A DNA stretch of 64,000 bases. Source: Candidatus Kryptoniota bacterium. Its GTDB lineage: Bacteria > Bacteroidota > Ignavibacteria > Kryptoniales > JAKASW01. Shown here piece after piece: positions 1 to 64,000 of the stretch. The stretch's first letter is position 1. Each line of letters opens with the position of its first letter. A program made the position numbers and the translations under genes. Below the pieces are notes generated by a model. The model worked only from the letters and a program-made list of their open reading frames with translations, searched no databases and was not told the DNA's origin. The stretch spans positions 26,131 to 90,130 of the forward strand of contig JBJKQU010000167.1 in assembly GCA_046705025.1 (NCBI GenBank), written 5' to 3'.

Positions 1-70
1 GTCAATTAGGCTGTCCGCCGGTGAAATTTCGAATCCTCGCGCGATTCGAAGTAAGCAGACAGCAGTTAGT

Positions 71-640
71 TTAGTTGAATCTGTTCATTGCAGTTTCGAT
101 CCCTTCGTTGATGAAAACGAATGCCGCATCGACGGCGGCTTTTATCATCTTCTCGACCTCGGGGATCTCATCTGCTTCGAACTTTGAAAGAACAAAATCC
201 GCCATATCTCTTCCCGGTACCACCTCGTCGGTCCCGATTCCGCATCTCAACCGGGGAAAAGTATCGGCGTTCAATTGATAAATTATCGAATATACTCCGT
301 TATGCCCGCCGTCTCCGCCGCTCTGTCTCAGCCGCAGTTTTCCCAGCGGAATATTGAAATCATCATACACCACCAGAATGTCTTCGACGGCAACGGTAAA
401 TCGTTCCGCGGCGTCTCCGACGGCTATGCCGCTGTTATTCATGAAAGTCGTCGGCTTGACAAACACAACTACTTCCCCTGCGTGACTTGCTTCCGCGACA
501 TAGTATTCGCCCTTTCCAGGGCGAAAGCTCTTCTTGAATTTAGAAACAAGTTCGTCGACGACCGCGAACCCTATATTGTGCCGTGTCCCCTCGTAATCCC
601 GGCCGACATTTCCCAGCCCGACAATCATCTTCTTTCCCAC
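71..640 (-). CDS. pth: peptidyl-tRNA hydrolase
   Basis: 189-aa ORF with the Pth N-terminal signature (MIVGLGNVGRDYEGTRHNIGF); conserved pth-ctc-prs neighbourhood. Confidence 0.95.
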   Translation of the reverse strand: MGKKMIVGLGNVGRDYEGTRHNIGFAVVDELVSKFKKSFRPGKGEYYVAEASHAGEVVVFVKPTTFMNNSGIAVGDAAERFTVAVEDILVVYDDFNIPLGKLRLRQSGGDGGHNGVYSIIYQLNADTFPRLRCGIGTDEVVPGRDMADFVLSKFEADEIPEVEKMIKAAVDAAFVFINEGIETAMNRFN

Positions 641-691
641 CAGCTCAGAACCTTGCTCAAGAAACAGCTCGACCTTTTCCTTTTTATCCTA

Positions 692-1348
692 TCACTCTTC
701 CTTCGCTTCCTCGCCTTCAACCTTCTTGGACTTGCCGATGACTTCCGGTTCGGCAGGCTGTTCGGCAACCACTTCAGCAGCAGCCTCTGCAGTCTCTTCT
801 TTAAGTGAGGGCGGTGGAACTACCGAAACAATCGCCGATTCAGGATTGTCAAGCACCTTGACGCCCTCAAGTTTTATGTCCTTTATGTGAACGGAATCCG
901 CAATTCCCAGGTCTGAGATATTCACCTCGATGACTGCAGGAACGTTGTCCGGATCACACTGTATTCGTATCCTGTGAATTGAATGCTGGAGGATTCCGCC
1001 ATCCTTGACGCCCTTAGGGGCCCCTACAAGTTGAACCGGAATCTGCAGCGTAATCTTTTGCCCCTCTCTTATTCCGTGCAAATCGAAATGCATGATGCCG
1101 CCCAGGACAGGATCGAATTGAACATCATTCAGGATCGCCCGTCGCTCTGTACCGTCCCGGAACTTTACCTTGACTACGTGGGTAGTGTGAGAGCTCGCGA
1201 GAGTGTGTATCGGGGCCGCGTCAGCCTGCACGTTCACATTCTCTTCGCCGAGATAAAACACGCCCGGAATCTTCTTGTCGGCAAAAAGTCTTTTCGCCTT
1301 CTTTCCCATCAAAGTCCTGTTCTCAACATTCAATACGAATTCTTCCAT
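692..1348 (-). CDS. rplY: 50S ribosomal protein L25 / general stress protein Ctc
   Basis: 218-aa ORF with L25/Ctc-type N-domain and a long acidic/Lys-rich C-tail; lies between pth and prs as in many bacteria. Confidence 0.9.
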   Translation of the reverse strand: MEEFVLNVENRTLMGKKAKRLFADKKIPGVFYLGEENVNVQADAAPIHTLASSHTTHVVKVKFRDGTERRAILNDVQFDPVLGGIMHFDLHGIREGQKITLQIPVQLVGAPKGVKDGGILQHSIHRIRIQCDPDNVPAVIEVNISDLGIADSVHIKDIKLEGVKVLDNPESAIVSVVPPPSLKEETAEAAAEVVAEQPAEPEVIGKSKKVEGEEAKEE

Positions 1349-1364
1349 TGCTTCCTCTTACTTG

Positions 1365-2297
1365 TTACTTGGTTTCGAATAACGAACTGATCGATTCATT
1401 CTGATAGGTTCTTCTTATCGCCTCGGCAAACAGCCTCGATACGGACTTCACTTCTATCTTGGAGGACTCTCTCTTGAGCGGCACGGTATCGCTGATTATG
1501 AGCTTCTTTATGGCGCTCTTTTCAATCCTCTCGACAGCGTTGCCGCTGAAAACCGGATGAGTGCAGGCGCCGTATATCTCGGTCGCACCAGCCGCTTTCA
1601 GAGCGTTCACGGCAGCCGTAAAAGTGCCTGCAGTATCTATGAGATCATCCACAATCAAAACGTTTTTGCCTTTGACATCGCCGATGATATTCACCACTTC
1701 AGCTACATTCGCCTTTGGTCTTCGCTTGTCAATCAACACCAGGTCTGCATCAAGACGCGTCGCGTATGCTCGCGCAAATTTGATCCCGCCGACGTCGGGT
1801 GAAACGACGACGAGATTTGGAATCTTCATCTCTTTAAAGTGCTTCACAAAAACGGCAGAAGAATACAGATGGTCTACCGGTATGTCGAAGAAACCCTGAA
1901 TCTGAGCCGCGTGCAGGTCCATCGTCAATACTCGTTCGGCGCCTGCCTCCGTCAGAAGGTTTGCTACCAGCTTGGACGTTATCGCGACACGCGGCTGGTC
2001 TTTCCTGTCCTGACGAGCGTAACCAAAATATGGGATGACGGCCGTAACGCGCGAAGCCGATGCACGCTTGGCGGCGTCGATCATGATCAGGAGCTCCATC
2101 AGGTTCTCGGCGGGCGGGAAGGTGCATTGGATGATAAACACGTCCGACCCCCGGATATTGTCCGAGTATTTCACCCAAATCTCGCCATCACTGAAGTTAA
2201 TTATCTCCCTCTCACCGAGAGGCTCGCCGATTTCATGAGCGATCTTCTCGGCCAGATCAGGATTGCTTCTGCCAGAAAATATCTTTATTCCGTCCAT
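1365..2297 (-). CDS. prs: ribose-phosphate pyrophosphokinase
   Basis: 310-aa ORF; PRPP synthase motifs (DLHAAQIQGFF, VVSPDVGG, LVDDLIDTAGT). Confidence 0.95.
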   Translation of the reverse strand: MDGIKIFSGRSNPDLAEKIAHEIGEPLGEREIINFSDGEIWVKYSDNIRGSDVFIIQCTFPPAENLMELLIMIDAAKRASASRVTAVIPYFGYARQDRKDQPRVAITSKLVANLLTEAGAERVLTMDLHAAQIQGFFDIPVDHLYSSAVFVKHFKEMKIPNLVVVSPDVGGIKFARAYATRLDADLVLIDKRRPKANVAEVVNIIGDVKGKNVLIVDDLIDTAGTFTAAVNALKAAGATEIYGACTHPVFSGNAVERIEKSAIKKLIISDTVPLKRESSKIEVKSVSRLFAEAIRRTYQNESISSLFETK

Positions 2298-2329
2298 TTA
2301 CAATCGTTTGTGCTTGTGCAGTTGCCCAT

Positions 2330-2542
2330 TCAAATCAGGCTCTTGAGCTCTTTCTCTCGCCTCATCGCCTCGGCTCTCGTCTCATACTTCTCAAAATACA
2401 CAACCGACCAGGGCCTCATTGCCTTTGTCGACCTGACTCTTCCTTCATTGTGCCTTCTGAGCCTCTCCTCAGGGTCATTGGTCTGACCAATGTAAAACCT
2501 CCCGGAATTCAGGCTCTCCAACACGTACGCGCAAAAGCTCAT
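2330..2542 (-). CDS. small GIY-YIG (URI-domain) nuclease family protein
   Basis: C-terminal 70 aa of the 149-aa ORF carry the GIY-YIG core (YVLESLNSGRFYIGQTNDPEERLRRHN). Start moved to Met80 (ATG 2540-2542) because the upstream part of the ORF reads through the tRNA gene. Confidence 0.75.
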   Translation of the reverse strand: MSFCAYVLESLNSGRFYIGQTNDPEERLRRHNEGRVRSTKAMRPWSVVYFEKYETRAEAMRREKELKSLI

Positions 2543-2547
2543 TTTCG

Positions 2548-2619
<72 letters not shown>

Positions 2620-2804
2620 ATACACAGGCGCCCCACCAGATAAATTTCAAGGAAAAATGACGCCCACAGTAAAGCTTTTGGACTTTTGCGTCTTGGCTTA
2701 GAATATAGTTCTCGAAGTCCAGAAAATCAAAGTTAAAACGGAAACGGGAATGTATGGGGCGGGCGGCTTTGGCGTTCACCGACAGCTCTCCCGGTGAGCA
2801 CGCA

Positions 2805-2910
2805 AAAGAGAGGGAAAGGAAGGGCGCTGCTTGATTTTTGCTTCGAACTGTGGCGTGGGTGGTTTGGTCTTGTGGAGGCCTTTTTCAGCAGCGCCTTCCT
2901 TTCCCCTTTG
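2805..2910. repeat. long imperfect inverted repeat (~21 bp arms, ~55-nt spacer), function unknown
   Basis: Left arm aaagagagggaaaggaagggcgctgct (2805-2831) is complementary to agcagcgccttcctttcccctttg (2887-2910) with one bulged G; the spacer is G/T-rich. Confidence 0.6.
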
Positions 2911-3079
2911 AAATCAAGTTAGCCAGCAAGTTTTAAACTAATGTGAAGTCCTCTTTAAGCTGAAGATAAGTCTGTCGCTCCCGGTAATGGCATCAATTCG
3001 AGAAGCGGAGTAGAAAGGTTACACGCACTGACGTGGAGCAAATTCCGGACACCGGGAGGGCTCGCTTCGCGCCGGAGTC

Positions 3080-3487
3080 TTACCTTCCCTGCCTGCGGGA
3101 GGATGTCTGGACCGGCATTTGCCGCTTGTAGACCAGACCGTTCATCCATGCGGCCAGAATTATGAGGAACCCCAGGGCAATTACCCACAGCAAACGCAGC
3201 CAGCCGCCAGCAAGCATTCCGAAGAACCCCACGGAACGAGAAATGTCTGCCCCGCGTCCCATGTACCGCTTTACGTACTTGCCGAATCTGGAGTGTTTCT
3301 GCTTCTCGAAATCCATCAGCCGTATCATGAAAAGAGAGATCATGATGGAAGGCACGAACGCGATTACCAGCCCGATGATTATCAGGTGAAGCCAGCACAG
3401 GTAGACTGCGGCAAAAGCCGAAATTACATCGGTGGTAAGCTTGAACGGATGTATCTGATGATAAAGCGTCTTGTCGATGACGTTCAT
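3080..3487 (-). CDS. hypothetical integral membrane protein
   Basis: 135-aa ORF with three or more clear hydrophobic helices (e.g. VISAFAAVYLCWLHLIIIGLVIAFVPSIMISLFMI, LRLLWVIALGFLIILAAW); no family recognised. Confidence 0.55.
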   Translation of the reverse strand: MNVIDKTLYHQIHPFKLTTDVISAFAAVYLCWLHLIIIGLVIAFVPSIMISLFMIRLMDFEKQKHSRFGKYVKRYMGRGADISRSVGFFGMLAGGWLRLLWVIALGFLIILAAWMNGLVYKRQMPVQTSSRRQGR

Positions 3488-3511
3488 ATTGTCAAGGCTC
3501 CGGCAAAATTT

Positions 3512-4780
3512 CTAGACATAAATCTCACGTCTCAGTTTTTCCCAATCACGCTTGCGCATTCTAACCTTCAGGTGCAGACTGCCGGGATGTTCGCTCTCCT
3601 GAACGAACTCGGCAACCGACAGGATCTTCGCAAGTTTTTCGGTGTCTGTCGGCTTTATGCGGAACGATTTCTCGACGATATCGGACCCCATGAGTTTGAG
3701 CATCGCTTCTCTAAGCTGGCTCAGATTGATTTGCCGTTCCGCAGAGATGGCCACCGAGTCTCTATCATATTCGTTAAGGACGCTCCTCACTACGCCGAAA
3801 TCAGAAACCCGGTCCACCTTGTTGAACACGAGGATAGTCGGTTTTGTCCTGGAGCCGAGCTCTCCGAGCGTCTCGTTCACGACGTTGATCTGCTCCCGGA
3901 AGTTCGGGGTCGAGATATCGACGAGATGAAGGATGTAGTCGGCAAACTGAACTTCTTCGAGGGTGGACTTGAACGATGCTATGAGATCCGGCGGCAGCTT
4001 GCGGATAAATCCGACCGTATCCACAAGGAGGCACTGGATCGAAGATGAGAGAAAAACCTTCCTTGTAGAAGTATCGAGCGTGGCGAACAGTCTGTTTTCA
4101 ACGAATGTTTCGGAGCCGCTCAGGACATTCAACAATGTCGATTTTCCCGCGTTTGTGTACCCAACGAGTGCGAACTTCGGGAGCTCATTTCGGCGTGTGC
4201 GGCGTAGGCCCCGCTGGCTCGATATCGCTTCCAGTTTCGCCCTGAGGACCGAAATGCGTTTCTTGATCACGCGCCTGTCGACTTCGATTTGTTTTTCACC
4301 CGGTCCCCTCGTTCCAATCACGCCGTACTGCTTGGAGAAATGCTGCCACTGACCGGCAAGACGCGACATGTTATACCTGAGCTGTGCCATCTCGACCTGA
4401 AGTTTGGCTTCGCTTGTACGCGCACGCAATCCGAATATGTCCAGTATGAGGGCGCTGCGGTCTATAATACGCCTGTCGATTGTCCGTTCAAGGTTTCGTA
4501 TCTGAACACCCGATAAGTCATCGTCGAAAATGACGAGGTTTATGTCCTCGGCGTCGCAAATCGTTTTTATTTCTTCCGCTTTTCCTTTCCCCACAAAGAA
4601 GGCAGGATCGGGGGACTGCCTCTCCTGAAAGACCTTCCTCACGACCTTGGCACCGGCAGTATCCGCAAGCAACACGAGTTCGCCGAGTGATTCGTCGACT
4701 CCCACCTGCCTCGACTCGTCATTTCTAAACGCAACTTCAACGACGAGCGCACGATCAAGTTTGTCGTTTGTCGAAATCAA
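3512..4780 (-). CDS. hflX: GTPase HflX
   Basis: 422-aa ORF with HflX N-domain, coiled linker (LQVEMAQLRY) and G-domain motifs (GYTNAGKSTLLN, DTVGF, NKVD). Confidence 0.93.
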   Translation of the reverse strand: MISTNDKLDRALVVEVAFRNDESRQVGVDESLGELVLLADTAGAKVVRKVFQERQSPDPAFFVGKGKAEEIKTICDAEDINLVIFDDDLSGVQIRNLERTIDRRIIDRSALILDIFGLRARTSEAKLQVEMAQLRYNMSRLAGQWQHFSKQYGVIGTRGPGEKQIEVDRRVIKKRISVLRAKLEAISSQRGLRRTRRNELPKFALVGYTNAGKSTLLNVLSGSETFVENRLFATLDTSTRKVFLSSSIQCLLVDTVGFIRKLPPDLIASFKSTLEEVQFADYILHLVDISTPNFREQINVVNETLGELGSRTKPTILVFNKVDRVSDFGVVRSVLNEYDRDSVAISAERQINLSQLREAMLKLMGSDIVEKSFRIKPTDTEKLAKILSVAEFVQESEHPGSLHLKVRMRKRDWEKLRREIYV

Positions 4781-4820
4781 CTTGTTTTGTCACACCTCTC
4801 TTTTCATGTACACGACTAAT

Positions 4821-6932
4821 TTACGCAGTTCGATCAAAAGTTCTCATTCTGGAGACAAAAATTTCGAGTATCAGGAAAACCAGCGCCGCTCCTGCAAAAA
4901 AAGACGACAAGTCTTCACCGGTCCTGAGTTTATTGATACTTGCAACGGCATTTTTGTCAGCGTCTACCACGAACACGCTCTTTTCGTTGAAGCCCAGTCT
5001 CTTCGCGAAGTCGACTATCTCCGAGTTCGTTGCCTGGGAGAGGTCCGACTCGCGGCGATCGACGTTCACCGAAATCTCGCACAGCGTGTCCCCCCCATTG
5101 CTCAGAGTATACGTGCCGAGCTGGCCCAGACCATTGAGGACAAAGTTTGCACCGGCACCGACATATCCGGGCACCACCTGCGTCCTGCTACCGTTCGGAC
5201 TAATCAGAGTCGCCGTCTTGACCCCGCCCAGGGAGTACCGGTAGTCCGCCTCTTGACCCGCGTATATCTGCAGCGGTCTGTGCCTGACGGCAGACGAGTA
5301 AAAGAGCGCTCTTTGCACAACCACAGGGAAAAAGGGCGACCCGGGGAAATTCGACGAACTCGTGTCTGCCGGCGACGCAACTACAAAAGCGTAACCGCTT
5401 CCGACGCCTTTGCTCATCAGAAATGGTCCGGTTGAAGTGCTCATCAGCACGTGCGCGAACGGGTTTGGCTCAATACGGGCGCAATAAAGAATCTTCGTGA
5501 CTAGCTGGTTCTTGATCTCGTCTGCACTTTGCTTGCTCGAGAAGATGCCGTAGAAGAAATTGTCTCCCGCATCGATTTTATCGATGCTCAGGAAGCTTCC
5601 CCCGGAGCTCGAGAATAAATTCGACACGGTACCCATGTCCATGGCCCGCACAATTCCGTCGAAGGATTCTACCTCTTTTGCCGCCGGGGTGAAGAGCAAC
5701 GCTCCTCCGCCGTCCCGGACAAACCGAATAAGCTTTTGCTGGAAGCCCTGCCCGTTGTCGTAAGATTCCACTACAACGGCATCTACTCCCGAGAGATTCG
5801 TGTAAATGAACCGGGCTGGGCTAACTACACTGGTCCTGACGACTGTAGACGTATCCATTGTGGCCCGCGCCGCGCTGAGCACAAAGTCCGAGCTGGAATC
5901 CGGCGTAACGAGCACAAGATTCAATCTCTGAATCGCGTAGAACGAGAAATAGAATCTGTTGTCACTCTGTATGGAGTTATCGTCTATCTGAACCATCCCT
6001 CTGTGATAGCCGCTCGTGGAAACGTTGAAAGCCAGATCGACAGACCGCGAGGCCCGCCCAGGCAGATCGGCGACTGATTGAGCGACCTTCCGCCCGTCCA
6101 GGTACAAGCTTACCACAACTCCGCTCTTGTACGAACCGTCGTCATTTGCTAACGTGGCCTCCACTTCGGAAGGGGTATTAGCTTCGACGACCGGACCAAG
6201 AAGCTTTACAGCAGAGACCGAAAGGTTGTCGTTGTGGGATTCCGGTGTCTTCAGGAAAAGGACTCTCGTACCGGCAGGGACATTCTGTGGTGGTGCTGCG
6301 GCCCCGCCGGCCACGCTTCCCTTCAAGTCAAGTTCGCTTTTCTGCAAATCGCCGATGACATATATCTCTTTGTTGAGATAATTAGAACCTTCCAGTTTAT
6401 CCGTCGCTGCGCGGATCGCGGAGGCATAGCTTCCGCTTATGTTTGACCGCTCCGCTCTCGAAACCCTGGAGGAAAGAGAACTCGGGTTGATCGTGGACAG
6501 AGTGCGCGAAGTGTCGCCGGCTCCCGAAGTGAAGACAAGGCTCACATCGTCTCCGACATGGAAATTGTCTATCAGGCTTACGCCGACTTTCTTTATCTGT
6601 GTGAAGATTTCGCCGTATTCGTTTCTCGCGGAAGTCGATGGCGAATTATCGATTATCACCACAGACGAGCTTTTCGAGCTTCCAGACGCGACGCCCTTCA
6701 GTGCAGGACGTGCAAAGGCTACGACGAGCGCGGCAATTGCCAGCGTACGGAGAAGCAGGAGCAAGTAGTCTCTGAGCTTCACCCGTTTGGCCGAGGCGTG
6801 CTGTATCTCTTTCAGAAATCTGATGGAAGAAAATTCAATCTGCCGAAGCTTCTTGAGCTGCAACAGATGGATCAAGAGGGGGACTGCTGCTGCAACGAGA
6901 CCAAACAGTACAAATCCGTTAAGAAACGTCAT
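4821..6932 (-). CDS. large membrane protein with BatA/aerotolerance-regulator N-terminal double-TM domain
   Basis: 703-aa ORF. N-terminus (FLNGFVLFGLVAAAVPLLIHLL..RxxxxFSSIRFL) matches the BatA_N double-transmembrane motif; C-terminal TM helix; remainder unassigned. Confidence 0.65.
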   Translation of the reverse strand: MTFLNGFVLFGLVAAAVPLLIHLLQLKKLRQIEFSSIRFLKEIQHASAKRVKLRDYLLLLLRTLAIAALVVAFARPALKGVASGSSKSSSVVIIDNSPSTSARNEYGEIFTQIKKVGVSLIDNFHVGDDVSLVFTSGAGDTSRTLSTINPSSLSSRVSRAERSNISGSYASAIRAATDKLEGSNYLNKEIYVIGDLQKSELDLKGSVAGGAAAPPQNVPAGTRVLFLKTPESHNDNLSVSAVKLLGPVVEANTPSEVEATLANDDGSYKSGVVVSLYLDGRKVAQSVADLPGRASRSVDLAFNVSTSGYHRGMVQIDDNSIQSDNRFYFSFYAIQRLNLVLVTPDSSSDFVLSAARATMDTSTVVRTSVVSPARFIYTNLSGVDAVVVESYDNGQGFQQKLIRFVRDGGGALLFTPAAKEVESFDGIVRAMDMGTVSNLFSSSGGSFLSIDKIDAGDNFFYGIFSSKQSADEIKNQLVTKILYCARIEPNPFAHVLMSTSTGPFLMSKGVGSGYAFVVASPADTSSSNFPGSPFFPVVVQRALFYSSAVRHRPLQIYAGQEADYRYSLGGVKTATLISPNGSRTQVVPGYVGAGANFVLNGLGQLGTYTLSNGGDTLCEISVNVDRRESDLSQATNSEIVDFAKRLGFNEKSVFVVDADKNAVASINKLRTGEDLSSFFAGAALVFLILEIFVSRMRTFDRTA

Positions 6933-7522
6933 GCCGAACGTTCTGACTCAGCGCGAGGGTTCCAGTGAATCTCCTTGTGTCCGGACGCTTTGTTAGCGTA
7001 CCTGGCAAGGACGAAAAGTAAATCCGACAACCGGTTCAGGTAGATGACCGTCTCTTCCGAGGCTTCATTGCGATTCTTCAATGAGATGACCCTGCGTTCG
7101 GCGCGGCGGCAAACGGTCCTCGCGTGATGAAGGAACGAGGCATTTTTCGAGCCTCCGGGCAGGATGAAGGATTTCAGCTCCTGAAGCTGCGCGTCCAATT
7201 CGTCTATCGAGCGTTCCAAATACGAGTAGTCTTCCCGTGAGATCCTTCTGAGGGCGGTACTCTTGACGTTTGCCGGAGTTGCAAGGTCGGCACCGAGAAC
7301 AAAAAGCTGGTCCTGCACTTTCGTCAGAATCCCGTCGATCAGTTCGAACTCACCCTCTCCAGCCTGGCCCCAATCGGCAACGAATGACCTGGCGATTCCG
7401 ATCGAGGAATTCAGCTCGTCGACGGTCCCGTAAGCTTCGATTCGAAGATCATCTTTTGGAACCCTCTTTCCGCCGAACAGGCTTGTTTCTCCCCTATCAC
7501 CCGTCTTCGTGTATATTTTCAA
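6929..7522 (-). CDS. PduO-type ATP:cob(I)alamin adenosyltransferase
   Basis: 197-aa ORF starting MKIYTKTGDRGETSLFGGKRVPKDDLRIEAYGTVDELNS, the characteristic PduO-type N-terminus; 4-nt overlap with the downstream gene. Confidence 0.9.
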   Translation of the reverse strand: MKIYTKTGDRGETSLFGGKRVPKDDLRIEAYGTVDELNSSIGIARSFVADWGQAGEGEFELIDGILTKVQDQLFVLGADLATPANVKSTALRRISREDYSYLERSIDELDAQLQELKSFILPGGSKNASFLHHARTVCRRAERRVISLKNRNEASEETVIYLNRLSDLLFVLARYANKASGHKEIHWNPRAESERSA

Positions 7523-8391
7523 AACGCAATGAACCTCTCTAATTCGATGGAAAGCTCCATGAGCACGTTCGCCTTGGGCTGCTCGTCCGCCGCGGAGAAC
7601 GCCCGCGCCAAATTACGGCAGGTTCGTGCCAGCATTTCAAGGTCGGAAGAATTCTTCAGGAAACGTGGCTCGAAAGAGAATCCCATTCCGTTTATGAATT
7701 CTTCCGCATCCTTACGGGACATGATTCTGCCTCTGTTGAAAACATCGACATAAATCTCTTTCCCTTCAAGGACGAACTTGACGAGGAAATGAGCCGGCGC
7801 CCCTACTCCGAATACCGGCAGGTTGACTCTCCGCCCAACCAGAAGGTAAACGATACCCAGCGAAATCGGAATACCACGCCGCGTTTCCAGAACCCGGTGA
7901 AGTATGTTGTTGTCGGGATTGTAATAGTCCCTCGAGTTGCCCGCGAATCCGAGCTCGTTCAAGAAGAAATCATTCACGTGTTGAACGACATCGTAGGGAT
8001 CCTCTGCTGTTGCAATCCTTTTGTGCAGCTCGTTCGCCAGCTCGTTGAGCATCGATTCGACCTGCGCGAGGTCCACATCGGGATACAGCGGCCTTGCCAG
8101 CATGAACAGAGCGCGCTCGAGTGAGAAGTCCCGGCGGGATACAAAATCGAGAAGTTCGTCGTAATCCTTCTGCAGCCTTTCAAGGTAGATCTTCGAAATT
8201 AAATTCTCGATCCGAATCTTGACCCTGGAGTCGGCGTTCCACTTCTCGTTTTCGAGCAGTTGAACCACTGTGTCGCCTCCCTCGAGCAGTTCGCGCTCTA
8301 CGGCAGAGGCAACCATCGGGTCATCGTCGTCGATCAGCCTCATAAGGGCCCTGAACTTCTTCTCGGTTAATGTCTCACTGTTCGTTGTCAT
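7519..8391 (-). CDS. transglutaminase-like / SirB1 (UPF0162) family protein
   Basis: 290-aa ORF; central block LGFAGNSRDYYNPDNNILHRVLETRRGIPISLGIVYLLVGRRVNLPVFGVGAPAHFLVKF is typical of the SirB1 N-terminal/transglutaminase-like family. Confidence 0.7.
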   Translation of the reverse strand: MTTNSETLTEKKFRALMRLIDDDDPMVASAVERELLEGGDTVVQLLENEKWNADSRVKIRIENLISKIYLERLQKDYDELLDFVSRRDFSLERALFMLARPLYPDVDLAQVESMLNELANELHKRIATAEDPYDVVQHVNDFFLNELGFAGNSRDYYNPDNNILHRVLETRRGIPISLGIVYLLVGRRVNLPVFGVGAPAHFLVKFVLEGKEIYVDVFNRGRIMSRKDAEEFINGMGFSFEPRFLKNSSDLEMLARTCRNLARAFSAADEQPKANVLMELSIELERFIAF

Positions 8392-9253
8392 AGTAGTTCT
8401 TCCTTAGTTCGCGGGTAAGCAGTTTGAAAGCCGTCTCCGGATCATCCGCAAATGAAAACAGTTCCAGGTCTGAACGATCTATCGCGCCGGCCTCGATGAG
8501 ATAATCAAAATTCAGGACTTTCTTCCAGTACTTCGTGCCATAGATGAGAACGGTCATTTTCTTTCTTATCTTGTCCGTTTGCAGCAAAGTGAGGACTTCC
8601 ATGAGTTCGTCGAGCGTACCGAATCCGCCCGGAAAAACGACTAACGCCTTGGCGAGATAAACGAACCAAAACTTTCGCATGAAGAAGTAATGAAATTCGA
8701 AATTCAGATCCGGGGTTATGTAGGAGTTGGGATACTGCTCGTGGGGCAGACTTATGTTCAACCCAATCGAAAGGCCGCCGGCGCGAACCGCACCCTTGTT
8801 GGCGGCTTGCATTATTCCGGGCCCTCCTCCGGAGCAGACAACAAACCGCTGACCATTTGCTCTCCCGATCTCTTTCGACCATCTCGTCAGCATTTCGCTC
8901 AGCTTCACGGCGTCTTCGTAGTACCGCCCCATTTCAACCTGTGCCTCAGCCCGCTTCACCTCACCCTCCAGCTTTCTCAATCTTCGAGAGGTTCCCGATC
9001 CATTCGACTGGTCGGAAAGTGCACGCTTCGCCGCTTCCAGCCGTTCTTCTGCTGCCTTCAGATTCATGTTGCGGGCTGACCCAAAAAAGACTATTGTATC
9101 CCTGATCTTCAGCCGCCTGAAACGGGACAGGGGCTCCAGATATTCCGAAAGCATACGAATCACCCGCGCATCCGGACTTTTCAGGAACGGGATGTTCTTG
9201 TAGGCTTTTTCAGGAATTTCGCGATGTGTAGTGGTAGCCTTTTTAGTCGACAT
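8375..9253 (-). CDS. LOG / TIGR00730-family Rossmann-fold nucleotide-binding protein
   Basis: 292-aa ORF; motifs GGGPGIMQAANKGA and PGGFGTLDELMEVLTLLQT. Confidence 0.8.
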   Translation of the reverse strand: MSTKKATTTHREIPEKAYKNIPFLKSPDARVIRMLSEYLEPLSRFRRLKIRDTIVFFGSARNMNLKAAEERLEAAKRALSDQSNGSGTSRRLRKLEGEVKRAEAQVEMGRYYEDAVKLSEMLTRWSKEIGRANGQRFVVCSGGGPGIMQAANKGAVRAGGLSIGLNISLPHEQYPNSYITPDLNFEFHYFFMRKFWFVYLAKALVVFPGGFGTLDELMEVLTLLQTDKIRKKMTVLIYGTKYWKKVLNFDYLIEAGAIDRSDLELFSFADDPETAFKLLTRELRKNYYDNEQ

Positions 9254-9304
9254 TTACCTCCATTTAACAGGACAAGGATGTATTGTATTCATACAGCGGC
9301 CTTC

Positions 9305-10075
9305 TCACAGGACGGACCTTCCGCCGTCAACTATCAGAACCTGTCCGGTGACATAGTCTGAGTGAGCAAAGTACAGGACAGCCGATGTTATGTCATTCAC
9401 TTCTCCATACCTTTTCAACGGTATTCTCTTTTCCTCTATGTGCCTTATCCTCGCGGTCTCTTCACCGCGGATAATTATCGTCCCTGGAGCGATCGCGTTT
9501 ACGGTCACCTTCGGGGCGAGTGCCTTTGACAGAGCCCTGGTCAGCATTACCACCCCCGCCTTCGCTACGTTGTAGGCAATATGCTGAGTCCAGACCTGGA
9601 ATCCGCCGAGAGAGGCAAAGTTGATGATCTTACCGCCGCGTCTCCCCATCACCTTCGCGGCAGCCCTGGCACAATAGAACTGACCGGTAAGATTGGTCGA
9701 TATAACGTAATTCCACAACTCATCCGAGATTTCTACAAATTTCTTTGATGGAGGGAATATGGCGGCGTTATTTACGAGGAGATCAAGCCTTCCGAAATGG
9801 CCGACCGCCTGGTGGAACATCCTGTCTACTTCCTTTGAATTTCTTATGTCCGCTTTTACAGAGATTGCGTCTGCCCCGAGCTCTCTTATTTCCTTTACCG
9901 TCCGGTCGGCCTCTTTTACTGAATGAGCATAGTTGACGACGATGTCCCAGCCGTCCCTTGCCAGGGCTAGTGCCGACTGCCGCCCCAGCCTTCTCCCGCT
10001 CCCCGTCACCAGGGCGACTTTCCTACTGCCGGCTGCCAGCGACTTCTCGGGGGCTTTTCCGGATCTAGCCGCCAT
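9305..10075 (-). CDS. SDR-family oxidoreductase
   Basis: 256-aa ORF; TGSGRRLG cofactor motif, NNAA, catalytic YNVAKAG (YxxxK). Confidence 0.8.
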   Translation of the reverse strand: MAARSGKAPEKSLAAGSRKVALVTGSGRRLGRQSALALARDGWDIVVNYAHSVKEADRTVKEIRELGADAISVKADIRNSKEVDRMFHQAVGHFGRLDLLVNNAAIFPPSKKFVEISDELWNYVISTNLTGQFYCARAAAKVMGRRGGKIINFASLGGFQVWTQHIAYNVAKAGVVMLTRALSKALAPKVTVNAIAPGTIIIRGEETARIRHIEEKRIPLKRYGEVNDITSAVLYFAHSDYVTGQVLIVDGGRSVL

Positions 10076-10601
10076 TCAGCGATGTTTCCGTCTTGACGAA
10101 TTTATCAGACAGCATTTCAGCAACCTGCTCAAGATACTCCTTATCCCTTTCGTCAAAAGCGCCAAATTCTGAGCTGTCCACGTCCAGGACACCGAACAGT
10201 TCTCCGTCTTTGACCAGGGGAATTACAATTTCACTTTTAGAGTCCGAGTCGCAGAAAATATGGCCCGGGAAATCGTAAACGTTCGGAACGACCAGCGTCT
10301 TCTTTTCCGCCGCTGCCGTTCCACAAACGCCGCTTCCCGTCTTGATCCGTGTGCAAGCCACCTTCCCCTGGAAAGGTCCGAGGACAAGTTCACCCTTCTT
10401 ACTGAGATACACACCCACCCACGAGAAATGCGGCAGGGTTTGCTTGAGTGCGGCGGTAATGTTCGCTGCGTTCGCGATAAAATCCTCTTCACCGTCCATA
10501 AGCGACCTCAGTTGAGGCATGAGCTCCCTGTAGCTGGCGGATTTGCCTTCTACCGAAGATATCCTAATCTGTTCCATAAGCCTTTGCCAAACCAAACACA
10601 A
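10065..10601 (-). CDS. GAF-domain protein, free methionine-(R)-sulfoxide reductase-like
   Basis: 178-aa ORF; GAF-fold pattern with Cys-containing block ACTRIKTGSGVCGTAAAEKKTLVVPNVYDFPGHIFCDSDSKSEIVIPL, typical of fRMsr/YebR-type GAF proteins. Confidence 0.7.
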   Translation of the reverse strand: MCLVWQRLMEQIRISSVEGKSASYRELMPQLRSLMDGEEDFIANAANITAALKQTLPHFSWVGVYLSKKGELVLGPFQGKVACTRIKTGSGVCGTAAAEKKTLVVPNVYDFPGHIFCDSDSKSEIVIPLVKDGELFGVLDVDSSEFGAFDERDKEYLEQVAEMLSDKFVKTETSLNGG

Positions 10602-10722
10602 AAGTAACCATCCGTATATATTGCATCGAGCAGAAGGGTGGATATGTCATACCCGAGCTATCATTCATAGGATACCCTCATTCCAGCCCACGGCTCACTG
10701 TGGCTAAATTCCATTTTCTCCA

Positions 10723-11832
10723 TCAAACCAAAAAGGGGAGTGTTGACAATTCCGCTTCGACTTCCTTTCCGCCGACTCTCACGTGATACCGCGACCCCGG
10801 GGCGACCTGCTGCATGGAGACGTAAGCGAGAGCAATATCCTTCCCCAGCCCGGGGGACCTGACCGAACTGGTAACGACCCCGATTTCAGCCTCCGCTCCC
10901 GCAGTCGATTTCACATCGTAAACCTTCGCGCCGTGCGGCATCTTCGAATCCGATACAAGCCCGACGAGGCGCCTCCTTACCTTTTCGTTGTTTCGCAGTA
11001 ACGCAATGACTTCCTGACCGACGTAGCACCCCTTCCTATTCCCAATCGCGTCCATAATGTTCACTTCGAGGGGGTTGAAGTTCTCGTTCAGCTCATGAGG
11101 ATAAAGCGGCGTGCCGTTCTCGATTCGCAGCACCTCAAACGTCTCGAGCCCTGCCGGCAGCGCTCCAACGGCCCTCGAGCTCTCAAGAAGTAGATCCCAT
11201 ACCGCCTCAGTATCATGGGGATTTACCAGAATAATGTAGCCGCCCCCCATGGCCATGTTAGTTCTGGCCAGAAGCACGTCTTTGGGACCTACGAAGGTAC
11301 GGATGAAATTGTGTATCGGCATTTTGCTTATATCGAGGAGCGTCCTATGACTCGAATGCGCGACGCTCTTCAGAAAAGCCGCCGCGGAACTCCCGGCCAC
11401 AAAGAACATCGGGAAGTTATGCGTCACATCCTCTACCTTCACGTCCTCCGATACTATGAACTTCTCGATCCATTTCTTCACATTCTCAGAGTTGCCGGGA
11501 CTGGTCTGCAGCAACAGCCCTCCCTGCTGAGCGTATACCGTGCAGAGGTCGATGATGCGCGCCTTCTCGGTCGTGAGAAAAGTCTGTCTTCCCATCCCCG
11601 GACGCATACCATTGAGATCGTTGGTCGAAATCCTGTGAAGGAAGTCCAGCGCGTCTTTTCCAGTCAATCTCAGTTTTCCGAAATGTGATACATCGAAGAA
11701 CGCCGCGTAGCGTCTTGCCGCTGAATACTCATCCTCAAGTGAAGTATATCTTTCAGGTATGGCTGTACCGTCTGCTTGAACCATCTGTGCACCCAATCTC
11801 TTGTGGAGATCAGTCAAAGTGCTTTCTGACAT
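10723..11832 (-). CDS. folate-binding YgfZ/GcvT-family (aminomethyltransferase-like) protein
   Basis: 369-aa ORF; GcvT-fold N-terminus (FFDVSHFGKLRLTGKDALDFLHRISTNDL) and the COG0354/YgfZ motif KGCYVGQE. Confidence 0.8.
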   Translation of the reverse strand: MSESTLTDLHKRLGAQMVQADGTAIPERYTSLEDEYSAARRYAAFFDVSHFGKLRLTGKDALDFLHRISTNDLNGMRPGMGRQTFLTTEKARIIDLCTVYAQQGGLLLQTSPGNSENVKKWIEKFIVSEDVKVEDVTHNFPMFFVAGSSAAAFLKSVAHSSHRTLLDISKMPIHNFIRTFVGPKDVLLARTNMAMGGGYIILVNPHDTEAVWDLLLESSRAVGALPAGLETFEVLRIENGTPLYPHELNENFNPLEVNIMDAIGNRKGCYVGQEVIALLRNNEKVRRRLVGLVSDSKMPHGAKVYDVKSTAGAEAEIGVVTSSVRSPGLGKDIALAYVSMQQVAPGSRYHVRVGGKEVEAELSTLPFLV

Positions 11833-12015
11833 CTCTAACTCCTCTGATTACAGATAAATATATAATCGCCTAATTTCCGAATCAATGAAACACACGAACA
11901 GACGGTCCCCCCGGGCTTCCGTGCTCCAGGAGTCAGTGAAACCTTTTGTGGGATTCTCCAACCGCCATGTCGTTTAATCCGGCATCTAGAGTAAGACGAC
12001 TCACCATCCCGGCAT

Positions 12016-12044
12016 GGCACAAAAAATCGTATCTCTTTTGTGCC
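12016..12044 (+). promoter_or_regulatory. perfect 9-bp inverted repeat GGCACAAAA-N11-TTTTGTGCC (candidate enhancer-binding-protein site)
   Basis: Read directly: arms at 12016-12024 and 12036-12044. Located about 40-70 bp upstream of the sigma-54-like element and about 120 bp upstream of the operon start. Confidence 0.35.
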
Positions 12045-12084
12045 CGGCACGTTACGCGGTCCGCCACCGGCATCGCCATCTTCA

Positions 12085-12099
12085 TGGCACAGAGGTTGT
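12085..12099 (+). promoter_or_regulatory. candidate sigma-54 (-24/-12) promoter TGGCAC-N5-TTGT
   Basis: TGGCACAGAGGTTGT has correct -24 TGGCAC and N5 spacing. The -12 element is TTGT instead of consensus TTGC. It lies 66 bp before the ATG at 12165, and a sigma-54 activator is encoded nearby. Confidence 0.35.
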
Positions 12100-12164
12100 G
12101 CTTACTGCTCCGGAATGACAATTGACAGACAAAATGTCGGAAAGTTCAACTAGAGAGGTATGCG

Positions 12165-12443
12165 ATGTTTACTTATGATCAAGTATTTTGGCTGAACGTA
12201 ACGAACCTTGTCCTTGGCTTGGTTACTCTTGCGTGCGTGCTGGTCATCGGTTATGCCGCGTTTAAAGAAATAAGAGAGCGATCAAGAGCGAAAGCTTCGG
12301 CAGCGGCAGCCGTGGACGACCATGCGTTTGTCGTCAACGGTCTCGGGGTCACGATGGCTGATGGCGGCGAGAAGGTGGACGATGACGAGATGCTGGTCGT
12401 CACCGAAGACGGAATCGAGAAATCCACCAGGAAACGGGGCTAA
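12165..12443 (+). CDS. small single-pass membrane protein with cytoplasmic ADGG-motif tail (operon gene 1)
   Basis: 92-aa ORF; one TM helix (VFWLNVTNLVLGLVTLACVLVIGYAAF) followed by a basic flank (KEIRERSRAK), then GLGVTMADGGEKVDDDE; AGAGAGG upstream of the ATG. Confidence 0.6.
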   Translation: MFTYDQVFWLNVTNLVLGLVTLACVLVIGYAAFKEIRERSRAKASAAAAVDDHAFVVNGLGVTMADGGEKVDDDEMLVVTEDGIEKSTRKRG

Positions 12444-12462
12444 ACGGGATGACCGCCAAGCC

Positions 12463-13470
12463 ATGGAGAACAGCAATGGGGAGATCGAAAGAGGATACGC
12501 CGTGAGATGCCCTTTCCTGAGAGAAGCCCAGGTGAAGTATTGCTGCGCGTCGGAATTCAAAAAAATGATTGTGCGCGGCCAGGGGGACGAAAACGCCGGG
12601 AGATGTTTTTCGCCGGACTACGTTTCCTGTCCCGCGGCAAAGCAGCATCATGAAGACATTCCAAGCCGATCTCATTGCCCTTTTCTTCAGGAATCTCTGG
12701 TCCAGTACTGTGCGGCAGCTTCCGTCTCGAAATATATACCTTACAGCTCGCCCAGTCTTTCAAGATGCGGGAACACCGACCACCGCTACTGCGAACTATT
12801 TCTCACCATGCAGAACCCTGCCCACCTTGCATCGCACGGTTTAAACGGGCCGGATGAGAAATCGGATGTCAGCGGTAGCGGCGCCTGGATAGTGGACGGA
12901 GTCCTTACAGCGGGATGGCTTTACTATTCCGGAAACCATATGTGGGCGGATATCGACAAGGAAGGCCACTGCCACATAGGGCTCGATGCGTTTTTCACAA
13001 GAATCATGGGCAATCTCGAGCGGCTCGCCTTCGTCGTGACTGCCGGAGAACGCCATCCGGCCGTGTCGGTAACCGTAAACGGAACGGAGCTGCAGATGAT
13101 CTTCCCGAACAGAATAACCGTCTCGTCCGTCAATTCGCATCTTCGTGCCGAACCGAACAGGGTGATTACTGACCCGTATACTTTCGGATGGCTGTTCGAG
13201 GGAACGATGCCAAAAGAGTCGCGGGCGGCCCGCAATGGAGAAGGAGAGGGGTTATTTCACGGCGAGAGCGTCCGCCGGTGGATGCAAAGCGAGACGAAAC
13301 GGATGACGGAGTTTGTACACAACAGGTTGGTGGCGACCGAAGATGACGGTCTTCGCTCTATGGCCGATGGCGGAATGTTCATCGAGCAACTCGCGAAACA
13401 CCTGACCAGGGAAGAGATCCTGCTTCTAAACAACGACTTCTTTTCAATTTGGCCAAGGCGGATAAGCTAG
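12463..13470 (+). CDS. cytoplasmic protein: two tandem 4-Cys modules plus GcvH-fold domain lacking the lipoyl lysine (operon gene 2)
   Basis: Start set at Met48 of the 382-aa ORF (the earlier part overlaps gene 1). Contains repeated CPFL[RQ]E..V.YC...C...C modules. Residues ~150-248 align to the GcvH core (NHMWADIDKEGHCHIGLDAFF ... DPYTFGWLFEG) and contain no Lys at the lipoylation position. Confidence 0.75.
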   Translation: MENSNGEIERGYAVRCPFLREAQVKYCCASEFKKMIVRGQGDENAGRCFSPDYVSCPAAKQHHEDIPSRSHCPFLQESLVQYCAAASVSKYIPYSSPSLSRCGNTDHRYCELFLTMQNPAHLASHGLNGPDEKSDVSGSGAWIVDGVLTAGWLYYSGNHMWADIDKEGHCHIGLDAFFTRIMGNLERLAFVVTAGERHPAVSVTVNGTELQMIFPNRITVSSVNSHLRAEPNRVITDPYTFGWLFEGTMPKESRAARNGEGEGLFHGESVRRWMQSETKRMTEFVHNRLVATEDDGLRSMADGGMFIEQLAKHLTREEILLLNNDFFSIWPRRIS

Positions 13471-13482
13471 GAGAAAGCATCG

Positions 13483-14067
13483 ATGAAAAGCGGCTGGAAA
13501 CACTTCTACACAGGGATCGGTGCAGCTTTAGTTTTCGGGTGGCTGATATTCCCGCACATAATCTACAGGTCGGTCTACCAGCCGGTCCAGTTCAGCCATG
13601 TCGCCCACACAGGCGACAATGTCAGAATGACTTGCGGCGACTGCCATGCTTTTGAAAAGGATGGACGGTTTCTCGGGATACCGGCAACACAAAAGTGCGC
13701 CGGCTGTCACGCCGAAACAATGGGAGTCTCCAAAGAAGAAGAGCGGATAGTGGAAGAGTATATAAAGCCAGGAAAGGAAATCCCTTGGGTGGTATACTCG
13801 CGACAGCCGGAGAATGTCTACTTCTCTCACGCGACTCACGTGAAGCTCGCTGGCATCGAGTGTCAGAGCTGCCACTTCGGTCACGCATACACCCGAAATC
13901 TGAGACCTGCCCGGTTCGACCGTTTGAGCGGCTACAGCCTCGACGTGTTGGGTAAGAGTCTCTTCAATTCACCGTCGACACAGTCACGAGGGATGAGGAT
14001 GGACGATTGCGTCAACTGTCACCGGCAACGCGGCGTCAAAGAGAGCTGCATTGAGTGTCATAAGTAG
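13483..14067 (+). CDS. membrane-anchored pentahaem c-type cytochrome (ActA/QrcA-like)
   Basis: 194-aa ORF; N-terminal hydrophobic anchor; five CxxCH motifs (CGDCH, CAGCH, CQSCH, CVNCH, CIECH); class-III-like FSHxxH contexts. Confidence 0.9.
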   Translation: MKSGWKHFYTGIGAALVFGWLIFPHIIYRSVYQPVQFSHVAHTGDNVRMTCGDCHAFEKDGRFLGIPATQKCAGCHAETMGVSKEEERIVEEYIKPGKEIPWVVYSRQPENVYFSHATHVKLAGIECQSCHFGHAYTRNLRPARFDRLSGYSLDVLGKSLFNSPSTQSRGMRMDDCVNCHRQRGVKESCIECHK

Positions 14068-14076
14068 GAGATATCA

Positions 14077-16296
14077 ATGGGAAATGGAATCACACGCCGC
14101 AGCTGGCTAAAGCTTGTCGGAGGATCGGCAGTCGGGCTTATGCTTACCCCAATCCCCTGGCGGGTGCTGGACGATTCGGCGAAGTGGACGCAGAGTCCCT
14201 CTTATCCGGGCAGCGCTTTCAGAGAGCCGATCGCCACAAGCGAACGCGAGAACTTCAGGTATACCACGTGCACACTATGCCCGATGTCGTGCGGCATCAG
14301 GGTGAGATGTATCGACAACCGACCTGTAGGCCTGTACGGAATTCCGAACCACCCGATCAGCGGGGGTGCCCTCTGCGCGATGGGTCTCGGCGCGCACCTT
14401 CTTCCGTTCCACCCATCGCGCCTCCTGCAGCCCTACAAGCGCTTTAAAGAGAGAGGCGAGTTCCGAACTGTCCCGTACTCGTTTGAAGGTGTGATGAAGG
14501 AAGTCTGCGAGGCAGTCTCCGCGGCTCGTGACAGTGGAGACGGCTTGGTCGCCGTTCTCGACATGTGTCCGGAAAGGTCTATTTCTTCCGTCTACAGGCA
14601 TTTTCTGGCTAGAATGCGGAACGGAGTCTACGTTAATCCTCCGTCCACGGAGGGATTGCCCCCGAATGCTGTCCGGAAAGGATTGGGGCATGACGAGTCT
14701 TTCGGCTTCGACGTCAGGAACACGCGGACAATCCTGAGTTTCGGAACGCCGGTTCTTGACGGCTGGGGAACACTTGAACAGTGTCGGGGTATCGCCGACA
14801 GGCGCGCCGGAAAGGGTGGCGAACGGTTGAAGATAATCCAGGTAGATCCTGTCCACTCCCGGACCGCGCGGCTTGCCGACGAATGGATACCCGACAGGCC
14901 GGGGACCGAGGCGGCTTTCGCGCTTGCGCTCGCGAATGTGATAATAAAGGAAGAGATGTGCGACATCAGGAGGCTGAATGAGATTTCCCGTGATTTCGAC
15001 GGTGCCTCCGGATGCTCGTTCATCGGCCTGGCAGAGAGATTCCCGGCCGAAGCCGTTTCCGGACAGACAGGCATTCAGGCCGACCGGATCGTCCAAACTG
15101 CAAGGGACATTGCCCGAAGGAAGCCTTCGGTGGTGATCTTCGGCGGCAATCCCGGCGCCGGCCCGTTCAGCGCCGAAGAGCAGACCATCTTCATGGACTT
15201 GAATATGCTTCTCGGCGCGGTCGGTACAAGAGGAGGACTGGTCAGACGGAACAGGCTGCCGGATCCGTTCGGCCAGAAAGCTGAACTCGCGCCCGCGATT
15301 CCTATAAGCGAGGTGCCGGACCATTCGGTCAGGGTCCTGATTATTGACGGCGCAGATTCGGGAGACGCGCTTCCCTGGCCTTTGCTGCGGCAGAAACTTT
15401 CGTCCGACCGCCCGGTTGTTGTAAGCCTTTCGCCACACCTCACGGAAATGGCGCGGCATGCCGATTACATCATTCCGGGTCCGACGAGCGTCGAGTCCAG
15501 CGACGACCGTGTGACTCCACCGGGTGCGGCTGCGGCGTCTTACGCCATTTGCAGTCCGCTCACTCCGGTTCCAAAGAAGGTCGTCGAGCCGCTCGATTTC
15601 CTGAAAGGGATCGCAACTTCATTGGGTTCAGACTTCGACAAGAATTTCAAGTCTGTCAATTTGTCCGCGCTCCTGAAGAACCGAATAGAAGTTATTTACC
15701 GACAGCAGCGAGGAATTGTGTTCGACGCAGCCGGCGCCGAGACAACAAGGCTCGCGTCGATCGGATCGCCCGACCGCTTGATGGATATTCTGTCGAATGG
15801 CGGATGCTGGGTTGACGATTCGGCGGGCGACCGTTACCCCCGGCAATATTCATTTCTCGGCGGGTCTCGTGAAAACTTCGGACGCCTGCTGGCAGCCGCG
15901 GGCAGAGACCGTGCCAGTTCTGAAACGGTACTAATCCCGCACGGCAGGAGGGGGGCACAGTCGAGCGGCCAAACACATCCCGAAATGACCAAGCTCTACC
16001 GCGAATCCGAGCTGCAAGAACCGGCAAACGTGGCTACAGTTAATCCGTCAAGCGGCAAGCATCTGAATTTGAATGACGGCGGCAAGGCAGTCCTCGAAAC
16101 TGAATCGGGTAAAGCCGAGGTCAAAGTCAGGTTCGATGCGGCGCTTCTGCCGGGAGTGGTGGAAGTATCCGTCGGACCCTCATCTGACGCTTTCGACCGC
16201 GCGGAAGCGTTCAGCGACAGAAGCATTCTGGAGATATGCAAAATAGAGAGCGATTCAACATGGCGAACAACAAAAGTGAAAATTACACCGGCGTAA
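14077..16296 (+). CDS. Tat-exported molybdopterin-oxidoreductase-family large subunit (ActB1/QrcB/PsrA-like)
   Basis: 739-aa ORF; twin-arginine leader (GITRRSWLKLVGG); FS0-type motif CTLCPMSCGIRVRC...GGALCAMG; MopB blocks (LKIIQVDPVHSRTARLADEWIPDRPGTEAAFALALANVII; C-terminal barrel ATVNPSSGKHLNLNDGGKAVLETESGKAEVKV). Confidence 0.9.
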   Translation: MGNGITRRSWLKLVGGSAVGLMLTPIPWRVLDDSAKWTQSPSYPGSAFREPIATSERENFRYTTCTLCPMSCGIRVRCIDNRPVGLYGIPNHPISGGALCAMGLGAHLLPFHPSRLLQPYKRFKERGEFRTVPYSFEGVMKEVCEAVSAARDSGDGLVAVLDMCPERSISSVYRHFLARMRNGVYVNPPSTEGLPPNAVRKGLGHDESFGFDVRNTRTILSFGTPVLDGWGTLEQCRGIADRRAGKGGERLKIIQVDPVHSRTARLADEWIPDRPGTEAAFALALANVIIKEEMCDIRRLNEISRDFDGASGCSFIGLAERFPAEAVSGQTGIQADRIVQTARDIARRKPSVVIFGGNPGAGPFSAEEQTIFMDLNMLLGAVGTRGGLVRRNRLPDPFGQKAELAPAIPISEVPDHSVRVLIIDGADSGDALPWPLLRQKLSSDRPVVVSLSPHLTEMARHADYIIPGPTSVESSDDRVTPPGAAAASYAICSPLTPVPKKVVEPLDFLKGIATSLGSDFDKNFKSVNLSALLKNRIEVIYRQQRGIVFDAAGAETTRLASIGSPDRLMDILSNGGCWVDDSAGDRYPRQYSFLGGSRENFGRLLAAAGRDRASSETVLIPHGRRGAQSSGQTHPEMTKLYRESELQEPANVATVNPSSGKHLNLNDGGKAVLETESGKAEVKVRFDAALLPGVVEVSVGPSSDAFDRAEAFSDRSILEICKIESDSTWRTTKVKITPA

Positions 16297-17072
16297 GTAA
16301 AGCCGGGCCGAAATACAAGAGGGCTATGTACGGAATGGTCATTGATATCGACCGATGCACCGGATGCGGCGCCTGCATGGTCGCCTGCGCGATTGAGAAT
16401 AACGTGCCTCCCGGCGCTCCCGCGTCGAATGAAAAAACGGGGATAACCCTACTGCGCATTGACGAGGCCGACAACGGGCTCCCTTTTCCCGACAGCAAAT
16501 CGGTCTTCTTTCCGATTTCATGTCAGCAATGCGAGCATCACACCCCGTGCGTGTCGGTTTGCCCGCAGAAGGCAGTCGAGCTCGATCCCGAAACCGGGAT
16601 TGTCGGACAGATACCTGCCAGGTGCCTCGGCTGCCGCTACTGCATGGTGGCCTGCCCATATCACGCGCGCTATTTCAACTGGCGTGACCCCGAATGGCCT
16701 GTCGGAATGGAACAGACTCTGAACCCGGACGTTTCGCCCCGGATGAGAGGGGTGGTAGAGAAATGCAACTTCTGCGCCCACCGCCTCCAGGCTGCCCGCG
16801 CAAAGGCGGCAATGCAGGGAAAGAGGGAGATAGATCCCGCGGACTACATTCCCGCATGCGTGGAGGCCTGCCCGACAAACGCGATGACGTTCGGAGACCT
16901 CCTCGATGAGGACTCGGAAGTGTACAGGATCTCAAAGGACAAGAACAGCTTCCGGCTGCTGGAGAATCTCGGCACCGCACCGAAAGTGTATTATCACTCG
17001 GAGCGCGAGTGGGTCAGGAAATTCGCTGAGAGTGAAGCCGCAGAAGGCAGGAAGAATGGAATTGGGAAATGA
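16260..17072 (+). CDS. 4x[4Fe-4S] ferredoxin-type subunit (PsrB/NrfC/ActB2/QrcC-like)
   Basis: Cys clusters CTGCGACMVAC, CQQCEHHTPCVSVCP, CLGCRYCMVACP, CNFCAHR..CVEACP. Start is ambiguous (ATG at 16236, 16260 or 16326); 16260 chosen, giving a 37-nt overlap with the preceding gene. Confidence 0.88.
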   Translation: MANNKSENYTGVSKAGPKYKRAMYGMVIDIDRCTGCGACMVACAIENNVPPGAPASNEKTGITLLRIDEADNGLPFPDSKSVFFPISCQQCEHHTPCVSVCPQKAVELDPETGIVGQIPARCLGCRYCMVACPYHARYFNWRDPEWPVGMEQTLNPDVSPRMRGVVEKCNFCAHRLQAARAKAAMQGKREIDPADYIPACVEACPTNAMTFGDLLDEDSEVYRISKDKNSFRLLENLGTAPKVYYHSEREWVRKFAESEAAEGRKNGIGK

Positions 17073-18343
17073 TGGAAAACGAAATGCTTGCACATACCAG
17101 GCGATGGTCTGCGGATAAACGCCTGATCGCCCGCGGAGTAAAACGGGCTTCCTTCGGGAAGTTCGCGGCTTGGATTGCCCCGTGGACTGCTCTCCTAATC
17201 TTCGGCCTTTACGCGATCTATCTTGTGCTCGCGAAGGGACTGAACCAGACGAACATGGACAACCGGTTCGCGTTCGGCTTATGGATATTTCTCGACCTGT
17301 CCGTCATAGCGCTGGGAGCCAGCGCATTCTTCACCGGTTTTCTCGTATATATTCTGAAGAAACACGAATTACGGGAGGTCATAAACAGCGCTGTCGTCCT
17401 CGGATTCATCTGCTACAGCGGAGCGATTCTCGTGCTGATGATCGACATCGGGCAGCCGCTCAGGGCATGGTTCACATTCTGGTATCCGAATGTCCACTCG
17501 ATGCTGACGGAGGTGACTTTTTGCATCACCTGCTACCTGACGGTGCTGGCAATCGAATACGCGCCGATGGTGCTCAAGAACAAGAAGCTGAAGGAAATCC
17601 CGTCGTTTCTCGTCTTTGAATTTGAGCTTCACAAAGTAATGCCGATACTCGCGGGCGTCGGTACATTCCTTTCTTTCTTTCACCAGGGATCGCTCGGCGG
17701 TCTGTACGGCGTCCTCCAGGGCCGCCCGTTCGCCTTCCGCGAAGGATTCGCGATATGGCCGACCACATTCTTCCTGTTCATCTTGTCCGCAGCCGCCGCG
17801 GGACCCAGCTTCGTTATGATAACCACGTGGCTCGTCTCGAAGCTGAGCAGGAAGCGGCTCGTCAGCGACAACGTTTACAGGCTCCTTGCGAAGATCTCGG
17901 GCACGATTCTGATATTCTACGTACTGCTGAAGTCGATCGATACGCTGACCTGGCTGAATCGAACTGCGCCCGAATTCGGGCTCTCCGGGATGAGTTTCTT
18001 CCTGTGGGCGCCGTTCAACGTGTGGATAATCTTTATTGAGATAGTCGTGTTCGGGCTCCTTCCGGCCCTGCTTCTCATAGCCGGCAGCAAGTCATTCGGG
18101 ACCGGCTGGCTCTTCATGTCGGCGGCTCTGGTGTGCTGCGGCATTCTCCTCAACCGGTTTGTCATGACCATACAAACTCTCGCTTTACCGACACTGCCGT
18201 TCGACAAGTTCATGCTATATTCGCCGAGCTGGCAGGAGGTGGCGGCGTTCCTGTTCGTAGTCGCATACGGGGTTCTTATATATTCCATCTCCTTCAGATA
18301 CCTTGGTCTCTTCCCCCAGGAACAGGAGCTCAACCAGAGATGA
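17069..18343 (+). CDS. NrfD/PsrC-family integral membrane quinone-interacting subunit (~10 TM, ActC/QrcD/DsrP size class)
   Basis: 424-aa ORF with about 10 hydrophobic helices counted by eye; 4-nt overlap with the FeS gene; follows the canonical MopB-FeS-NrfD order. Confidence 0.88.
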   Translation: MMENEMLAHTRRWSADKRLIARGVKRASFGKFAAWIAPWTALLIFGLYAIYLVLAKGLNQTNMDNRFAFGLWIFLDLSVIALGASAFFTGFLVYILKKHELREVINSAVVLGFICYSGAILVLMIDIGQPLRAWFTFWYPNVHSMLTEVTFCITCYLTVLAIEYAPMVLKNKKLKEIPSFLVFEFELHKVMPILAGVGTFLSFFHQGSLGGLYGVLQGRPFAFREGFAIWPTTFFLFILSAAAAGPSFVMITTWLVSKLSRKRLVSDNVYRLLAKISGTILIFYVLLKSIDTLTWLNRTAPEFGLSGMSFFLWAPFNVWIIFIEIVVFGLLPALLLIAGSKSFGTGWLFMSAALVCCGILLNRFVMTIQTLALPTLPFDKFMLYSPSWQEVAAFLFVVAYGVLIYSISFRYLGLFPQEQELNQR

Positions 18344-18376
18344 AGGATACCGATAACGTTCATTTCCGCCTTTCAT

Positions 18377-18418
18377 CTTTTGCCCTTAGCCTTTTGCCTT
18401 TGGCCTTTTACTTACATC
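18377..18418 (+). repeat. three tandem 14-nt pyrimidine-rich repeats in the intra-operon gap
   Basis: CTTTTGCCCTTAGC / CTTTTGCCTTTGGC / CTTTTACTTACATC starting at 18377, 18391 and 18405, inside the only long (110-nt) gap of the operon. Confidence 0.6.
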
Positions 18419-18453
18419 GAAGCAAACAATTGAAATTTCTGATCAGGTGAAAA

Positions 18454-19281
18454 ATGTTTCCATGGGTTTACGGATTCACATGGCAGGCCGGCGACATAAT
18501 CTTTCTGACGATTTTCTACACTGTTGCTGGCGTCATCTTGATAACTCTCACGACAGCGGTACTTCGGGCGCTACGCGATCTCGAGTCGGGCCACGTCGAC
18601 GAGATAAAGTGGTATATCGACTTCAACGACCTTCCGGAACGGGGAAAGACCTGTCGTCATGTCTTCACTGGAGAGCTCGACAGGCGCACATGCAGGAACG
18701 GGTTCGACTGCCGAACCTGCAAACTGCATGCTGAGCTCACCGCGGCTGGGACTGCTTCAAAAGCCGGTGCAGCCGACGGCTCGCTATTCGGTCTGGATAT
18801 GCCTGCTGACCGCCTGTATCATCGCGGGCACACATGGGTGCACGTAGAACCTGATGGTACACTGATGGTCGGCCTCGACGAGTTCGGAAAGCACATAATC
18901 GGCAGGAGCACTCAAGCCGAGCTTCCCGGACCGGGGACAAAACTGACGGTCAACGGAACCGGCTGGTTCCTCAGAAGCGGCGATTTCAGAGCCCGTGTGC
19001 TTTCTCCCGTCAACGGTGAAGTTGTCTCGGTCGGCGGGATGGATGCGGGCTATTATCTCAGAGTGAAACCGGAAGGCAGTTCTGACTTGCGGCATCTGCT
19101 GAGAGGCGCGGAGATTCGACCGTGGATGACGAGAGAACTGGAGCGTCTTCAGGCCGCGCTAAGCGCAGATCGCACCGGAGTCAGCCTCGCGGACGGCGGC
19201 GAACTGGTAGACGATATGCCGGCGAATTACCCCGATGCGGACTGGGAGAATGTCATGGGTGAGATGTTCCTGGAGCCTTAG
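18454..19281 (+). CDS. single-pass membrane protein with 4-Cys module, GcvH-fold domain (lipoyl Lys replaced) and ADGG tail (operon gene 7)
   Basis: 275-aa ORF; TM helix (IIFLTIFYTVAGVILITLTTAVL) followed by RALR; Cys module CRHVFTGELDRRTCRNGFDCRTC. Gapless alignment to E. coli GcvH from HTW (HEW) to VNGEVVSV puts Asp where the lipoyl Lys sits. Tail contains GVSLADGGELVDD. Confidence 0.75.
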   Translation: MFPWVYGFTWQAGDIIFLTIFYTVAGVILITLTTAVLRALRDLESGHVDEIKWYIDFNDLPERGKTCRHVFTGELDRRTCRNGFDCRTCKLHAELTAAGTASKAGAADGSLFGLDMPADRLYHRGHTWVHVEPDGTLMVGLDEFGKHIIGRSTQAELPGPGTKLTVNGTGWFLRSGDFRARVLSPVNGEVVSVGGMDAGYYLRVKPEGSSDLRHLLRGAEIRPWMTRELERLQAALSADRTGVSLADGGELVDDMPANYPDADWENVMGEMFLEP

Positions 19282-19430
19282 CAGGCTGTTGACATACCCG
19301 CCTAAGTGCCCGCGAAAGACGCGAAAAGGCACGAATACAAAAGGTTTTTGCACGTTTAGTGTATTTCGTGGGCAAATACTTCCTCTTTTTCAACAGTCTA
19401 CTAAAAGCACGGCGACCGCCGCCGAATTTT

Positions 19431-19456
19431 CCGGGGCGATGCATGCGTCGCCCCGG
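19431..19456. terminator. GC-rich hairpin between convergent operons (probable intrinsic terminator)
   Basis: ccggggcga-tgcatgcg-tcgccccgg has a 9-bp stem and 8-nt loop, followed by ACCTTTTCACCTTT on the plus strand. It lies 7 nt from the stop of the minus-strand regulator gene. Confidence 0.5.
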
Positions 19457-19462
19457 ACCTTT

Positions 19463-20821
19463 TCACCTTTCTATTTCATACTTCTTGATCTTCTCGTAGA
19501 GAGTGGACCTGTCTATACCGAGCACCCACGCTGCTTCCTTTATATTGCCGTGAGTTCGTTTGATCGTGGCCCGTATCACTTCCTTCTCCACATCTTGAAG
19601 GGCCATGTTATCCGGCACGTTCCACGACTGCCTCCGTGACCCGTTCCCCTCCAGGAACCCGAAGTCTTCTTCAGTGAAGACCTTGTTTTTACAGGTAACC
19701 ATCGCCCGCTCAACCGCATTCTCCAGTTCTCTTACATTCCCGGACCAGTTGTAGTCCATCAGAAGCTTAAGTCCCGATTCAGTGATGTCGCATATATCTT
19801 TCCCCAGCTCGTGAGAGAGCCTTTCCGCAAAATACCTGGCCAACAACGGGATATCCTCTCTTCTTTCGCGGAGCGGTGGAATTTGAATGTTTATGACATT
19901 CAGACGGTAATAAAGATCATCGCGGAAAGTCCCGGCTTCTACCTCCTTGGCAAGGTCTCTGTTGGTTGCAGCGATGACGCGCACGTCGACGGTTATCTCC
20001 TCTGTTCCGCCGACCCTGTAAAAACTCCTTTCCTGGAGCACCCGAAGCAAATCCATCTGCAACTTGGGAGATATGTCGCCTATCTCATCGAGGAAAATCG
20101 TTCCGCCGTCCGCTAGCTCGAACTTCCCCTTCCTCTGAGAGACCGCCCCGGTGAACGAACCTTTTTCATGGCCGAACAGCTCCGATTCAAGAAGAGTCTC
20201 GGCCAGTGCCGCACACGAAACGCCGACGAACGGCTTCTGTCCGCGGTCGCCGGAGTAATGAATAGCCCTCGCAATGAGCTCCTTACCCGTTCCGCTTTCC
20301 CCTTGAATGAGGACAGTGCTTTTCAGACTCGATATATCCTGAACAAGCTGGAAGATTTCCTGCATCTTCGGATTCTTGCTGATGATATCGTGGAAGCTGT
20401 ATTGCTTCATAAGCCTCTGCCGCAGAATCAAGTTCTCGCGCTGGAGATTCTTCACCTTCATGATTCGCTCTACAAGGATCGAGATCTCCTTCGGATTGCA
20501 CGGCTTCACTATATATTCCTGTGCCCCCTCTTTCATCGCGAGTATCGCCGTGTCGACGGTGGCATAAGCGGTGATTATGATTATCGACGCGTCGGGATGG
20601 ATCTTCCTAATCTCCATCATCGTTTCGATCCCGTCTATGCCGCCCGGCATCTTCAAATCGACGAAGTAAATGGCATAGTCCTTCTCGTTCGATTTCTCGA
20701 TAGCTCCCTTTCCGGACGCAGCGGCATCAACGGCGTATCCGTCCTCCCGCAGCCACGCGACCAATGATTCCCTCATTATCTCTTCGTCGTCCACGACCAG
20801 AATTTCCCATTGAGTTTTCAT
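19463..20821 (-). CDS. sigma-54-dependent response regulator (NtrC family: REC + AAA+ + Fis-type HTH)
   Basis: 452-aa ORF; REC (ILVVDDEE...FVDLKMPG), Walker A GESGTGKE, GAFTGA variant GSFTGA, C-terminal HTH (AAWVLGIDRSTLYEKIKKY). Confidence 0.93.
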   Translation of the reverse strand: MKTQWEILVVDDEEIMRESLVAWLREDGYAVDAAASGKGAIEKSNEKDYAIYFVDLKMPGGIDGIETMMEIRKIHPDASIIIITAYATVDTAILAMKEGAQEYIVKPCNPKEISILVERIMKVKNLQRENLILRQRLMKQYSFHDIISKNPKMQEIFQLVQDISSLKSTVLIQGESGTGKELIARAIHYSGDRGQKPFVGVSCAALAETLLESELFGHEKGSFTGAVSQRKGKFELADGGTIFLDEIGDISPKLQMDLLRVLQERSFYRVGGTEEITVDVRVIAATNRDLAKEVEAGTFRDDLYYRLNVINIQIPPLRERREDIPLLARYFAERLSHELGKDICDITESGLKLLMDYNWSGNVRELENAVERAMVTCKNKVFTEEDFGFLEGNGSRRQSWNVPDNMALQDVEKEVIRATIKRTHGNIKEAAWVLGIDRSTLYEKIKKYEIER

Positions 20822-21483
20822 TTATGTAGCTCCACGACATTTTTGCTTTTCTTTGAATCTTTCTTCAGTAGTCTCAGGTTCTCTTCCAGCACGACCCAGC
20901 AGCTTTCACAGAAATTTTCCGACTTCACATCGATTTGCAGAATCTCCGTCGAAAGACACATCAGGCAAGACTTGTCGGTGCAATGTACCAGCCCGAACGT
21001 GTGGCCGAGTTCGTGAGACACCTCTTTCCTGATCCTCCTGACCGTAAGGTCCCTGTCGGGCGGGAGCCCGTAGAATTCCTGTTCGAGCCTTGCAAGCGAG
21101 ACAATGGCCACCTTGTTAATCCCGAAATCCGCGTCCTGAGGCATAGAGAGTTGCGCCTGCCCGTAAACGAAGGTCACCATCGGAATGAACAGGTCGACAT
21201 CGGTTATGGCCAGAAGCCGCTCCGCGCCGGGCGGGCTGTATGAATCGAGACGACGCAGTATCACGGTCGAGCTGTACTGACCGCGCTTGCCGTCGTACGC
21301 ATAGCCCGGGTCGGGCAGAAACGCCGCGGCCGCCGAAGCTTCGTCGACATGGTTTCCGCGTAAGGTGCCGGCCGCCGACGCCTCCAGTCCAAACATTTCT
21401 CTTACGTGCCGCGCGACCATGAGCAGGACCCCCTGGCTTACATGGCCAATTCCCAGAATCTGAACGACCGGATTCCCGCTCAA
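20818..21483 (-). CDS. archaemetzincin-type zinc metallopeptidase (peptidase M54)
   Basis: 221-aa ORF with the full archaemetzincin signature HELGHTFGLVHCTDKSCLM...CESC (HExxHxxGxxHC-x4-CxM-x16-CxxC). Apparent TTG start overlaps the kinase stop; ATGA overlap with the regulator start. Confidence 0.88.
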   Translation of the reverse strand: MSGNPVVQILGIGHVSQGVLLMVARHVREMFGLEASAAGTLRGNHVDEASAAAAFLPDPGYAYDGKRGQYSSTVILRRLDSYSPPGAERLLAITDVDLFIPMVTFVYGQAQLSMPQDADFGINKVAIVSLARLEQEFYGLPPDRDLTVRRIRKEVSHELGHTFGLVHCTDKSCLMCLSTEILQIDVKSENFCESCWVVLEENLRLLKKDSKKSKNVVELHK

Positions 21484-23105
21484 CTCTTCACCTCTCCGCC
21501 CGCAGCCGGAACCTGCCCCGGAGCCGTCGCACGCTCTATCGGAAGCGTCACTTTAAACGTAGTGCCCTCACCCGGTGCACTGCTGACTTCGATATCACCC
21601 CCGTGGGCGTCCACGATTCCGTATACGACCGACAGACCGAGACCTACGCCTTTCGATTCTCCTTTGGTAGTGAAAAACGGATCGAAGATCTTGGACATTA
21701 TCTCTTTTGAAATTCCGTCCCCGGTATCCGATATCTCCAGACTTATCGAGCCCTCTTCCCGCTTCGTGATAATTGAAACTTTGCCGCCCTCTTTGTTTTG
21801 ACACGCCTCCGCGCCGTTCATGACAAGGTTAATGATTACCTGTTGCATCTGTGAGCTGTCACACTCTATCCTCGGGAGGTCGTCGGTAAGGTGCAGGTCG
21901 AGCCCGACATTGCCGAGCTCCAGCCTGTGCCGCAGGATGAGCAGCGTGCTTCTTATCACCCCGTTGAGATCGACATTCGTGCTTTGAGGTTTTGAGCGTC
22001 TTGAGAAGGCAAGCAGGTCGGAGACAATTCTCCCTACACGGGTCGTCTCGTTTATTATTTGCGTCAAATACTTCTTGAAATCCGGAACCCGGTCCTGAGG
22101 TATCCCGTCGTCCTTGAGGATTCTGTCGAGGAGCATGGCAAGATTCAACACTCCGGAAATGGGATTATTGATTTCGTGCGCAACAGTCGCCGACAGCTGG
22201 CCCAGAGAAGCAAGCCTGTCGCTCTGAAGTATCTTCTTGTGCGCCAGCTCGAGCTCTCTAGTCCTTTCCTTTACCTTTATCTCCAGACTCTCTCTGGCCT
22301 GGTTAAGTTCCGCCATCGCCCGGTTTAGCCGCTCACTCATTAGATTGAACGCCTGGGCCAGCTGCTCCAATTCTCTGCTTGAGCTGATCTCGACGACGTT
22401 GCCCAGTTTCATCTGGCTGACGGCTCGCGTACCCTCTATCAACTTACGAATAGGTCTCCCCACAAACCTTCTGGTGAATAGCACGATAAACAGGCCGATG
22501 AAAAAGATTTGTATCCCTGTAACAACGTACACCTCGACCCTGGCGGCCTGCATTTCCTGATCGAGCGGCTTTAGGTCAAGAGCAACATCGAGAACTCCAA
22601 GCACGTTCGTCGTTCTCGGATGAGCGTGACAGCTCGCGTCGCTGCAAGAAGGCTCGTTATAGATGGGAGTTATCATCGCCAGCTGCCGGCTCCCCTGGAC
22701 TGTCCTTATGATCCGCGCGCGGGAAGAGGCGTCTATATTCACAAGCGGCTGGAATGATGAGTGACACATCGCGCAGGCTTCTGCTTTCTTGTTGACCAGC
22801 TTTTCGTCGTCGGGCTTTGTGGAAAACATCACCCGCCCTTCTTTGTTAAAAATCCTGATCCTGCTGATTCCCTGGTTCGCCGAGATAGTTCTCATTACCT
22901 CGTAAGCGGCGCTTCGATCGTCTGCCAGCATAGCGTGCCAAGTCGCGCTGGCTATACCCCGTGAGAGCTGGTCCGCACCGGTTATCATTGCCTGCAAGAT
23001 CTGTCTCTCTTGATTCTTCAAGCTGATATAGCTCGAAACCCCGGAGACGACGATCACGATTATCGTGAGAGACGTGACTATTTGCTGAGATAGTCTTTTG
23101 AACAT
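21480..23105 (-). CDS. sensor histidine kinase with periplasmic CxxCH-containing domain, HAMP, HisKA, HATPase
   Basis: 541-aa ORF; TM1 (res ~10-28), ~160-aa periplasmic region with CAMCH and CSDASCHAH, TM2 (~193-212), HAMP, H-box ATVAHEINNP, N/G boxes (NLVMNGAEA, GVGLGLSV). Confidence 0.9.
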   Translation of the reverse strand: MFKRLSQQIVTSLTIIVIVVSGVSSYISLKNQERQILQAMITGADQLSRGIASATWHAMLADDRSAAYEVMRTISANQGISRIRIFNKEGRVMFSTKPDDEKLVNKKAEACAMCHSSFQPLVNIDASSRARIIRTVQGSRQLAMITPIYNEPSCSDASCHAHPRTTNVLGVLDVALDLKPLDQEMQAARVEVYVVTGIQIFFIGLFIVLFTRRFVGRPIRKLIEGTRAVSQMKLGNVVEISSSRELEQLAQAFNLMSERLNRAMAELNQARESLEIKVKERTRELELAHKKILQSDRLASLGQLSATVAHEINNPISGVLNLAMLLDRILKDDGIPQDRVPDFKKYLTQIINETTRVGRIVSDLLAFSRRSKPQSTNVDLNGVIRSTLLILRHRLELGNVGLDLHLTDDLPRIECDSSQMQQVIINLVMNGAEACQNKEGGKVSIITKREEGSISLEISDTGDGISKEIMSKIFDPFFTTKGESKGVGLGLSVVYGIVDAHGGDIEVSSAPGEGTTFKVTLPIERATAPGQVPAAGGEVKS

Positions 23106-23511
23106 ACCTTTGCCGCCTTCCAGTCCCGGTCAACCCGCGAGATTTTCCAAGCTAGAAACGAATGTCGCGAGACCTTTTGCAGCTTATACAACTGCTTTCA
23201 CATCTGCATTTTGAGGTTCTTAAGCATACCGCCTGGGGGGTGAGAAACGAGCCCGCCTGATTCGTTAAATTATGGACGATTCAGATGAGTTTCAATTCAT
23301 ACCGGGCCGCATATTCCACCTTTTCAATCGGGAGGGGAAGAAGGCTTCGCTCTGGAGGCACGCGACCGTGAGCCGAGGGACTGGCGGATGCTCTCAGCTG
23401 TAATCTATATTTGCAGATAATTCTTTGACCCGTCTCTCGAAGAGCCGGAAATAAGAATGATGTTGAATTAATTCACCCGTCGGATTTATATTGTGCGAAA
23501 GGAAATCGCAA

Positions 23512-23796
23512 ATGGCAAGAACAGTAAGGTCGAGAAGAACTGAGAGGCAGAGGAAGTCGAAGATTTCCCAGGAAATGCCCTTGAAACCGCTGAATTACAA
23601 GATAATCATCGGGGGCGCGCTGCTTATCATCGCGAGCTATGTGCTGCTTGCCACTAATAACACGGTATACGGTTTCATACCCCTCGATGTCGTGCCGATC
23701 CTCCTATTCATAGGGTATATTATTGTAGTCCCAATTGGGATCTTGTACAAAGGAAAGAAGAAGCAGGTCAGCCAGGGGCAGCCCGCGTCAAAATAG
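23512..23796 (+). CDS. small two-TM membrane protein (DUF3098-like)
   Basis: Start set at ATG 23512 (AAGGAAA upstream); basic N-terminus then two hydrophobic helices; resemblance to DUF3098 is from memory only. Confidence 0.5.
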   Translation: MARTVRSRRTERQRKSKISQEMPLKPLNYKIIIGGALLIIASYVLLATNNTVYGFIPLDVVPILLFIGYIIVVPIGILYKGKKKQVSQGQPASK

Positions 23797-24258
23797 CTTT
23801 CCTTGCCTTAATCCCCGCGGAAGTATTATCCCATCGCTCGAGAGACTCTCAAAGAGTCCCACGAATCAATGTTATTTCGATGTGGTTGTCCGTCCCCTGC
23901 CAACACTGTTGGCGTCTTCGGCTACGTAATCCACCGCTAGTGGCATTTTCTTTCTCCTTTTTCCCGACAAAGTCCATGCCATGTCGTGGCTTGTTATAGG
24001 ATAGTTGTCAATATGCTTGGCTTCCGTTCCCGCCCCCGGAGTCTCAAAATCCGAATCGGGAAGGAGAAGCAGCCATCAAGCCGATAATAGAAAGAAAATA
24101 CCGTCGAGCGTTTCCAAATGAGGGACGAGCGCTTTGAACTGACGGACAAGCTCTCCGAAACGAGGGACGATTATTTCAAACTTTCATGTAGCCCGTTCGA
24201 AAGATGAGCTAATCGATTACAGTCAGCAGACGAGATCACCGGATCTCCGGACACGGGT

Positions 24259-25341
24259 TCAATGCCGGCCCACGGAAATCTCGTCTCCGGTCGCGGACTG
24301 CCTTTCGAACGTGACGAGCTCGGTCATCTCGGGAACAAGCGGCTTCTTCTCGAAATAATTGAATCTCCTCGTCGACCTGTTAGGGAGATACACTTTTCCG
24401 ATAATCTTGTAGTTCGCTTCCGCAAACATTCGCTGAACTTCAAAAGGATAATCTGCAACCCCTGCTTCTCCGATTTCCTGCGCTACGATGATCGAGACTC
24501 TCCCCCCGGTCTTCAATATCCTGTTGGCTTCTCTGAAGACGGTCTTGAACTTCATCTTGAAGTTTGAAAGGGCTACAGACAGATCCTCCGTTCCCGAATA
24601 GAATTCGTCCGGCAGATCAACGAAAAGGTAATTGACGGAATCTGATTCGACAGGGACACCTGTAAGGAAGACATTGTTCTGCTTTATCCGGTCGTCGGAG
24701 GGTTCATTGTCGAGGAGTTGGTAACGCCGGTCACCGAAATAGGCTATCTTGTCGACGACGTCTCCGAGTGTGCCGCTGCCGGCAAAGGGATCGACGATGA
24801 ATGCGCCATGATCGGTGTAGTGATAGATGGCGTTTGCGACGATCTGACCGGCGATTCGTCCTTTGTAGCCGGGCTTTCCGAAGCGCGGGTCCGGCACATC
24901 GAAATTCCAGACGTTCGAGTTGCGGAGGTCAAAGCCGAACTTAGTCCGCTCCGCTTCACGCTCCGTCAGCACATCTTCGCGAATCTTCTTCCTCAGCTCG
25001 GCTATCGTCCACTTGTTCTGAATCGCTTCCTTCTCGTAGTCTTTTCGCCTTTCCTCGTCGCCGATCTTTGTCGCCAGCTCAAAATAGAAGCTCTCGGGAA
25101 GCTTCCGTCTTTTCAGGTCCGGATAGTAGGTGAAGTACATCTGGCATTGTTTGAGGAGGCTCGGTTGAAACTTGAAACCGGGATACGAGGTAAGGACTCT
25201 ATATAGCTCCTCCTCTGATAACTTGTTTGACTTCGCGTACGGCAGGACCTTTTCGACGATAAACCTGCCGACATCCCAGAAGCTGTCGACGGACAGAGAG
25301 TTCAATCTCTCGGCTAGCTTTTGCAGTGGATCAGTTTTCAT
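24259..25341 (-). CDS. atypical SAM-dependent amino-methyltransferase-like protein (orphan)
   Basis: Motif I region SNVWNF...[35 protein letters not shown] resembles N4/N6 DNA methylases. The motif IV position reads FVDLPDEFY rather than (D/N/S)PP(Y/F). Start set at ATG 25339-25341, forming an ATGA overlap with the upstream stop. Confidence 0.55.
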
Positions 25342-25760
25342 TTTGACTCCGAGTTGATTCCTTTGTGTTCCTTTGCCCAATTTCGAACATAAGCGACTAT
25401 ATCTGAAGTCAACGTGCCCGGCGTAAACAGTTCACCCACACCCATTTCTTTCAAAGCATTGATGTCTTTATCGGGGATTATGCCGCCGCCGAAAAGCAGG
25501 ACGTCGCCGAGTCCCTTTTCCTTCATGAGGCCCAGAACCTTAGGGAAGATTGTCATGTGGGCGCCGCTCAGAAGGCTGATTCCGATTACATCCGCATCTT
25601 CCTGGAGCGCCGCTTCTACGATCATTTCAGGGGTCTGCCGTAAGCCGGTATAGATGACTTCCATACCCGCATCTCTCAAGGCGGCCGCAACTACTTTGGC
25701 TCCTCTGTCATGACCGTCGAGTCCTGCCTTCGCGACCAGGATGCGAATCTTCCTTTCCAT
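25338..25760 (-). CDS. stand-alone cobalamin (B12)-binding domain protein (methylmalonyl-CoA-mutase small-subunit-like)
   Basis: 140-aa ORF; [34 protein letters not shown] contains the DxHxxG base-off/His-on motif (DGHDRG); GISLLSGAH and GGGIIP blocks. Confidence 0.88.
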
Positions 25761-25869
25761 TACAAACCTTTCGTACTTGTGGAGAGCACTTGTGTTGTAA
25801 AAGACGTGTAGACGGGGCTCTTGTCACGGAGTCCTCTGAGGCGCAAATTTATTTTCCTCGCCAGGTGAA

Positions 25870-26832
25870 TCAATTGTTCTCGAATCTTTCGCTGAGAGTC
25901 ACGGCATACCTTTTCTGCATATAAGATAGCACGCCGGCGCCAATTATGACAGCGAACCAGAGCGTGCAGGCTCGAATTATGAATGTCGCCGCGACAGAGG
26001 CTCCTTTCGGAATCTTTGCCAGGAGCAGCAGCCCCGCGAGTGAAGTCTCGGTTGCACCCAGTCCGCCTGGCAAGAATGAAATAGCGCCCAGCACCGTTGA
26101 GAAAGCATAAATGAACGCCGCGGACAGGAGCTTGAGGTGAACGCCCAATCCGTCGAGCACAAGCGAGAACCCGATGCATTCGGAAAACCATGCTAAGAGC
26201 CCCGACAGAGTCGAGATCAACAGTGTCCTTCCCGTCAGCATCGTGTGGGAACTCTCGTACGCGATCTCAATGGGCTTGATCCACTTTGCGACGAAAGAAA
26301 TCCTTTCCGAAAATCTGATGATTTTCATGGAGGCGGTGCGGCTCGCTATGACTCCGATTCCGACTATCAGGAGGAGGCCCAGTATGATGATAATCCTCTT
26401 CTCGTATCCTATGCTGTAAGCCCCGATCATTGATATAATCAGCAGTGCGAGTACGTCTGTGACTCGCTCGGCAAAGATAATGGGTGCGGACTTGCTGATC
26501 GGGACAGAATGGAGCGACTTCAGGAAATACGACTTCACCAGCTCACCCATCTTACCGGGAGTGACTGCCATCGAAAGTGAAGACATGAAGACGCCGAAGC
26601 TCTCGGAGCGGGGGAGCTCTATCTTCAGTGCATGCAGATAGAACTGCCACCTTGCGAACCGGATCAGGTAATTGACCAGAGAGAGCCCCAGGATGAGCGG
26701 GAGCAGATCGTAGGCGAATATAGCGAATGCGTCCTTGAGATGCTCGGTGTTTGCGTAGAGAGAGAATGCCACGCCGATTAGGGCCGCGATTGCAATGGAT
26801 ATGAAGATTTTCCCGCGAAGCTTCCTAAGCAT
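25870..26832 (-). CDS. flippase-like / lysylphosphatidylglycerol-synthase TM-region (UPF0104) family membrane protein
   Basis: 320-aa polytopic ORF; N-terminal block LVNYLIRFARWQFYL...MSSLSMAVTPGKMGELVKSYFLK is typical of the TIGR00374/UPF0104 family. Confidence 0.75.
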   Translation of the reverse strand: MLRKLRGKIFISIAIAALIGVAFSLYANTEHLKDAFAIFAYDLLPLILGLSLVNYLIRFARWQFYLHALKIELPRSESFGVFMSSLSMAVTPGKMGELVKSYFLKSLHSVPISKSAPIIFAERVTDVLALLIISMIGAYSIGYEKRIIIILGLLLIVGIGVIASRTASMKIIRFSERISFVAKWIKPIEIAYESSHTMLTGRTLLISTLSGLLAWFSECIGFSLVLDGLGVHLKLLSAAFIYAFSTVLGAISFLPGGLGATETSLAGLLLLAKIPKGASVAATFIIRACTLWFAVIIGAGVLSYMQKRYAVTLSERFENN

Positions 26833-27403
26833 TTACGAAATTCCTCAGTGCAAGATAAAACTTCGGCAACGGTAGTCCAACCACGTTGTAGAAGTCCCCA
26901 TTTATCTTTTCCACGAAGAGCGCGCTCAGGTCGTCCTGGATTCCGTAAGCCCCGGCCTTATCCATGGGGGCGCCGGATCGCACATATTCGTCGATTTCCT
27001 CGAGATCCAGTTCTCTGAACGTCACGTCGGTTATGCCGCAGTCCTGCACAATCTTCCCGTCAGGGACTCTCATCAGCGTGAACCCCGTGTAAACCTGATG
27101 TGTCTTGCCGCTGAGTAGTCTCAGCATACTTTGCGCATCTTGCTCGTCCACCGGCTTGTTCAGTATCTTGCCGTCGAGATAGACGATCGTGTCTGCCGTC
27201 GCAACAATCCCTTTCGCAATCTTCTTTGCAGCCTCCCGGGCCTTCTTGCCCGAGAGAGTTATCACGTACTCACGCGGATTATCCGCGAAATGGTTGTCCT
27301 CATCGACCTCAATGTCTATCTGAGTGAATTTCATCCCGACCATCTCCAATATTTGACGTCTTCGGGGCGATCTGGATGCGAGGTAAATATGTGGAAGCTT
27401 CAT
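26825..27403 (-). CDS. maf: Maf-like nucleoside triphosphate pyrophosphatase
   Basis: Start set at Met34 (MKLPHIYLASRSPRRRQILEMVG), whose ATG overlaps the upstream stop by 1 nt; Maf motifs ASxSPRR and GAYGIQD. Confidence 0.88.
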   Translation of the reverse strand: MKLPHIYLASRSPRRRQILEMVGMKFTQIDIEVDEDNHFADNPREYVITLSGKKAREAAKKIAKGIVATADTIVYLDGKILNKPVDEQDAQSMLRLLSGKTHQVYTGFTLMRVPDGKIVQDCGITDVTFRELDLEEIDEYVRSGAPMDKAGAYGIQDDLSALFVEKINGDFYNVVGLPLPKFYLALRNFVNA

Positions 27404-28698
27404 CAGTATACTTTCTTTACGACTGTTCCGGGGTAATAGTGGGAGAGAATCTGAAGGTAGCTGTAACCTAGTCTTGACATCCCAAGCGCTCCCCACTGAC
27501 ACATTCCGACGCCGTGGCCGTTCCCCCTTCCTTTTATGATAACCTCTCTGACGCCGCCGCCGAAATTTCGCAGCGTCGTAATCCAGAACATACTGCTCCG
27601 CAAAATAGTGCCGTCCTTGCCTTTGAACAGATACCGAGTCCGATCTGCCCGCACATAGTACACATCTCCGTTGTCCATCGTTATGTCGAGTGTGTCTACC
27701 CTGTCGGATCGGAAGCGGTCGAGGACCTTGAGGCCGGATACGTCGCCTGTAATGGTCCTCCCTGCGTAGGTCGGGTTCGCGAATGCGAGATTGGCCTTAA
27801 CAAGCCTGTCGAGCTCGTTGCCGGTGTAAATCGATGTCCAGGAAAACAGAGGCGAACCTATGCAAAAGGGTTGGCCGGTAACAGTGTCCGTGTCCGATAT
27901 CCCTCTGAGGTACGGCAAGGCCGGCTGACCTTGCCAGACATGCTGAACATTTTCAGTGTGTCCGCCGCATGCAGAGTGGAAGAAGCACCTTGCGGGCTGG
28001 CCGTCATACTCGACGATCATACCGCAGGTCAGCGCTACCGCGGAGTCGGTCAGCGGCTGGTATTTTTTCAAACCCGAGTATACCTGGTCGCGCGTATCTG
28101 AGTATACGTCGAACTGGCTCGAATCACGTGTAGTCAGCCTGTAGAAAGCGAAATTCCTGGCAGCGATCGCCTGCGCCATGCACGCCTGCAATTCATCCCG
28201 GGCAAGATGGTTGACCAATTCGTTGGGCACAACGCCTCGAAGATACGTTTCGAGGGGAACGATATTCAAGAGTCTGAACGTGCCGTTGCTCTCCGGAATT
28301 ACTTCCATAGAGCCGGGATATGTCTGCGAAGAAAATTTCAGACCGTCGGCAAAAATATCAGAGTCAGCGACGGCGAATGTCGGATGCAATGGCCCGATAG
28401 TTATCGGTGAAAAGAACTTCAGCTCCTGGTTCGGAAGACGTGCTTCGGGCGTGCCGTCGGAGGAGAACTCAAAAGACAAGCTGTCGTTCCGGATTTGACT
28501 TATTGAAATGTTCTGGTATGTCAGTTTGAAAGACCCTTCGGTGTAAAGAGAGAGGCTTTTCAGGTTTCCTGCCAGGCTGATCTTTATGAGCGGCTGACTT
28601 GTGAAAGTGAGAACGGGTCGGGCATAGGAATTCAGCGAGGAGAGGAGAAGGAGAAGCGGAATGAGTAGGTAGAGGAGGGTTCCCTTTCGGGGAATCAT
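27403..28698 (-). CDS. SpoIID/LytB-domain protein
   Basis: 431-aa ORF with signal peptide; SpoIID block CFFHSACGGHTENVQHVW and GNGHGVGMCQWGA. Confidence 0.85.
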   Translation of the reverse strand: MIPRKGTLLYLLIPLLLLLSSLNSYARPVLTFTSQPLIKISLAGNLKSLSLYTEGSFKLTYQNISISQIRNDSLSFEFSSDGTPEARLPNQELKFFSPITIGPLHPTFAVADSDIFADGLKFSSQTYPGSMEVIPESNGTFRLLNIVPLETYLRGVVPNELVNHLARDELQACMAQAIAARNFAFYRLTTRDSSQFDVYSDTRDQVYSGLKKYQPLTDSAVALTCGMIVEYDGQPARCFFHSACGGHTENVQHVWQGQPALPYLRGISDTDTVTGQPFCIGSPLFSWTSIYTGNELDRLVKANLAFANPTYAGRTITGDVSGLKVLDRFRSDRVDTLDITMDNGDVYYVRADRTRYLFKGKDGTILRSSMFWITTLRNFGGGVREVIIKGRGNGHGVGMCQWGALGMSRLGYSYLQILSHYYPGTVVKKVY

Positions 28699-29117
28699 CT
28701 AAACATTGCTTTGATGCTGCCCCAGGTTCGTCTGGCCACTCCGGAGAGACTCTGGTCAAACGTGTAGACGACTGTGCATTGAGCTGAACCTACGTCGTTG
28801 CCCTCGGAATCTTCGGCCACAATCTGATACTTGAACAGCGTACTGGAAGTCGTCTTGTAAATAGCGCGGTCTACGTATTCATAAGTGCTCCCGCTGCCTT
28901 TAGCCGCAACCCTGTCCAGCGTGACATACTCTCCGTTGGCCTGAGATGCTTTCTGGATGACGAAATCCCTTACTCCGTCTTCGAAAGATGTGGTCCATTG
29001 CAGAGAGATCGACCCCGAGCTCTGATCGGCTGACGCCCTCGCATCCTGAAAGGTCACGGATGAGGTGGGCGAAAATGCCATTATCGCTATGGTGAGAACA
29101 GCTACCAGATACTTCAT
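28695..29117 (-). CDS. small secreted beta-rich (FN3-like) protein, unknown function
   Basis: 140-aa ORF; signal peptide MKYLVAVLTIAIMAF; beta-strand-rich body; ends in RRTWGSIKAMFR; 4-nt overlap with the SpoIID-like gene. Confidence 0.5.
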   Translation of the reverse strand: MKYLVAVLTIAIMAFSPTSSVTFQDARASADQSSGSISLQWTTSFEDGVRDFVIQKASQANGEYVTLDRVAAKGSGSTYEYVDRAIYKTTSSTLFKYQIVAEDSEGNDVGSAQCTVVYTFDQSLSGVARRTWGSIKAMFR

Positions 29118-29246
29118 TGACCCTTGAATTTATCCGCAAGCGAATTATAAGTCAAGTCTCGGGCATCTTTTTTGTGGATGAATGTCTACGTGGGGCTTGT
29201 CCGGCGGTGTTGAAGTTTGGGGCATGCTTTCCTAACTTATGAAATA

Positions 29247-30074
29247 ATGCTCGAATATTTCGTGGATTTGCTGAAAATTTCGCTGCCAATCCTGTATTTG
29301 TTTACCATTTTCCTCTACGGATTGGCCTTCTTCCTGGATGAACAGTTCGGAATCAGGAACAGAACAAGGTTTCTGGTCGCGACCCTGATCGTTCAGGCGG
29401 TTTACTTATTCAGCAGGACGCTCTGGACCGGCCATCCGCCGGTTACCTCAGTCTTTGAGATAATGAGTGTCATCTCGTTTACGATCGGCTGTGCATACCT
29501 GTTCATTGAGCTAAGGACACGTGTCAGAGACACGGGAATGTTTATTCTTTCCATTGCGTTGCTGTTTGAAGTCGTGTCCGCCGCATTCATAAAAGACGAT
29601 GTGCACCTGAACCCCGTTCTGAAATCGAGCGTTTTAGGTATTCACGTTTCAAGCGCGATGTTAGGTTACAGTGCGCTTGCCATCTCCGCGGTCTACGGAG
29701 GTCTGTATCTGATGATGTATCATGAGATAAGGTCGAGCAAGTTCGGGATCGTTTACAGAAAGCTTCCCGACTTGAAGACTCTCGAGAAGTTGAGCTACGT
29801 TTCGATAATTATGGGGTTCGTCTTCCTCACGATCGCAATACTCATCGGGTATATCTGGCTTCCTAAGACGATAGATGACTTTTCCTATTCAGATCCGAAA
29901 CTGATAATAACGGACATCGTGTGGGTGATCTACTTCGTAGCCCTCGTGTCCCGGAAAGTCATGAGATGGACCGGACGCACGGTGGTAATTCTGGCGGTGG
30001 TGGGATTCGTTCTGACTATAGCGTCGATGGTAGTAGTAAATGTGTTCATGCATAGTTTCCATAATTTTCAGTAA
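29247..30074 (+). CDS. CcsA/HemX-like cytochrome c assembly family membrane protein
   Basis: Polytopic ORF directly upstream of hemA, as for Bacillus hemX; start set at ATG 29247 (the track ORF begins at an upstream TTG); W/aromatic-rich CcsA-like segments. Confidence 0.7.
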   Translation: MLEYFVDLLKISLPILYLFTIFLYGLAFFLDEQFGIRNRTRFLVATLIVQAVYLFSRTLWTGHPPVTSVFEIMSVISFTIGCAYLFIELRTRVRDTGMFILSIALLFEVVSAAFIKDDVHLNPVLKSSVLGIHVSSAMLGYSALAISAVYGGLYLMMYHEIRSSKFGIVYRKLPDLKTLEKLSYVSIIMGFVFLTIAILIGYIWLPKTIDDFSYSDPKLIITDIVWVIYFVALVSRKVMRWTGRTVVILAVVGFVLTIASMVVVNVFMHSFHNFQ

Positions 30075-30078
30075 TTAA

Positions 30079-31365
30079 ATGTTAAAATTAACCGCGGTTT
30101 CAATTAACCATAGAACCGCAAACGTTGAAGCACGCGAAAAGATATACTACAATTCCGAAGAAATCCGGGAAATCTCCGAGAAGATAAAAGAGGTAGCCCG
30201 CGAGTCGCTGATCGTATCGACCTGCAATCGAACAGAACTGTACTTGATGCCTTCGGCCGCACCGAAGACACACGACAGCTTGTATGGTCTTATTCGCGAG
30301 GGAAAAAGGCTGCGCGACGGAGAACTGCAGGTTCAGTATGAAACCTTCGAGGGTTTCGAAGCAATAAGGCACTTATTCTCGGTGGCCACCGGGGCAGACT
30401 CACTCATGCTCGGCGATATTCAGGTGCTCGGACAGGTGAAGGAGGCTTACAATACGGGCGTCGAACTGGGAATGGTCGGCACCGTGCTGCACCATGCCTG
30501 CCAGATTGCTCTCAAGGTTGGAAAACGGGCTAAGGCGGACACGAGGATTTCCGAAGGCGCGGTCTCGGTGAGTTATGCCGCTGTCGAGCTCGCCGAGAAA
30601 ATATTCGGCAACCTCAAGGGCAAAACCGCGATGCTCATCGGTGCAGGAGAGACTGCTGAGCTGGCAGCGAAGGACCTGAAGCCGAAGGAGATCGCCCGGC
30701 TGTTTGTGGCGAACCGGACCCTGGAGCGGGCTCAAAATCTGATCGAACAGATCGGCATGGGGGAAGCGATCCCGCTGGATCAGATGGGCCAGAAGATTCC
30801 TCAGACGGATATCGTCATCTCCAGTGTCGGCGGGTCCGATTATATCTTGACGCGTGACACTGTCGCGCCTGCGATGAAAGGCCGGGAGTCGAAACCGTTG
30901 CTCATCATAGACATTGGAGTGCCGCGCAACGTAGATCCTGCCGTCAAGAAAGTAGCCGGCGTCTTCCTTAACGATATCGATTCTCTCAATCTGATCGTTC
31001 AGAAAAACATGGAAATGAGGCGGTCCGAGATACCGGCGGTTAGACGGATCATCGATGATGAATTGAATGAGTTTATACGGTGGTACAATTCGCTCGAGCT
31101 CGGGCCGACGATAAAAATGCTGCGCGACAAGGTGGAACGCATCAGAGTCGAGGAGGTCAAGCGGCACAAGAACAAGATGAACGGGTCCGATACCGAGATC
31201 GTCGAGGAGATAACACGCGCCCTCGTGAACAAGATACTCCACGAACCTCTCACTAATTTGAAGAACTTAGAAAACGGCACTTCGCTCGTCGACAGGGTGA
31301 AGCTGATGAAATCGCTCTTCGGGCTGTCCGAAGAGTCAACCGGGAAGAAGAATGAAGAAGATTAG
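30079..31365 (+). CDS. hemA: glutamyl-tRNA reductase
   Basis: 428-aa ORF; SINHRTANVEAREK, catalytic STCNRTELY and NADPH-domain GAGETAE motifs. Confidence 0.95.
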   Translation: MLKLTAVSINHRTANVEAREKIYYNSEEIREISEKIKEVARESLIVSTCNRTELYLMPSAAPKTHDSLYGLIREGKRLRDGELQVQYETFEGFEAIRHLFSVATGADSLMLGDIQVLGQVKEAYNTGVELGMVGTVLHHACQIALKVGKRAKADTRISEGAVSVSYAAVELAEKIFGNLKGKTAMLIGAGETAELAAKDLKPKEIARLFVANRTLERAQNLIEQIGMGEAIPLDQMGQKIPQTDIVISSVGGSDYILTRDTVAPAMKGRESKPLLIIDIGVPRNVDPAVKKVAGVFLNDIDSLNLIVQKNMEMRRSEIPAVRRIIDDELNEFIRWYNSLELGPTIKMLRDKVERIRVEEVKRHKNKMNGSDTEIVEEITRALVNKILHEPLTNLKNLENGTSLVDRVKLMKSLFGLSEESTGKKNEED

Positions 31366-32293
31366 AGTCGGAACCAGAGGGAGTCAGCTTGCCCTCTACC
31401 AGGCAAATCTGGTTGCCGATTTCCTTCGCAGCAGCTCAAATGGCATTGAAATAGAGGTCAAGACCATAAAGACGACCGGTGATAAGATCCTCGACTCCCC
31501 ACTCTCGAAGATCGGCGACAAAGGGCTGTTCACAAAAGAAATTGAAAAGGCGCTTCTCGAAAGAGAGATAGATTGTGCGGTTCACAGCCTGAAGGATTTG
31601 CCTACCCAGCTTCCTGCCGGACTGGAAATAATTGCCTGCGGAAGACGAGAGGACGTGAGAGACGCGTTGATAGCCCAGGACGGGATGAAGCTTCTCGAAC
31701 TTCCGAAGGGAGCCACGGTGGCGACCGGAAGCCTCAGGCGCCGTTCGCAGCTTCTCCATATGAGAAGCGATCTCAACCTGGCAGAGATGCGCGGCAACCT
31801 GAACACGCGTCTGCGAAAGCTCAAAGAGGAAGGCTATGCAGGGATGATGCTCGCATATGCCGGGATAAAGCGTCTTGGAATGGCTGATAAGGCCACCGAA
31901 ATCCTGGAACCGGACAGGATGCTTCCGGCTGTTGGTCAAGGGATCATCGCAGTCGAGGCTCGCGCAGATGACTCGCAATTGAAGGAGATGCTTTCCGGCT
32001 TCAACAGCAAGGATTCAGAGACGGCAGCACTTGCCGAGCGGGCATTCCTGAGGCTCCTCGAAGGAGGATGCCAGGTGCCGATCGGTGTGCATACGTCTTT
32101 AGAAAACAAGCGCCTGACCGGCATGGTTGCCTCGCTTGACGGCGAGACTCTCATCAAAGACTCCGTCCCATTCGATGAACAAGACCCGGACCGGACGGGA
32201 ACGGAGCTGGGGCGGAGGCTCCTTTCTCTGGGGGCGGATAAGATACTGGATGAAATAAAAGCCGCGTCTGATCCACGGAATTCATCGGACTGA
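31352..32293 (+). CDS. hemC: hydroxymethylbilane synthase (porphobilinogen deaminase)
   Basis: 313-aa ORF; IRVGTRGSQLALYQA, HSLKDLPT, GNLNTRLRKL, GGCQVPIG motifs. Confidence 0.95.
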   Translation: MKKIRVGTRGSQLALYQANLVADFLRSSSNGIEIEVKTIKTTGDKILDSPLSKIGDKGLFTKEIEKALLEREIDCAVHSLKDLPTQLPAGLEIIACGRREDVRDALIAQDGMKLLELPKGATVATGSLRRRSQLLHMRSDLNLAEMRGNLNTRLRKLKEEGYAGMMLAYAGIKRLGMADKATEILEPDRMLPAVGQGIIAVEARADDSQLKEMLSGFNSKDSETAALAERAFLRLLEGGCQVPIGVHTSLENKRLTGMVASLDGETLIKDSVPFDEQDPDRTGTELGRRLLSLGADKILDEIKAASDPRNSSD

Positions 32294-32323
32294 GCCTCCG
32301 ATGAGAAAGACGTTCGGATCAAT

Positions 32324-33109
32324 ATGACGGGCAACCTACACCATCCTTCGAAAAAAACCTTCCGAACCCACAGGCGAATAGTCGTCACACGGACGGAGGA
32401 GCAATCTTCATCAATCGCAGCGGAACTCGCAGGACTCGGAGCCGAGGTTCTTGTCGTTCCGACGATCTCGATAGTGCCGGCCGAAGTCTCCGAATCTGAA
32501 CGGTCGGTCCTGAATCGGTTTAGTGATTATGACTACGCATTCTTCACCTCCGTGAACGCAGTCACTAACTTCTTCCGCTTTTTCAGCCCCGATACGTCGC
32601 GTCGGCAAAGACCGGTTATAGTCGCAATCGGGAGCAAGACGCGGTCGGCGGTTCAGGAATTCGGTTTCAATCCGGACATTGTGCCGGAAAAATTCAATGC
32701 CGGAGAACTTCTCACTTCATTGACTTCGATCGATCTGCGCGGCAAAAGAGCGCTTGTTCCCAAAGGAAATTTGTCGAGCAGTGAGATTGCGGAATTCGTC
32801 AGGACAAGAGGAGGGTCGGCTGATGAGGTGGTTGTGTACATGACCCTGCCGAACGACGGCCTGGACGAGAGCTTAAAGGAAGAAATACGCTCAGGGCGGT
32901 TCGACACGATCGTCTTTTTCAGCCCGTCACAGGTTAAGAACTTCCTGAGTATTTTCGGGAAGGCCGTGCTGGAAGGGAAACAGGTCGCCGTTATCGGCCC
33001 GACCACGAAGAGGGCGGCCGAGCGGCAAGGCCTCGTTGTCGACATAGTACCCGATAACTCAACTACGGAAGAACTAATTGCGAGTTTGATTGAACATGAA
33101 GAAAATTGA
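32324..33109 (+). CDS. hemD: uroporphyrinogen-III synthase
   Basis: 261-aa ORF of HEM4 type (RIVVTRTEEQ...AFFTSVNAV...IVFFSPSQV), positioned between hemC and hemE. Confidence 0.85.
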   Translation: MTGNLHHPSKKTFRTHRRIVVTRTEEQSSSIAAELAGLGAEVLVVPTISIVPAEVSESERSVLNRFSDYDYAFFTSVNAVTNFFRFFSPDTSRRQRPVIVAIGSKTRSAVQEFGFNPDIVPEKFNAGELLTSLTSIDLRGKRALVPKGNLSSSEIAEFVRTRGGSADEVVVYMTLPNDGLDESLKEEIRSGRFDTIVFFSPSQVKNFLSIFGKAVLEGKQVAVIGPTTKRAAERQGLVVDIVPDNSTTEELIASLIEHEEN

Positions 33110-34124
33110 TAATGACCTGATCATCAGGGTCCTGAGAGGGCAGCCCGTAGAGAGAACTCCGGTCTGGATCATGCGGCAGGCGGGAAGGTATCTGCCGGAG
33201 TACATGGCAGTGCGGGCCGATCACGACTTTTTGGAAATGTGCAAAACCCCCGAGCTATCTGCGGAGGTGACCATTCAGCCCGTCGACGTTATAGGCGTGG
33301 ACGCCGCGATAATTTTTTTGGACATACTTCTTCTTCCGGAGGCGATGGGGATGCACCTCGTGGTCGAGGAGGAAAGAGGCGGCCCGCGGTTTACGAATCC
33401 GTTGAAGAACAAGGCCGCTGTCTCGAAGGTCCATGACGCCGACTGCAGACATGATTTGAAGTACGTTGCTGATGCCATAGGAACTGCGGTGGAACGCCTG
33501 AACGGCAGGGTTCCGATGATAGGCTTCTGCGGCTCGCCCTGGACATTGCTCGCCTACATGGTGGAGGGGAAAGGCGGCGATTTTGTCCACGCGCGGGCGA
33601 TGCTTCACGACGATCCGTTAACCGCGCATCAACTCCTCGAGATGCTTGCGAATAATGCGATTTCGTATCTGAAAATGCAGTTCGAAGCCGGTGCCGATTT
33701 CGTGCAAATATTCGACACCTGGGCGGGAGTTCTCTCGCCGTCACTCTATGAGGAGTTTTCACTCAGATATATGAAGCAGATCGTCGAAGCGCTGCAACCG
33801 GAGATTCCGGTAATTGTGTTTTCGAAGGGTGCCGGTCATTCACTTTCCAAGATAGCCGCCATCGGAGCAGCTGCAGTCGGCATCGACTGGACAGTCCCGA
33901 TCGATGAAGCAGCAGCGAAGACGCGTGGAGTCGTTCAGGGAAATCTGGACCCGTCTGTTCTATTCGCGCGGCCTGACGTTATTGTAAGACAGGCGGAAAA
34001 GGTGTTGAGAAACGGACCGAAGGGGAAGCATATTTTCAACCTCGGCCACGGTATTTCGCCCGGAACACCGGTCGGAAATGTGAAAGCCCTTGTTGATTTT
34101 GTCCGAAGCTGGAGAGTAGATTAA
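33090..34124 (+). CDS. hemE: uroporphyrinogen decarboxylase
   Basis: 344-aa ORF; PVWIMRQAGRYLPEY signature and C-terminal FNLGHGI. Confidence 0.95.
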   Translation: MNMKKIDNDLIIRVLRGQPVERTPVWIMRQAGRYLPEYMAVRADHDFLEMCKTPELSAEVTIQPVDVIGVDAAIIFLDILLLPEAMGMHLVVEEERGGPRFTNPLKNKAAVSKVHDADCRHDLKYVADAIGTAVERLNGRVPMIGFCGSPWTLLAYMVEGKGGDFVHARAMLHDDPLTAHQLLEMLANNAISYLKMQFEAGADFVQIFDTWAGVLSPSLYEEFSLRYMKQIVEALQPEIPVIVFSKGAGHSLSKIAAIGAAAVGIDWTVPIDEAAAKTRGVVQGNLDPSVLFARPDVIVRQAEKVLRNGPKGKHIFNLGHGISPGTPVGNVKALVDFVRSWRVD

Positions 34125-34329
34125 TTCGATGTTGAGCATGTCACGATTCATGTCCAATTTGTTCTATTCGACTCGTGTTCCAGAAAACGAACCCCGGGCG
34201 AGGGGTCTGTGAAATGCAGGAACCTCTTGTTCCTACTGCCGCCGGGAAACATGAGGACTTTTTTTGCCGGCGGATGCGATGTCGGCCGTTTTACGAGATG
34301 CCTTAAATTCTGCAGCGAAGGGAAATGAA

Positions 34330-35304
34330 ATGGGTAAGTTTGGTGTCGTGCTTTTCAATCTCGGCGGTCCTCTTTCAAAAGATGACATCGAAGAGTTTCT
34401 GTTCAATCTCTTCATGGACCCCTACATTATTGAGATCCCTCTTCGAGGCGCCATAAGGAGGCTGTTTGCCAGGACCGTTGCCAGGCGGCGGGCGGGGAAG
34501 ACAGCTTTCAACTATGATATAATGGGCGGAAAGTCTCCACAGTACGAGCTGACACTCTGCCAGGCGGCCGCTCTTGAGAAGAAGCTGCGCGAGACTCTCG
34601 ACGCTAAAGTCTACGTCGGGATGCGGTATTTCAAGCCTTCGATAGAGGAAGCCTACAGGTCGCTTGTTACTGACAATATTGAAAACGTTGTGCTGCTCCC
34701 CCTGTACCCGCAATATTCGCGGACGACAACACTTTCGAGTTTCGAGGAGTGGAATCGGGTCAGCGAGAGTCCGAGCGGCAGGATGAAGGTGCTCCAAATC
34801 GAGAGCTATCATGATGACCCCTTATACATCGATGCCATTGAAGATCGGATCGACGTTGCCCTCGCAAAGTTTCCCGAAAGCATCAGAGAGAGGGTTCATA
34901 TTGTTTTCAGCGCTCACGGGATTCCCGAGAGACTGGTCAAGCGCGGTGATCCGTATCAGAAGCAAATCATAGATACCGTCGAGCTCGTCGCCAAACGGTT
35001 TCCTAACCTATATTCGCTGTCGTACCAGAGCCGGGTCGGCCCCGTGAAGTGGATAGGTCCGCCGACTCTCGACGAGATCAAAGGCCTCGCCGCCAGGGGT
35101 ACGAAAGATATACTGGTCGTCCCGATAAGCTTCGTGAGCGAGCATTCCGAAACGCTCTACGAGGTGAATTATCTTTTTAGAAAGGAAGCTGACCGGCTTG
35201 GCATCAGGCAGTTCGAGATGATGCCCGCTTTGAATGACTCGCCGAAGTTCATTGAAGCGTTGTCGCAGCTTGTTTTGAGGAAAGTGCAAGAGTTCGGTCA
35301 ATAA
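34330..35304 (+). CDS. hemH: ferrochelatase
   Basis: Start set at MGKFGVVLFNLGGP (AAGGGA RBS upstream); motifs LLPLYPQYS and FSAHGIP. Confidence 0.92.
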   Translation: MGKFGVVLFNLGGPLSKDDIEEFLFNLFMDPYIIEIPLRGAIRRLFARTVARRRAGKTAFNYDIMGGKSPQYELTLCQAAALEKKLRETLDAKVYVGMRYFKPSIEEAYRSLVTDNIENVVLLPLYPQYSRTTTLSSFEEWNRVSESPSGRMKVLQIESYHDDPLYIDAIEDRIDVALAKFPESIRERVHIVFSAHGIPERLVKRGDPYQKQIIDTVELVAKRFPNLYSLSYQSRVGPVKWIGPPTLDEIKGLAARGTKDILVVPISFVSEHSETLYEVNYLFRKEADRLGIRQFEMMPALNDSPKFIEALSQLVLRKVQEFGQ

Positions 35305-35331
35305 CGTACTAGATCAGAGACATTTGTAGAA

Positions 35332-36693
35332 ATGAGAGTTGCAGTAATCGGTGCCGGAATCTCCGGCTTATCCACCGCACATTTCCTGAAGAGAGGCGGC
35401 GCTGAAGTCACAGTTTTTGAAAAGAACGGTGTACCGGGCGGTACAATCGGCTCCAGGGTGATGGACGGTTATTTGGTCGAAAATGGACCGAACAGCACAT
35501 CGGAAACCAATCTTGTAATAGAGGAGCTGTTGTCGGATTTGTCCATCAAAGACGAGATGGTTTACGCCGACGAGAGCTCGAAGTACCGGTTTATCCTTCG
35601 AGGCGGGAAGCTGAATGCACTCCCTTCCGGTCCGGGCTCGTTTTTCTCGACGAAGCTCTGGACGCTCGGCGGCAAGCTGCGGCTCTTCGGAGAGCCATTC
35701 ATGGGGCGCGCCGCTTACGAAGAATCGGTTGCGGATTTCGTGACGCGCCGTCTGGGGAGAGAGTTTCTGGATTATGCGATTAATCCGTTCGTGGCCGGGG
35801 TCTATGCCGGCGACCCAACGGAGCTGAGTGTGAGAGCCGCGTTTCCGAAGCTATATGCACTTGAGGAGAAATACGGAGGCTTGATCAAAGGCACGATCAA
35901 GGGAGCAAGAGAAAGAAAGAGGCGGCCGGAGAAAGCCAGGATATCATCGAAACTGTTTGCGTTCAAAAGCGGAATGGGAATTCTCCCGACAACCATCTCC
36001 AAATCGATGGAGGGATCGGTATTTTACAACACCTCCGTCGAGATCGTAAAATCCGACGGCCAGAGATTTGCGGTAAACTTTTCGAGCAGCGGAAAGCTTG
36101 ACAGCCGGGTTTTCGACAGCGTGGTTCTTTCAGTGCCCGCTTACGCGGCAGCGGGAATTGTAAGGTCATGGCTCCCGGAGCTTGCGAGCGAGCTCGCCAA
36201 GATAAAGTATCCTCCGGTTGCCGTTGCGGTCCTGGGCTACAAGCGTGATCAGATAAAGATCGATTTGAATGGGTTCGGCTTCCTTGTCCCGGAAATCGAG
36301 GAGAGAAAAATTCTCGGGACGATATGGAGCTCCAGTATATTTCCGAACCGGGCTCCGGAAGGGTGCGTCGAGTTAACGACCTTCGTGGGCGGCTCCCGGC
36401 AGCCCAAGATTGTCTCCCGGACGAATGATGAAATCGCAAAAGTTTCCCACGAAGAGAATGCTGCTATTATGAAAATCGAAGGCGAGCCGGTGTTCCGGGC
36501 AGTCATGAAATGGGACAAGGCGATTCCACAATACAACATCGGACATCTGGCTATCATCGACGCCGTCAGACACGTTGAAAGCCTGCATAATGGATTCTAT
36601 ATTTGCAGTAATTACAGGGACGGTATCTCCGTTTCAGACTGCATAGCAAACGGAAAAAAGACTGCGGAAGCAATTTTGACAGGAGTGAAATAA
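35332..36693 (+). CDS. hemY: HemY-type protoporphyrinogen/coproporphyrinogen III oxidase (FAD)
   Basis: 453-aa ORF; FAD dinucleotide motif [23 protein letters not shown]...[10 protein letters not shown]; hemE-hemH-hemY order as in Bacillus. Confidence 0.9.
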
Positions 36694-36694
36694 T

Positions 36695-37720
36695 ATGATT
36701 ACAATGACTGAGTATCAGAAAAAGACAGGGTTCCCGACCGTGCGCATGCGCCGGCTGAGGATGACCGAAACTATCCGTGAAATGGTGCGAGAGACGGTGC
36801 TGCATCCGTCGGACTTCATCTACCCAATGTTCGTGGTGCCCGGCGAGAACGTGCGGAAGGAGATTTCTTCCATGCCGAACGTGTTTCAACTTTCGATAGA
36901 TAGCCTGGTTCGTGAATGCGAAGGGGTTCTGAAAGCCGGCGTGAAGTCGATTATCCTTTTCGGTGTGCCTTCTCATAAGGACGAATATGGCTCCGAGGCT
37001 TACGATGAGAACGGGATCATCCAGCAAGCCATCCGCGAGCTGAAGAAGCAGCTTCCCGATCTCTTCATTATCACGGATGTGTGTCTTTGCGAATACACAT
37101 CTCATGGACATTGCGGGGTATTGAAAGAGATCGCGCCCGGACAGGTTGAGATCCTTAACGATGAGACACTGGACCTTCTCGCCAAGGAATCCTTGACACA
37201 CGTTCAGGCAGGTGCTGACATGGTAGCGCCCAGCGATATGATGGACGGAAGAGTCGCCGCCATCAGAAATCTTCTCGACGAGAACGGATTCGCCAACACA
37301 CCGATAATGAGCTATGCCGCTAAGTACGGCTCCGGTTTTTACGGACCGTTCAGAGAGGCAGCTGAATCGACACCGCAGTTCGGCGACCGTAAGAGTCATC
37401 AGATGGATCCGGCGAACAGCAATGAGGCAGTGCGCGAAGTAGCGCTCGACATCGACGAAGGTGCGGACATCGTCATGGTGAAGCCGGCGCTGGCGTATCT
37501 GGATGTGATCTACCGCGTGAAGAGCGAGTTCAAAATGCCGACGGCCGCCTACCAGGTCAGCGGGGAATATGCGATGATCAAGGCAGCGGTGCGGAACGGC
37601 TGGCTGGATGAAGAGAGAATCATGATGGAGACGCTTACTGCGATAAAGCGCGCCGGTGCCGATCTGATTCTCACATATTACGCTGTCGATGCGGCGAAGC
37701 TGCTTCGAACCAGAATATAG
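36695..37720 (+). CDS. hemB: porphobilinogen synthase (delta-aminolevulinate dehydratase), Zn type
   Basis: 341-aa ORF; RMRRLR, Cys-rich metal site [14 protein letters not shown], active-site MVKPA. Confidence 0.95.
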
Positions 37721-37957
37721 TTCCTGAACGCCAAACTCCGAATGAAGCCGTGTGCCTGCGTCGCTTTACTCCGAGTTCCCGGCAGCTTCGGCTCCTTCAA
37801 TTACAGGCAGTCTTCATCCGGATCTTTCGCGATCTGGTTTCGGGGCTCCGTCTAGCAAGCCGGACTTTGTTACCGTTATTTTGGGGTAAGCCGCTTCTTG
37901 AGGGAATAAAGAGGTTTGGGTTGCTTATTCGCGGAGAATTAGCGATGATATGGTGGT

Positions 37958-38283
37958 ATGAATCCAATACTTCACCGAATCGTCGATTTGGTCCAGAGAG
38001 GTGAGGTAAAGATATCAAGTCAAGGCTGCGACGAGCTAGCTGCAGACGGTATACTTATCAGAAACATAATCACAGGACTTGAGGCCGCCATCGTCGTTGA
38101 GGAGTATCTCAATTTTCCGAAAGGGCGCGTGGATTAGTCTTGGAGAAAGACGGTCATGGTAATCCAATCCATACAGTCGGGGGGATTCCCAGAAATTTCC
38201 CGTCGCCCGCGGTTTTGGTTAAGGGATATCGCCCGAACCCGTCGCAATGGGCTTATGATCTTATAAGGAGGACAGCGAGATGA
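37958..38283 (+). pseudogene. frameshifted DUF4258-like toxin gene
   Basis: Frame A (37958-38137) gives MNPILHRIVDLVQRGEVKISSQGCDELAADGILIRNIITGLEAAIVVEEYLNFPKGRVD*. A second frame, open from 38101, continues GLVLEKDGHGNPIHTVGGIP...VLVKGYRPNPSQWAYDLIRRTAR*. Together they give a full-length DUF4258-like protein, so an indel lies within 38101-38134. Its TGA overlaps the next ATG (ATGA). Confidence 0.6.
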
Positions 38284-38495
38284 GCAACAGACCTGGCACT
38301 AAATTAGTCCTCAAGGGTAAGTATGTAGCCGAGGTGGACGTGGAATTGATAGAGACGAATGAAGGCTGGTCCCCCTATTTATCAATGGAGGATGCGAACA
38401 AGCTTGACGATGTTCGCGAGGCCTTGCACGCTGGGGATTTGCGAAAGGCTTCCCAGAACTCTCGAGTGTACGAACTCATTCCGATTGTTCGGTAG
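38280..38495 (+). CDS. small antitoxin-like protein (partner of the DUF4258-like gene)
   Basis: 71-aa ORF, ATGA-coupled to the disrupted toxin frame; no family assigned with confidence. Confidence 0.5.
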   Translation: MSNRPGTKLVLKGKYVAEVDVELIETNEGWSPYLSMEDANKLDDVREALHAGDLRKASQNSRVYELIPIVR

Positions 38496-38530
38496 ACTTT
38501 GCCTGGTTTTCGAAAACTACGTAACGTGTA

Positions 38531-39520
38531 ATGGGCGTGCCACGGATTTTCGTCACCGGGGCCAACGGGCTGATCGGATCAAATCTTTGTCACAAGCTGA
38601 CCGAGCGTGGTTACGACGTGGTCGGCCTCGTGCGCGGGAAGTCCAACCTGCTCGGACTCGAAGGCTTCAAGGGCAGGCTCGTCCGGGGTGACATCCTTGA
38701 TGAGGCCGGTCTTACCGTAGCCATGGAAGGCACTGACTACGTGTTTCACACCGCAGGGCTGGTCAGTTTCGACAACCGCAGGCGCGAGGAGCTTCTTCGA
38801 TTGAATATCGAAGGCGTGCACATTGTTGTCGAGGCAGCATTGAAGGCCGGAGTGAAGAGGCTGGTCCACACAAGTTCTGTAGCGGCGATCGGCATCCCGG
38901 AGGAGGGCGATGTGGCCGACGAGAGCGTGGAGTATAACCGCTTCAAGAACAACGTGGCCTACAGCGACAGCAAGCATTTCGGTGAGGTCGAAATAATGAA
39001 AGGGGTTGAGCGCGGGCTCGACGCAGTGATCGTGAACCCGGGCTCCATCATCGGAGAGAGAGACGTGTATTTCCATTCCGGGATTCTGCTCAAAGTGCTG
39101 AAGGGTATGAAGGTGGTTCCCTACGTCTCGGGCGGGATGTGCGTGGTTGGAGTGGACGACGTGGTCGATGGGGAAATAGCGGCCCTGCAATCCGGGAAGA
39201 CCGGGGAAAAATACATCCTGGGGAGCGAGAATATCACATTCAAAGAGCTCTTCGGGCAGATTTGCAGTGTTGTCGGCGCACCTGCACCGTCGCTATACGT
39301 TCCGGTTTGGATGGCCCGCTCGACGGCGGCTGTTATGGAACTTCTCTCGAGTATCACCGGGAAACCGCCCGTCCTGACAAAGGCACACGTTGTAAGCGCG
39401 ACGCTGCCTCACTATTTTTCATCTGAGAAGGCCAAACGCGAGCTTGGCTACAAACCGCTTCCCATCATGGATGCGATAAAGAAGGCTTACGAGTGGTATC
39501 TTGAAAACGGCCTGATGTAG
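38531..39520 (+). CDS. NAD-dependent epimerase/dehydratase family protein
   Basis: 329-aa ORF; IFVTGANGLIGSNLCHKL Rossmann motif, YSDSK catalytic YxxxK. Confidence 0.85.
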   Translation: MGVPRIFVTGANGLIGSNLCHKLTERGYDVVGLVRGKSNLLGLEGFKGRLVRGDILDEAGLTVAMEGTDYVFHTAGLVSFDNRRREELLRLNIEGVHIVVEAALKAGVKRLVHTSSVAAIGIPEEGDVADESVEYNRFKNNVAYSDSKHFGEVEIMKGVERGLDAVIVNPGSIIGERDVYFHSGILLKVLKGMKVVPYVSGGMCVVGVDDVVDGEIAALQSGKTGEKYILGSENITFKELFGQICSVVGAPAPSLYVPVWMARSTAAVMELLSSITGKPPVLTKAHVVSATLPHYFSSEKAKRELGYKPLPIMDAIKKAYEWYLENGLM

Positions 39521-39569
39521 GATCGGAGCTGGCCAGCCAAGGCTGCTGAGAAACATCTAAGAAGAGGTA

Positions 39570-40871
39570 GTGATGAAGAAACTCAATACAAAGACAAGCT
39601 CGAAGCTCTATTCGGAAGCAAAGAAATATATGCCAGGCGGGGTCAACTCTCCGGTTCGCGCATTCAAATCGGTGGGCGGCGATCCGTTGTTCATCGACAA
39701 GGCAAAGGGCCAATACATATATGACGTCGACGGGAACAAGTTTATAGACTACATCGGCTCATGGGGACCTATGATCCTCGGGCACGCGTATCCGGATGTG
39801 ATTGCGGCGGTGAAGGCAACTGCGGTAAAAGGGACCAGTTTCGGCGCGCCTACTCCGTACGAAGTCGAAATGGCGAAGCTCGTCAGGAAGATGATGCCTT
39901 CCGTCGAAGTCGTCCGGATGGTCAACAGCGGAACCGAGGCGACGATGAGCGCGGTCAGAGTCGCACGTGCGTTTACCCGTCGAGAGAAGATAGTGAAGTT
40001 CGCCGGTTGTTACCACGGGCATTTCGACAGCTTCCTCATCAGGGCCGGCTCAGGCGCGACGACGTTTGGGCAGCCCGATTCGCCCGGCGTGCCCGGAGCG
40101 CTCGCGGCGAAGACTTTAGTTGCCGATTTCAACGACATTGCATCCGTGGAACGTCTCTTCAAAGACAATGAAGGCGAGATTGCCGCTGTGATAGTGGAGC
40201 CGGTCGTCGGTAACATGGGCGTAGTCTTACCGGAAGACGGCTTTCTCAACTCTCTCTTGGATCTCGCGCACTCGAGCGGAGCGCTTCTCATACTCGACGA
40301 AGTAATGACGGGCTTTCGGCTTTCCCGTGGCGGTGCACAAGAATTGTTCGGAATTAAGCCCGACCTGACGACGTTTGGCAAGATAATCGGTGCCGGACTT
40401 CCCGTCGGAGCTTACGGGGGACGGGAAGACATAATGCGGACGGTTTCCCCTGACGGCCCTGTCTACCAGGCAGGAACGCTTTCAGGCAACCCGCTTGCTA
40501 TGGCCGCGGGACTTGCACAGTTAAAGGTTCTCGACAGGCAAAGGGGCCTGTACAGGCAGCTGGAAAATAACGGGAGGTTACTCGAGTCCGGAGTGAAAAA
40601 GAACATCAAGAAACTTGGCCTGAGTTATAGGATCAATCGTGCAGGGTCGATGTTCACATTGTTCTTCACAAATCAGGATGTTCGCGATTTTAAATCGGCA
40701 CTCACGAGCGACACGATGAAGTTTTCAAAATACTTCAATGAAATGCTGAAGCGGGGGATCTACCTTCCGCCATCGCAGTTCGAGGCAGCGTTTATTTCAA
40801 CTGCTCACACCGAGCGCGACATAGAGAAAACGATTGCAGCCAACTACGACTCCATGAAAATAGTCGGCTGA
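39570..40871 (+). CDS. hemL: glutamate-1-semialdehyde 2,1-aminomutase
   Basis: 433-aa ORF; GGVNSPVRAF, DEVMTGFR, PLP-lysine context TFGKIIGAGLP. Confidence 0.95.
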   Translation: MMKKLNTKTSSKLYSEAKKYMPGGVNSPVRAFKSVGGDPLFIDKAKGQYIYDVDGNKFIDYIGSWGPMILGHAYPDVIAAVKATAVKGTSFGAPTPYEVEMAKLVRKMMPSVEVVRMVNSGTEATMSAVRVARAFTRREKIVKFAGCYHGHFDSFLIRAGSGATTFGQPDSPGVPGALAAKTLVADFNDIASVERLFKDNEGEIAAVIVEPVVGNMGVVLPEDGFLNSLLDLAHSSGALLILDEVMTGFRLSRGGAQELFGIKPDLTTFGKIIGAGLPVGAYGGREDIMRTVSPDGPVYQAGTLSGNPLAMAAGLAQLKVLDRQRGLYRQLENNGRLLESGVKKNIKKLGLSYRINRAGSMFTLFFTNQDVRDFKSALTSDTMKFSKYFNEMLKRGIYLPPSQFEAAFISTAHTERDIEKTIAANYDSMKIVG

Positions 40872-40905
40872 GTCTTACCAAAGAAAACACTAAGGGATTT
40901 GGAGA

Positions 40906-41610
40906 ATGAATCGGATCAAAGAGTCACTCGTTATCGGTCTAAGCCTGATAGTTGCCGCGGCCGTTTTCGGCATCTTCTTTTATTCCGCACGCTCTTCGCG
41001 GCAGACAATCTACGTCGTCGGAGCCGCGACGGGAAGATTTCAATCCGACGTGGTGAAGTGGCGGATTGCCATTAGCAGGTCGGCAACACCGGGCACGGTG
41101 GACAAGGCCTACGGCCTTCTCAAGGGAGACCTGCACACCGTTACCGCAGAATTGAGGCAGGCCGGGATCAGTGACAGTGATATAACGATTCAGCCCGTGA
41201 ATACTCAGCCCGTATACCGCCGCCAGGGGGAAATGGATTACAACCTTACGCAGTTCATAATCGTTATTTCCCACGATATCCCGATCGTCCAGAAACTCGC
41301 ACTCGACCCGACGACGCTCATCTCGAAGGGGGTAATCGTCCAGTCGTCGGTTCTCGAATACTACTTCTCGAAACTCGCGGACATAAAACAGAAGCTTCTT
41401 TCCGATGCCACCAAAGATGCCATCAGAAGAGCGCAGGCTATTGCCGGCAACACGGGTCTGAAAGTGGGCCACCTGGTCTCGGCTAGGGCTGGAGTGTTTC
41501 AAATTACGGAGCCTTATTCAACTGAAGTCAGCGGATACGGAATTTACAATACCGCTACAAGAGAAAAAGATATAACGGTAACCGTACACTGTACATTCGA
41601 ATTGAATTAA
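40906..41610 (+). CDS. SIMPL (DUF541) domain protein
   Basis: 234-aa ORF; N-terminal anchor then SIMPL-like pattern; assignment from overall pattern only. Confidence 0.65.
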   Translation: MNRIKESLVIGLSLIVAAAVFGIFFYSARSSRQTIYVVGAATGRFQSDVVKWRIAISRSATPGTVDKAYGLLKGDLHTVTAELRQAGISDSDITIQPVNTQPVYRRQGEMDYNLTQFIIVISHDIPIVQKLALDPTTLISKGVIVQSSVLEYYFSKLADIKQKLLSDATKDAIRRAQAIAGNTGLKVGHLVSARAGVFQITEPYSTEVSGYGIYNTATREKDITVTVHCTFELN

Positions 41611-41692
41611 TCTTAAAGAGTTCAAGGCCGATTCCGAGAGGAAGGGGCAAAGCCGCGAAGAAACCGCTGGAACCACCGCAGGGCAAGTAGTG

Positions 41693-41719
41693 AGTAAGTA
41701 GTAAGTAGCCAGTAAGCAG
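41693..41719. repeat. three copies of AGTAAG(T/C)AG giving stop codons in all three plus-strand frames
   Basis: agtaagtag (41693-41701), agtaagtag (41700-41708), agtaagcag (41711-41719), in the intergenic flank of the R-M insert. Confidence 0.5.
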
Positions 41720-41946
41720 CGGGTGGAGGCCGGGAGGCTTCCGCCGACAATATGGTGGCACGGTAATATTCTGCACCCAGCCCTGTTGTCCCCTCCGGTG
41801 GAGGGGATGGATTGACTCCTTCGACAAGGTCTTGGTTGTCACACGCTTTGTAGAAGTAAACTCATTCACCCGAAAAATCGAGGGTCGAGCCTATGAGAGA
41901 ATTAATCATAACAGACAAACAGAAGTAACTGGAAGAGAACTACCCT

Positions 41947-43593
41947 CTACTCATTTTGCCTGCGGGATTTCTTTTGTCTCCTTCGTCCCTCTCGGACCGA
42001 GCTTGCGCCTAGTGTATTCGTAAACAGATCATAATCTTCTTCGCTGAGATTCACCGCCAACCTCGGAAGCAACTCCAACAATTCTCCGGCGCTTGCATTC
42101 GCCAATTCTTTCGGCTCGAGCTTGTGAAGTCCGCCGCCGTAGACTCGGCCTTCGGAGAGCAGCGACTCTGCAGAAATCTTGTTGAGTGCTTCCCAAATGT
42201 TTTTCAGAGAGTTGGGCGCTTCCTTTATGAACCTGTTGAGAGCAGGTTTTGGATAGAGCATCAGGTAAACGTTTGCTACGACTGCTTTGGAACAGTTGAG
42301 TATGAACCTGAACGGACTTTCTCTTTGTCCACCGTTCCTTCCCATGTATGTGCAAAGAAACGGAGCGGGGGCCCTGAACTCCTGTGTGTACCATGGAGAA
42401 CGGTGGCTGCAAATATATGTCTCGTCTGTCTTTCGCTCCACACCGATCTTGTAGTAATCCCACAGGTGTGGGTATCGGTTTTTCACTTCGCTCTCAGGAA
42501 GACTGCAGGAAAGTAGAAAGAGTCGTTGATCGATGACGGGATTACCTCTTTCATCCGTTTCGACGATTTCCTGCCTAAGGTAACGCGGACTTGGGAGGAT
42601 GGGAATCAGGAATTTCTCGGGAAGCCGATGTTCTTTGATTTCTTCAGGGGACAAGATGAAGAAATCATTCGCCCCCGTTGCAAGGCCTCTCTTTATCTCG
42701 AACAGATCGCCTAATCTTACCTTCGTTTCTTCCTTAACCGTTGTCCCGCTAAGCGCGGCCCGGTTCCATTTTGCGGTTTCCCTGAGTCGCGAAGCCGGAA
42801 CGGTCGTGAGAATTTCAGGCTTCGTCAGTGAGCCACCCAACGAGAACTCGACGGTCTGGTTTGCAGGCGGGACAGATTTCCTGAACCAGAGAATGGAAGA
42901 TGAAACCAGGGCATCGTCGAACTGAACGCTCGCCGCATCGAAACGATGGATACGCAGCAAAGTTACCTTGCTCAGAAGGTATTCCTTTACCGCCGTTCCG
43001 TAGTTGACGTCCAGGAATTCGCTGGGAATCAGCCAGCAAGCGTATCCTCCATCTTCAAGCCAGGCATGGGCATACAAAAGGAAGTAGCAGTAGAGTCCCG
43101 CAAGGCCGTTTAGTTTTGTCATCGCTGCGGAGGCGACGAGCTTCTGGAGTTTTCCTTTCCGCTCTGTGGACAGATGATGGTGGCGAACATAAGGCGGGTT
43201 GCAGATGATTAAGTTCGGCTTGTCCTTTGAGGGTAATTTCGCGTCGAAGAAATCCCCGATTTGCAGATTGAGAGGAGACTCTTTCCAGAACTCGATGGCA
43301 TGATTTGCATAATGAGGATCGATTTCTATTCCGAAGGCGCTCTCGATTCTCTTTTCAGGAAACGCACCGAGCAATGCGGAGTAGAACGCCCCAGTTCCGA
43401 AGGCCGGATCAAGAAAGCGGATTTTAAGATTCTTTGGGAGCTCGCTCTTGACAAGCTTCAACATGTCCGAGGCCAGAGCGGAAGGAGTGGCAAATTGGCC
43501 GAGCTTATTCCTCTCTGCGTGGCTCTTCTGTGCATCAAGCCTCTCCTGCGCTCCTACACGGTCTACTTCGAGTATGTGATTCGATGTACTCAC
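41947..43593 (-). CDS. gamma-class N6-adenine DNA methyltransferase (Eco57I/TaqI-like), type II R-M
   Basis: 548-aa ORF; motif X GQFATP, motif I DPAFGTGAF, motif IV NPPY (LIICNPPYVRHHHL). Confidence 0.88.
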   Translation of the reverse strand: MSTSNHILEVDRVGAQERLDAQKSHAERNKLGQFATPSALASDMLKLVKSELPKNLKIRFLDPAFGTGAFYSALLGAFPEKRIESAFGIEIDPHYANHAIEFWKESPLNLQIGDFFDAKLPSKDKPNLIICNPPYVRHHHLSTERKGKLQKLVASAAMTKLNGLAGLYCYFLLYAHAWLEDGGYACWLIPSEFLDVNYGTAVKEYLLSKVTLLRIHRFDAASVQFDDALVSSSILWFRKSVPPANQTVEFSLGGSLTKPEILTTVPASRLRETAKWNRAALSGTTVKEETKVRLGDLFEIKRGLATGANDFFILSPEEIKEHRLPEKFLIPILPSPRYLRQEIVETDERGNPVIDQRLFLLSCSLPESEVKNRYPHLWDYYKIGVERKTDETYICSHRSPWYTQEFRAPAPFLCTYMGRNGGQRESPFRFILNCSKAVVANVYLMLYPKPALNRFIKEAPNSLKNIWEALNKISAESLLSEGRVYGGGLHKLEPKELANASAGELLELLPRLAVNLSEEDYDLFTNTLGASSVREGRRRQKKSRRQNE

Positions 43594-43596
43594 ACT

Positions 43597-44559
43597 CTAA
43601 AGCCCTAGCTTCTCCAGGTCATCGATCCTGTGCTCCCACACCCAGTCTATGCCTTCGGCGGCTTCGTAACCGAGATACCCGCTGTCAAAATAGCCACAGA
43701 GAAAGAGGATGAATTTAACTCCGTTTCCGTAAGTAGAACGCAGCTGCGTAATTTTCGTCGCCTCTTCTTTCCTCCTCTTGTTCGTATTTGTGAAATCACC
43801 CGCAGACTTTGCTTCAATCATGACCGGGAGAGATCCTCCCTTCGCATCCTTCGGCATTATTATTACATCGATTGGAATATTGACCTGCCTCTCGCTGTCT
43901 GGCTGCCTGACAGGAACATTGAACCGGAAAGAAAACATGCCACGAGGGAAATTGTGTATATCATGGTCGTGATTCGAGCCGGAGTATTTGTATCCGCGTT
44001 TCTCAAGCCATGTTTTTATCGAAGCCAGCTGCCGTTTCTCCTGAGCATTCCTGATAATAGGATCCGCAACCGCACCGCAAAGACGATCCGCCACAATTGT
44101 GGAAGCGCGGTAGGTCTCCTTATCAGTAGGAGACCTTTTGGAGTTGAGCCACGGGAAAATATCGTCATCTGCCAGCAACCGAATCACATTGCTGATTCTT
44201 TTTAGTTCGGACTCAATTTCAGCGGTCTTCATCTTGGGAGGAATTCGATTACGGTCTTCCATATTCTTGACAAGATTTGAGGAAACGGCTGCAAGCCCTA
44301 TTAGTCTGTCCCGAGCAATTGGCGGTGCTGTGGCCATACGCAGGATAGGAAGGACCGATGGAGCCTGCTTCAAAACGAGCGGTGCAATATCGGTGAGGTT
44401 TTTCGTGAGCTTAAGAGCGGATCCAACTTGCCTTGTTGTTGCGACCCTCGTTGTCTTATACGCTTTCGGTGCGAATCGCATGAACCATTTGTTATAGAAG
44501 TCAACAGACTTCATTACATCTGATTTCCAGAAATCAGGTTTGTCGGAATTAACTCGCAT
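43597..44559 (-). CDS. type II restriction endonuclease (PD-(D/E)xK; possibly XamI/SalI-like)
   Basis: 320-aa ORF ending 3 nt upstream of the methylase gene; candidate catalytic motif IPIDVII...VMIEAKS (D...EAK). The family guess rests only on size, gene order and recollection. Confidence 0.6.
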   Translation of the reverse strand: MRVNSDKPDFWKSDVMKSVDFYNKWFMRFAPKAYKTTRVATTRQVGSALKLTKNLTDIAPLVLKQAPSVLPILRMATAPPIARDRLIGLAAVSSNLVKNMEDRNRIPPKMKTAEIESELKRISNVIRLLADDDIFPWLNSKRSPTDKETYRASTIVADRLCGAVADPIIRNAQEKRQLASIKTWLEKRGYKYSGSNHDHDIHNFPRGMFSFRFNVPVRQPDSERQVNIPIDVIIMPKDAKGGSLPVMIEAKSAGDFTNTNKRRKEEATKITQLRSTYGNGVKFILFLCGYFDSGYLGYEAAEGIDWVWEHRIDDLEKLGL

Positions 44560-44672
44560 CAGATCGTCCCTGTGATTTTATAATGCAGGCTTTCAAAATA
44601 TAGAAGTGGGCGTTCGAAAAATCAAAACACACCGGCCGTGGGCTTCACTGATTCGATCGAGCTTGCCTATCT

Positions 44673-45290
44673 TCAGATCACTTCCTGTATCCTCTTGAAC
44701 TCTATTGCCCCTTCCCTCAACAGCTCCACTTTTCCCTGCGTTACATCAATGACGGTTGAAGGGACCCGCGAGGCGAGTTCCCCCGCGTCCACGATTAAAT
44801 CGACCGAGTTGAGCACTTTCTTGCTTATGACGCCGATGCTGTCCGGGCTCGGATCGCCGGTCAGATTCGCACTCGTCGAGGTAATAGGAATCCGGCATAT
44901 CGCGAGCAGCTCCCGACAGAATTCGTCGCTCGACAGCCGCAGGCCGATCTTCCCGGAATTGGCGGTCAAAATCGGTGAGACCATCGGCGAGGCTTTGAAT
45001 ACAATGGTAAGGGGACCCGGCCAGAATTTCTTCATCAACGCGGCGGCAAACTCAGGGACTTCCAGAACGAGCTCGTCCATTGCATCCAATCCGGGGATGA
45101 GCACAAGTATAGGATTCGATTTCGGCCTCGACTTGACCTGGTAGACTTTTTCTACCGCTCTAGAATCGAGTGCGTTTGCGCCGAGTCCGTATACCGTCTC
45201 CGTCGGATAAACAATAACTCCTCCGTTCAATATCGTCTGAGCGGCTTGTGTCACGCTGCTCTCCAATTTGGCGCTCACAACCTTGGCCAT
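44673..45290 (-). CDS. tsaC: L-threonylcarbamoyladenylate synthase (YrdC/TsaC type)
   Basis: 205-aa ORF; YPTETVYGLGANA and KSRPKSNPILVLI YrdC-domain motifs. Confidence 0.88.
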   Translation of the reverse strand: MAKVVSAKLESSVTQAAQTILNGGVIVYPTETVYGLGANALDSRAVEKVYQVKSRPKSNPILVLIPGLDAMDELVLEVPEFAAALMKKFWPGPLTIVFKASPMVSPILTANSGKIGLRLSSDEFCRELLAICRIPITSTSANLTGDPSPDSIGVISKKVLNSVDLIVDAGELASRVPSTVIDVTQGKVELLREGAIEFKRIQEVI

Positions 45291-45291
45291 T

Positions 45292-46305
45292 CTATTTCTC
45301 CAGAAGCTCCAGACTCCTCTTAACGATCTCTTCAGGTTTGATTTTCAACATGCATTCGAACGTGTCGATAGGACAGCGGTGCCCGCCGTGCAGCGTGCAA
45401 GGTCTGCATGCCAGGCCGTTTGTTTCCACGACCACCGACCTTTCATGGTATGGGAAGAAACCGAATTCTTTAACGGTCGGACCGAAAATGGCAACTGTCG
45501 GTACGTTAAACGCAGAGGCGATGTGAATCGGGGCGGAATCGTTAGCTATCAGCAATGAGGCCCGCCTTATGATCTCGGCCGACGTCATCACCGGAAATTT
45601 CCCTACAGCGGAGACAACGCCACGGCCGATTCCGCCGAAATGTTCGACCAAACCAACGTCTTTCTCTCCACCAATGAGTATAACACCGGCAAACTTCTTG
45701 AGCAATCTACCCGCAACCTCCGACATCATCTCTACCGGATACCGTTTCGTCTCCCAAACGGTACCCGGGGCGATGACGGCGTAGGGCGGAGATATTCTGT
45801 TCTCGGCGAGAAAGACATCAATCGCCCTCCTGTCTTCATCTCCCGGGAAGAGTCTCGGCACCTCTCCGGCCGCATTGATTCCGAGCGGCGAAAGAAGTGA
45901 AAGATTGCGCTCGACATCATGAATGCCGAGCTTCCAGGGCACCAGATCTGTGAAAAATACCCTCAAAGCAGAATTATCGAATCCCACCCTTACTTCGGCA
46001 CCCGTCCAGAGCGACAGCAGCCCGCTTCGAAGTGAGCGGTGCGGGCAGAGGACGACATCGTAATTCCTCCTGCGAAGCCCCTTCGCGAATGCTATTAGAG
46101 AAGCGACGGATTTCTGTTTCCCCCGCTTGTCGAAGACCAGCAGTTCCGAGACATCCGGGTGGCTTCTCAGGATGTCAGCCGTGTCGGGGATCGCCACGAA
46201 ATCGATTTCGGACTCGGGCCTGGTCTCTTTCAACACCTGCACCAGGGGAAGAGTAAGTATAACGTCTCCAAGGAATGCGGTTTGGATAACGAGAACCCGC
46301 TTCAT
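45292..46305 (-). CDS. glycosyltransferase family 9 (LPS heptosyltransferase-like)
   Basis: Start set at MKRVLVIQTAFLGDVILTLP (ATGA overlap with the upstream stop); GT9 motifs including IANDSAPIHIASA. Confidence 0.8.
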   Translation of the reverse strand: MKRVLVIQTAFLGDVILTLPLVQVLKETRPESEIDFVAIPDTADILRSHPDVSELLVFDKRGKQKSVASLIAFAKGLRRRNYDVVLCPHRSLRSGLLSLWTGAEVRVGFDNSALRVFFTDLVPWKLGIHDVERNLSLLSPLGINAAGEVPRLFPGDEDRRAIDVFLAENRISPPYAVIAPGTVWETKRYPVEMMSEVAGRLLKKFAGVILIGGEKDVGLVEHFGGIGRGVVSAVGKFPVMTSAEIIRRASLLIANDSAPIHIASAFNVPTVAIFGPTVKEFGFFPYHERSVVVETNGLACRPCTLHGGHRCPIDTFECMLKIKPEEIVKRSLELLEK

Positions 46306-47225
46306 TTTCCTCTTACCTGACGGAGAGCCTCGTGGAATGCGGGAACATGCTTGAAACGTCTGTGAAACCACAGCCAGTTCTCGGGGTACTTCCTTATATA
46401 ACTCTCGAGCAGGCTGACGTGTCGTTGAGTCAATTCCCTGACGCTCTCTTCCGATTCATCCGTAAGATCGCTGTAGTCCACTCTTTGGAGGTCAACGCGG
46501 TACGACCCGTCTCCATTCCTTATCATGAACCCGACTTGTACCGCAGCTCCGGTTCTGAGTGCAAATGACGCGGGCCCCTGGAAGGTCGGCACGTCGATGC
46601 CGAAGAACTTCGCGGTCGGACTCTCCTTCGCCGGACTCTGGTCGGCAAGAAGCGCGAGTATACCGTTAGAGGTAAGCTGGCTGAGAGCCGCGCGTATGGA
46701 TTTGTCCATGGGAACCGTTTCGTTGCCGAGATGGGCTCTGTACCTTTCGGCAACCCTGTCCACGGTTTCATTGTGAAAGGGATGAACTATGATGAGGAGG
46801 TTTTTCGGCGAAAGCGTTCCTACGGTAAGCGCAATCAACTCCCAATTTGAAAAGTGTCCGCTTATCATCACCAGCCCCTTCCCCCTTTCCAAGTCCGATT
46901 CGATGAGCCGGTACATGTCGCCGGAGAAATCCACGAACTCCCTCAGGCTTTCCCTCGTGAATTTCGGAAAGCACAGGAACTCGAACAGAACAGTTACGAC
47001 ATTTACGTACGAGCCTTCGAGAATCTTCTCAATCTCCTCGTCGGTCTTTTCGGGAAAACAGAGGCGCAGGTTGGTCCGCGCAACGTCTCCCCGCACGGGA
47101 AGATGCTTGTATGCAAACCGCCCCGAGGATGCAGCCATCCTTTGCACGCGGCGTATCGAAAAACGTCTGAGGAAGAAACCGACCAGTCTTAGCAAGCCGG
47201 ATTGCAGGTGATCAGCGGCTCTCAT
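46302..47225 (-). CDS. lipid A biosynthesis (LpxL/HtrB-type) lysophospholipid acyltransferase family protein
   Basis: 307-aa ORF; HFSNWE (Hx4E) acyltransferase motif and typical LpxL-family length and order. Confidence 0.78.
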   Translation of the reverse strand: MRAADHLQSGLLRLVGFFLRRFSIRRVQRMAASSGRFAYKHLPVRGDVARTNLRLCFPEKTDEEIEKILEGSYVNVVTVLFEFLCFPKFTRESLREFVDFSGDMYRLIESDLERGKGLVMISGHFSNWELIALTVGTLSPKNLLIIVHPFHNETVDRVAERYRAHLGNETVPMDKSIRAALSQLTSNGILALLADQSPAKESPTAKFFGIDVPTFQGPASFALRTGAAVQVGFMIRNGDGSYRVDLQRVDYSDLTDESEESVRELTQRHVSLLESYIRKYPENWLWFHRRFKHVPAFHEALRQVRGK

Positions 47226-47231
47226 ATCCGC

Positions 47232-48395
47232 TCATTTTATTTTGAAGCCGAACACATTGGCGTTATCGGTGCACACCGCCAGGTAGTGTTCATATATTGC
47301 GGGTGCCGTCCGAACACGCCCGTCGAGATAGATCTTTTGTACCACTTTCCCGTCGCTCTTGTCGACAACAAACAAATCCCGGTCAAGACTGCCGAAGATG
47401 ACCTGAGACTTCGTCTGTGCCGCCGAAGTGATTATCGGGGCGCCCGTCTCCACTTTCCACAAAACCGACCCGTTCCGGAGACTCAAGGCATAGAAGTATC
47501 CGTCATTACAGCCGAAATACACCTTCTTTGCGTCGGAGATCGGCATGGACAGAATCCTTTGATCGGTTGAATACTCGAACGCGAGAGTGCCATCCATCCG
47601 CAGCGCCATGAACTTGCCTTTGTTGTCCCCGACAAATATCAAGCTGTCGTTCATAGACGCAGAACACCAAACCATCGCCCCGGCCTTGTACTTCCACACC
47701 TCCTTTCCGGTAACGGAACTTATCGCATAGACGTAGCCGTCTTCGCATCCGAAGACGCAGAGACTGTCGTTAACTGCAGGCGATACCCTGACAGGCGCGG
47801 GAAACTCCTTGTGGAAGACTTCCCTTCCGCTTTTCAGATAGTATTTGTAGATCTCTCCCGTGACCGTCGGAACATAGAGCGCGGTATCCAGGAGTGCGGG
47901 CGGAGCTTCAACATCCGGTATGCGTTTCGTCCAGACTGTCTTCCCCGTCAAAAGGTTGTATGCAAACAAGTTTTCTTTCGATTGAGAAGAGGCTACGATC
48001 ATGAGACTGCCGGAGACGAGCGGAGAAGAAAAGATAGCTCCTCCAAAGCTCTTCGACGCCATCTCCTTTCCGTTTCTCGAGTTCAGCAAATAGACATCGC
48101 CCTTCAATGTTCCCACGAAAACAGTCCCATCCGCAATCGTCGGGGAAAACGTCCCGAATCCCGCATCGACGCCGTGCTTCCACAGCAGTTCTATTCCGGT
48201 CGAAGCCGAATTGGTCATCGACGTGTGGATAGAATTCCCTCCGAACATCGGCCAGTTAGCCGGAGACTCGCTGACGGGTTTCGATAGCCGCAGGGTTCCG
48301 CATGACGCGACCAATAAAGACAGCAGCAATATGGCAGCGCGAGCGGTCCTCAAGACGCCTCGCCATGCGTTACCCGTCTTTGCGTGGAGCGGCAT
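47232..48395 (-). CDS. BamB-like PQQ-type beta-propeller lipoprotein
   Basis: 387-aa ORF; lipobox LLVASC; repeated propeller blades (e.g. DGTVFVGTLKGDVYLLN, DGYVYAIS, DGYFYALS). Confidence 0.6.
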   Translation of the reverse strand: MPLHAKTGNAWRGVLRTARAAILLLSLLVASCGTLRLSKPVSESPANWPMFGGNSIHTSMTNSASTGIELLWKHGVDAGFGTFSPTIADGTVFVGTLKGDVYLLNSRNGKEMASKSFGGAIFSSPLVSGSLMIVASSQSKENLFAYNLLTGKTVWTKRIPDVEAPPALLDTALYVPTVTGEIYKYYLKSGREVFHKEFPAPVRVSPAVNDSLCVFGCEDGYVYAISSVTGKEVWKYKAGAMVWCSASMNDSLIFVGDNKGKFMALRMDGTLAFEYSTDQRILSMPISDAKKVYFGCNDGYFYALSLRNGSVLWKVETGAPIITSAAQTKSQVIFGSLDRDLFVVDKSDGKVVQKIYLDGRVRTAPAIYEHYLAVCTDNANVFGFKIK

Positions 48396-48420
48396 ATCGC
48401 AAAGACCCCGGCAGGTTTAT

Positions 48421-49917
48421 TCATGATGTGACTCTCTCTGTCTGTCTCTGAGTGAAACGAGCCGAAACCAATCCTACTATGATCGTCGTCAAGGAGCCTA
48501 TCATCGTATACCACGTCCACGCAATCGGGGTAAAGAAGAAGACGTAGACGAGTATCGCCAGGCCCGCAGAGAAGCCGATGATCGCGTCCTTCTGCTGCGG
48601 CTTCTTGAACAGTACGCCCAGTAAAAATGTTCCGAGAAGTCCGCCGTATGTAACCGAAGCGATCGACAGCGCAACGACGATCACCGATTGGTTGGATCGT
48701 ATAAAGATGAAAGCCGTTCCGACAAGTATTATCGTCCACATGATGCTGAACAATTTGGATAGTTTCAGGTCTTTCGCGTCGCTGTCCGTGTGTTTGCCGA
48801 AATACGGCTTGTAAAGATCAATCAGCGTTGAAGAAGCAAGCGAGTTGATCGAACCGCTCAGCGAGCCCATCGCGCTGGCAAGCAATCCGGCGACGATAAT
48901 TCCGCTCACTCCGCTCGGCAGCTGTTCGACTATGAATTTCGGAAAGATCTGGTCTCCATCTTTGAAAGGATACGCGTGGTAGAAAGCGTAGAGCACAACG
49001 CCGATTATCAGGAAGAACAGGAATTGAAGCGCGACGAAAAAGCCGCTTGCGATGACCGCCTTCTGGCTGCTCTTCAGGGAATCTGTAGCAAGCAGACGCT
49101 GGACAATCAGCTGATCGGTGCCGTGCGATGCCATAGACAGGAACGCGCCGCCCAGCACACTGGCTACGAATGTGTAGTCTACGGTGAAGAAATGACCGAA
49201 GCCTCCCGTGAATCCCCAGTGTATGAATTGAAACTTGCTCTTAGCCGCCGCCATAGACACTACGGTTCCCCAGCCGCCGGGGATGTGCACCAGCATAATA
49301 TAGAGCGCTATCGCCGCCCCGCCGATATAGATGAACATCTGGATGACGTCTGTCCAGATTACCGCCTTTATTCCGCCGATGTAAGTATAGATGAACGTAA
49401 ATAAGGTAATCACGATGATTGCAATCGCGTAGACGTAGACAACCGGATAACCGCTGAATATCTTATACCCCTGAAAAATGATGGCAAGGGGAATTGCGGT
49501 GGTAAAGAGCCTGACTCCGGTAGCAAGAGTCCTTGTGATGAGAAATACGATCGAAGCATAGTTGCGTGTTTTTTCACCGAAGCGGGTCTTCAGAAGTTCG
49601 TAGGCAGTGACGAGCTCCCCGCGATAGTATGGCGGCAGGAACAGTATTGCGATGGTTATTCGGCCCAGTATGTAGCCGAGCGCTATCTGCAGGAAATTAA
49701 GGTTTGTCAGATAAGCGAGCCCGGGGATCGAAATGAAGGTTATCGCGCTCGTCTCGGTTGCAACCACGGCGAAAGAGACGACGAGCCACGGAATTTTTCT
49801 GCCGCCGACAAAATAATCTTTGGTGCTGGTTTGTTTGCCCCCTGTCAGAACGCCGAATACAGCGACCCCGACCAAGTAGACTATTACAATGATATAATCG
49901 ATAGTTGTGAATCCCAT
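48421..49917 (-). CDS. sodium:solute symporter (SSS) family transporter
   Basis: 498-aa ORF with about 13 TM; N-terminal DYFVGGRKIPWLVV pattern typical of the SSS family. Confidence 0.85.
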   Translation of the reverse strand: MGFTTIDYIIVIVYLVGVAVFGVLTGGKQTSTKDYFVGGRKIPWLVVSFAVVATETSAITFISIPGLAYLTNLNFLQIALGYILGRITIAILFLPPYYRGELVTAYELLKTRFGEKTRNYASIVFLITRTLATGVRLFTTAIPLAIIFQGYKIFSGYPVVYVYAIAIIVITLFTFIYTYIGGIKAVIWTDVIQMFIYIGGAAIALYIMLVHIPGGWGTVVSMAAAKSKFQFIHWGFTGGFGHFFTVDYTFVASVLGGAFLSMASHGTDQLIVQRLLATDSLKSSQKAVIASGFFVALQFLFFLIIGVVLYAFYHAYPFKDGDQIFPKFIVEQLPSGVSGIIVAGLLASAMGSLSGSINSLASSTLIDLYKPYFGKHTDSDAKDLKLSKLFSIMWTIILVGTAFIFIRSNQSVIVVALSIASVTYGGLLGTFLLGVLFKKPQQKDAIIGFSAGLAILVYVFFFTPIAWTWYTMIGSLTTIIVGLVSARFTQRQTERVTS

Positions 49918-49945
49918 CTGTTCTCCAGGAAATAGTTGCGGATTT

Positions 49946-50277
49946 TTACTTTACAGCCTCCGGCGAGACGTGAATCGTGAAGACCTTTTCGAGTTGGGTG
50001 ACCCTGAAAAGGTTGCGAACATCGGGATTCGGGACAATCAAGTGTACCTCCCCCTTTAGCTCGCGCATCATCCTTTCTGATACAAGGAGCGCACTCAGTC
50101 CGGATGAATCACACGACCTTACCGAGCTCATGTCGACCACCAGTTTCTTCAACGGCGGTCTGCAAAGCACAAGGAACTCCGCCTTGAGCTGCGGCGATGT
50201 CCGAGTGTCAAGTTTTTCGATGTTGAGTCTCAGCACCGCGTGCCCCTTATGACTCTCTGTTTCGAATAGTTTCTTTT

Positions 50278-50281
<4 letters not shown>
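49946..50281 (-). CDS. STAS-domain anti-sigma-factor antagonist-like protein
   Basis: 111-aa ORF; STAS pattern with VDMSSVRSCDSSGLSALL. Confidence 0.78.
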
Positions 50282-53575
<3,294 letters not shown>

Positions 53576-53701
53576 CAGATAACGCGTTTTTCAGGTGATA
53601 TTTTGAATCTAATTAACTTAGATAACTATAACAACGTTCCAACCCAATAAGATTTGCGGCCTTACCCGCCCCGACACGCCAATGGCCCCTCTGAACGGGA
53701 C

Positions 53702-53732
53702 TTGACATTTTGAAAGGCGTTTCAAATATTTA
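53702..53732 (+). promoter_or_regulatory. candidate lexA promoter (TTGACA, AT-rich -10) with embedded palindrome TTTGAAA-GGCG-TTTCAAA
   Basis: TTGACA at 53702-53707; perfect 7-bp inverted repeat at 53709-53726 occupying the spacer; AATATT/TATTTA at 53725-53732; ATG of lexA at 53755. Confidence 0.4.
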
Positions 53733-53754
53733 GTAGAAATACATCTACCATCTA

Positions 53755-54396
53755 ATGGAGGAGAGGATGGAAGCACTTACAGAACGTCAGGCCCGGGTCT
53801 TGAATTTCATTCAGGACCATTACAAGAAATTCGGTTATCCCCCTACAATACGGGAAATCGCCGGACACATCGGTGTGAAATGGAACCACGGTGTCGAGCG
53901 CCACTTGCAGGCTCTGGAAAGGAAGGGGTATCTAAAACGTTCACCTGACAAGAGTCGAGGCCTTCAGCTGGCATACAGCTCAACAGGCACCGAAGTACCG
54001 CTCGTGGGAAGAATTACCGCAGGCAAGCCGGTACTCGCGGTAGAGAACATCGAAGACAGAATAGTCCTGGATCCCGCGTTCGTGAGAGGTGAGAGCAACT
54101 TCCTATTGATGGTGGAAGGCTTCAGCATGAAGAATGCAGGAATACTCGATGGCGACCTCGTCCTGGTGAGACAGCAGGCAACGGCAGAGAATGGCGAGAT
54201 CGTTGCCGCGCTTATCGACAACGAAACGGCAACCGTGAAGAGATTCCGGCGGGAGGGTGAAAGGATCATTCTCGAACCGGAGAACCCGGACTTTGAACCG
54301 ATCGTCTCCGACTCTTCATCCGTGAAAATAATCGGCAGGGTGATGGCAGTGTTAAGACTGCTCGACAATCAGCTTACAGTTAAGAAGCTCCGGTGA
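53755..54396 (+). CDS. lexA: LexA repressor
   Basis: 213-aa ORF; wHTH N-domain (LTERQARVLNFIQDHYKKFGYPPTIREIA), cleavage-site region and S24 peptidase Ser/Lys (GFSMKNAGI ... VKRF). Confidence 0.93.
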   Translation: MEERMEALTERQARVLNFIQDHYKKFGYPPTIREIAGHIGVKWNHGVERHLQALERKGYLKRSPDKSRGLQLAYSSTGTEVPLVGRITAGKPVLAVENIEDRIVLDPAFVRGESNFLLMVEGFSMKNAGILDGDLVLVRQQATAENGEIVAALIDNETATVKRFRREGERIILEPENPDFEPIVSDSSSVKIIGRVMAVLRLLDNQLTVKKLR

Positions 54397-54476
54397 CACT
54401 CTTGTCCGGAATCGAGGGGTTCGTGGAAGACCGGAATATTGGAATAATCGAAATATTGGAATAGCAGGATTCAGAG

Positions 54477-55847
54477 GTGATGGACAAAGACCGGTACCCT
54501 ACGATAATGCACATCGACATCGACGCGTTCTTCGCGTCCGTAGAAGAGGCGCTGTATCCTGCGTTGCGGGGGAAGCCTGTAATCGTCGGCGGGCTGCCGA
54601 ACGACCGCGGAGTCGTGTCTTGTCCGAACTATGAGGCACGGAGGCTGGGGGTCAGAACCGCCATGCCTCTTTCAAGAGCATACAGACTTGCTCCAAATGC
54701 GATCTTCGTTAGAGGGAATTACAGGAGCTATGAAAAGTATTCCAGAAGGTTCATGGAGATTCTCCATGACTTCTCTCCCGCCGTTCAGGCAGTAAGTCTG
54801 GACGAGGCTTTTCTCGATGCAAATGGATGCCTGCACTTCTGGAACGGCGACCCGCGTGAGATGGCTGCCGCGATTAAACGGGCGATCTTTGAGGAGCTGA
54901 AGATCACCGTCTCCATAGGAATCGCTTCGAACAAGCTCTGCGCCAAAGTTGCAACCGACTACTCAAAACAAATCGCGAGAGAGTACGCCGGAGGGGCGGT
55001 GCTGCCTCCGAACGGGCTGTTTATGGTAGACATCGGAAAGGAGAAAGAATTTCTGGCACCTCTTCCGGTTTCTGCGCTGCCGGGAATCGGCAAAAGGACT
55101 ACCGAGGCTCTCTTGAACCTTGGGCTGGAGACCGTTCGAAAGCTCTCATATGCAAATGTGGACATTTTGAAAAAGATCTTCGGAGTAGCAGGAGAGCATC
55201 TGCACAGCGCGGCTAACGGCTCAGGTGACGATCAGTTGGTGATTGAGGCCGGCGGCGCGAAGTCGGTTTCTCGCAGCACAACCTTCGGTCAGGACTCAAA
55301 CGATCAGGGGTTCATTTCGTCCGTGATTTTCTACCTGTCGGAAAAGGTCGCGCGTGCTCTTCGGGAAGAGGGGATGGCAGCATCGACGGTTATTCTTAAG
55401 CTGCGTTATTCCGACGGCGCTCCCCTGCACGGATACAGGACGGCGAGTGCCCGCTCAGACCGCCGATTCGTGACCTATCAAAGGAATCGCACACTCGATC
55501 GGCCGAGCGATTCCGAGCTCGACATAGCGGCGACCGCTTTCTCTCTCTTTAAGAGTCTATGGCTTCAAGGGGTGAAAGTCCGCTTGGTCGGCGTTGGGGT
55601 TACAAACATCGCAAAGAAGGGCGGCCAGCTTGAGCTTTTTTCGACGTCAAAGGCAAGGCAGACAAGCCTTCTGGAGGGCATGGACAGAATTCGAAAGAAG
55701 TTCGGCCACGGCTCGATTTACTTCGGGATAACGGATAACCTGGAGCGAGGGGCAGACGGTGGACTGTACCGACATAGAGAAACGGGCTCACAGCCGGAGC
55801 TGATGGCGAGAGATGAGGGCGATTCGCTCGCGGCCGGTACCCTTTGA
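54477..55847 (+). CDS. dinB: DNA polymerase IV
   Basis: 456-aa ORF; MHIDIDAFFASVEE, SLDEAFLD, SIGIASNKLCAKVA Y-family motifs. Confidence 0.93.
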   Translation: MMDKDRYPTIMHIDIDAFFASVEEALYPALRGKPVIVGGLPNDRGVVSCPNYEARRLGVRTAMPLSRAYRLAPNAIFVRGNYRSYEKYSRRFMEILHDFSPAVQAVSLDEAFLDANGCLHFWNGDPREMAAAIKRAIFEELKITVSIGIASNKLCAKVATDYSKQIAREYAGGAVLPPNGLFMVDIGKEKEFLAPLPVSALPGIGKRTTEALLNLGLETVRKLSYANVDILKKIFGVAGEHLHSAANGSGDDQLVIEAGGAKSVSRSTTFGQDSNDQGFISSVIFYLSEKVARALREEGMAASTVILKLRYSDGAPLHGYRTASARSDRRFVTYQRNRTLDRPSDSELDIAATAFSLFKSLWLQGVKVRLVGVGVTNIAKKGGQLELFSTSKARQTSLLEGMDRIRKKFGHGSIYFGITDNLERGADGGLYRHRETGSQPELMARDEGDSLAAGTL

Positions 55848-55906
55848 GCACGCTTTCTTTAACGGCTATCTTGATTGATTCGGACACAATGGAAATATTG
55901 AAGTAA

Positions 55907-56860
55907 ATGGAAGGCTTTCGCAAAAGTGATAAAGGGTCGCCCGCCTTCAAGAGGCCGGTGCCGACTTTAAGGCGCATCATGACTGTCTTGCGGCGCGTCC
56001 TCGTCAGCTCATCGCTGTTCGGTTCGCTACTCTTTCTGACATCATTCCAGTCCGTTCCTTCTCTCGTGGCGGAGTTCAGCTTCGGAAATTTCCAGGATCC
56101 TAAGGGAATCAGTATCGATCCGATGGGGTCGATATATGTCGCCGATACGGGGGCCGACCTGCTGTTAAGATTCAACGCATCCGGCGACTCGACGGGCGAG
56201 GTGGGAGGATACGGCTGGGGAGATTTCCAATTCGACATGCCCTTCGACGTGTGTGCGACAAACGGCGTGGAAATCTACGTTGCTGACTACAACAACAATC
56301 GTATCGAGAAGTTCGACCGCACTCTCGCGAACGTCGCGACGCTTTCCACTGATCAGTCTAACGACGAATCAAAGCGCTTCGGCTACCCGTCGGGGGTGGC
56401 CGTTTCGAGATTGGGCGACCTGTTCATTTGCGACGACGAAAACGTGAGAATAGTCAAAGTGAATACTTTCTCCACTGTAGAGCGCACGTTCGGCGGTTAC
56501 GGCCAAGGGGCGGGAAGCCTCACAATGCCGCGACAGGTTGCAATCGGCCCGCAGGACGGCGTTTATGTTTCCGACAAAGGAAGAATCGCGGTTTACGACA
56601 ACTTTGGAAATTACCTGAGATCGATAGGTGTCGGGGTACTCAGTGATCCGACCGGGATAGGAATTTATGGCAACGAGATCGGCGTATGCGATCCGGACAC
56701 CCTCTTCTTCTTCAAGCTTGACGGGACGTTGATTGCGAGATTTTCGACCACAGATGTGCTCGGTGCAAAGATCGATCACTTCAACGATGTGGCCATGAGC
56801 GGGAACAGAGTGTACATTCTGACCGACAAGAATGTCGTCGTGGCCAAATCGAATTTTTGA
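55907..56860 (+). CDS. NHL-repeat beta-propeller protein (secreted)
   Basis: Repeated NHL-like blades (PKGISIDPMGSIYVADTGADLLLRF, PFDVCATNGVEIYVADYNNNRIEKF, PSGVAVSRLGDLFICDDENVRIVK ...); the true start is probably an internal Met before the signal peptide. Confidence 0.72.
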   Translation: MEGFRKSDKGSPAFKRPVPTLRRIMTVLRRVLVSSSLFGSLLFLTSFQSVPSLVAEFSFGNFQDPKGISIDPMGSIYVADTGADLLLRFNASGDSTGEVGGYGWGDFQFDMPFDVCATNGVEIYVADYNNNRIEKFDRTLANVATLSTDQSNDESKRFGYPSGVAVSRLGDLFICDDENVRIVKVNTFSTVERTFGGYGQGAGSLTMPRQVAIGPQDGVYVSDKGRIAVYDNFGNYLRSIGVGVLSDPTGIGIYGNEIGVCDPDTLFFFKLDGTLIARFSTTDVLGAKIDHFNDVAMSGNRVYILTDKNVVVAKSNF

Positions 56861-56931
56861 TAAATCGGTGAAAATTATTTATCCTGTTGTATTCGAGGGC
56901 TATCGTTCTGGACAACTCTAAGGAGATAAAG

Positions 56932-57456
56932 ATGCGCCGTTATGTCATAGTTGCCGCACTCACACTCTTCATCGGCCTGTCGCAGTTGTTTGCACAATCG
57001 GCGGGCAAGGACGTGTCAAAAACTGTTGAGAATTTCTTCCCTGAAAACTCATTCCAGGATGCATTCGTGTCGCCGGACTCTACGGTTCACGTGACGCTCC
57101 GTTACTATCCCGTCATTATGGATGCGATGTACTTTTACACCAAGTCAGGCTGCGCAGTGGCGCATGAGCTCTACCGGACGGTCCTCCAAACCGTACCGGA
57201 AGTTTTCAAAGCGGTCCAGGGATCACAGGAAGTGGAGATCAGATGCATCCAGGTACCGGATGATGCGGCAGGCGGACCGACCGTAACCCGATGCTGGTTT
57301 TCGGTAAACAGAAACTCACTCGAGAGCGAATCGTTTAAGAACGCGCTCGCAATTCTACCTCGCCTCAACAAGACCTGCGAGGGTCAGAATGAGATACTGA
57401 AGGCGTTCAGCGGCTATTACCTCGACGGACAGACGCAGCGAGACTTGATGCAGTAG
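56932..57456 (+). CDS. hypothetical secreted protein
   Basis: Start set at MRRYVIVAALTLFIGLSQLFAQ (AAGGAG RBS); signal peptide; no family recognised. Confidence 0.5.
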   Translation: MRRYVIVAALTLFIGLSQLFAQSAGKDVSKTVENFFPENSFQDAFVSPDSTVHVTLRYYPVIMDAMYFYTKSGCAVAHELYRTVLQTVPEVFKAVQGSQEVEIRCIQVPDDAAGGPTVTRCWFSVNRNSLESESFKNALAILPRLNKTCEGQNEILKAFSGYYLDGQTQRDLMQ

Positions 57457-57471
57457 GCCCGCAAGCGGGAA

Positions 57472-58470
57472 CTATAAAACTTCCGGATTGACTATGGCCG
57501 GCGGCCTCTCGCCTTTCAATACAGCAATAGCGTTCAGGGCAGCCAGTTCGGACATCCTTGACCGCGTCTCGAAAGTCGCGCTTCCAAGATGCGGGGCGAG
57601 GACAACGTTGTCGAGCTTCAGGAATTCCCTCCTCACGTCGGGTTCCTTCACGTAAACATCAAGCCCGGCCCCGGCAATCTTCCTATTCCTCAGCGCCGTG
57701 ATCAGTGCCGGCTCGTCGACAACCTCGCCTCGTGAGGTGTTGATGAGGATGCCCGTCTGCTTCATCAACCCTATCTCTTTCCTTCCGATCATCCCTTCCG
57801 TTTCAGCACTCAGGGGAACGTTCACGCTGATGAAATCCGATTCCTTGAGCAGAGTCTTTAGGCTGACGGCCCGTCCTCCCAGACTCTCTATCTTCTTGTT
57901 CCGCTTGTGCGAAAAATACAGGATTCTCATCCCGAAGCCCGACGAGCGCCTGGCGACCGCCGTCCCGATCCGCCCCGCCCCGACTATTCCTATCGTCTTG
58001 CCGGAAACGTCATGGCCGAGCATGAGCATCGGTGTCCACCCCTTGAATTTTCCCGCCCTGACAAGCCTGTCGCCTTCCGCTATTCGACGGGCCGCAGCCA
58101 GAAGAAGTCCAAATACCATGTCAGCCGTTGCATCCGTCAGGACACCCGGCGTATTTGTAACGGCAATCCCCTTCTTGGTCGCCGCAGCCACGTCTACGTT
58201 GTTGTAGCCCACCGCGAAATTGGAGATGACCTTGACCCCGTCGAGCCTGGAAATGACGCGCGCATCGAACTTGTTTCCCAGCATCGCAACGACGCCGGAA
58301 GCGCCTTTCAGCCTTCGCAGCAGCTCCGCCTGTGAAAAGTCGCGATCCTCCTTGTTCATTTCCACCAGAAAATGTTTTCTGAGGAGTCTAAGGCCGGCTT
58401 CAGGGATCTGCCGCGTGACAAGGATTTTCGGATGTTTCTTCGATGATCGCATTCTTTTGCTTTCTCTCAA
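57472..58470 (-). CDS. D-isomer-specific 2-hydroxyacid dehydrogenase (glyoxylate/hydroxypyruvate reductase-like)
   Basis: 332-aa ORF; NAD motif GIVGAGRIGTAVARR; catalytic-domain blocks LLNTSRGEVVDE and APHLGSAT. Confidence 0.88.
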   Translation of the reverse strand: MRESKRMRSSKKHPKILVTRQIPEAGLRLLRKHFLVEMNKEDRDFSQAELLRRLKGASGVVAMLGNKFDARVISRLDGVKVISNFAVGYNNVDVAAATKKGIAVTNTPGVLTDATADMVFGLLLAAARRIAEGDRLVRAGKFKGWTPMLMLGHDVSGKTIGIVGAGRIGTAVARRSSGFGMRILYFSHKRNKKIESLGGRAVSLKTLLKESDFISVNVPLSAETEGMIGRKEIGLMKQTGILINTSRGEVVDEPALITALRNRKIAGAGLDVYVKEPDVRREFLKLDNVVLAPHLGSATFETRSRMSELAALNAIAVLKGERPPAIVNPEVL

Positions 58471-58674
58471 AATACGGAAAACTCGAGCCGCATATTTGCC
58501 CGGATCTCATTCGTGAATCTCAGTGGTCAGGAATACAGCCGTCTTTTTTTCTTACACTGGGGTTCCTCCGCCTGAGGGAATGTCCTGTTGGTGTGGAAAA
58601 GAGCCCTCTCTTTCTCCTCCGCGGGTCACGGTTCCTTCAAGCGTCATGCTGAATCCGCAACTACAAGGAAGAAT

Positions 58675-60744
58675 CTACCTGACTAGGCTGCCGCTGTCGA
58701 TGTCTGAAGCGGTCGTCAATACGGTCAAATCGCCGTTTTCAGTCGATGCGGCGAGAAGCATTCCGTTGGATTCAAGTCCCATCAGCTTTGCAGGCGCGAG
58801 GTTGGCAACGACAATGATGTTCTTACCGGTAAGGTCTTCCGGTTTGTAGTGTTTCGATATGCCTGCGACAATCTGTCGTTTCTCTTCGCCTATTTGCACT
58901 TCAAGCCGCAGCAATTTCTCGGATTTCGGGACCTTCGCGCAGCTCAGCACCTTACCCACACGGAGATCTACTTTTCGAAAATCGTCTATTGAAATCTGCG
59001 GCTTTATCGGAGGAGTCTCTGTTTTCTTAACCGTCTCCGCCTGCGGGTTATCGCTCGCCGTCTTGCGTATTTCCTCCTCGATGACCGAATCCTCTATCTT
59101 GTTAAACAGTATTTTCAGTCCGCCGATCTGCACGCCGGTCTCGACACGCATTTCAGATGCAGTGTCCCAGCCTGCTGAAGCAGCCGTCCCGTCAAGCTTC
59201 AGCATTTTCCAGATTTCCTCCGACGTGTAGGGGAGAACGGGCGAAAGCAGAACCGCGAGCGACCTGGTCAGCTGCGCGCAGATGTTAATCGTAGTTGCAC
59301 ACTGGTCAGGGTCTTCCTTCCGCGTGCGCCACGGCTCGGAATCGTTGAAGTACTTATTAGCGGTACGGGCAAGCGACATCGCTTCCACTACGCCGTCGCG
59401 AAACCTGAAGTCGGCAAACAGGCTCCCCACGCTCTCCGGCGCCTTCTTCATCCGGTCAATGGCCCACTCGTCCAGCTTCCCCGTCTTGGCCCGGCCGGGG
59501 ACTTTTCCATCGTAATACCGCAGGATAAACTGGAGCGTCCGGTTAACGAAATTCCCGAGCGTGTCGGCCAGCTCGTTATTCACGCGGGCCTGAAAGTCCT
59601 TCCAGTAAAAATCGCTGTCTCTCGATTCGGGCAAGCTAAGTGCGAGCGAGTAACGGAGTGTGTCGGGCGGGAAGACTTCGATGAAATCTTTCAAGTCTAT
59701 TCCCCAACCCCTGCTCTTGGAAAACTTCTTGCCCTCGAAATTCAGAAACTCATTCGCCGGAACGGCATCGGGAAGTATGTAACGCGACTTCCCTCCCATG
59801 TTCCACGCCATGAGTATAGCCGGGAAGATCAGTGTGTGAAATACGATGTTGTCTTTGCCGATAAATGCAATGTAGCGCGTCGCCTCATCCTGCCAATACT
59901 CCTTCCAGAGATCAGGGGTCTCCCTTTTCTGCGAGAGTTCCTTCGTCGATGAGATATAGCCGAGCACCGCCTCGAACCAGACGTAGATGACTTTGTTTTC
60001 ATAGCCCTGCAGCGGGACAGGGATGCCCCAATGGAGGTCGCGTGTGATCGCGCGGTCTTCAAGTCCCTCCTTCAGCCAGCTCTCGACATAACTCCTTACA
60101 TTCTCTTTCCACTTCTTCGAGTCGACATATTTCTCCAATTCCTGCTGGAATCGGCCCAGCGGGAAGTACCAGTGCTTCGTCTCTCTTACTATCGGGGTGG
60201 CCCCGCATATTTTGCACTTCGGATCGATAAGCTGCGTTTGTTCCAGCCATGTGCCGCACTTTTCGCACTGGTCACCGCGCGCCTCGGGACTCCCGCAAAC
60301 AGGGCATGTCCCTTCGACATACCGGTCCGCCAGAAACATCCTGTCCTTCTCGCAATACAGCTGTTTTTCGCTCTTCTCGACGAGTATCTTCTGCCGGTAA
60401 AGCTCAAGGAAGAATTCCTGGCCGGTCTGGTGATGGACCGGAAGTGTCGTGCGGGAGTAATTGTCGAAGCTCATGCCGAACTTCTCGAAGCTCTCCTTGT
60501 TCATGAAATGATACCGGTCCACAATCTTCTGTGGGGATATCCCCTCCTTTTCGGCTGTGATAGTCACAGCGACTCCGTGCTCGTCGGAGCCGCAGATGAA
60601 GATTACGTCTTCGCCCTTTGAACGCAGGTAACGAACGTAAATGTCGGCGGGCAGGTAAGCACCGGCGAGGTGCCCGAGATGGATCGGGCCGTTCGCGTAT
60701 GGAAGTGCTGCCGTAACGAGGGTTCTCGATGTATTGGATTGCAA
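58675..60744 (-). CDS. metG: methionine--tRNA ligase with C-terminal tRNA-binding domain
   Basis: 689-aa ORF; HIGH-type PYANGPIHLGHLAG, Zn knuckles CPVCGSPEARGDQCEKCG, KMSKS-type KFSKSRG, C-terminal Trbp111-like DFRKVDLRVGKV. Confidence 0.96.
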   Translation of the reverse strand: MQSNTSRTLVTAALPYANGPIHLGHLAGAYLPADIYVRYLRSKGEDVIFICGSDEHGVAVTITAEKEGISPQKIVDRYHFMNKESFEKFGMSFDNYSRTTLPVHHQTGQEFFLELYRQKILVEKSEKQLYCEKDRMFLADRYVEGTCPVCGSPEARGDQCEKCGTWLEQTQLIDPKCKICGATPIVRETKHWYFPLGRFQQELEKYVDSKKWKENVRSYVESWLKEGLEDRAITRDLHWGIPVPLQGYENKVIYVWFEAVLGYISSTKELSQKRETPDLWKEYWQDEATRYIAFIGKDNIVFHTLIFPAILMAWNMGGKSRYILPDAVPANEFLNFEGKKFSKSRGWGIDLKDFIEVFPPDTLRYSLALSLPESRDSDFYWKDFQARVNNELADTLGNFVNRTLQFILRYYDGKVPGRAKTGKLDEWAIDRMKKAPESVGSLFADFRFRDGVVEAMSLARTANKYFNDSEPWRTRKEDPDQCATTINICAQLTRSLAVLLSPVLPYTSEEIWKMLKLDGTAASAGWDTASEMRVETGVQIGGLKILFNKIEDSVIEEEIRKTASDNPQAETVKKTETPPIKPQISIDDFRKVDLRVGKVLSCAKVPKSEKLLRLEVQIGEEKRQIVAGISKHYKPEDLTGKNIIVVANLAPAKLMGLESNGMLLAASTENGDLTVLTTASDIDSGSLVR

Positions 60745-60748
60745 TATT

Positions 60749-61765
60749 TCACCGTTGGTGGTTTTGAATCTGGTAGGATTTTATTTCGTTCAAATTCAGC
60801 GACTCGACAACACCCGTATTCTGATATCGCAGGTAAACTCGATAATTGAACACATCCACTTTTTCGATGTAGCCTTCGCCTTTCACAGTCATGATCTTCG
60901 AACTCAGCGGCGGGAATTCTCTCAGCGCGTCAAGGTAGTTATTCAGCTCGAACAGGATACAGCATTTCAATCTTCCGCACGCGCCCGCCAGCCTCGATGG
61001 GTTCAGAGACAGGTTTTGAAACCTGGCATGATCGAGCGTCACGTGCTTGATCTGTGTCATCCAAATCCCACAGCAGACTTCACGGCCGCAAACCCCTATC
61101 GCACCCACCTTCTTCGCCTCATCCCGCGCGCCTATCTGCCTCAACTCAATCCTGGTCCGGTAGACCCCGGCCAGGTCGCGGACGAGCGCCCTGAAATCGA
61201 CTCTAGTGTCGGCAGTAAAGAAGAACGTTATTCTGGAGCGGTCGAACTGGTATTCGACTGCCGTCAGCTTCATGACGAGATTGTGTTTTTGGCATTTCTC
61301 CTTGAAAACCGAGACCGCCTTGTCTTCTATGTTCCGGTTCTCCTCGAGCTGCGCCAGCTCCACATCCTTTGCCGTTCGAAGGACCTTTCTCATCGGTTGA
61401 CCGACAAGTCCCCTGGAACGTCTTTTCCTTCGGACAGTTTCGCCTGTCGAGATGACCGTGCCGAGATCGACTCCCCGGTCCGCCTCCAGAATAATGCGGG
61501 AACCCATGTGTAAAGAACCGTTCGATTCGTTTATATAAAAACCGCTGCGATTTGATTTGAACTCAACTTCAACTATGTCTAGAGAAGCCTCAGGGTTTTC
61601 CAACTCCCCACCGATGGGGTTGGTGCCCGTGGCACAGTCTGCGCAGCTTCCGCATGGTCCCGAGTATCCGGAAACTGGAGTTGCCTCGACCTCTTCGACG
61701 GAAAGCTCAAAATCTCTATCTTCAAGCCCTTCTAAGCCTTCAAAATCGCCTAGATCATTAGACAT
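60749..61765 (-). CDS. PSP1-domain protein (YaaT/RicT-like)
   Basis: 338-aa ORF; PSP1 C-terminal domain pattern including CGRLKCCILFE; conserved position next to holB. Confidence 0.85.
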   Translation of the reverse strand: MSNDLGDFEGLEGLEDRDFELSVEEVEATPVSGYSGPCGSCADCATGTNPIGGELENPEASLDIVEVEFKSNRSGFYINESNGSLHMGSRIILEADRGVDLGTVISTGETVRRKRRSRGLVGQPMRKVLRTAKDVELAQLEENRNIEDKAVSVFKEKCQKHNLVMKLTAVEYQFDRSRITFFFTADTRVDFRALVRDLAGVYRTRIELRQIGARDEAKKVGAIGVCGREVCCGIWMTQIKHVTLDHARFQNLSLNPSRLAGACGRLKCCILFELNNYLDALREFPPLSSKIMTVKGEGYIEKVDVFNYRVYLRYQNTGVVESLNLNEIKSYQIQNHQR

Positions 61766-62897
61766 GACGAGCCTCTTTCTTCTTGTTCAGCAACCCGCTC
61801 AGGTTCAATAACAAATTTACAAAAAGCAATCCTAAATTCACATTTCCATAGACTTGGGCTAATGCATCATCGACGCTATTGGCGGCCTCGATCAAATGAT
61901 CCGTATTGAAACTTGCCGCCATCTTCCTGAGTGTGTCGATCCTGTCCTGATTGATAACCTCTCTTTCTCCACCGAAATGCATGACTGCAACGTCGCGGAG
62001 CCAAATCTGAAGCATCTTGAACAGACTCTCGACCCTCGTGACGTCCTTAGATTCCAGGGCCTTTGCGGCACGGGACGCAAATCTGGAATAGTTGTTCGTC
62101 GCGACATCGCGCAGGACATCGAGTGCCTCATCGCGCAGCTCGAGCGTGTCCGCTTCGATAAGCTCAACAGCCTTGCTGTACGAACCGCCGGCCAGCCTGG
62201 CCTTCAGTTTGGCATCCGAGGGTTCAAGCCCGTACCTGGAAACCAGTTCGTCCGCGATCTCACGCTCAGACAGGAGGTCGAATCGAAGCGACTGGCATCT
62301 CGACACGATAGTCGGAAGGAGTGCACTCGGTTTGCTGGTGGTCAATATGAACACACTTCCCGGATTAGGCTCTTCGAGCACCTTAAGAAGCGCGTTGGCA
62401 GATTCCGTACCCATTTCATCCGCCTGCATGACTATCACTACCCGATAGCCTTGCTGGTAAAGCGACAACGAATCTTCGCGAATCACTTCCCGTATGCTGC
62501 TGATTTTGATTACCTGCGCCTTCGGGATGGAGATGCGATGGTAGGGATCCTGCGCCTTCAGGGAAATTTCCTCCCGGACTCGCTTCATCGTTTTATCGTC
62601 AAGCTTGTCCAACGGACCGTCATCCTTCGTCTCGCTCTCACCTCGCGGGAGGGGAAAGACGAGATGGATATTCGGATGATGCAGCATCCCGGCCTGTCTG
62701 CACGAACTGCACTCCCCGCAGGCTTCAGGGCCGTGCTTCCCGCAGTTCAAGACCTTCGCGAGCTCAATCGCCATCGCGTCTTTTCCGACGCCATCGGGCC
62801 CCTCAAAAAGAAATGCACTCGGTATTTTGCTGGCAGCAAGGACCTGCCGCAAAAGGTCCTTTACCCTATGCTGCCCTATGACACTGTTCCAGCTCAT
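61758..62897 (-). CDS. holB: DNA polymerase III subunit delta-prime
   Basis: 379-aa ORF; AAA+ clamp-loader pattern (AFLFEGPDGVGKDAMAIELAKVLNC), Zn module CGECSSC, SRC-type TIVSRCQ. Confidence 0.85.
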   Translation of the reverse strand: MSWNSVIGQHRVKDLLRQVLAASKIPSAFLFEGPDGVGKDAMAIELAKVLNCGKHGPEACGECSSCRQAGMLHHPNIHLVFPLPRGESETKDDGPLDKLDDKTMKRVREEISLKAQDPYHRISIPKAQVIKISSIREVIREDSLSLYQQGYRVVIVMQADEMGTESANALLKVLEEPNPGSVFILTTSKPSALLPTIVSRCQSLRFDLLSEREIADELVSRYGLEPSDAKLKARLAGGSYSKAVELIEADTLELRDEALDVLRDVATNNYSRFASRAAKALESKDVTRVESLFKMLQIWLRDVAVMHFGGEREVINQDRIDTLRKMAASFNTDHLIEAANSVDDALAQVYGNVNLGLLFVNLLLNLSGLLNKKKEARHV

Positions 62898-64000
62898 CAG
62901 AATGCCTGCCCAATCCCGAAATGGACAACGAGCTGCTTCAAGATTGTCGTCCCGTTCTGCTGGAACATGAATTCTCTGCCCGCCGGCGCGTCGGGGTCGT
63001 AGAACCTGAATCCGAAATCGACCCTCAAGGGAAATCCGAACGATGTGTTGTATCTCAGGCCGAAGCCGACGGCAACGGCGATAGTCTTCAGAGTAATCTG
63101 CTTGTAGCTGTCCCAGAGATTCCCCGCGTCTATGAAGGCTACGCCGCCAAAGTCGCCGATGAGACGATATCTGTCCTCGAAATTCCCCTCTAATAGCGTT
63201 GTGCCTCCATACTCGGGAGATGGAACCTGACCAAGCTCTCTAGTTCTCCAACCGCGTATGCTTCCGGATCCGCCTGCAAAGAACCTGTAGTTCAGCGGGA
63301 TCGGTCCGGCGAGGTTCTGTGCGTAACTCCCATACTCCTGCGCATATCCCACCTTGATCTTCATGGCGTAGACATTCGTTGCGCTCCGGTTCACGGCAAA
63401 GAACCACTTTCCGAGCAGGGTGAACTTCCAGTATTGGGCATAAGGAAAATCGGAATGCTTGAACAGTGAGTGAATCAGATTCGGCAGTACTCCACCCTCC
63501 TCCAGTGTAATAAGATTGAAGGAGCCTGCCGTCGGTGAGGAGAGGTAATTTGTCTTGTCGCGCTGAAGCGTGAACGAAAATATCGAGTTGAACTGCGGAG
63601 TTTCCAGACCGGGCGGCAGCGGAATCGCCTGAAGTGAATCGACCTTCGCACGCTCGATGTCCCAGTCCAGGTAGCCTGTCGTATACTTGGCGAGCCTGTC
63701 GCTGACACGCACCCTGTTCCTCATGACCAGCTGAAGGTATGGCTTCTCCTTGTCGACCAGAAACGAGAGGCCCCAGCTAAGACTTGTCGAATTCGACCAG
63801 AGGTACGGCTGGGTGAGCTGGGCGGTGGCATCGATTCTTCCAACTGAGACGGTGTCATTCAGCACCTTTGAGCTGAAAGTAACCAGACGAAACGACTGGA
63901 GCAGGAGGCTGGTATTTACACTCAGTAGGCGTGCATCCCCGAGAAAATCTCGATGAAGATAGCCGAGCCCGCCGCCGAAGTTGAAGGCATTGTTTTCGTC
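62897..64000 (-). CDS. Omp85/BamA-family outer-membrane beta-barrel protein (5' end outside the window)
   Basis: The reading frame stays open from 63865 to the window edge (translated by hand: DENNAFNFGGGLGYLHRDFLGDARLL...); C-terminal barrel ends in an aromatic residue (GIGQAF). Confidence 0.75.
   Translation of the reverse strand, partial: DENNAFNFGGGLGYLHRDFLGDARLLSVNTSLLLQSFRLVTFSSKVLNDTVSVGRIDATAQLTQPYLWSNSTSLSWGLSFLVDKEKPYLQLVMRNRVRVSDRLAKYTTGYLDWDIERAKVDSLQAIPLPPGLETPQFNSIFSFTLQRDKTNYLSSPTAGSFNLITLEEGGVLPNLIHSLFKHSDFPYAQYWKFTLLGKWFFAVNRSATNVYAMKIKVGYAQEYGSYAQNLAGPIPLNYRFFAGGSGSIRGWRTRELGQVPSPEYGGTTLLEGNFEDRYRLIGDFGGVAFIDAGNLWDSYKQITLKTIAVAVGFGLRYNTSFGFPLRVDFGFRFYDPDAPAGREFMFQQNGTTILKQLVVHFGIGQAF

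Follow-up and report, generated by a model that had tools for sequence, protein, structure and literature searches.

The gene for an archaemetzincin (peptidase M54) lies between those of a sensor histidine kinase and a sigma-54-dependent response regulator in the window, i.e. the whole stretch of 64,000 nucleotides analysed here, and the trio has the appearance of a single, translationally coupled unit. The arrangement is more than a chance one: dozens of unrelated genomes repeat this gene order together with its 4-nt overlaps. We read the trio as an ancient, co-inherited three-component signalling operon in which the protease would bind and cleave its own sigma-54 regulator, a reading to which we assign a probability of about 40%. 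That the protease acts on or with the neighbouring regulator is our best inference, drawn from gene order and from analogy with CarG of Myxococcus xanthus; the broader proposal of an earlier note on this DNA, proteolytic control of the signalling pathway or of its target, remains a hypothesis.

Architecture of the kinase-protease-regulator operon

All three genes lie on the minus strand: the kinase (541 aa; 21480..23105), the archaemetzincin (221 aa, with a TTG start; 20818..21483) and the regulator (452 aa; 19463..20821). Their overlapping stop and start codons were as the earlier note had described them, the ORFs falling exactly where it placed them and both overlaps measuring 4 nt. At the kinase/protease junction, which reads GGCGGAGAGGTGAAGAGTTGAGCGGG on the minus strand, the kinase TGA (21482-21480) overlaps the protease TTG (21483-21481) to form TTGA (21480..21483), and a GGAGAGG Shine-Dalgarno sequence precedes the TTG, the sole start codon 5' of the conserved N-terminal strand VQILGIGHV in the protease alignment. 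At the protease/regulator junction, GTGGAGCTACATAAATGAAAACT on the same strand, the protease TGA and the regulator ATG combine as ATGA (20818..20821), with GGAG 9 nt upstream. No terminator-like site was found between the three genes on the minus strand, and a scan placed a terminator-like hairpin with a T-rich tail on this strand 3' of the regulator stop (19424-19410). The description of the protease as 'obligately co-translated' is supported with respect to coupling, by the overlaps and the lack of an internal terminator-like site, and goes too far with respect to obligation, since of 57 orthologous kinase-regulator pairs at least 4 have no protease gene nearby.

The kinase has two transmembrane segments around a periplasmic domain, followed by HAMP, HisKA and HATPase_c domains identified by Pfam. 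Its periplasmic domain contains the motifs CAMCH (residues 111-115) and CSDASCH (residues 154-160), which recur as Cx2CH in 62 and as Cx4CH in all of 63 orthologous kinases (the window's and 62 from other loci), with C111, C114, H115, C154, C159 and H160 invariant in the alignment. With these two haem c attachment motifs, the domain is a probable haem-based periplasmic redox sensor. The regulator comprises a REC domain, a helical linker, an AAA+ domain with GSFTGA (the GAFTGA loop) and a Fis-type HTH (Pfam Response_reg, Sigma54_activat at 242 bits, AAA_lid_14 and HTH_8), an architecture strongly indicative of an NtrC1/AtoC-type sigma-54 activator. The pairing of a HisKA/HATPase kinase with such a REC/Sigma54_activat/HTH_8 regulator is that of the NtrC family. 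The system shares with AtoSC and ZraSR, the best-scoring models, the HAMP-HisKA-HATPase kinase and the REC-AAA+-HTH activator, which would here control a neighbouring operon from a putative -24/-12 promoter, although it scores far under the AtoS/AtoC and ZraS/ZraR cut-offs, the best NCBIfam models of the regulator (AtoC and ZraR) included. It differs from NtrC-family systems in the two haem c attachment motifs of its sensor and in the cytoplasmic metzincin encoded between or directly after the kinase-regulator pair.

Identification of the middle ORF as an archaemetzincin was upheld by the Pfam check (Peptidase_M54, PF07998: 74.8 bits against a cut-off of 24.4, E 1.2e-20), by significant sequence similarity to AmzA as solved in 2x7m (E 4.6e-26), by a fold search and by the full signature HExxHxxGxxHCx4CxMx16CxxC, present as HELGHTFGLVHCTDKSCLM-x16-CESC at residues 157-195. 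The family model NF033823 gave 138.5 bits (E 2e-40), narrowly under its cut-off of 145, a threshold which homologues closer to the consensus mostly pass (six of seven tested scored 151-168, and P0099 143.5, just under it); compared with other archaemetzincins, the window copy has two extra, lineage-specific loops (approximately residues 40-55 and 113-123). The metzincin zinc site, H157-E-L-G-H161-T-F-G164-L-V-H167, keeps the catalytic Glu and is invariant in 35 relatives, and the alignment is likewise invariant at the catalytic residues H157, E158, H161 and H167, at the Met-turn M175 and at the Cys4 site C168, C173, C192 and C195. The 16-residue spacing of the Cys site equals that of 2x7m in an ungapped alignment and that of all 81 relatives with the full motif, the complete signature being kept in 81 of 84 copies. 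The invariance of E158 and of every zinc ligand, with the whole signature so widely kept, points to selection on catalysis, and the intact signature predicts a competent enzyme.

An AF2 model of the protease (pLDDT 84.9, pTM 0.85) retrieved five archaemetzincin-type structures as its top Foldseek matches, namely AmzA 2x7m, 3zvs (two chains) and 4axq and the related peptidase 3lmc (E 1e-14 to 6e-11, target TM-score 0.77-0.81), followed by fragilysin and adamalysins. The window protease thus has the same extended signature and fold as the AmzA proteins of Methanopyrus kandleri (2x7m) and Archaeoglobus fulgidus (3zvs/4axq), and like archaemetzincins generally it is a single domain of about 180-220 aa. 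It has no predicted signal peptide or membrane segment, residues 7-31 forming a confident core strand and helix in the model, on which basis the protein is predicted to be cytoplasmic.

Distribution of the trio among bacteria

The family had been characterized as mostly archaeal and vertebrate, which is outdated: it comprises 6977 clusters at 50% identity, and the best 80 of at least 398 species genomes matched in a narrow pattern scan are almost all bacterial. These 80 genomes hold 83 protease copies, 54 of them in the kinase-protease-regulator ('sandwich') order and 23 directly after the regulator; only three (L036, L063 and L073) stand alone, in unrelated contexts. Over both gene orders the protease adjoins the regulator gene in 78 of the 83 copies and the kinase gene in only 56, the regulator lying between kinase and protease, with the protease still beside it, in 20 tail-type loci and three other regulator-first copies. 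Of the 54 sandwich loci, about 31 have a candidate start codon at position -4 counted from the kinase stop, and 33 have the 4-nt protease stop/regulator start overlap. The HK-protease-RR synteny, on whose conservation the earlier note had staked its reading, is therefore decisively conserved. An independent sample, of 57 informative loci chosen through the kinase sensor, agrees: the protease is present in 48 and clearly absent from 4, with 5 undecided. At least four of these 57 pairs show no protease gene in the 2.8-5 kb that follow the kinase gene (L089 was examined), and their regulators look like the others, so that the protease is either dispensable for basic signalling or encoded elsewhere in genomes without a nearby copy.

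The trio was found in Acidobacteriota, Bacteroidota, Ignavibacteriae, Thermodesulfobacteriota/Deltaproteobacteria, Gemmatimonadota, Krumholzibacteriia, WOR-3, Cloacimonadota and others; no fewer than eight phyla, two or more gene orders and three operon layouts preserve the linkage. In the tree, the linked proteases group as a single clade apart from the stand-alone copies, and gene order follows the subclades. While archaeal and archaeal-like archaemetzincins stand alone in unrelated contexts, this bacterial clade is almost always found in a kinase/sigma-54 regulator operon. Apparent protease-regulator or kinase-protease fusion proteins were all frameshift artefacts. In line with the earlier note, to which no description of the arrangement was known, the literature searched yielded no paper on it, and text searches returned no cytoplasmic metzincin described as a two-component accessory.

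The neighbouring Qrc-type operon and its candidate promoters

The convergent 'redox operon' mentioned in the earlier note is, according to the NCBIfam Qrc models, a Qrc-type menaquinone reductase operon. Its genes on the plus strand include a 92-aa small ORF (12165..12443), read directly from the sequence as it falls under the 100-aa ORF-listing cut-off, and a Cys-rich GcvH-like protein with an ...SMADGG... motif (12466..13470; GCV_H 22.7 bits), for which the mechanical ORF start is 12322 and the likely start the Met at 12466. There follow a QrcA-type multihaem cytochrome c (13483..14067; NF041781, 197 bits, cut-off 180), a QrcB-like molybdopterin-family subunit with Pfam support and a twin-arginine signal (14077..16296; NF041783, 266.6 bits, cut-off 440), a QrcC-like 4Fe-4S subunit (16236..17072; NF041782, 356.7 bits, cut-off 400), the NrfD-family membrane quinone-site subunit QrcD (17069..18343; NF041784, 576.8 bits, cut-off 570) and a membrane-anchored GcvH-like protein lacking the lipoyl lysine (18454..19281; Pfam GCV_H 35.2 bits). 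QrcA and QrcD thus pass their equivalog cut-offs, and QrcB and QrcC remain below theirs. The four-subunit gene order is that of the QrcABCD menaquinone reductase of sulfate reducers, from which the window operon differs in its three extra DGG-motif genes, one for a small membrane protein and two for GcvH-like proteins, and in being coupled to a haem-sensor/protease/sigma-54 module. Related modules contain NrfC/NrfD-type pairs without QrcA or QrcB.

The small protein, without a Pfam match, has one transmembrane helix followed by a cytoplasmic ...GLGVTMADGGEKVDD... motif, and orthologues with LG(I/L)TMADGG occur in seven loci (L021, L029, L046, L076, L110, L113 and L118). In the GcvH-like protein at 18454..19281 the conserved ...LADGG... 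motif precedes a conserved tail, and the DGG is kept across 25 full-length orthologues and 43 paralogues. What had been called an 'ADGG tail' is accordingly an internal conserved motif, not a C-terminal GG.

A sigma-54-type candidate element, TGGCAC-N5-TTGT (12085..12099, plus strand), was located by motif scan at -80 to the small DGG gene; it is imperfect at -12, with TTGT and not TTGC. Before the orthologous small gene, GGCA(C/T)-N5-TTTG(C/T/A) is found within the last ~15-85 nt in L110, L113, L118, L021 and L076 (measured at -74 and -77 in L110 and L113), and TGGCAC-N5-TTGC, at or near consensus, precedes the GcvH-like/NrfCD operon in L054, L056, L071, L072, L074, L029 and L046, being perfect in L056, L072 and L046. 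The TTGT variant of the window also recurs in relatives, at a similar position. Counts of sigma-54-type motifs over the whole window show no excess over chance. Because candidate sigma-54-type promoters precede this operon or its relatives, the earlier suggestion that it is the target of the system is plausible, and the kinase-regulator pair probably controls it.

Candidate partners and possible action of the protease

The literature searched yielded no established physiological substrate for archaemetzincins. Archaeal AmzA proteins have occluded clefts and are inactive on generic substrates, which their authors read as a sign of triggered, specific activity (PMC3427221), and the activities reported for family members are generic, aminopeptidase or casein degradation (PMC3427221, PMC4681839). 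The only member with an established bacterial role, which is in transcription control, is the archaemetzincin-like, two-zinc CarG of Myxococcus xanthus, a precedent missed by the earlier note (PMC8156234). The genes carG and carD are translationally coupled, and CarG binds the transcription factor CarD in a tight complex (PMC8156234; PMC3427221), the two forming one tight regulatory unit (PMC8156234). The window resembles this arrangement in that the protease gene is coupled, through ATGA, to a transcription-factor gene; according to Pfam, however, the partner is not of the CarD family. CarG acts with the RNA-polymerase-binding, HMGA-like CarD and ECF sigma factors and is restricted to myxobacteria, whereas the window-type module pairs the protease gene with that of a sigma-54 response regulator across many phyla. 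Moreover, CarG has HQxxH and no protease activity, whereas the catalytic Glu is invariant in the window clade (HELGH in the window). The window protein was rejected as a CarG-type non-proteolytic factor on account of this Glu and of its score on the CarG model NF033824 (95 bits against a cut-off of 250). Stand-alone copies outscore linked ones on this model, and the linked clade therefore has no special relatedness to CarG, a point which weakens CarG as a direct precedent.

In our reading, a membrane kinase with two periplasmic c-type haem motifs is paired with an NtrC1/AtoC-type activator, next to a probably sigma-54-dependent operon that encodes a Qrc-type menaquinone reductase and DGG-motif GcvH-like proteins. 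The archaemetzincin, probably made from the same message and coupled in translation with the kinase gene before it and the regulator gene after it, would be a dedicated partner of its own regulator, binding it as the inactive CarG binds CarD and, because its active site is conserved, cleaving it. Cleavage might remove the inhibitory receiver domain and lock the activator on, or destroy the activator and reset the response; either would add an irreversible proteolytic layer to the phosphorylation control of respiratory-complex expression. Cognate specificity is suggested by two loci (L013 and L023) with two tandem systems each, every system having its own protease from a different subclade. Adjacency to the regulator could also reflect operon history and not physical interaction, and in two loci (L029 and L046) the protease heads the DGG/NrfCD operon, far from the regulator.

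The placement in L029 and L046, directly before the DGG operon, would suit another substrate: the protease might process or degrade the cytoplasmic DGG-motif proteins (the small membrane protein with TMADGG as well as those of GcvH type), serving maturation of the Qrc-type complex or feedback and leaving the signalling proteins untouched. DGG-motif GcvH-like genes accompany the module in the majority of loci, in one to three copies each (three DGG-motif genes in the window), and their invariant motif is placed by the positive-inside rule on the cytoplasmic side, with the protease. We nevertheless consider this target unlikely, as 78 of the 83 protease copies lie beside the regulator and not a DGG gene, and L089 keeps a DGG protein without a nearby protease; furthermore, the roughly 30-residue tail after the motif (W...FL) is itself conserved and so looks like a structural element, not a removable propeptide. 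Cleavage of the kinase, for instance clipping of its cytoplasmic transmitter to end or alter signalling, would suit the commonest layout, in which the protease gene comes right after the kinase gene, its start codon overlapping the kinase stop (54 of 83 copies), yet the 20 tail-type loci and three regulator-first copies split the protease from the kinase and not from the regulator, which makes it very improbable.

Two further explanations would dispense with a substrate in the pathway. A non-catalytic, CarG-like zinc-bound adaptor might stabilise or tune the sigma-54 activator, or else the activator's contact with RNA polymerase, while keeping a protease site that it does not use on pathway components, as suggested by the coupled, non-proteolytic CarG in its transcription-factor complex (PMC8156234) and by the inactivity of AmzA in vitro (PMC3427221); loss of the catalytic Glu in CarG, set against invariant E158 and zinc ligands and a full signature in 81 of 84 copies here, together with the low score on the CarG model (95 vs 250 bits), renders this rather doubtful. 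Alternatively, a general cytoplasmic peptidase could simply ride in the operon with no pathway-specific role, given the stand-alone copies in unrelated contexts, the orthologous pairs without protease and the generic activities reported for the family (PMC3427221, PMC4681839). Such a passenger is hard to reconcile with a linkage kept over at least eight phyla, two or more gene orders and three layouts, with the single clade of linked copies and with tandem systems that each retain their own, and we hold it to be a slim prospect.

A more specific version of regulator cleavage, which we put forward speculatively and consider rather improbable as a whole, would make the archaemetzincin a third, proteolytic component: a signal, such as phosphorylation of the regulator or a redox state registered by the dihaem kinase, would open the normally occluded cleft, the cognate activator would be cut in its receiver-AAA+ linker, and CarG would be a degenerate relic of the same transcription-factor-binding habit. 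If true, this cut would commit the cell irreversibly to expressing a respiratory complex, where the phospho-switch by itself is reversible, and the archaemetzincin family would have its first physiological substrate.

From archaea to humans, archaemetzincins share a conserved active site, and structures of the family are solved; the recurring trio provides their first concrete candidate partners. Since one bacterial clade is almost always coupled to a single kinase/sigma-54 regulator pair, these candidates come down to a handful of proteins whose genes lie within a few kilobases, and the substrate question becomes directly testable. The cytoplasmic metzincin is also, judging by the literature searched, a previously undescribed type of two-component accessory. 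Its setting ties it to what is probably a haem-based redox sensor in the periplasm and to the probable control of Qrc-type quinone reductases, in phyla that reach far beyond the classical sulfate reducers.

The archaemetzincin gene and its operon

Three minus-strand genes, coding for a histidine kinase of 541 aa (21480-23105), a protease of 221 aa (20818-21483) and a sigma-54 response regulator of 452 aa (19463-20821), were recovered in the ORF listing, and both their coordinates and the minus-strand sequence matched exactly the three ORFs with overlapping stop and start codons described in the earlier note. On the minus strand the two junctions read TTGA, where the TGA of the kinase runs into the TTG start of the protease just 3' of a GGAGAGG, and ATGA, where the protease TGA and the regulator ATG overlap, with GGAG 9 nt 5'. 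Alignment showed no start codon other than this TTG 5' of the conserved first beta-strand of the family in the protease ORF. No terminator-like sites were found between the three genes on their own strand; past the regulator stop there is a hairpin resembling a terminator (19424-19410, minus strand).

The identification of the middle product as an archaemetzincin, initially made from its signature, was borne out by concordant profile, sequence and structure comparisons. The protein matched Peptidase_M54 in Pfam with 74.8 bits (cut-off 24.4) and the NCBIfam archaemetzincin model over nearly its full length (E 2e-40) with 138.5 bits, just below the 145-bit cut-off; the same model scored 151-168 in six of seven homologues without the two extra loops of the window protein, and 143.5 in the remaining one. 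The match to Methanopyrus kandleri AmzA, of solved structure (2x7m; E 4.6e-26), is ungapped across the whole metal-binding region. The five best PDB matches of the AlphaFold2 model (pLDDT 84.9) were archaemetzincin-type chains, namely four AmzA chains and the related peptidase 3lmc, with fragilysin and the adamalysins ranking below them. Residues H157, E158, H161, G164, H167, C168, C173, M175, C192 and C195 were invariant in an alignment of 35 relatives, and the signature HExxHxxGxxHCx4CxMx16CxxC was complete in 81 of 84 protease copies. By homology, the protein is thus placed firmly in peptidase family M54, and it is predicted to be cytoplasmic, since its N-terminus is modelled confidently as a core strand and helix rather than as a signal peptide. 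The family itself, taken beforehand to be small and mostly archaeal and vertebrate, is much larger than that, at 6977 clusters (50% identity), and has a greater bacterial share; bacterial members had already been listed (PMC4681839).

Conservation of the linkage

A protease-based scan, restricted to one genome per species, returned at least 398 relatives; the 80 best loci were retrieved and hold 83 protease copies. Among these copies, 54 lie in the kinase-protease-regulator order, 20 in the order kinase-regulator-protease and three in other regulator-first variants; two (L029 and L046) head the same larger cluster, one is cut by a contig end, and only three stand alone in unrelated contexts, in a Zixibacteria MAG, an unclassified MAG and a Bathyarchaeia MAG. 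According to their record labels, carriers include Acidobacteriota, Bacteroidota, Ignavibacteriae, Thermodesulfobacteriota/Deltaproteobacteria, Gemmatimonadota, Krumholzibacteriia, WOR-3 and Cloacimonadota, besides others; lineages that may offer a cultivable carrier include Ignavibacterium album, Paludibaculum, Bryobacteraceae and Desulfococcaceae. Of the 54 loci with the protease in the middle, 33 show a 4-nt overlap between the protease stop and the regulator start, and approximately 31 have a candidate protease start that overlaps the kinase stop.

As this sample is biased towards the protease, a second one was drawn from metagenomes with the kinase periplasmic sensor alone as a query, aligned from closely related sequences, which yielded 57 loci long enough to be judged. 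The protease lies directly 3' of the kinase in 48 of them, so that the synteny on whose recurrence in other genomes the earlier note had staked its proposal is upheld in both samples. Its description of the protease as obligately co-translated went too far: the kinase adjoins the regulator in the other nine loci, and in four of these it is certain that the 2.8-5 kb downstream of the kinase gene hold no protease gene. Comparison of the regulators revealed no features separating protease-linked from protease-less systems. Unrelated genes fill the neighbourhood in one protease-less locus, that of a close relative (L089), and such loci look like cases of secondary loss or relocation. The genes found in L089 between the regulator and a GcvH-like gene (9049-11028) are a YhcH-like gene and one for a membrane protein that, judged by eye from its sequence, seems to resemble PP2C/SpoIIE-type phosphatases.

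In a neighbour-joining tree all linked proteases fall into one clade, within which the two gene orders form coherent subclades, and the stand-alone copies fall outside. Two complete systems, one per gene order, are found head to tail in L013 (27-5086) and in L023 (1748-8818); both systems of such a pair carry a protease, and the two proteases belong to different subclades. The synteny in both samples, the tree and the retained signature together argue that the linkage is ancient, specific and under selection, being frequent and not strictly obligate.

A haem-biosynthesis run lies immediately upstream of the kinase, and co-directional with it, in L002 and L003 (1-5768). The corresponding run in the window (30079-41610, plus strand), which ends with ferrochelatase, protoporphyrinogen oxidase, ALAD, an epimerase, HemL and a SIMPL protein, is about 11 kb from the kinase on the opposite strand, with intervening genes that include a DNA methyltransferase-like one (24259-25380); this difference in placement implies a local rearrangement.

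The neighbouring operon and the kinase sensor

The convergent plus-strand operon, noted earlier as a redox operon, is assigned by NCBIfam models to a Qrc-type menaquinone reductase, with QrcA (13483-14067) and QrcD (17069-18343) scoring above the cut-offs and QrcB (14077-16296) and QrcC (16236-17072) below them. The qrc genes are flanked by two genes (12466-13470 and 18454-19281) whose GcvH-like products have no lipoyl lysine, and the operon is preceded by a small ORF (12165-12443), below the 100-aa cut-off of the listing, for a single-pass membrane protein of 92 aa that ends in ...GLGVTMADGGEKVDD... (all on the plus strand). This small ORF overlaps, in another frame, a mechanically called ORF of 382 aa (12322-13470), the real start of which is probably the Met at 12466. 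At least seven other loci hold an orthologue of the small ORF, which in every case is the gene that comes first after a sigma-54-type promoter.

The small membrane protein and both GcvH-like proteins share a conserved cytoplasmic DGG motif, which reads (L/M)ADGG in the window. Members of this GcvH-like family, whose genes always accompany NrfC/NrfD-type or Qrc-type genes, are membrane-anchored or else have a Cys-rich N-terminus in which CPFLxE..V.YC is repeated. In the majority (about 54) of the first 80 loci, DGG/GcvH-like genes and an NrfC-like/NrfD-like pair, with or without QrcA and QrcB, lie beside the kinase-protease-regulator module, in convergent, divergent or co-directional layouts.

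In loci with the operon placed after the regulator gene, the intergenic region contains a consensus or near-consensus TGGCAC-N5-TTGC element (L054, L056, L071, L072, L074, L029 and L046; perfect in L056, L072 and L046), upstream of which repeated GTTGAA...CAAC sites occur. The window carries an imperfect sigma-54-type element, TGGCACAGAGGTTGT, at 12085, which precedes the small DGG gene by 80 nt. The same element, GGCA(C/T)-N5-TTTG(C/T/A), occurs ~15-85 nt ahead of the orthologous small gene in five relatives, with measured positions of -74 and -77 in two of these, L110 and L113. A window-wide search for sigma-54 promoters gave counts no greater than chance, and only position and cross-species conservation lend weight to the 12085 site as a candidate. 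A perfect 9-bp inverted repeat, GGCACAAAA-N11-TTTTGTGCC, lies about 40 nt upstream of this element (12016-12045, plus strand), a position at which relatives have GGAAATTCC-type and GTTGAA...CAAC repeats instead. Further upstream, about 140 nt from the promoter candidate (near 11920-11950), an element TGTGGGATTCTCCAAC is similar to the repeats of the relatives.

The sensor region of the kinase (residues 1-215; window 22461-23105) was compared with those of 62 orthologues from loci L003-L164. Its periplasmic domain, which Pfam matches weakly, at 24.5 bits and below the cut-off, to the Mcp40H-20 sensor family, contains CxxCH (near residue 111) in 62 and Cx4CH (near residue 154) in all of the 63 sequences. 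Haem is attached in cytochromes c3 through these two types of motif, so that the kinase is probably a dihaem periplasmic c-type sensor, which fits the regulation of a complex fed by periplasmic cytochromes.

Possible targets of the protease and relation to known systems

The regulator adjoins the protease in 78 of the 83 copies, compared with 56 for the kinase, and is the one neighbour that the protease keeps through both gene orders; the separate proteases kept in tandem systems suggest cognate specificity, and the conserved catalytic site indicates that catalysis matters. Among bacterial proteins of the archaemetzincin fold, a role is known for CarG of Myxococcus alone. The catalytic Glu is missing from CarG, which does not act as a protease; carG is translationally coupled to carD, and CarG and the transcription factor CarD form a tight complex acting as one regulatory unit (PMC8156234, section 7.4; PMC3427221). 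Archaeal AmzA has occluded clefts and is inactive on generic substrates, from which its authors infer a triggered, specific activity (PMC3427221).

Based on adjacency, tandem copies, the conserved site, the CarG-CarD precedent and the behaviour of AmzA, our leading yet tentative reading (probability of roughly 40%) is that the protease acts catalytically on or with the regulator. The protease would bind its cognate sigma-54 activator and then cleave it. In the regulator, REC and AAA+ are joined by a long helical linker of the NtrC1/DctD type, a class in which the receiver domain inhibits the ATPase, so that cleavage within the linker would activate the regulator irreversibly; alternatively, the regulator may be degraded and the response reset.

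An action on the DGG-motif proteins, which are encoded so often beside the module, seems unlikely. The earlier note had described an 'ADGG tail', and a ubiquitin-like C-terminal GG presented for cleavage was considered and rejected, given that the motif lies within the proteins, that its invariant part is limited to D-G-G and that a conserved tail (W...FL) follows it across 68 homologues (L008-L083), among which comparison of the motif gave no positive sign of cleavage. Mimicry of the motif by the regulator was likewise discarded: its pre-Walker-B segment ELADGGTIFLDEI (residues ~233-246) resembles the (L/M)ADGGE..(V)DD of the three operon proteins, probably by coincidence, since the Asp and first Gly of its ELADGG vary among orthologues, even protease-linked ones, and segments of this type are a general feature of this activator family. 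A non-catalytic adaptor role, for which CarG itself is the model, is a still weaker candidate given the retained catalytic residues. Both an action on the kinase, next to which the protease often lies although less constantly than to the regulator, and a passenger peptidase appear improbable.

Apparent fusions between these proteins, P0040 (protease and regulator), P0128 and P0256 (kinase and protease) and P0191 (regulator and protease), were dismissed as signs of physical interaction, being probably artefacts. The source contigs of P0040 and P0128, L002 (ERZ25039473) and L165 (ERZ25039492), are frameshift-ridden with many split genes, and P0128, P0191 and P0256 have junction or interior sequence that looks translated out of frame, the latter two being judged from protein sequence. 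The false fusions P0040 and P0128 are present in public protein collections.

The window protease, which retains the Glu that CarG lacks and scores 95 bits against the 250-bit cut-off of the CarG model, is not a CarG orthologue. Stand-alone archaemetzincins score higher with this model than module-linked ones, and the profile scores give no support to a descent of CarG from the linked clade. The two-component pair belongs to the NtrC family, but is neither AtoSC nor ZraSR. Work on Thi4/DUF6775 was set aside as a lead, as it concerns a structural resemblance only, in an unrelated archaeal protein, and the paper on the Desulfovibrio sigma-54 regulome makes no mention of Qrc, peptidases or the module genes. 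A full-text literature search on archaemetzincin and Peptidase_M54 with response regulator retrieved no description of the operon, in line with the initial impression of novelty, although absence cannot be proved in this way. On the literature covered, the protease represents an accessory type previously undescribed for two-component systems, and with its linked relatives it makes up a new clade, defined by gene context, within a known protease family.
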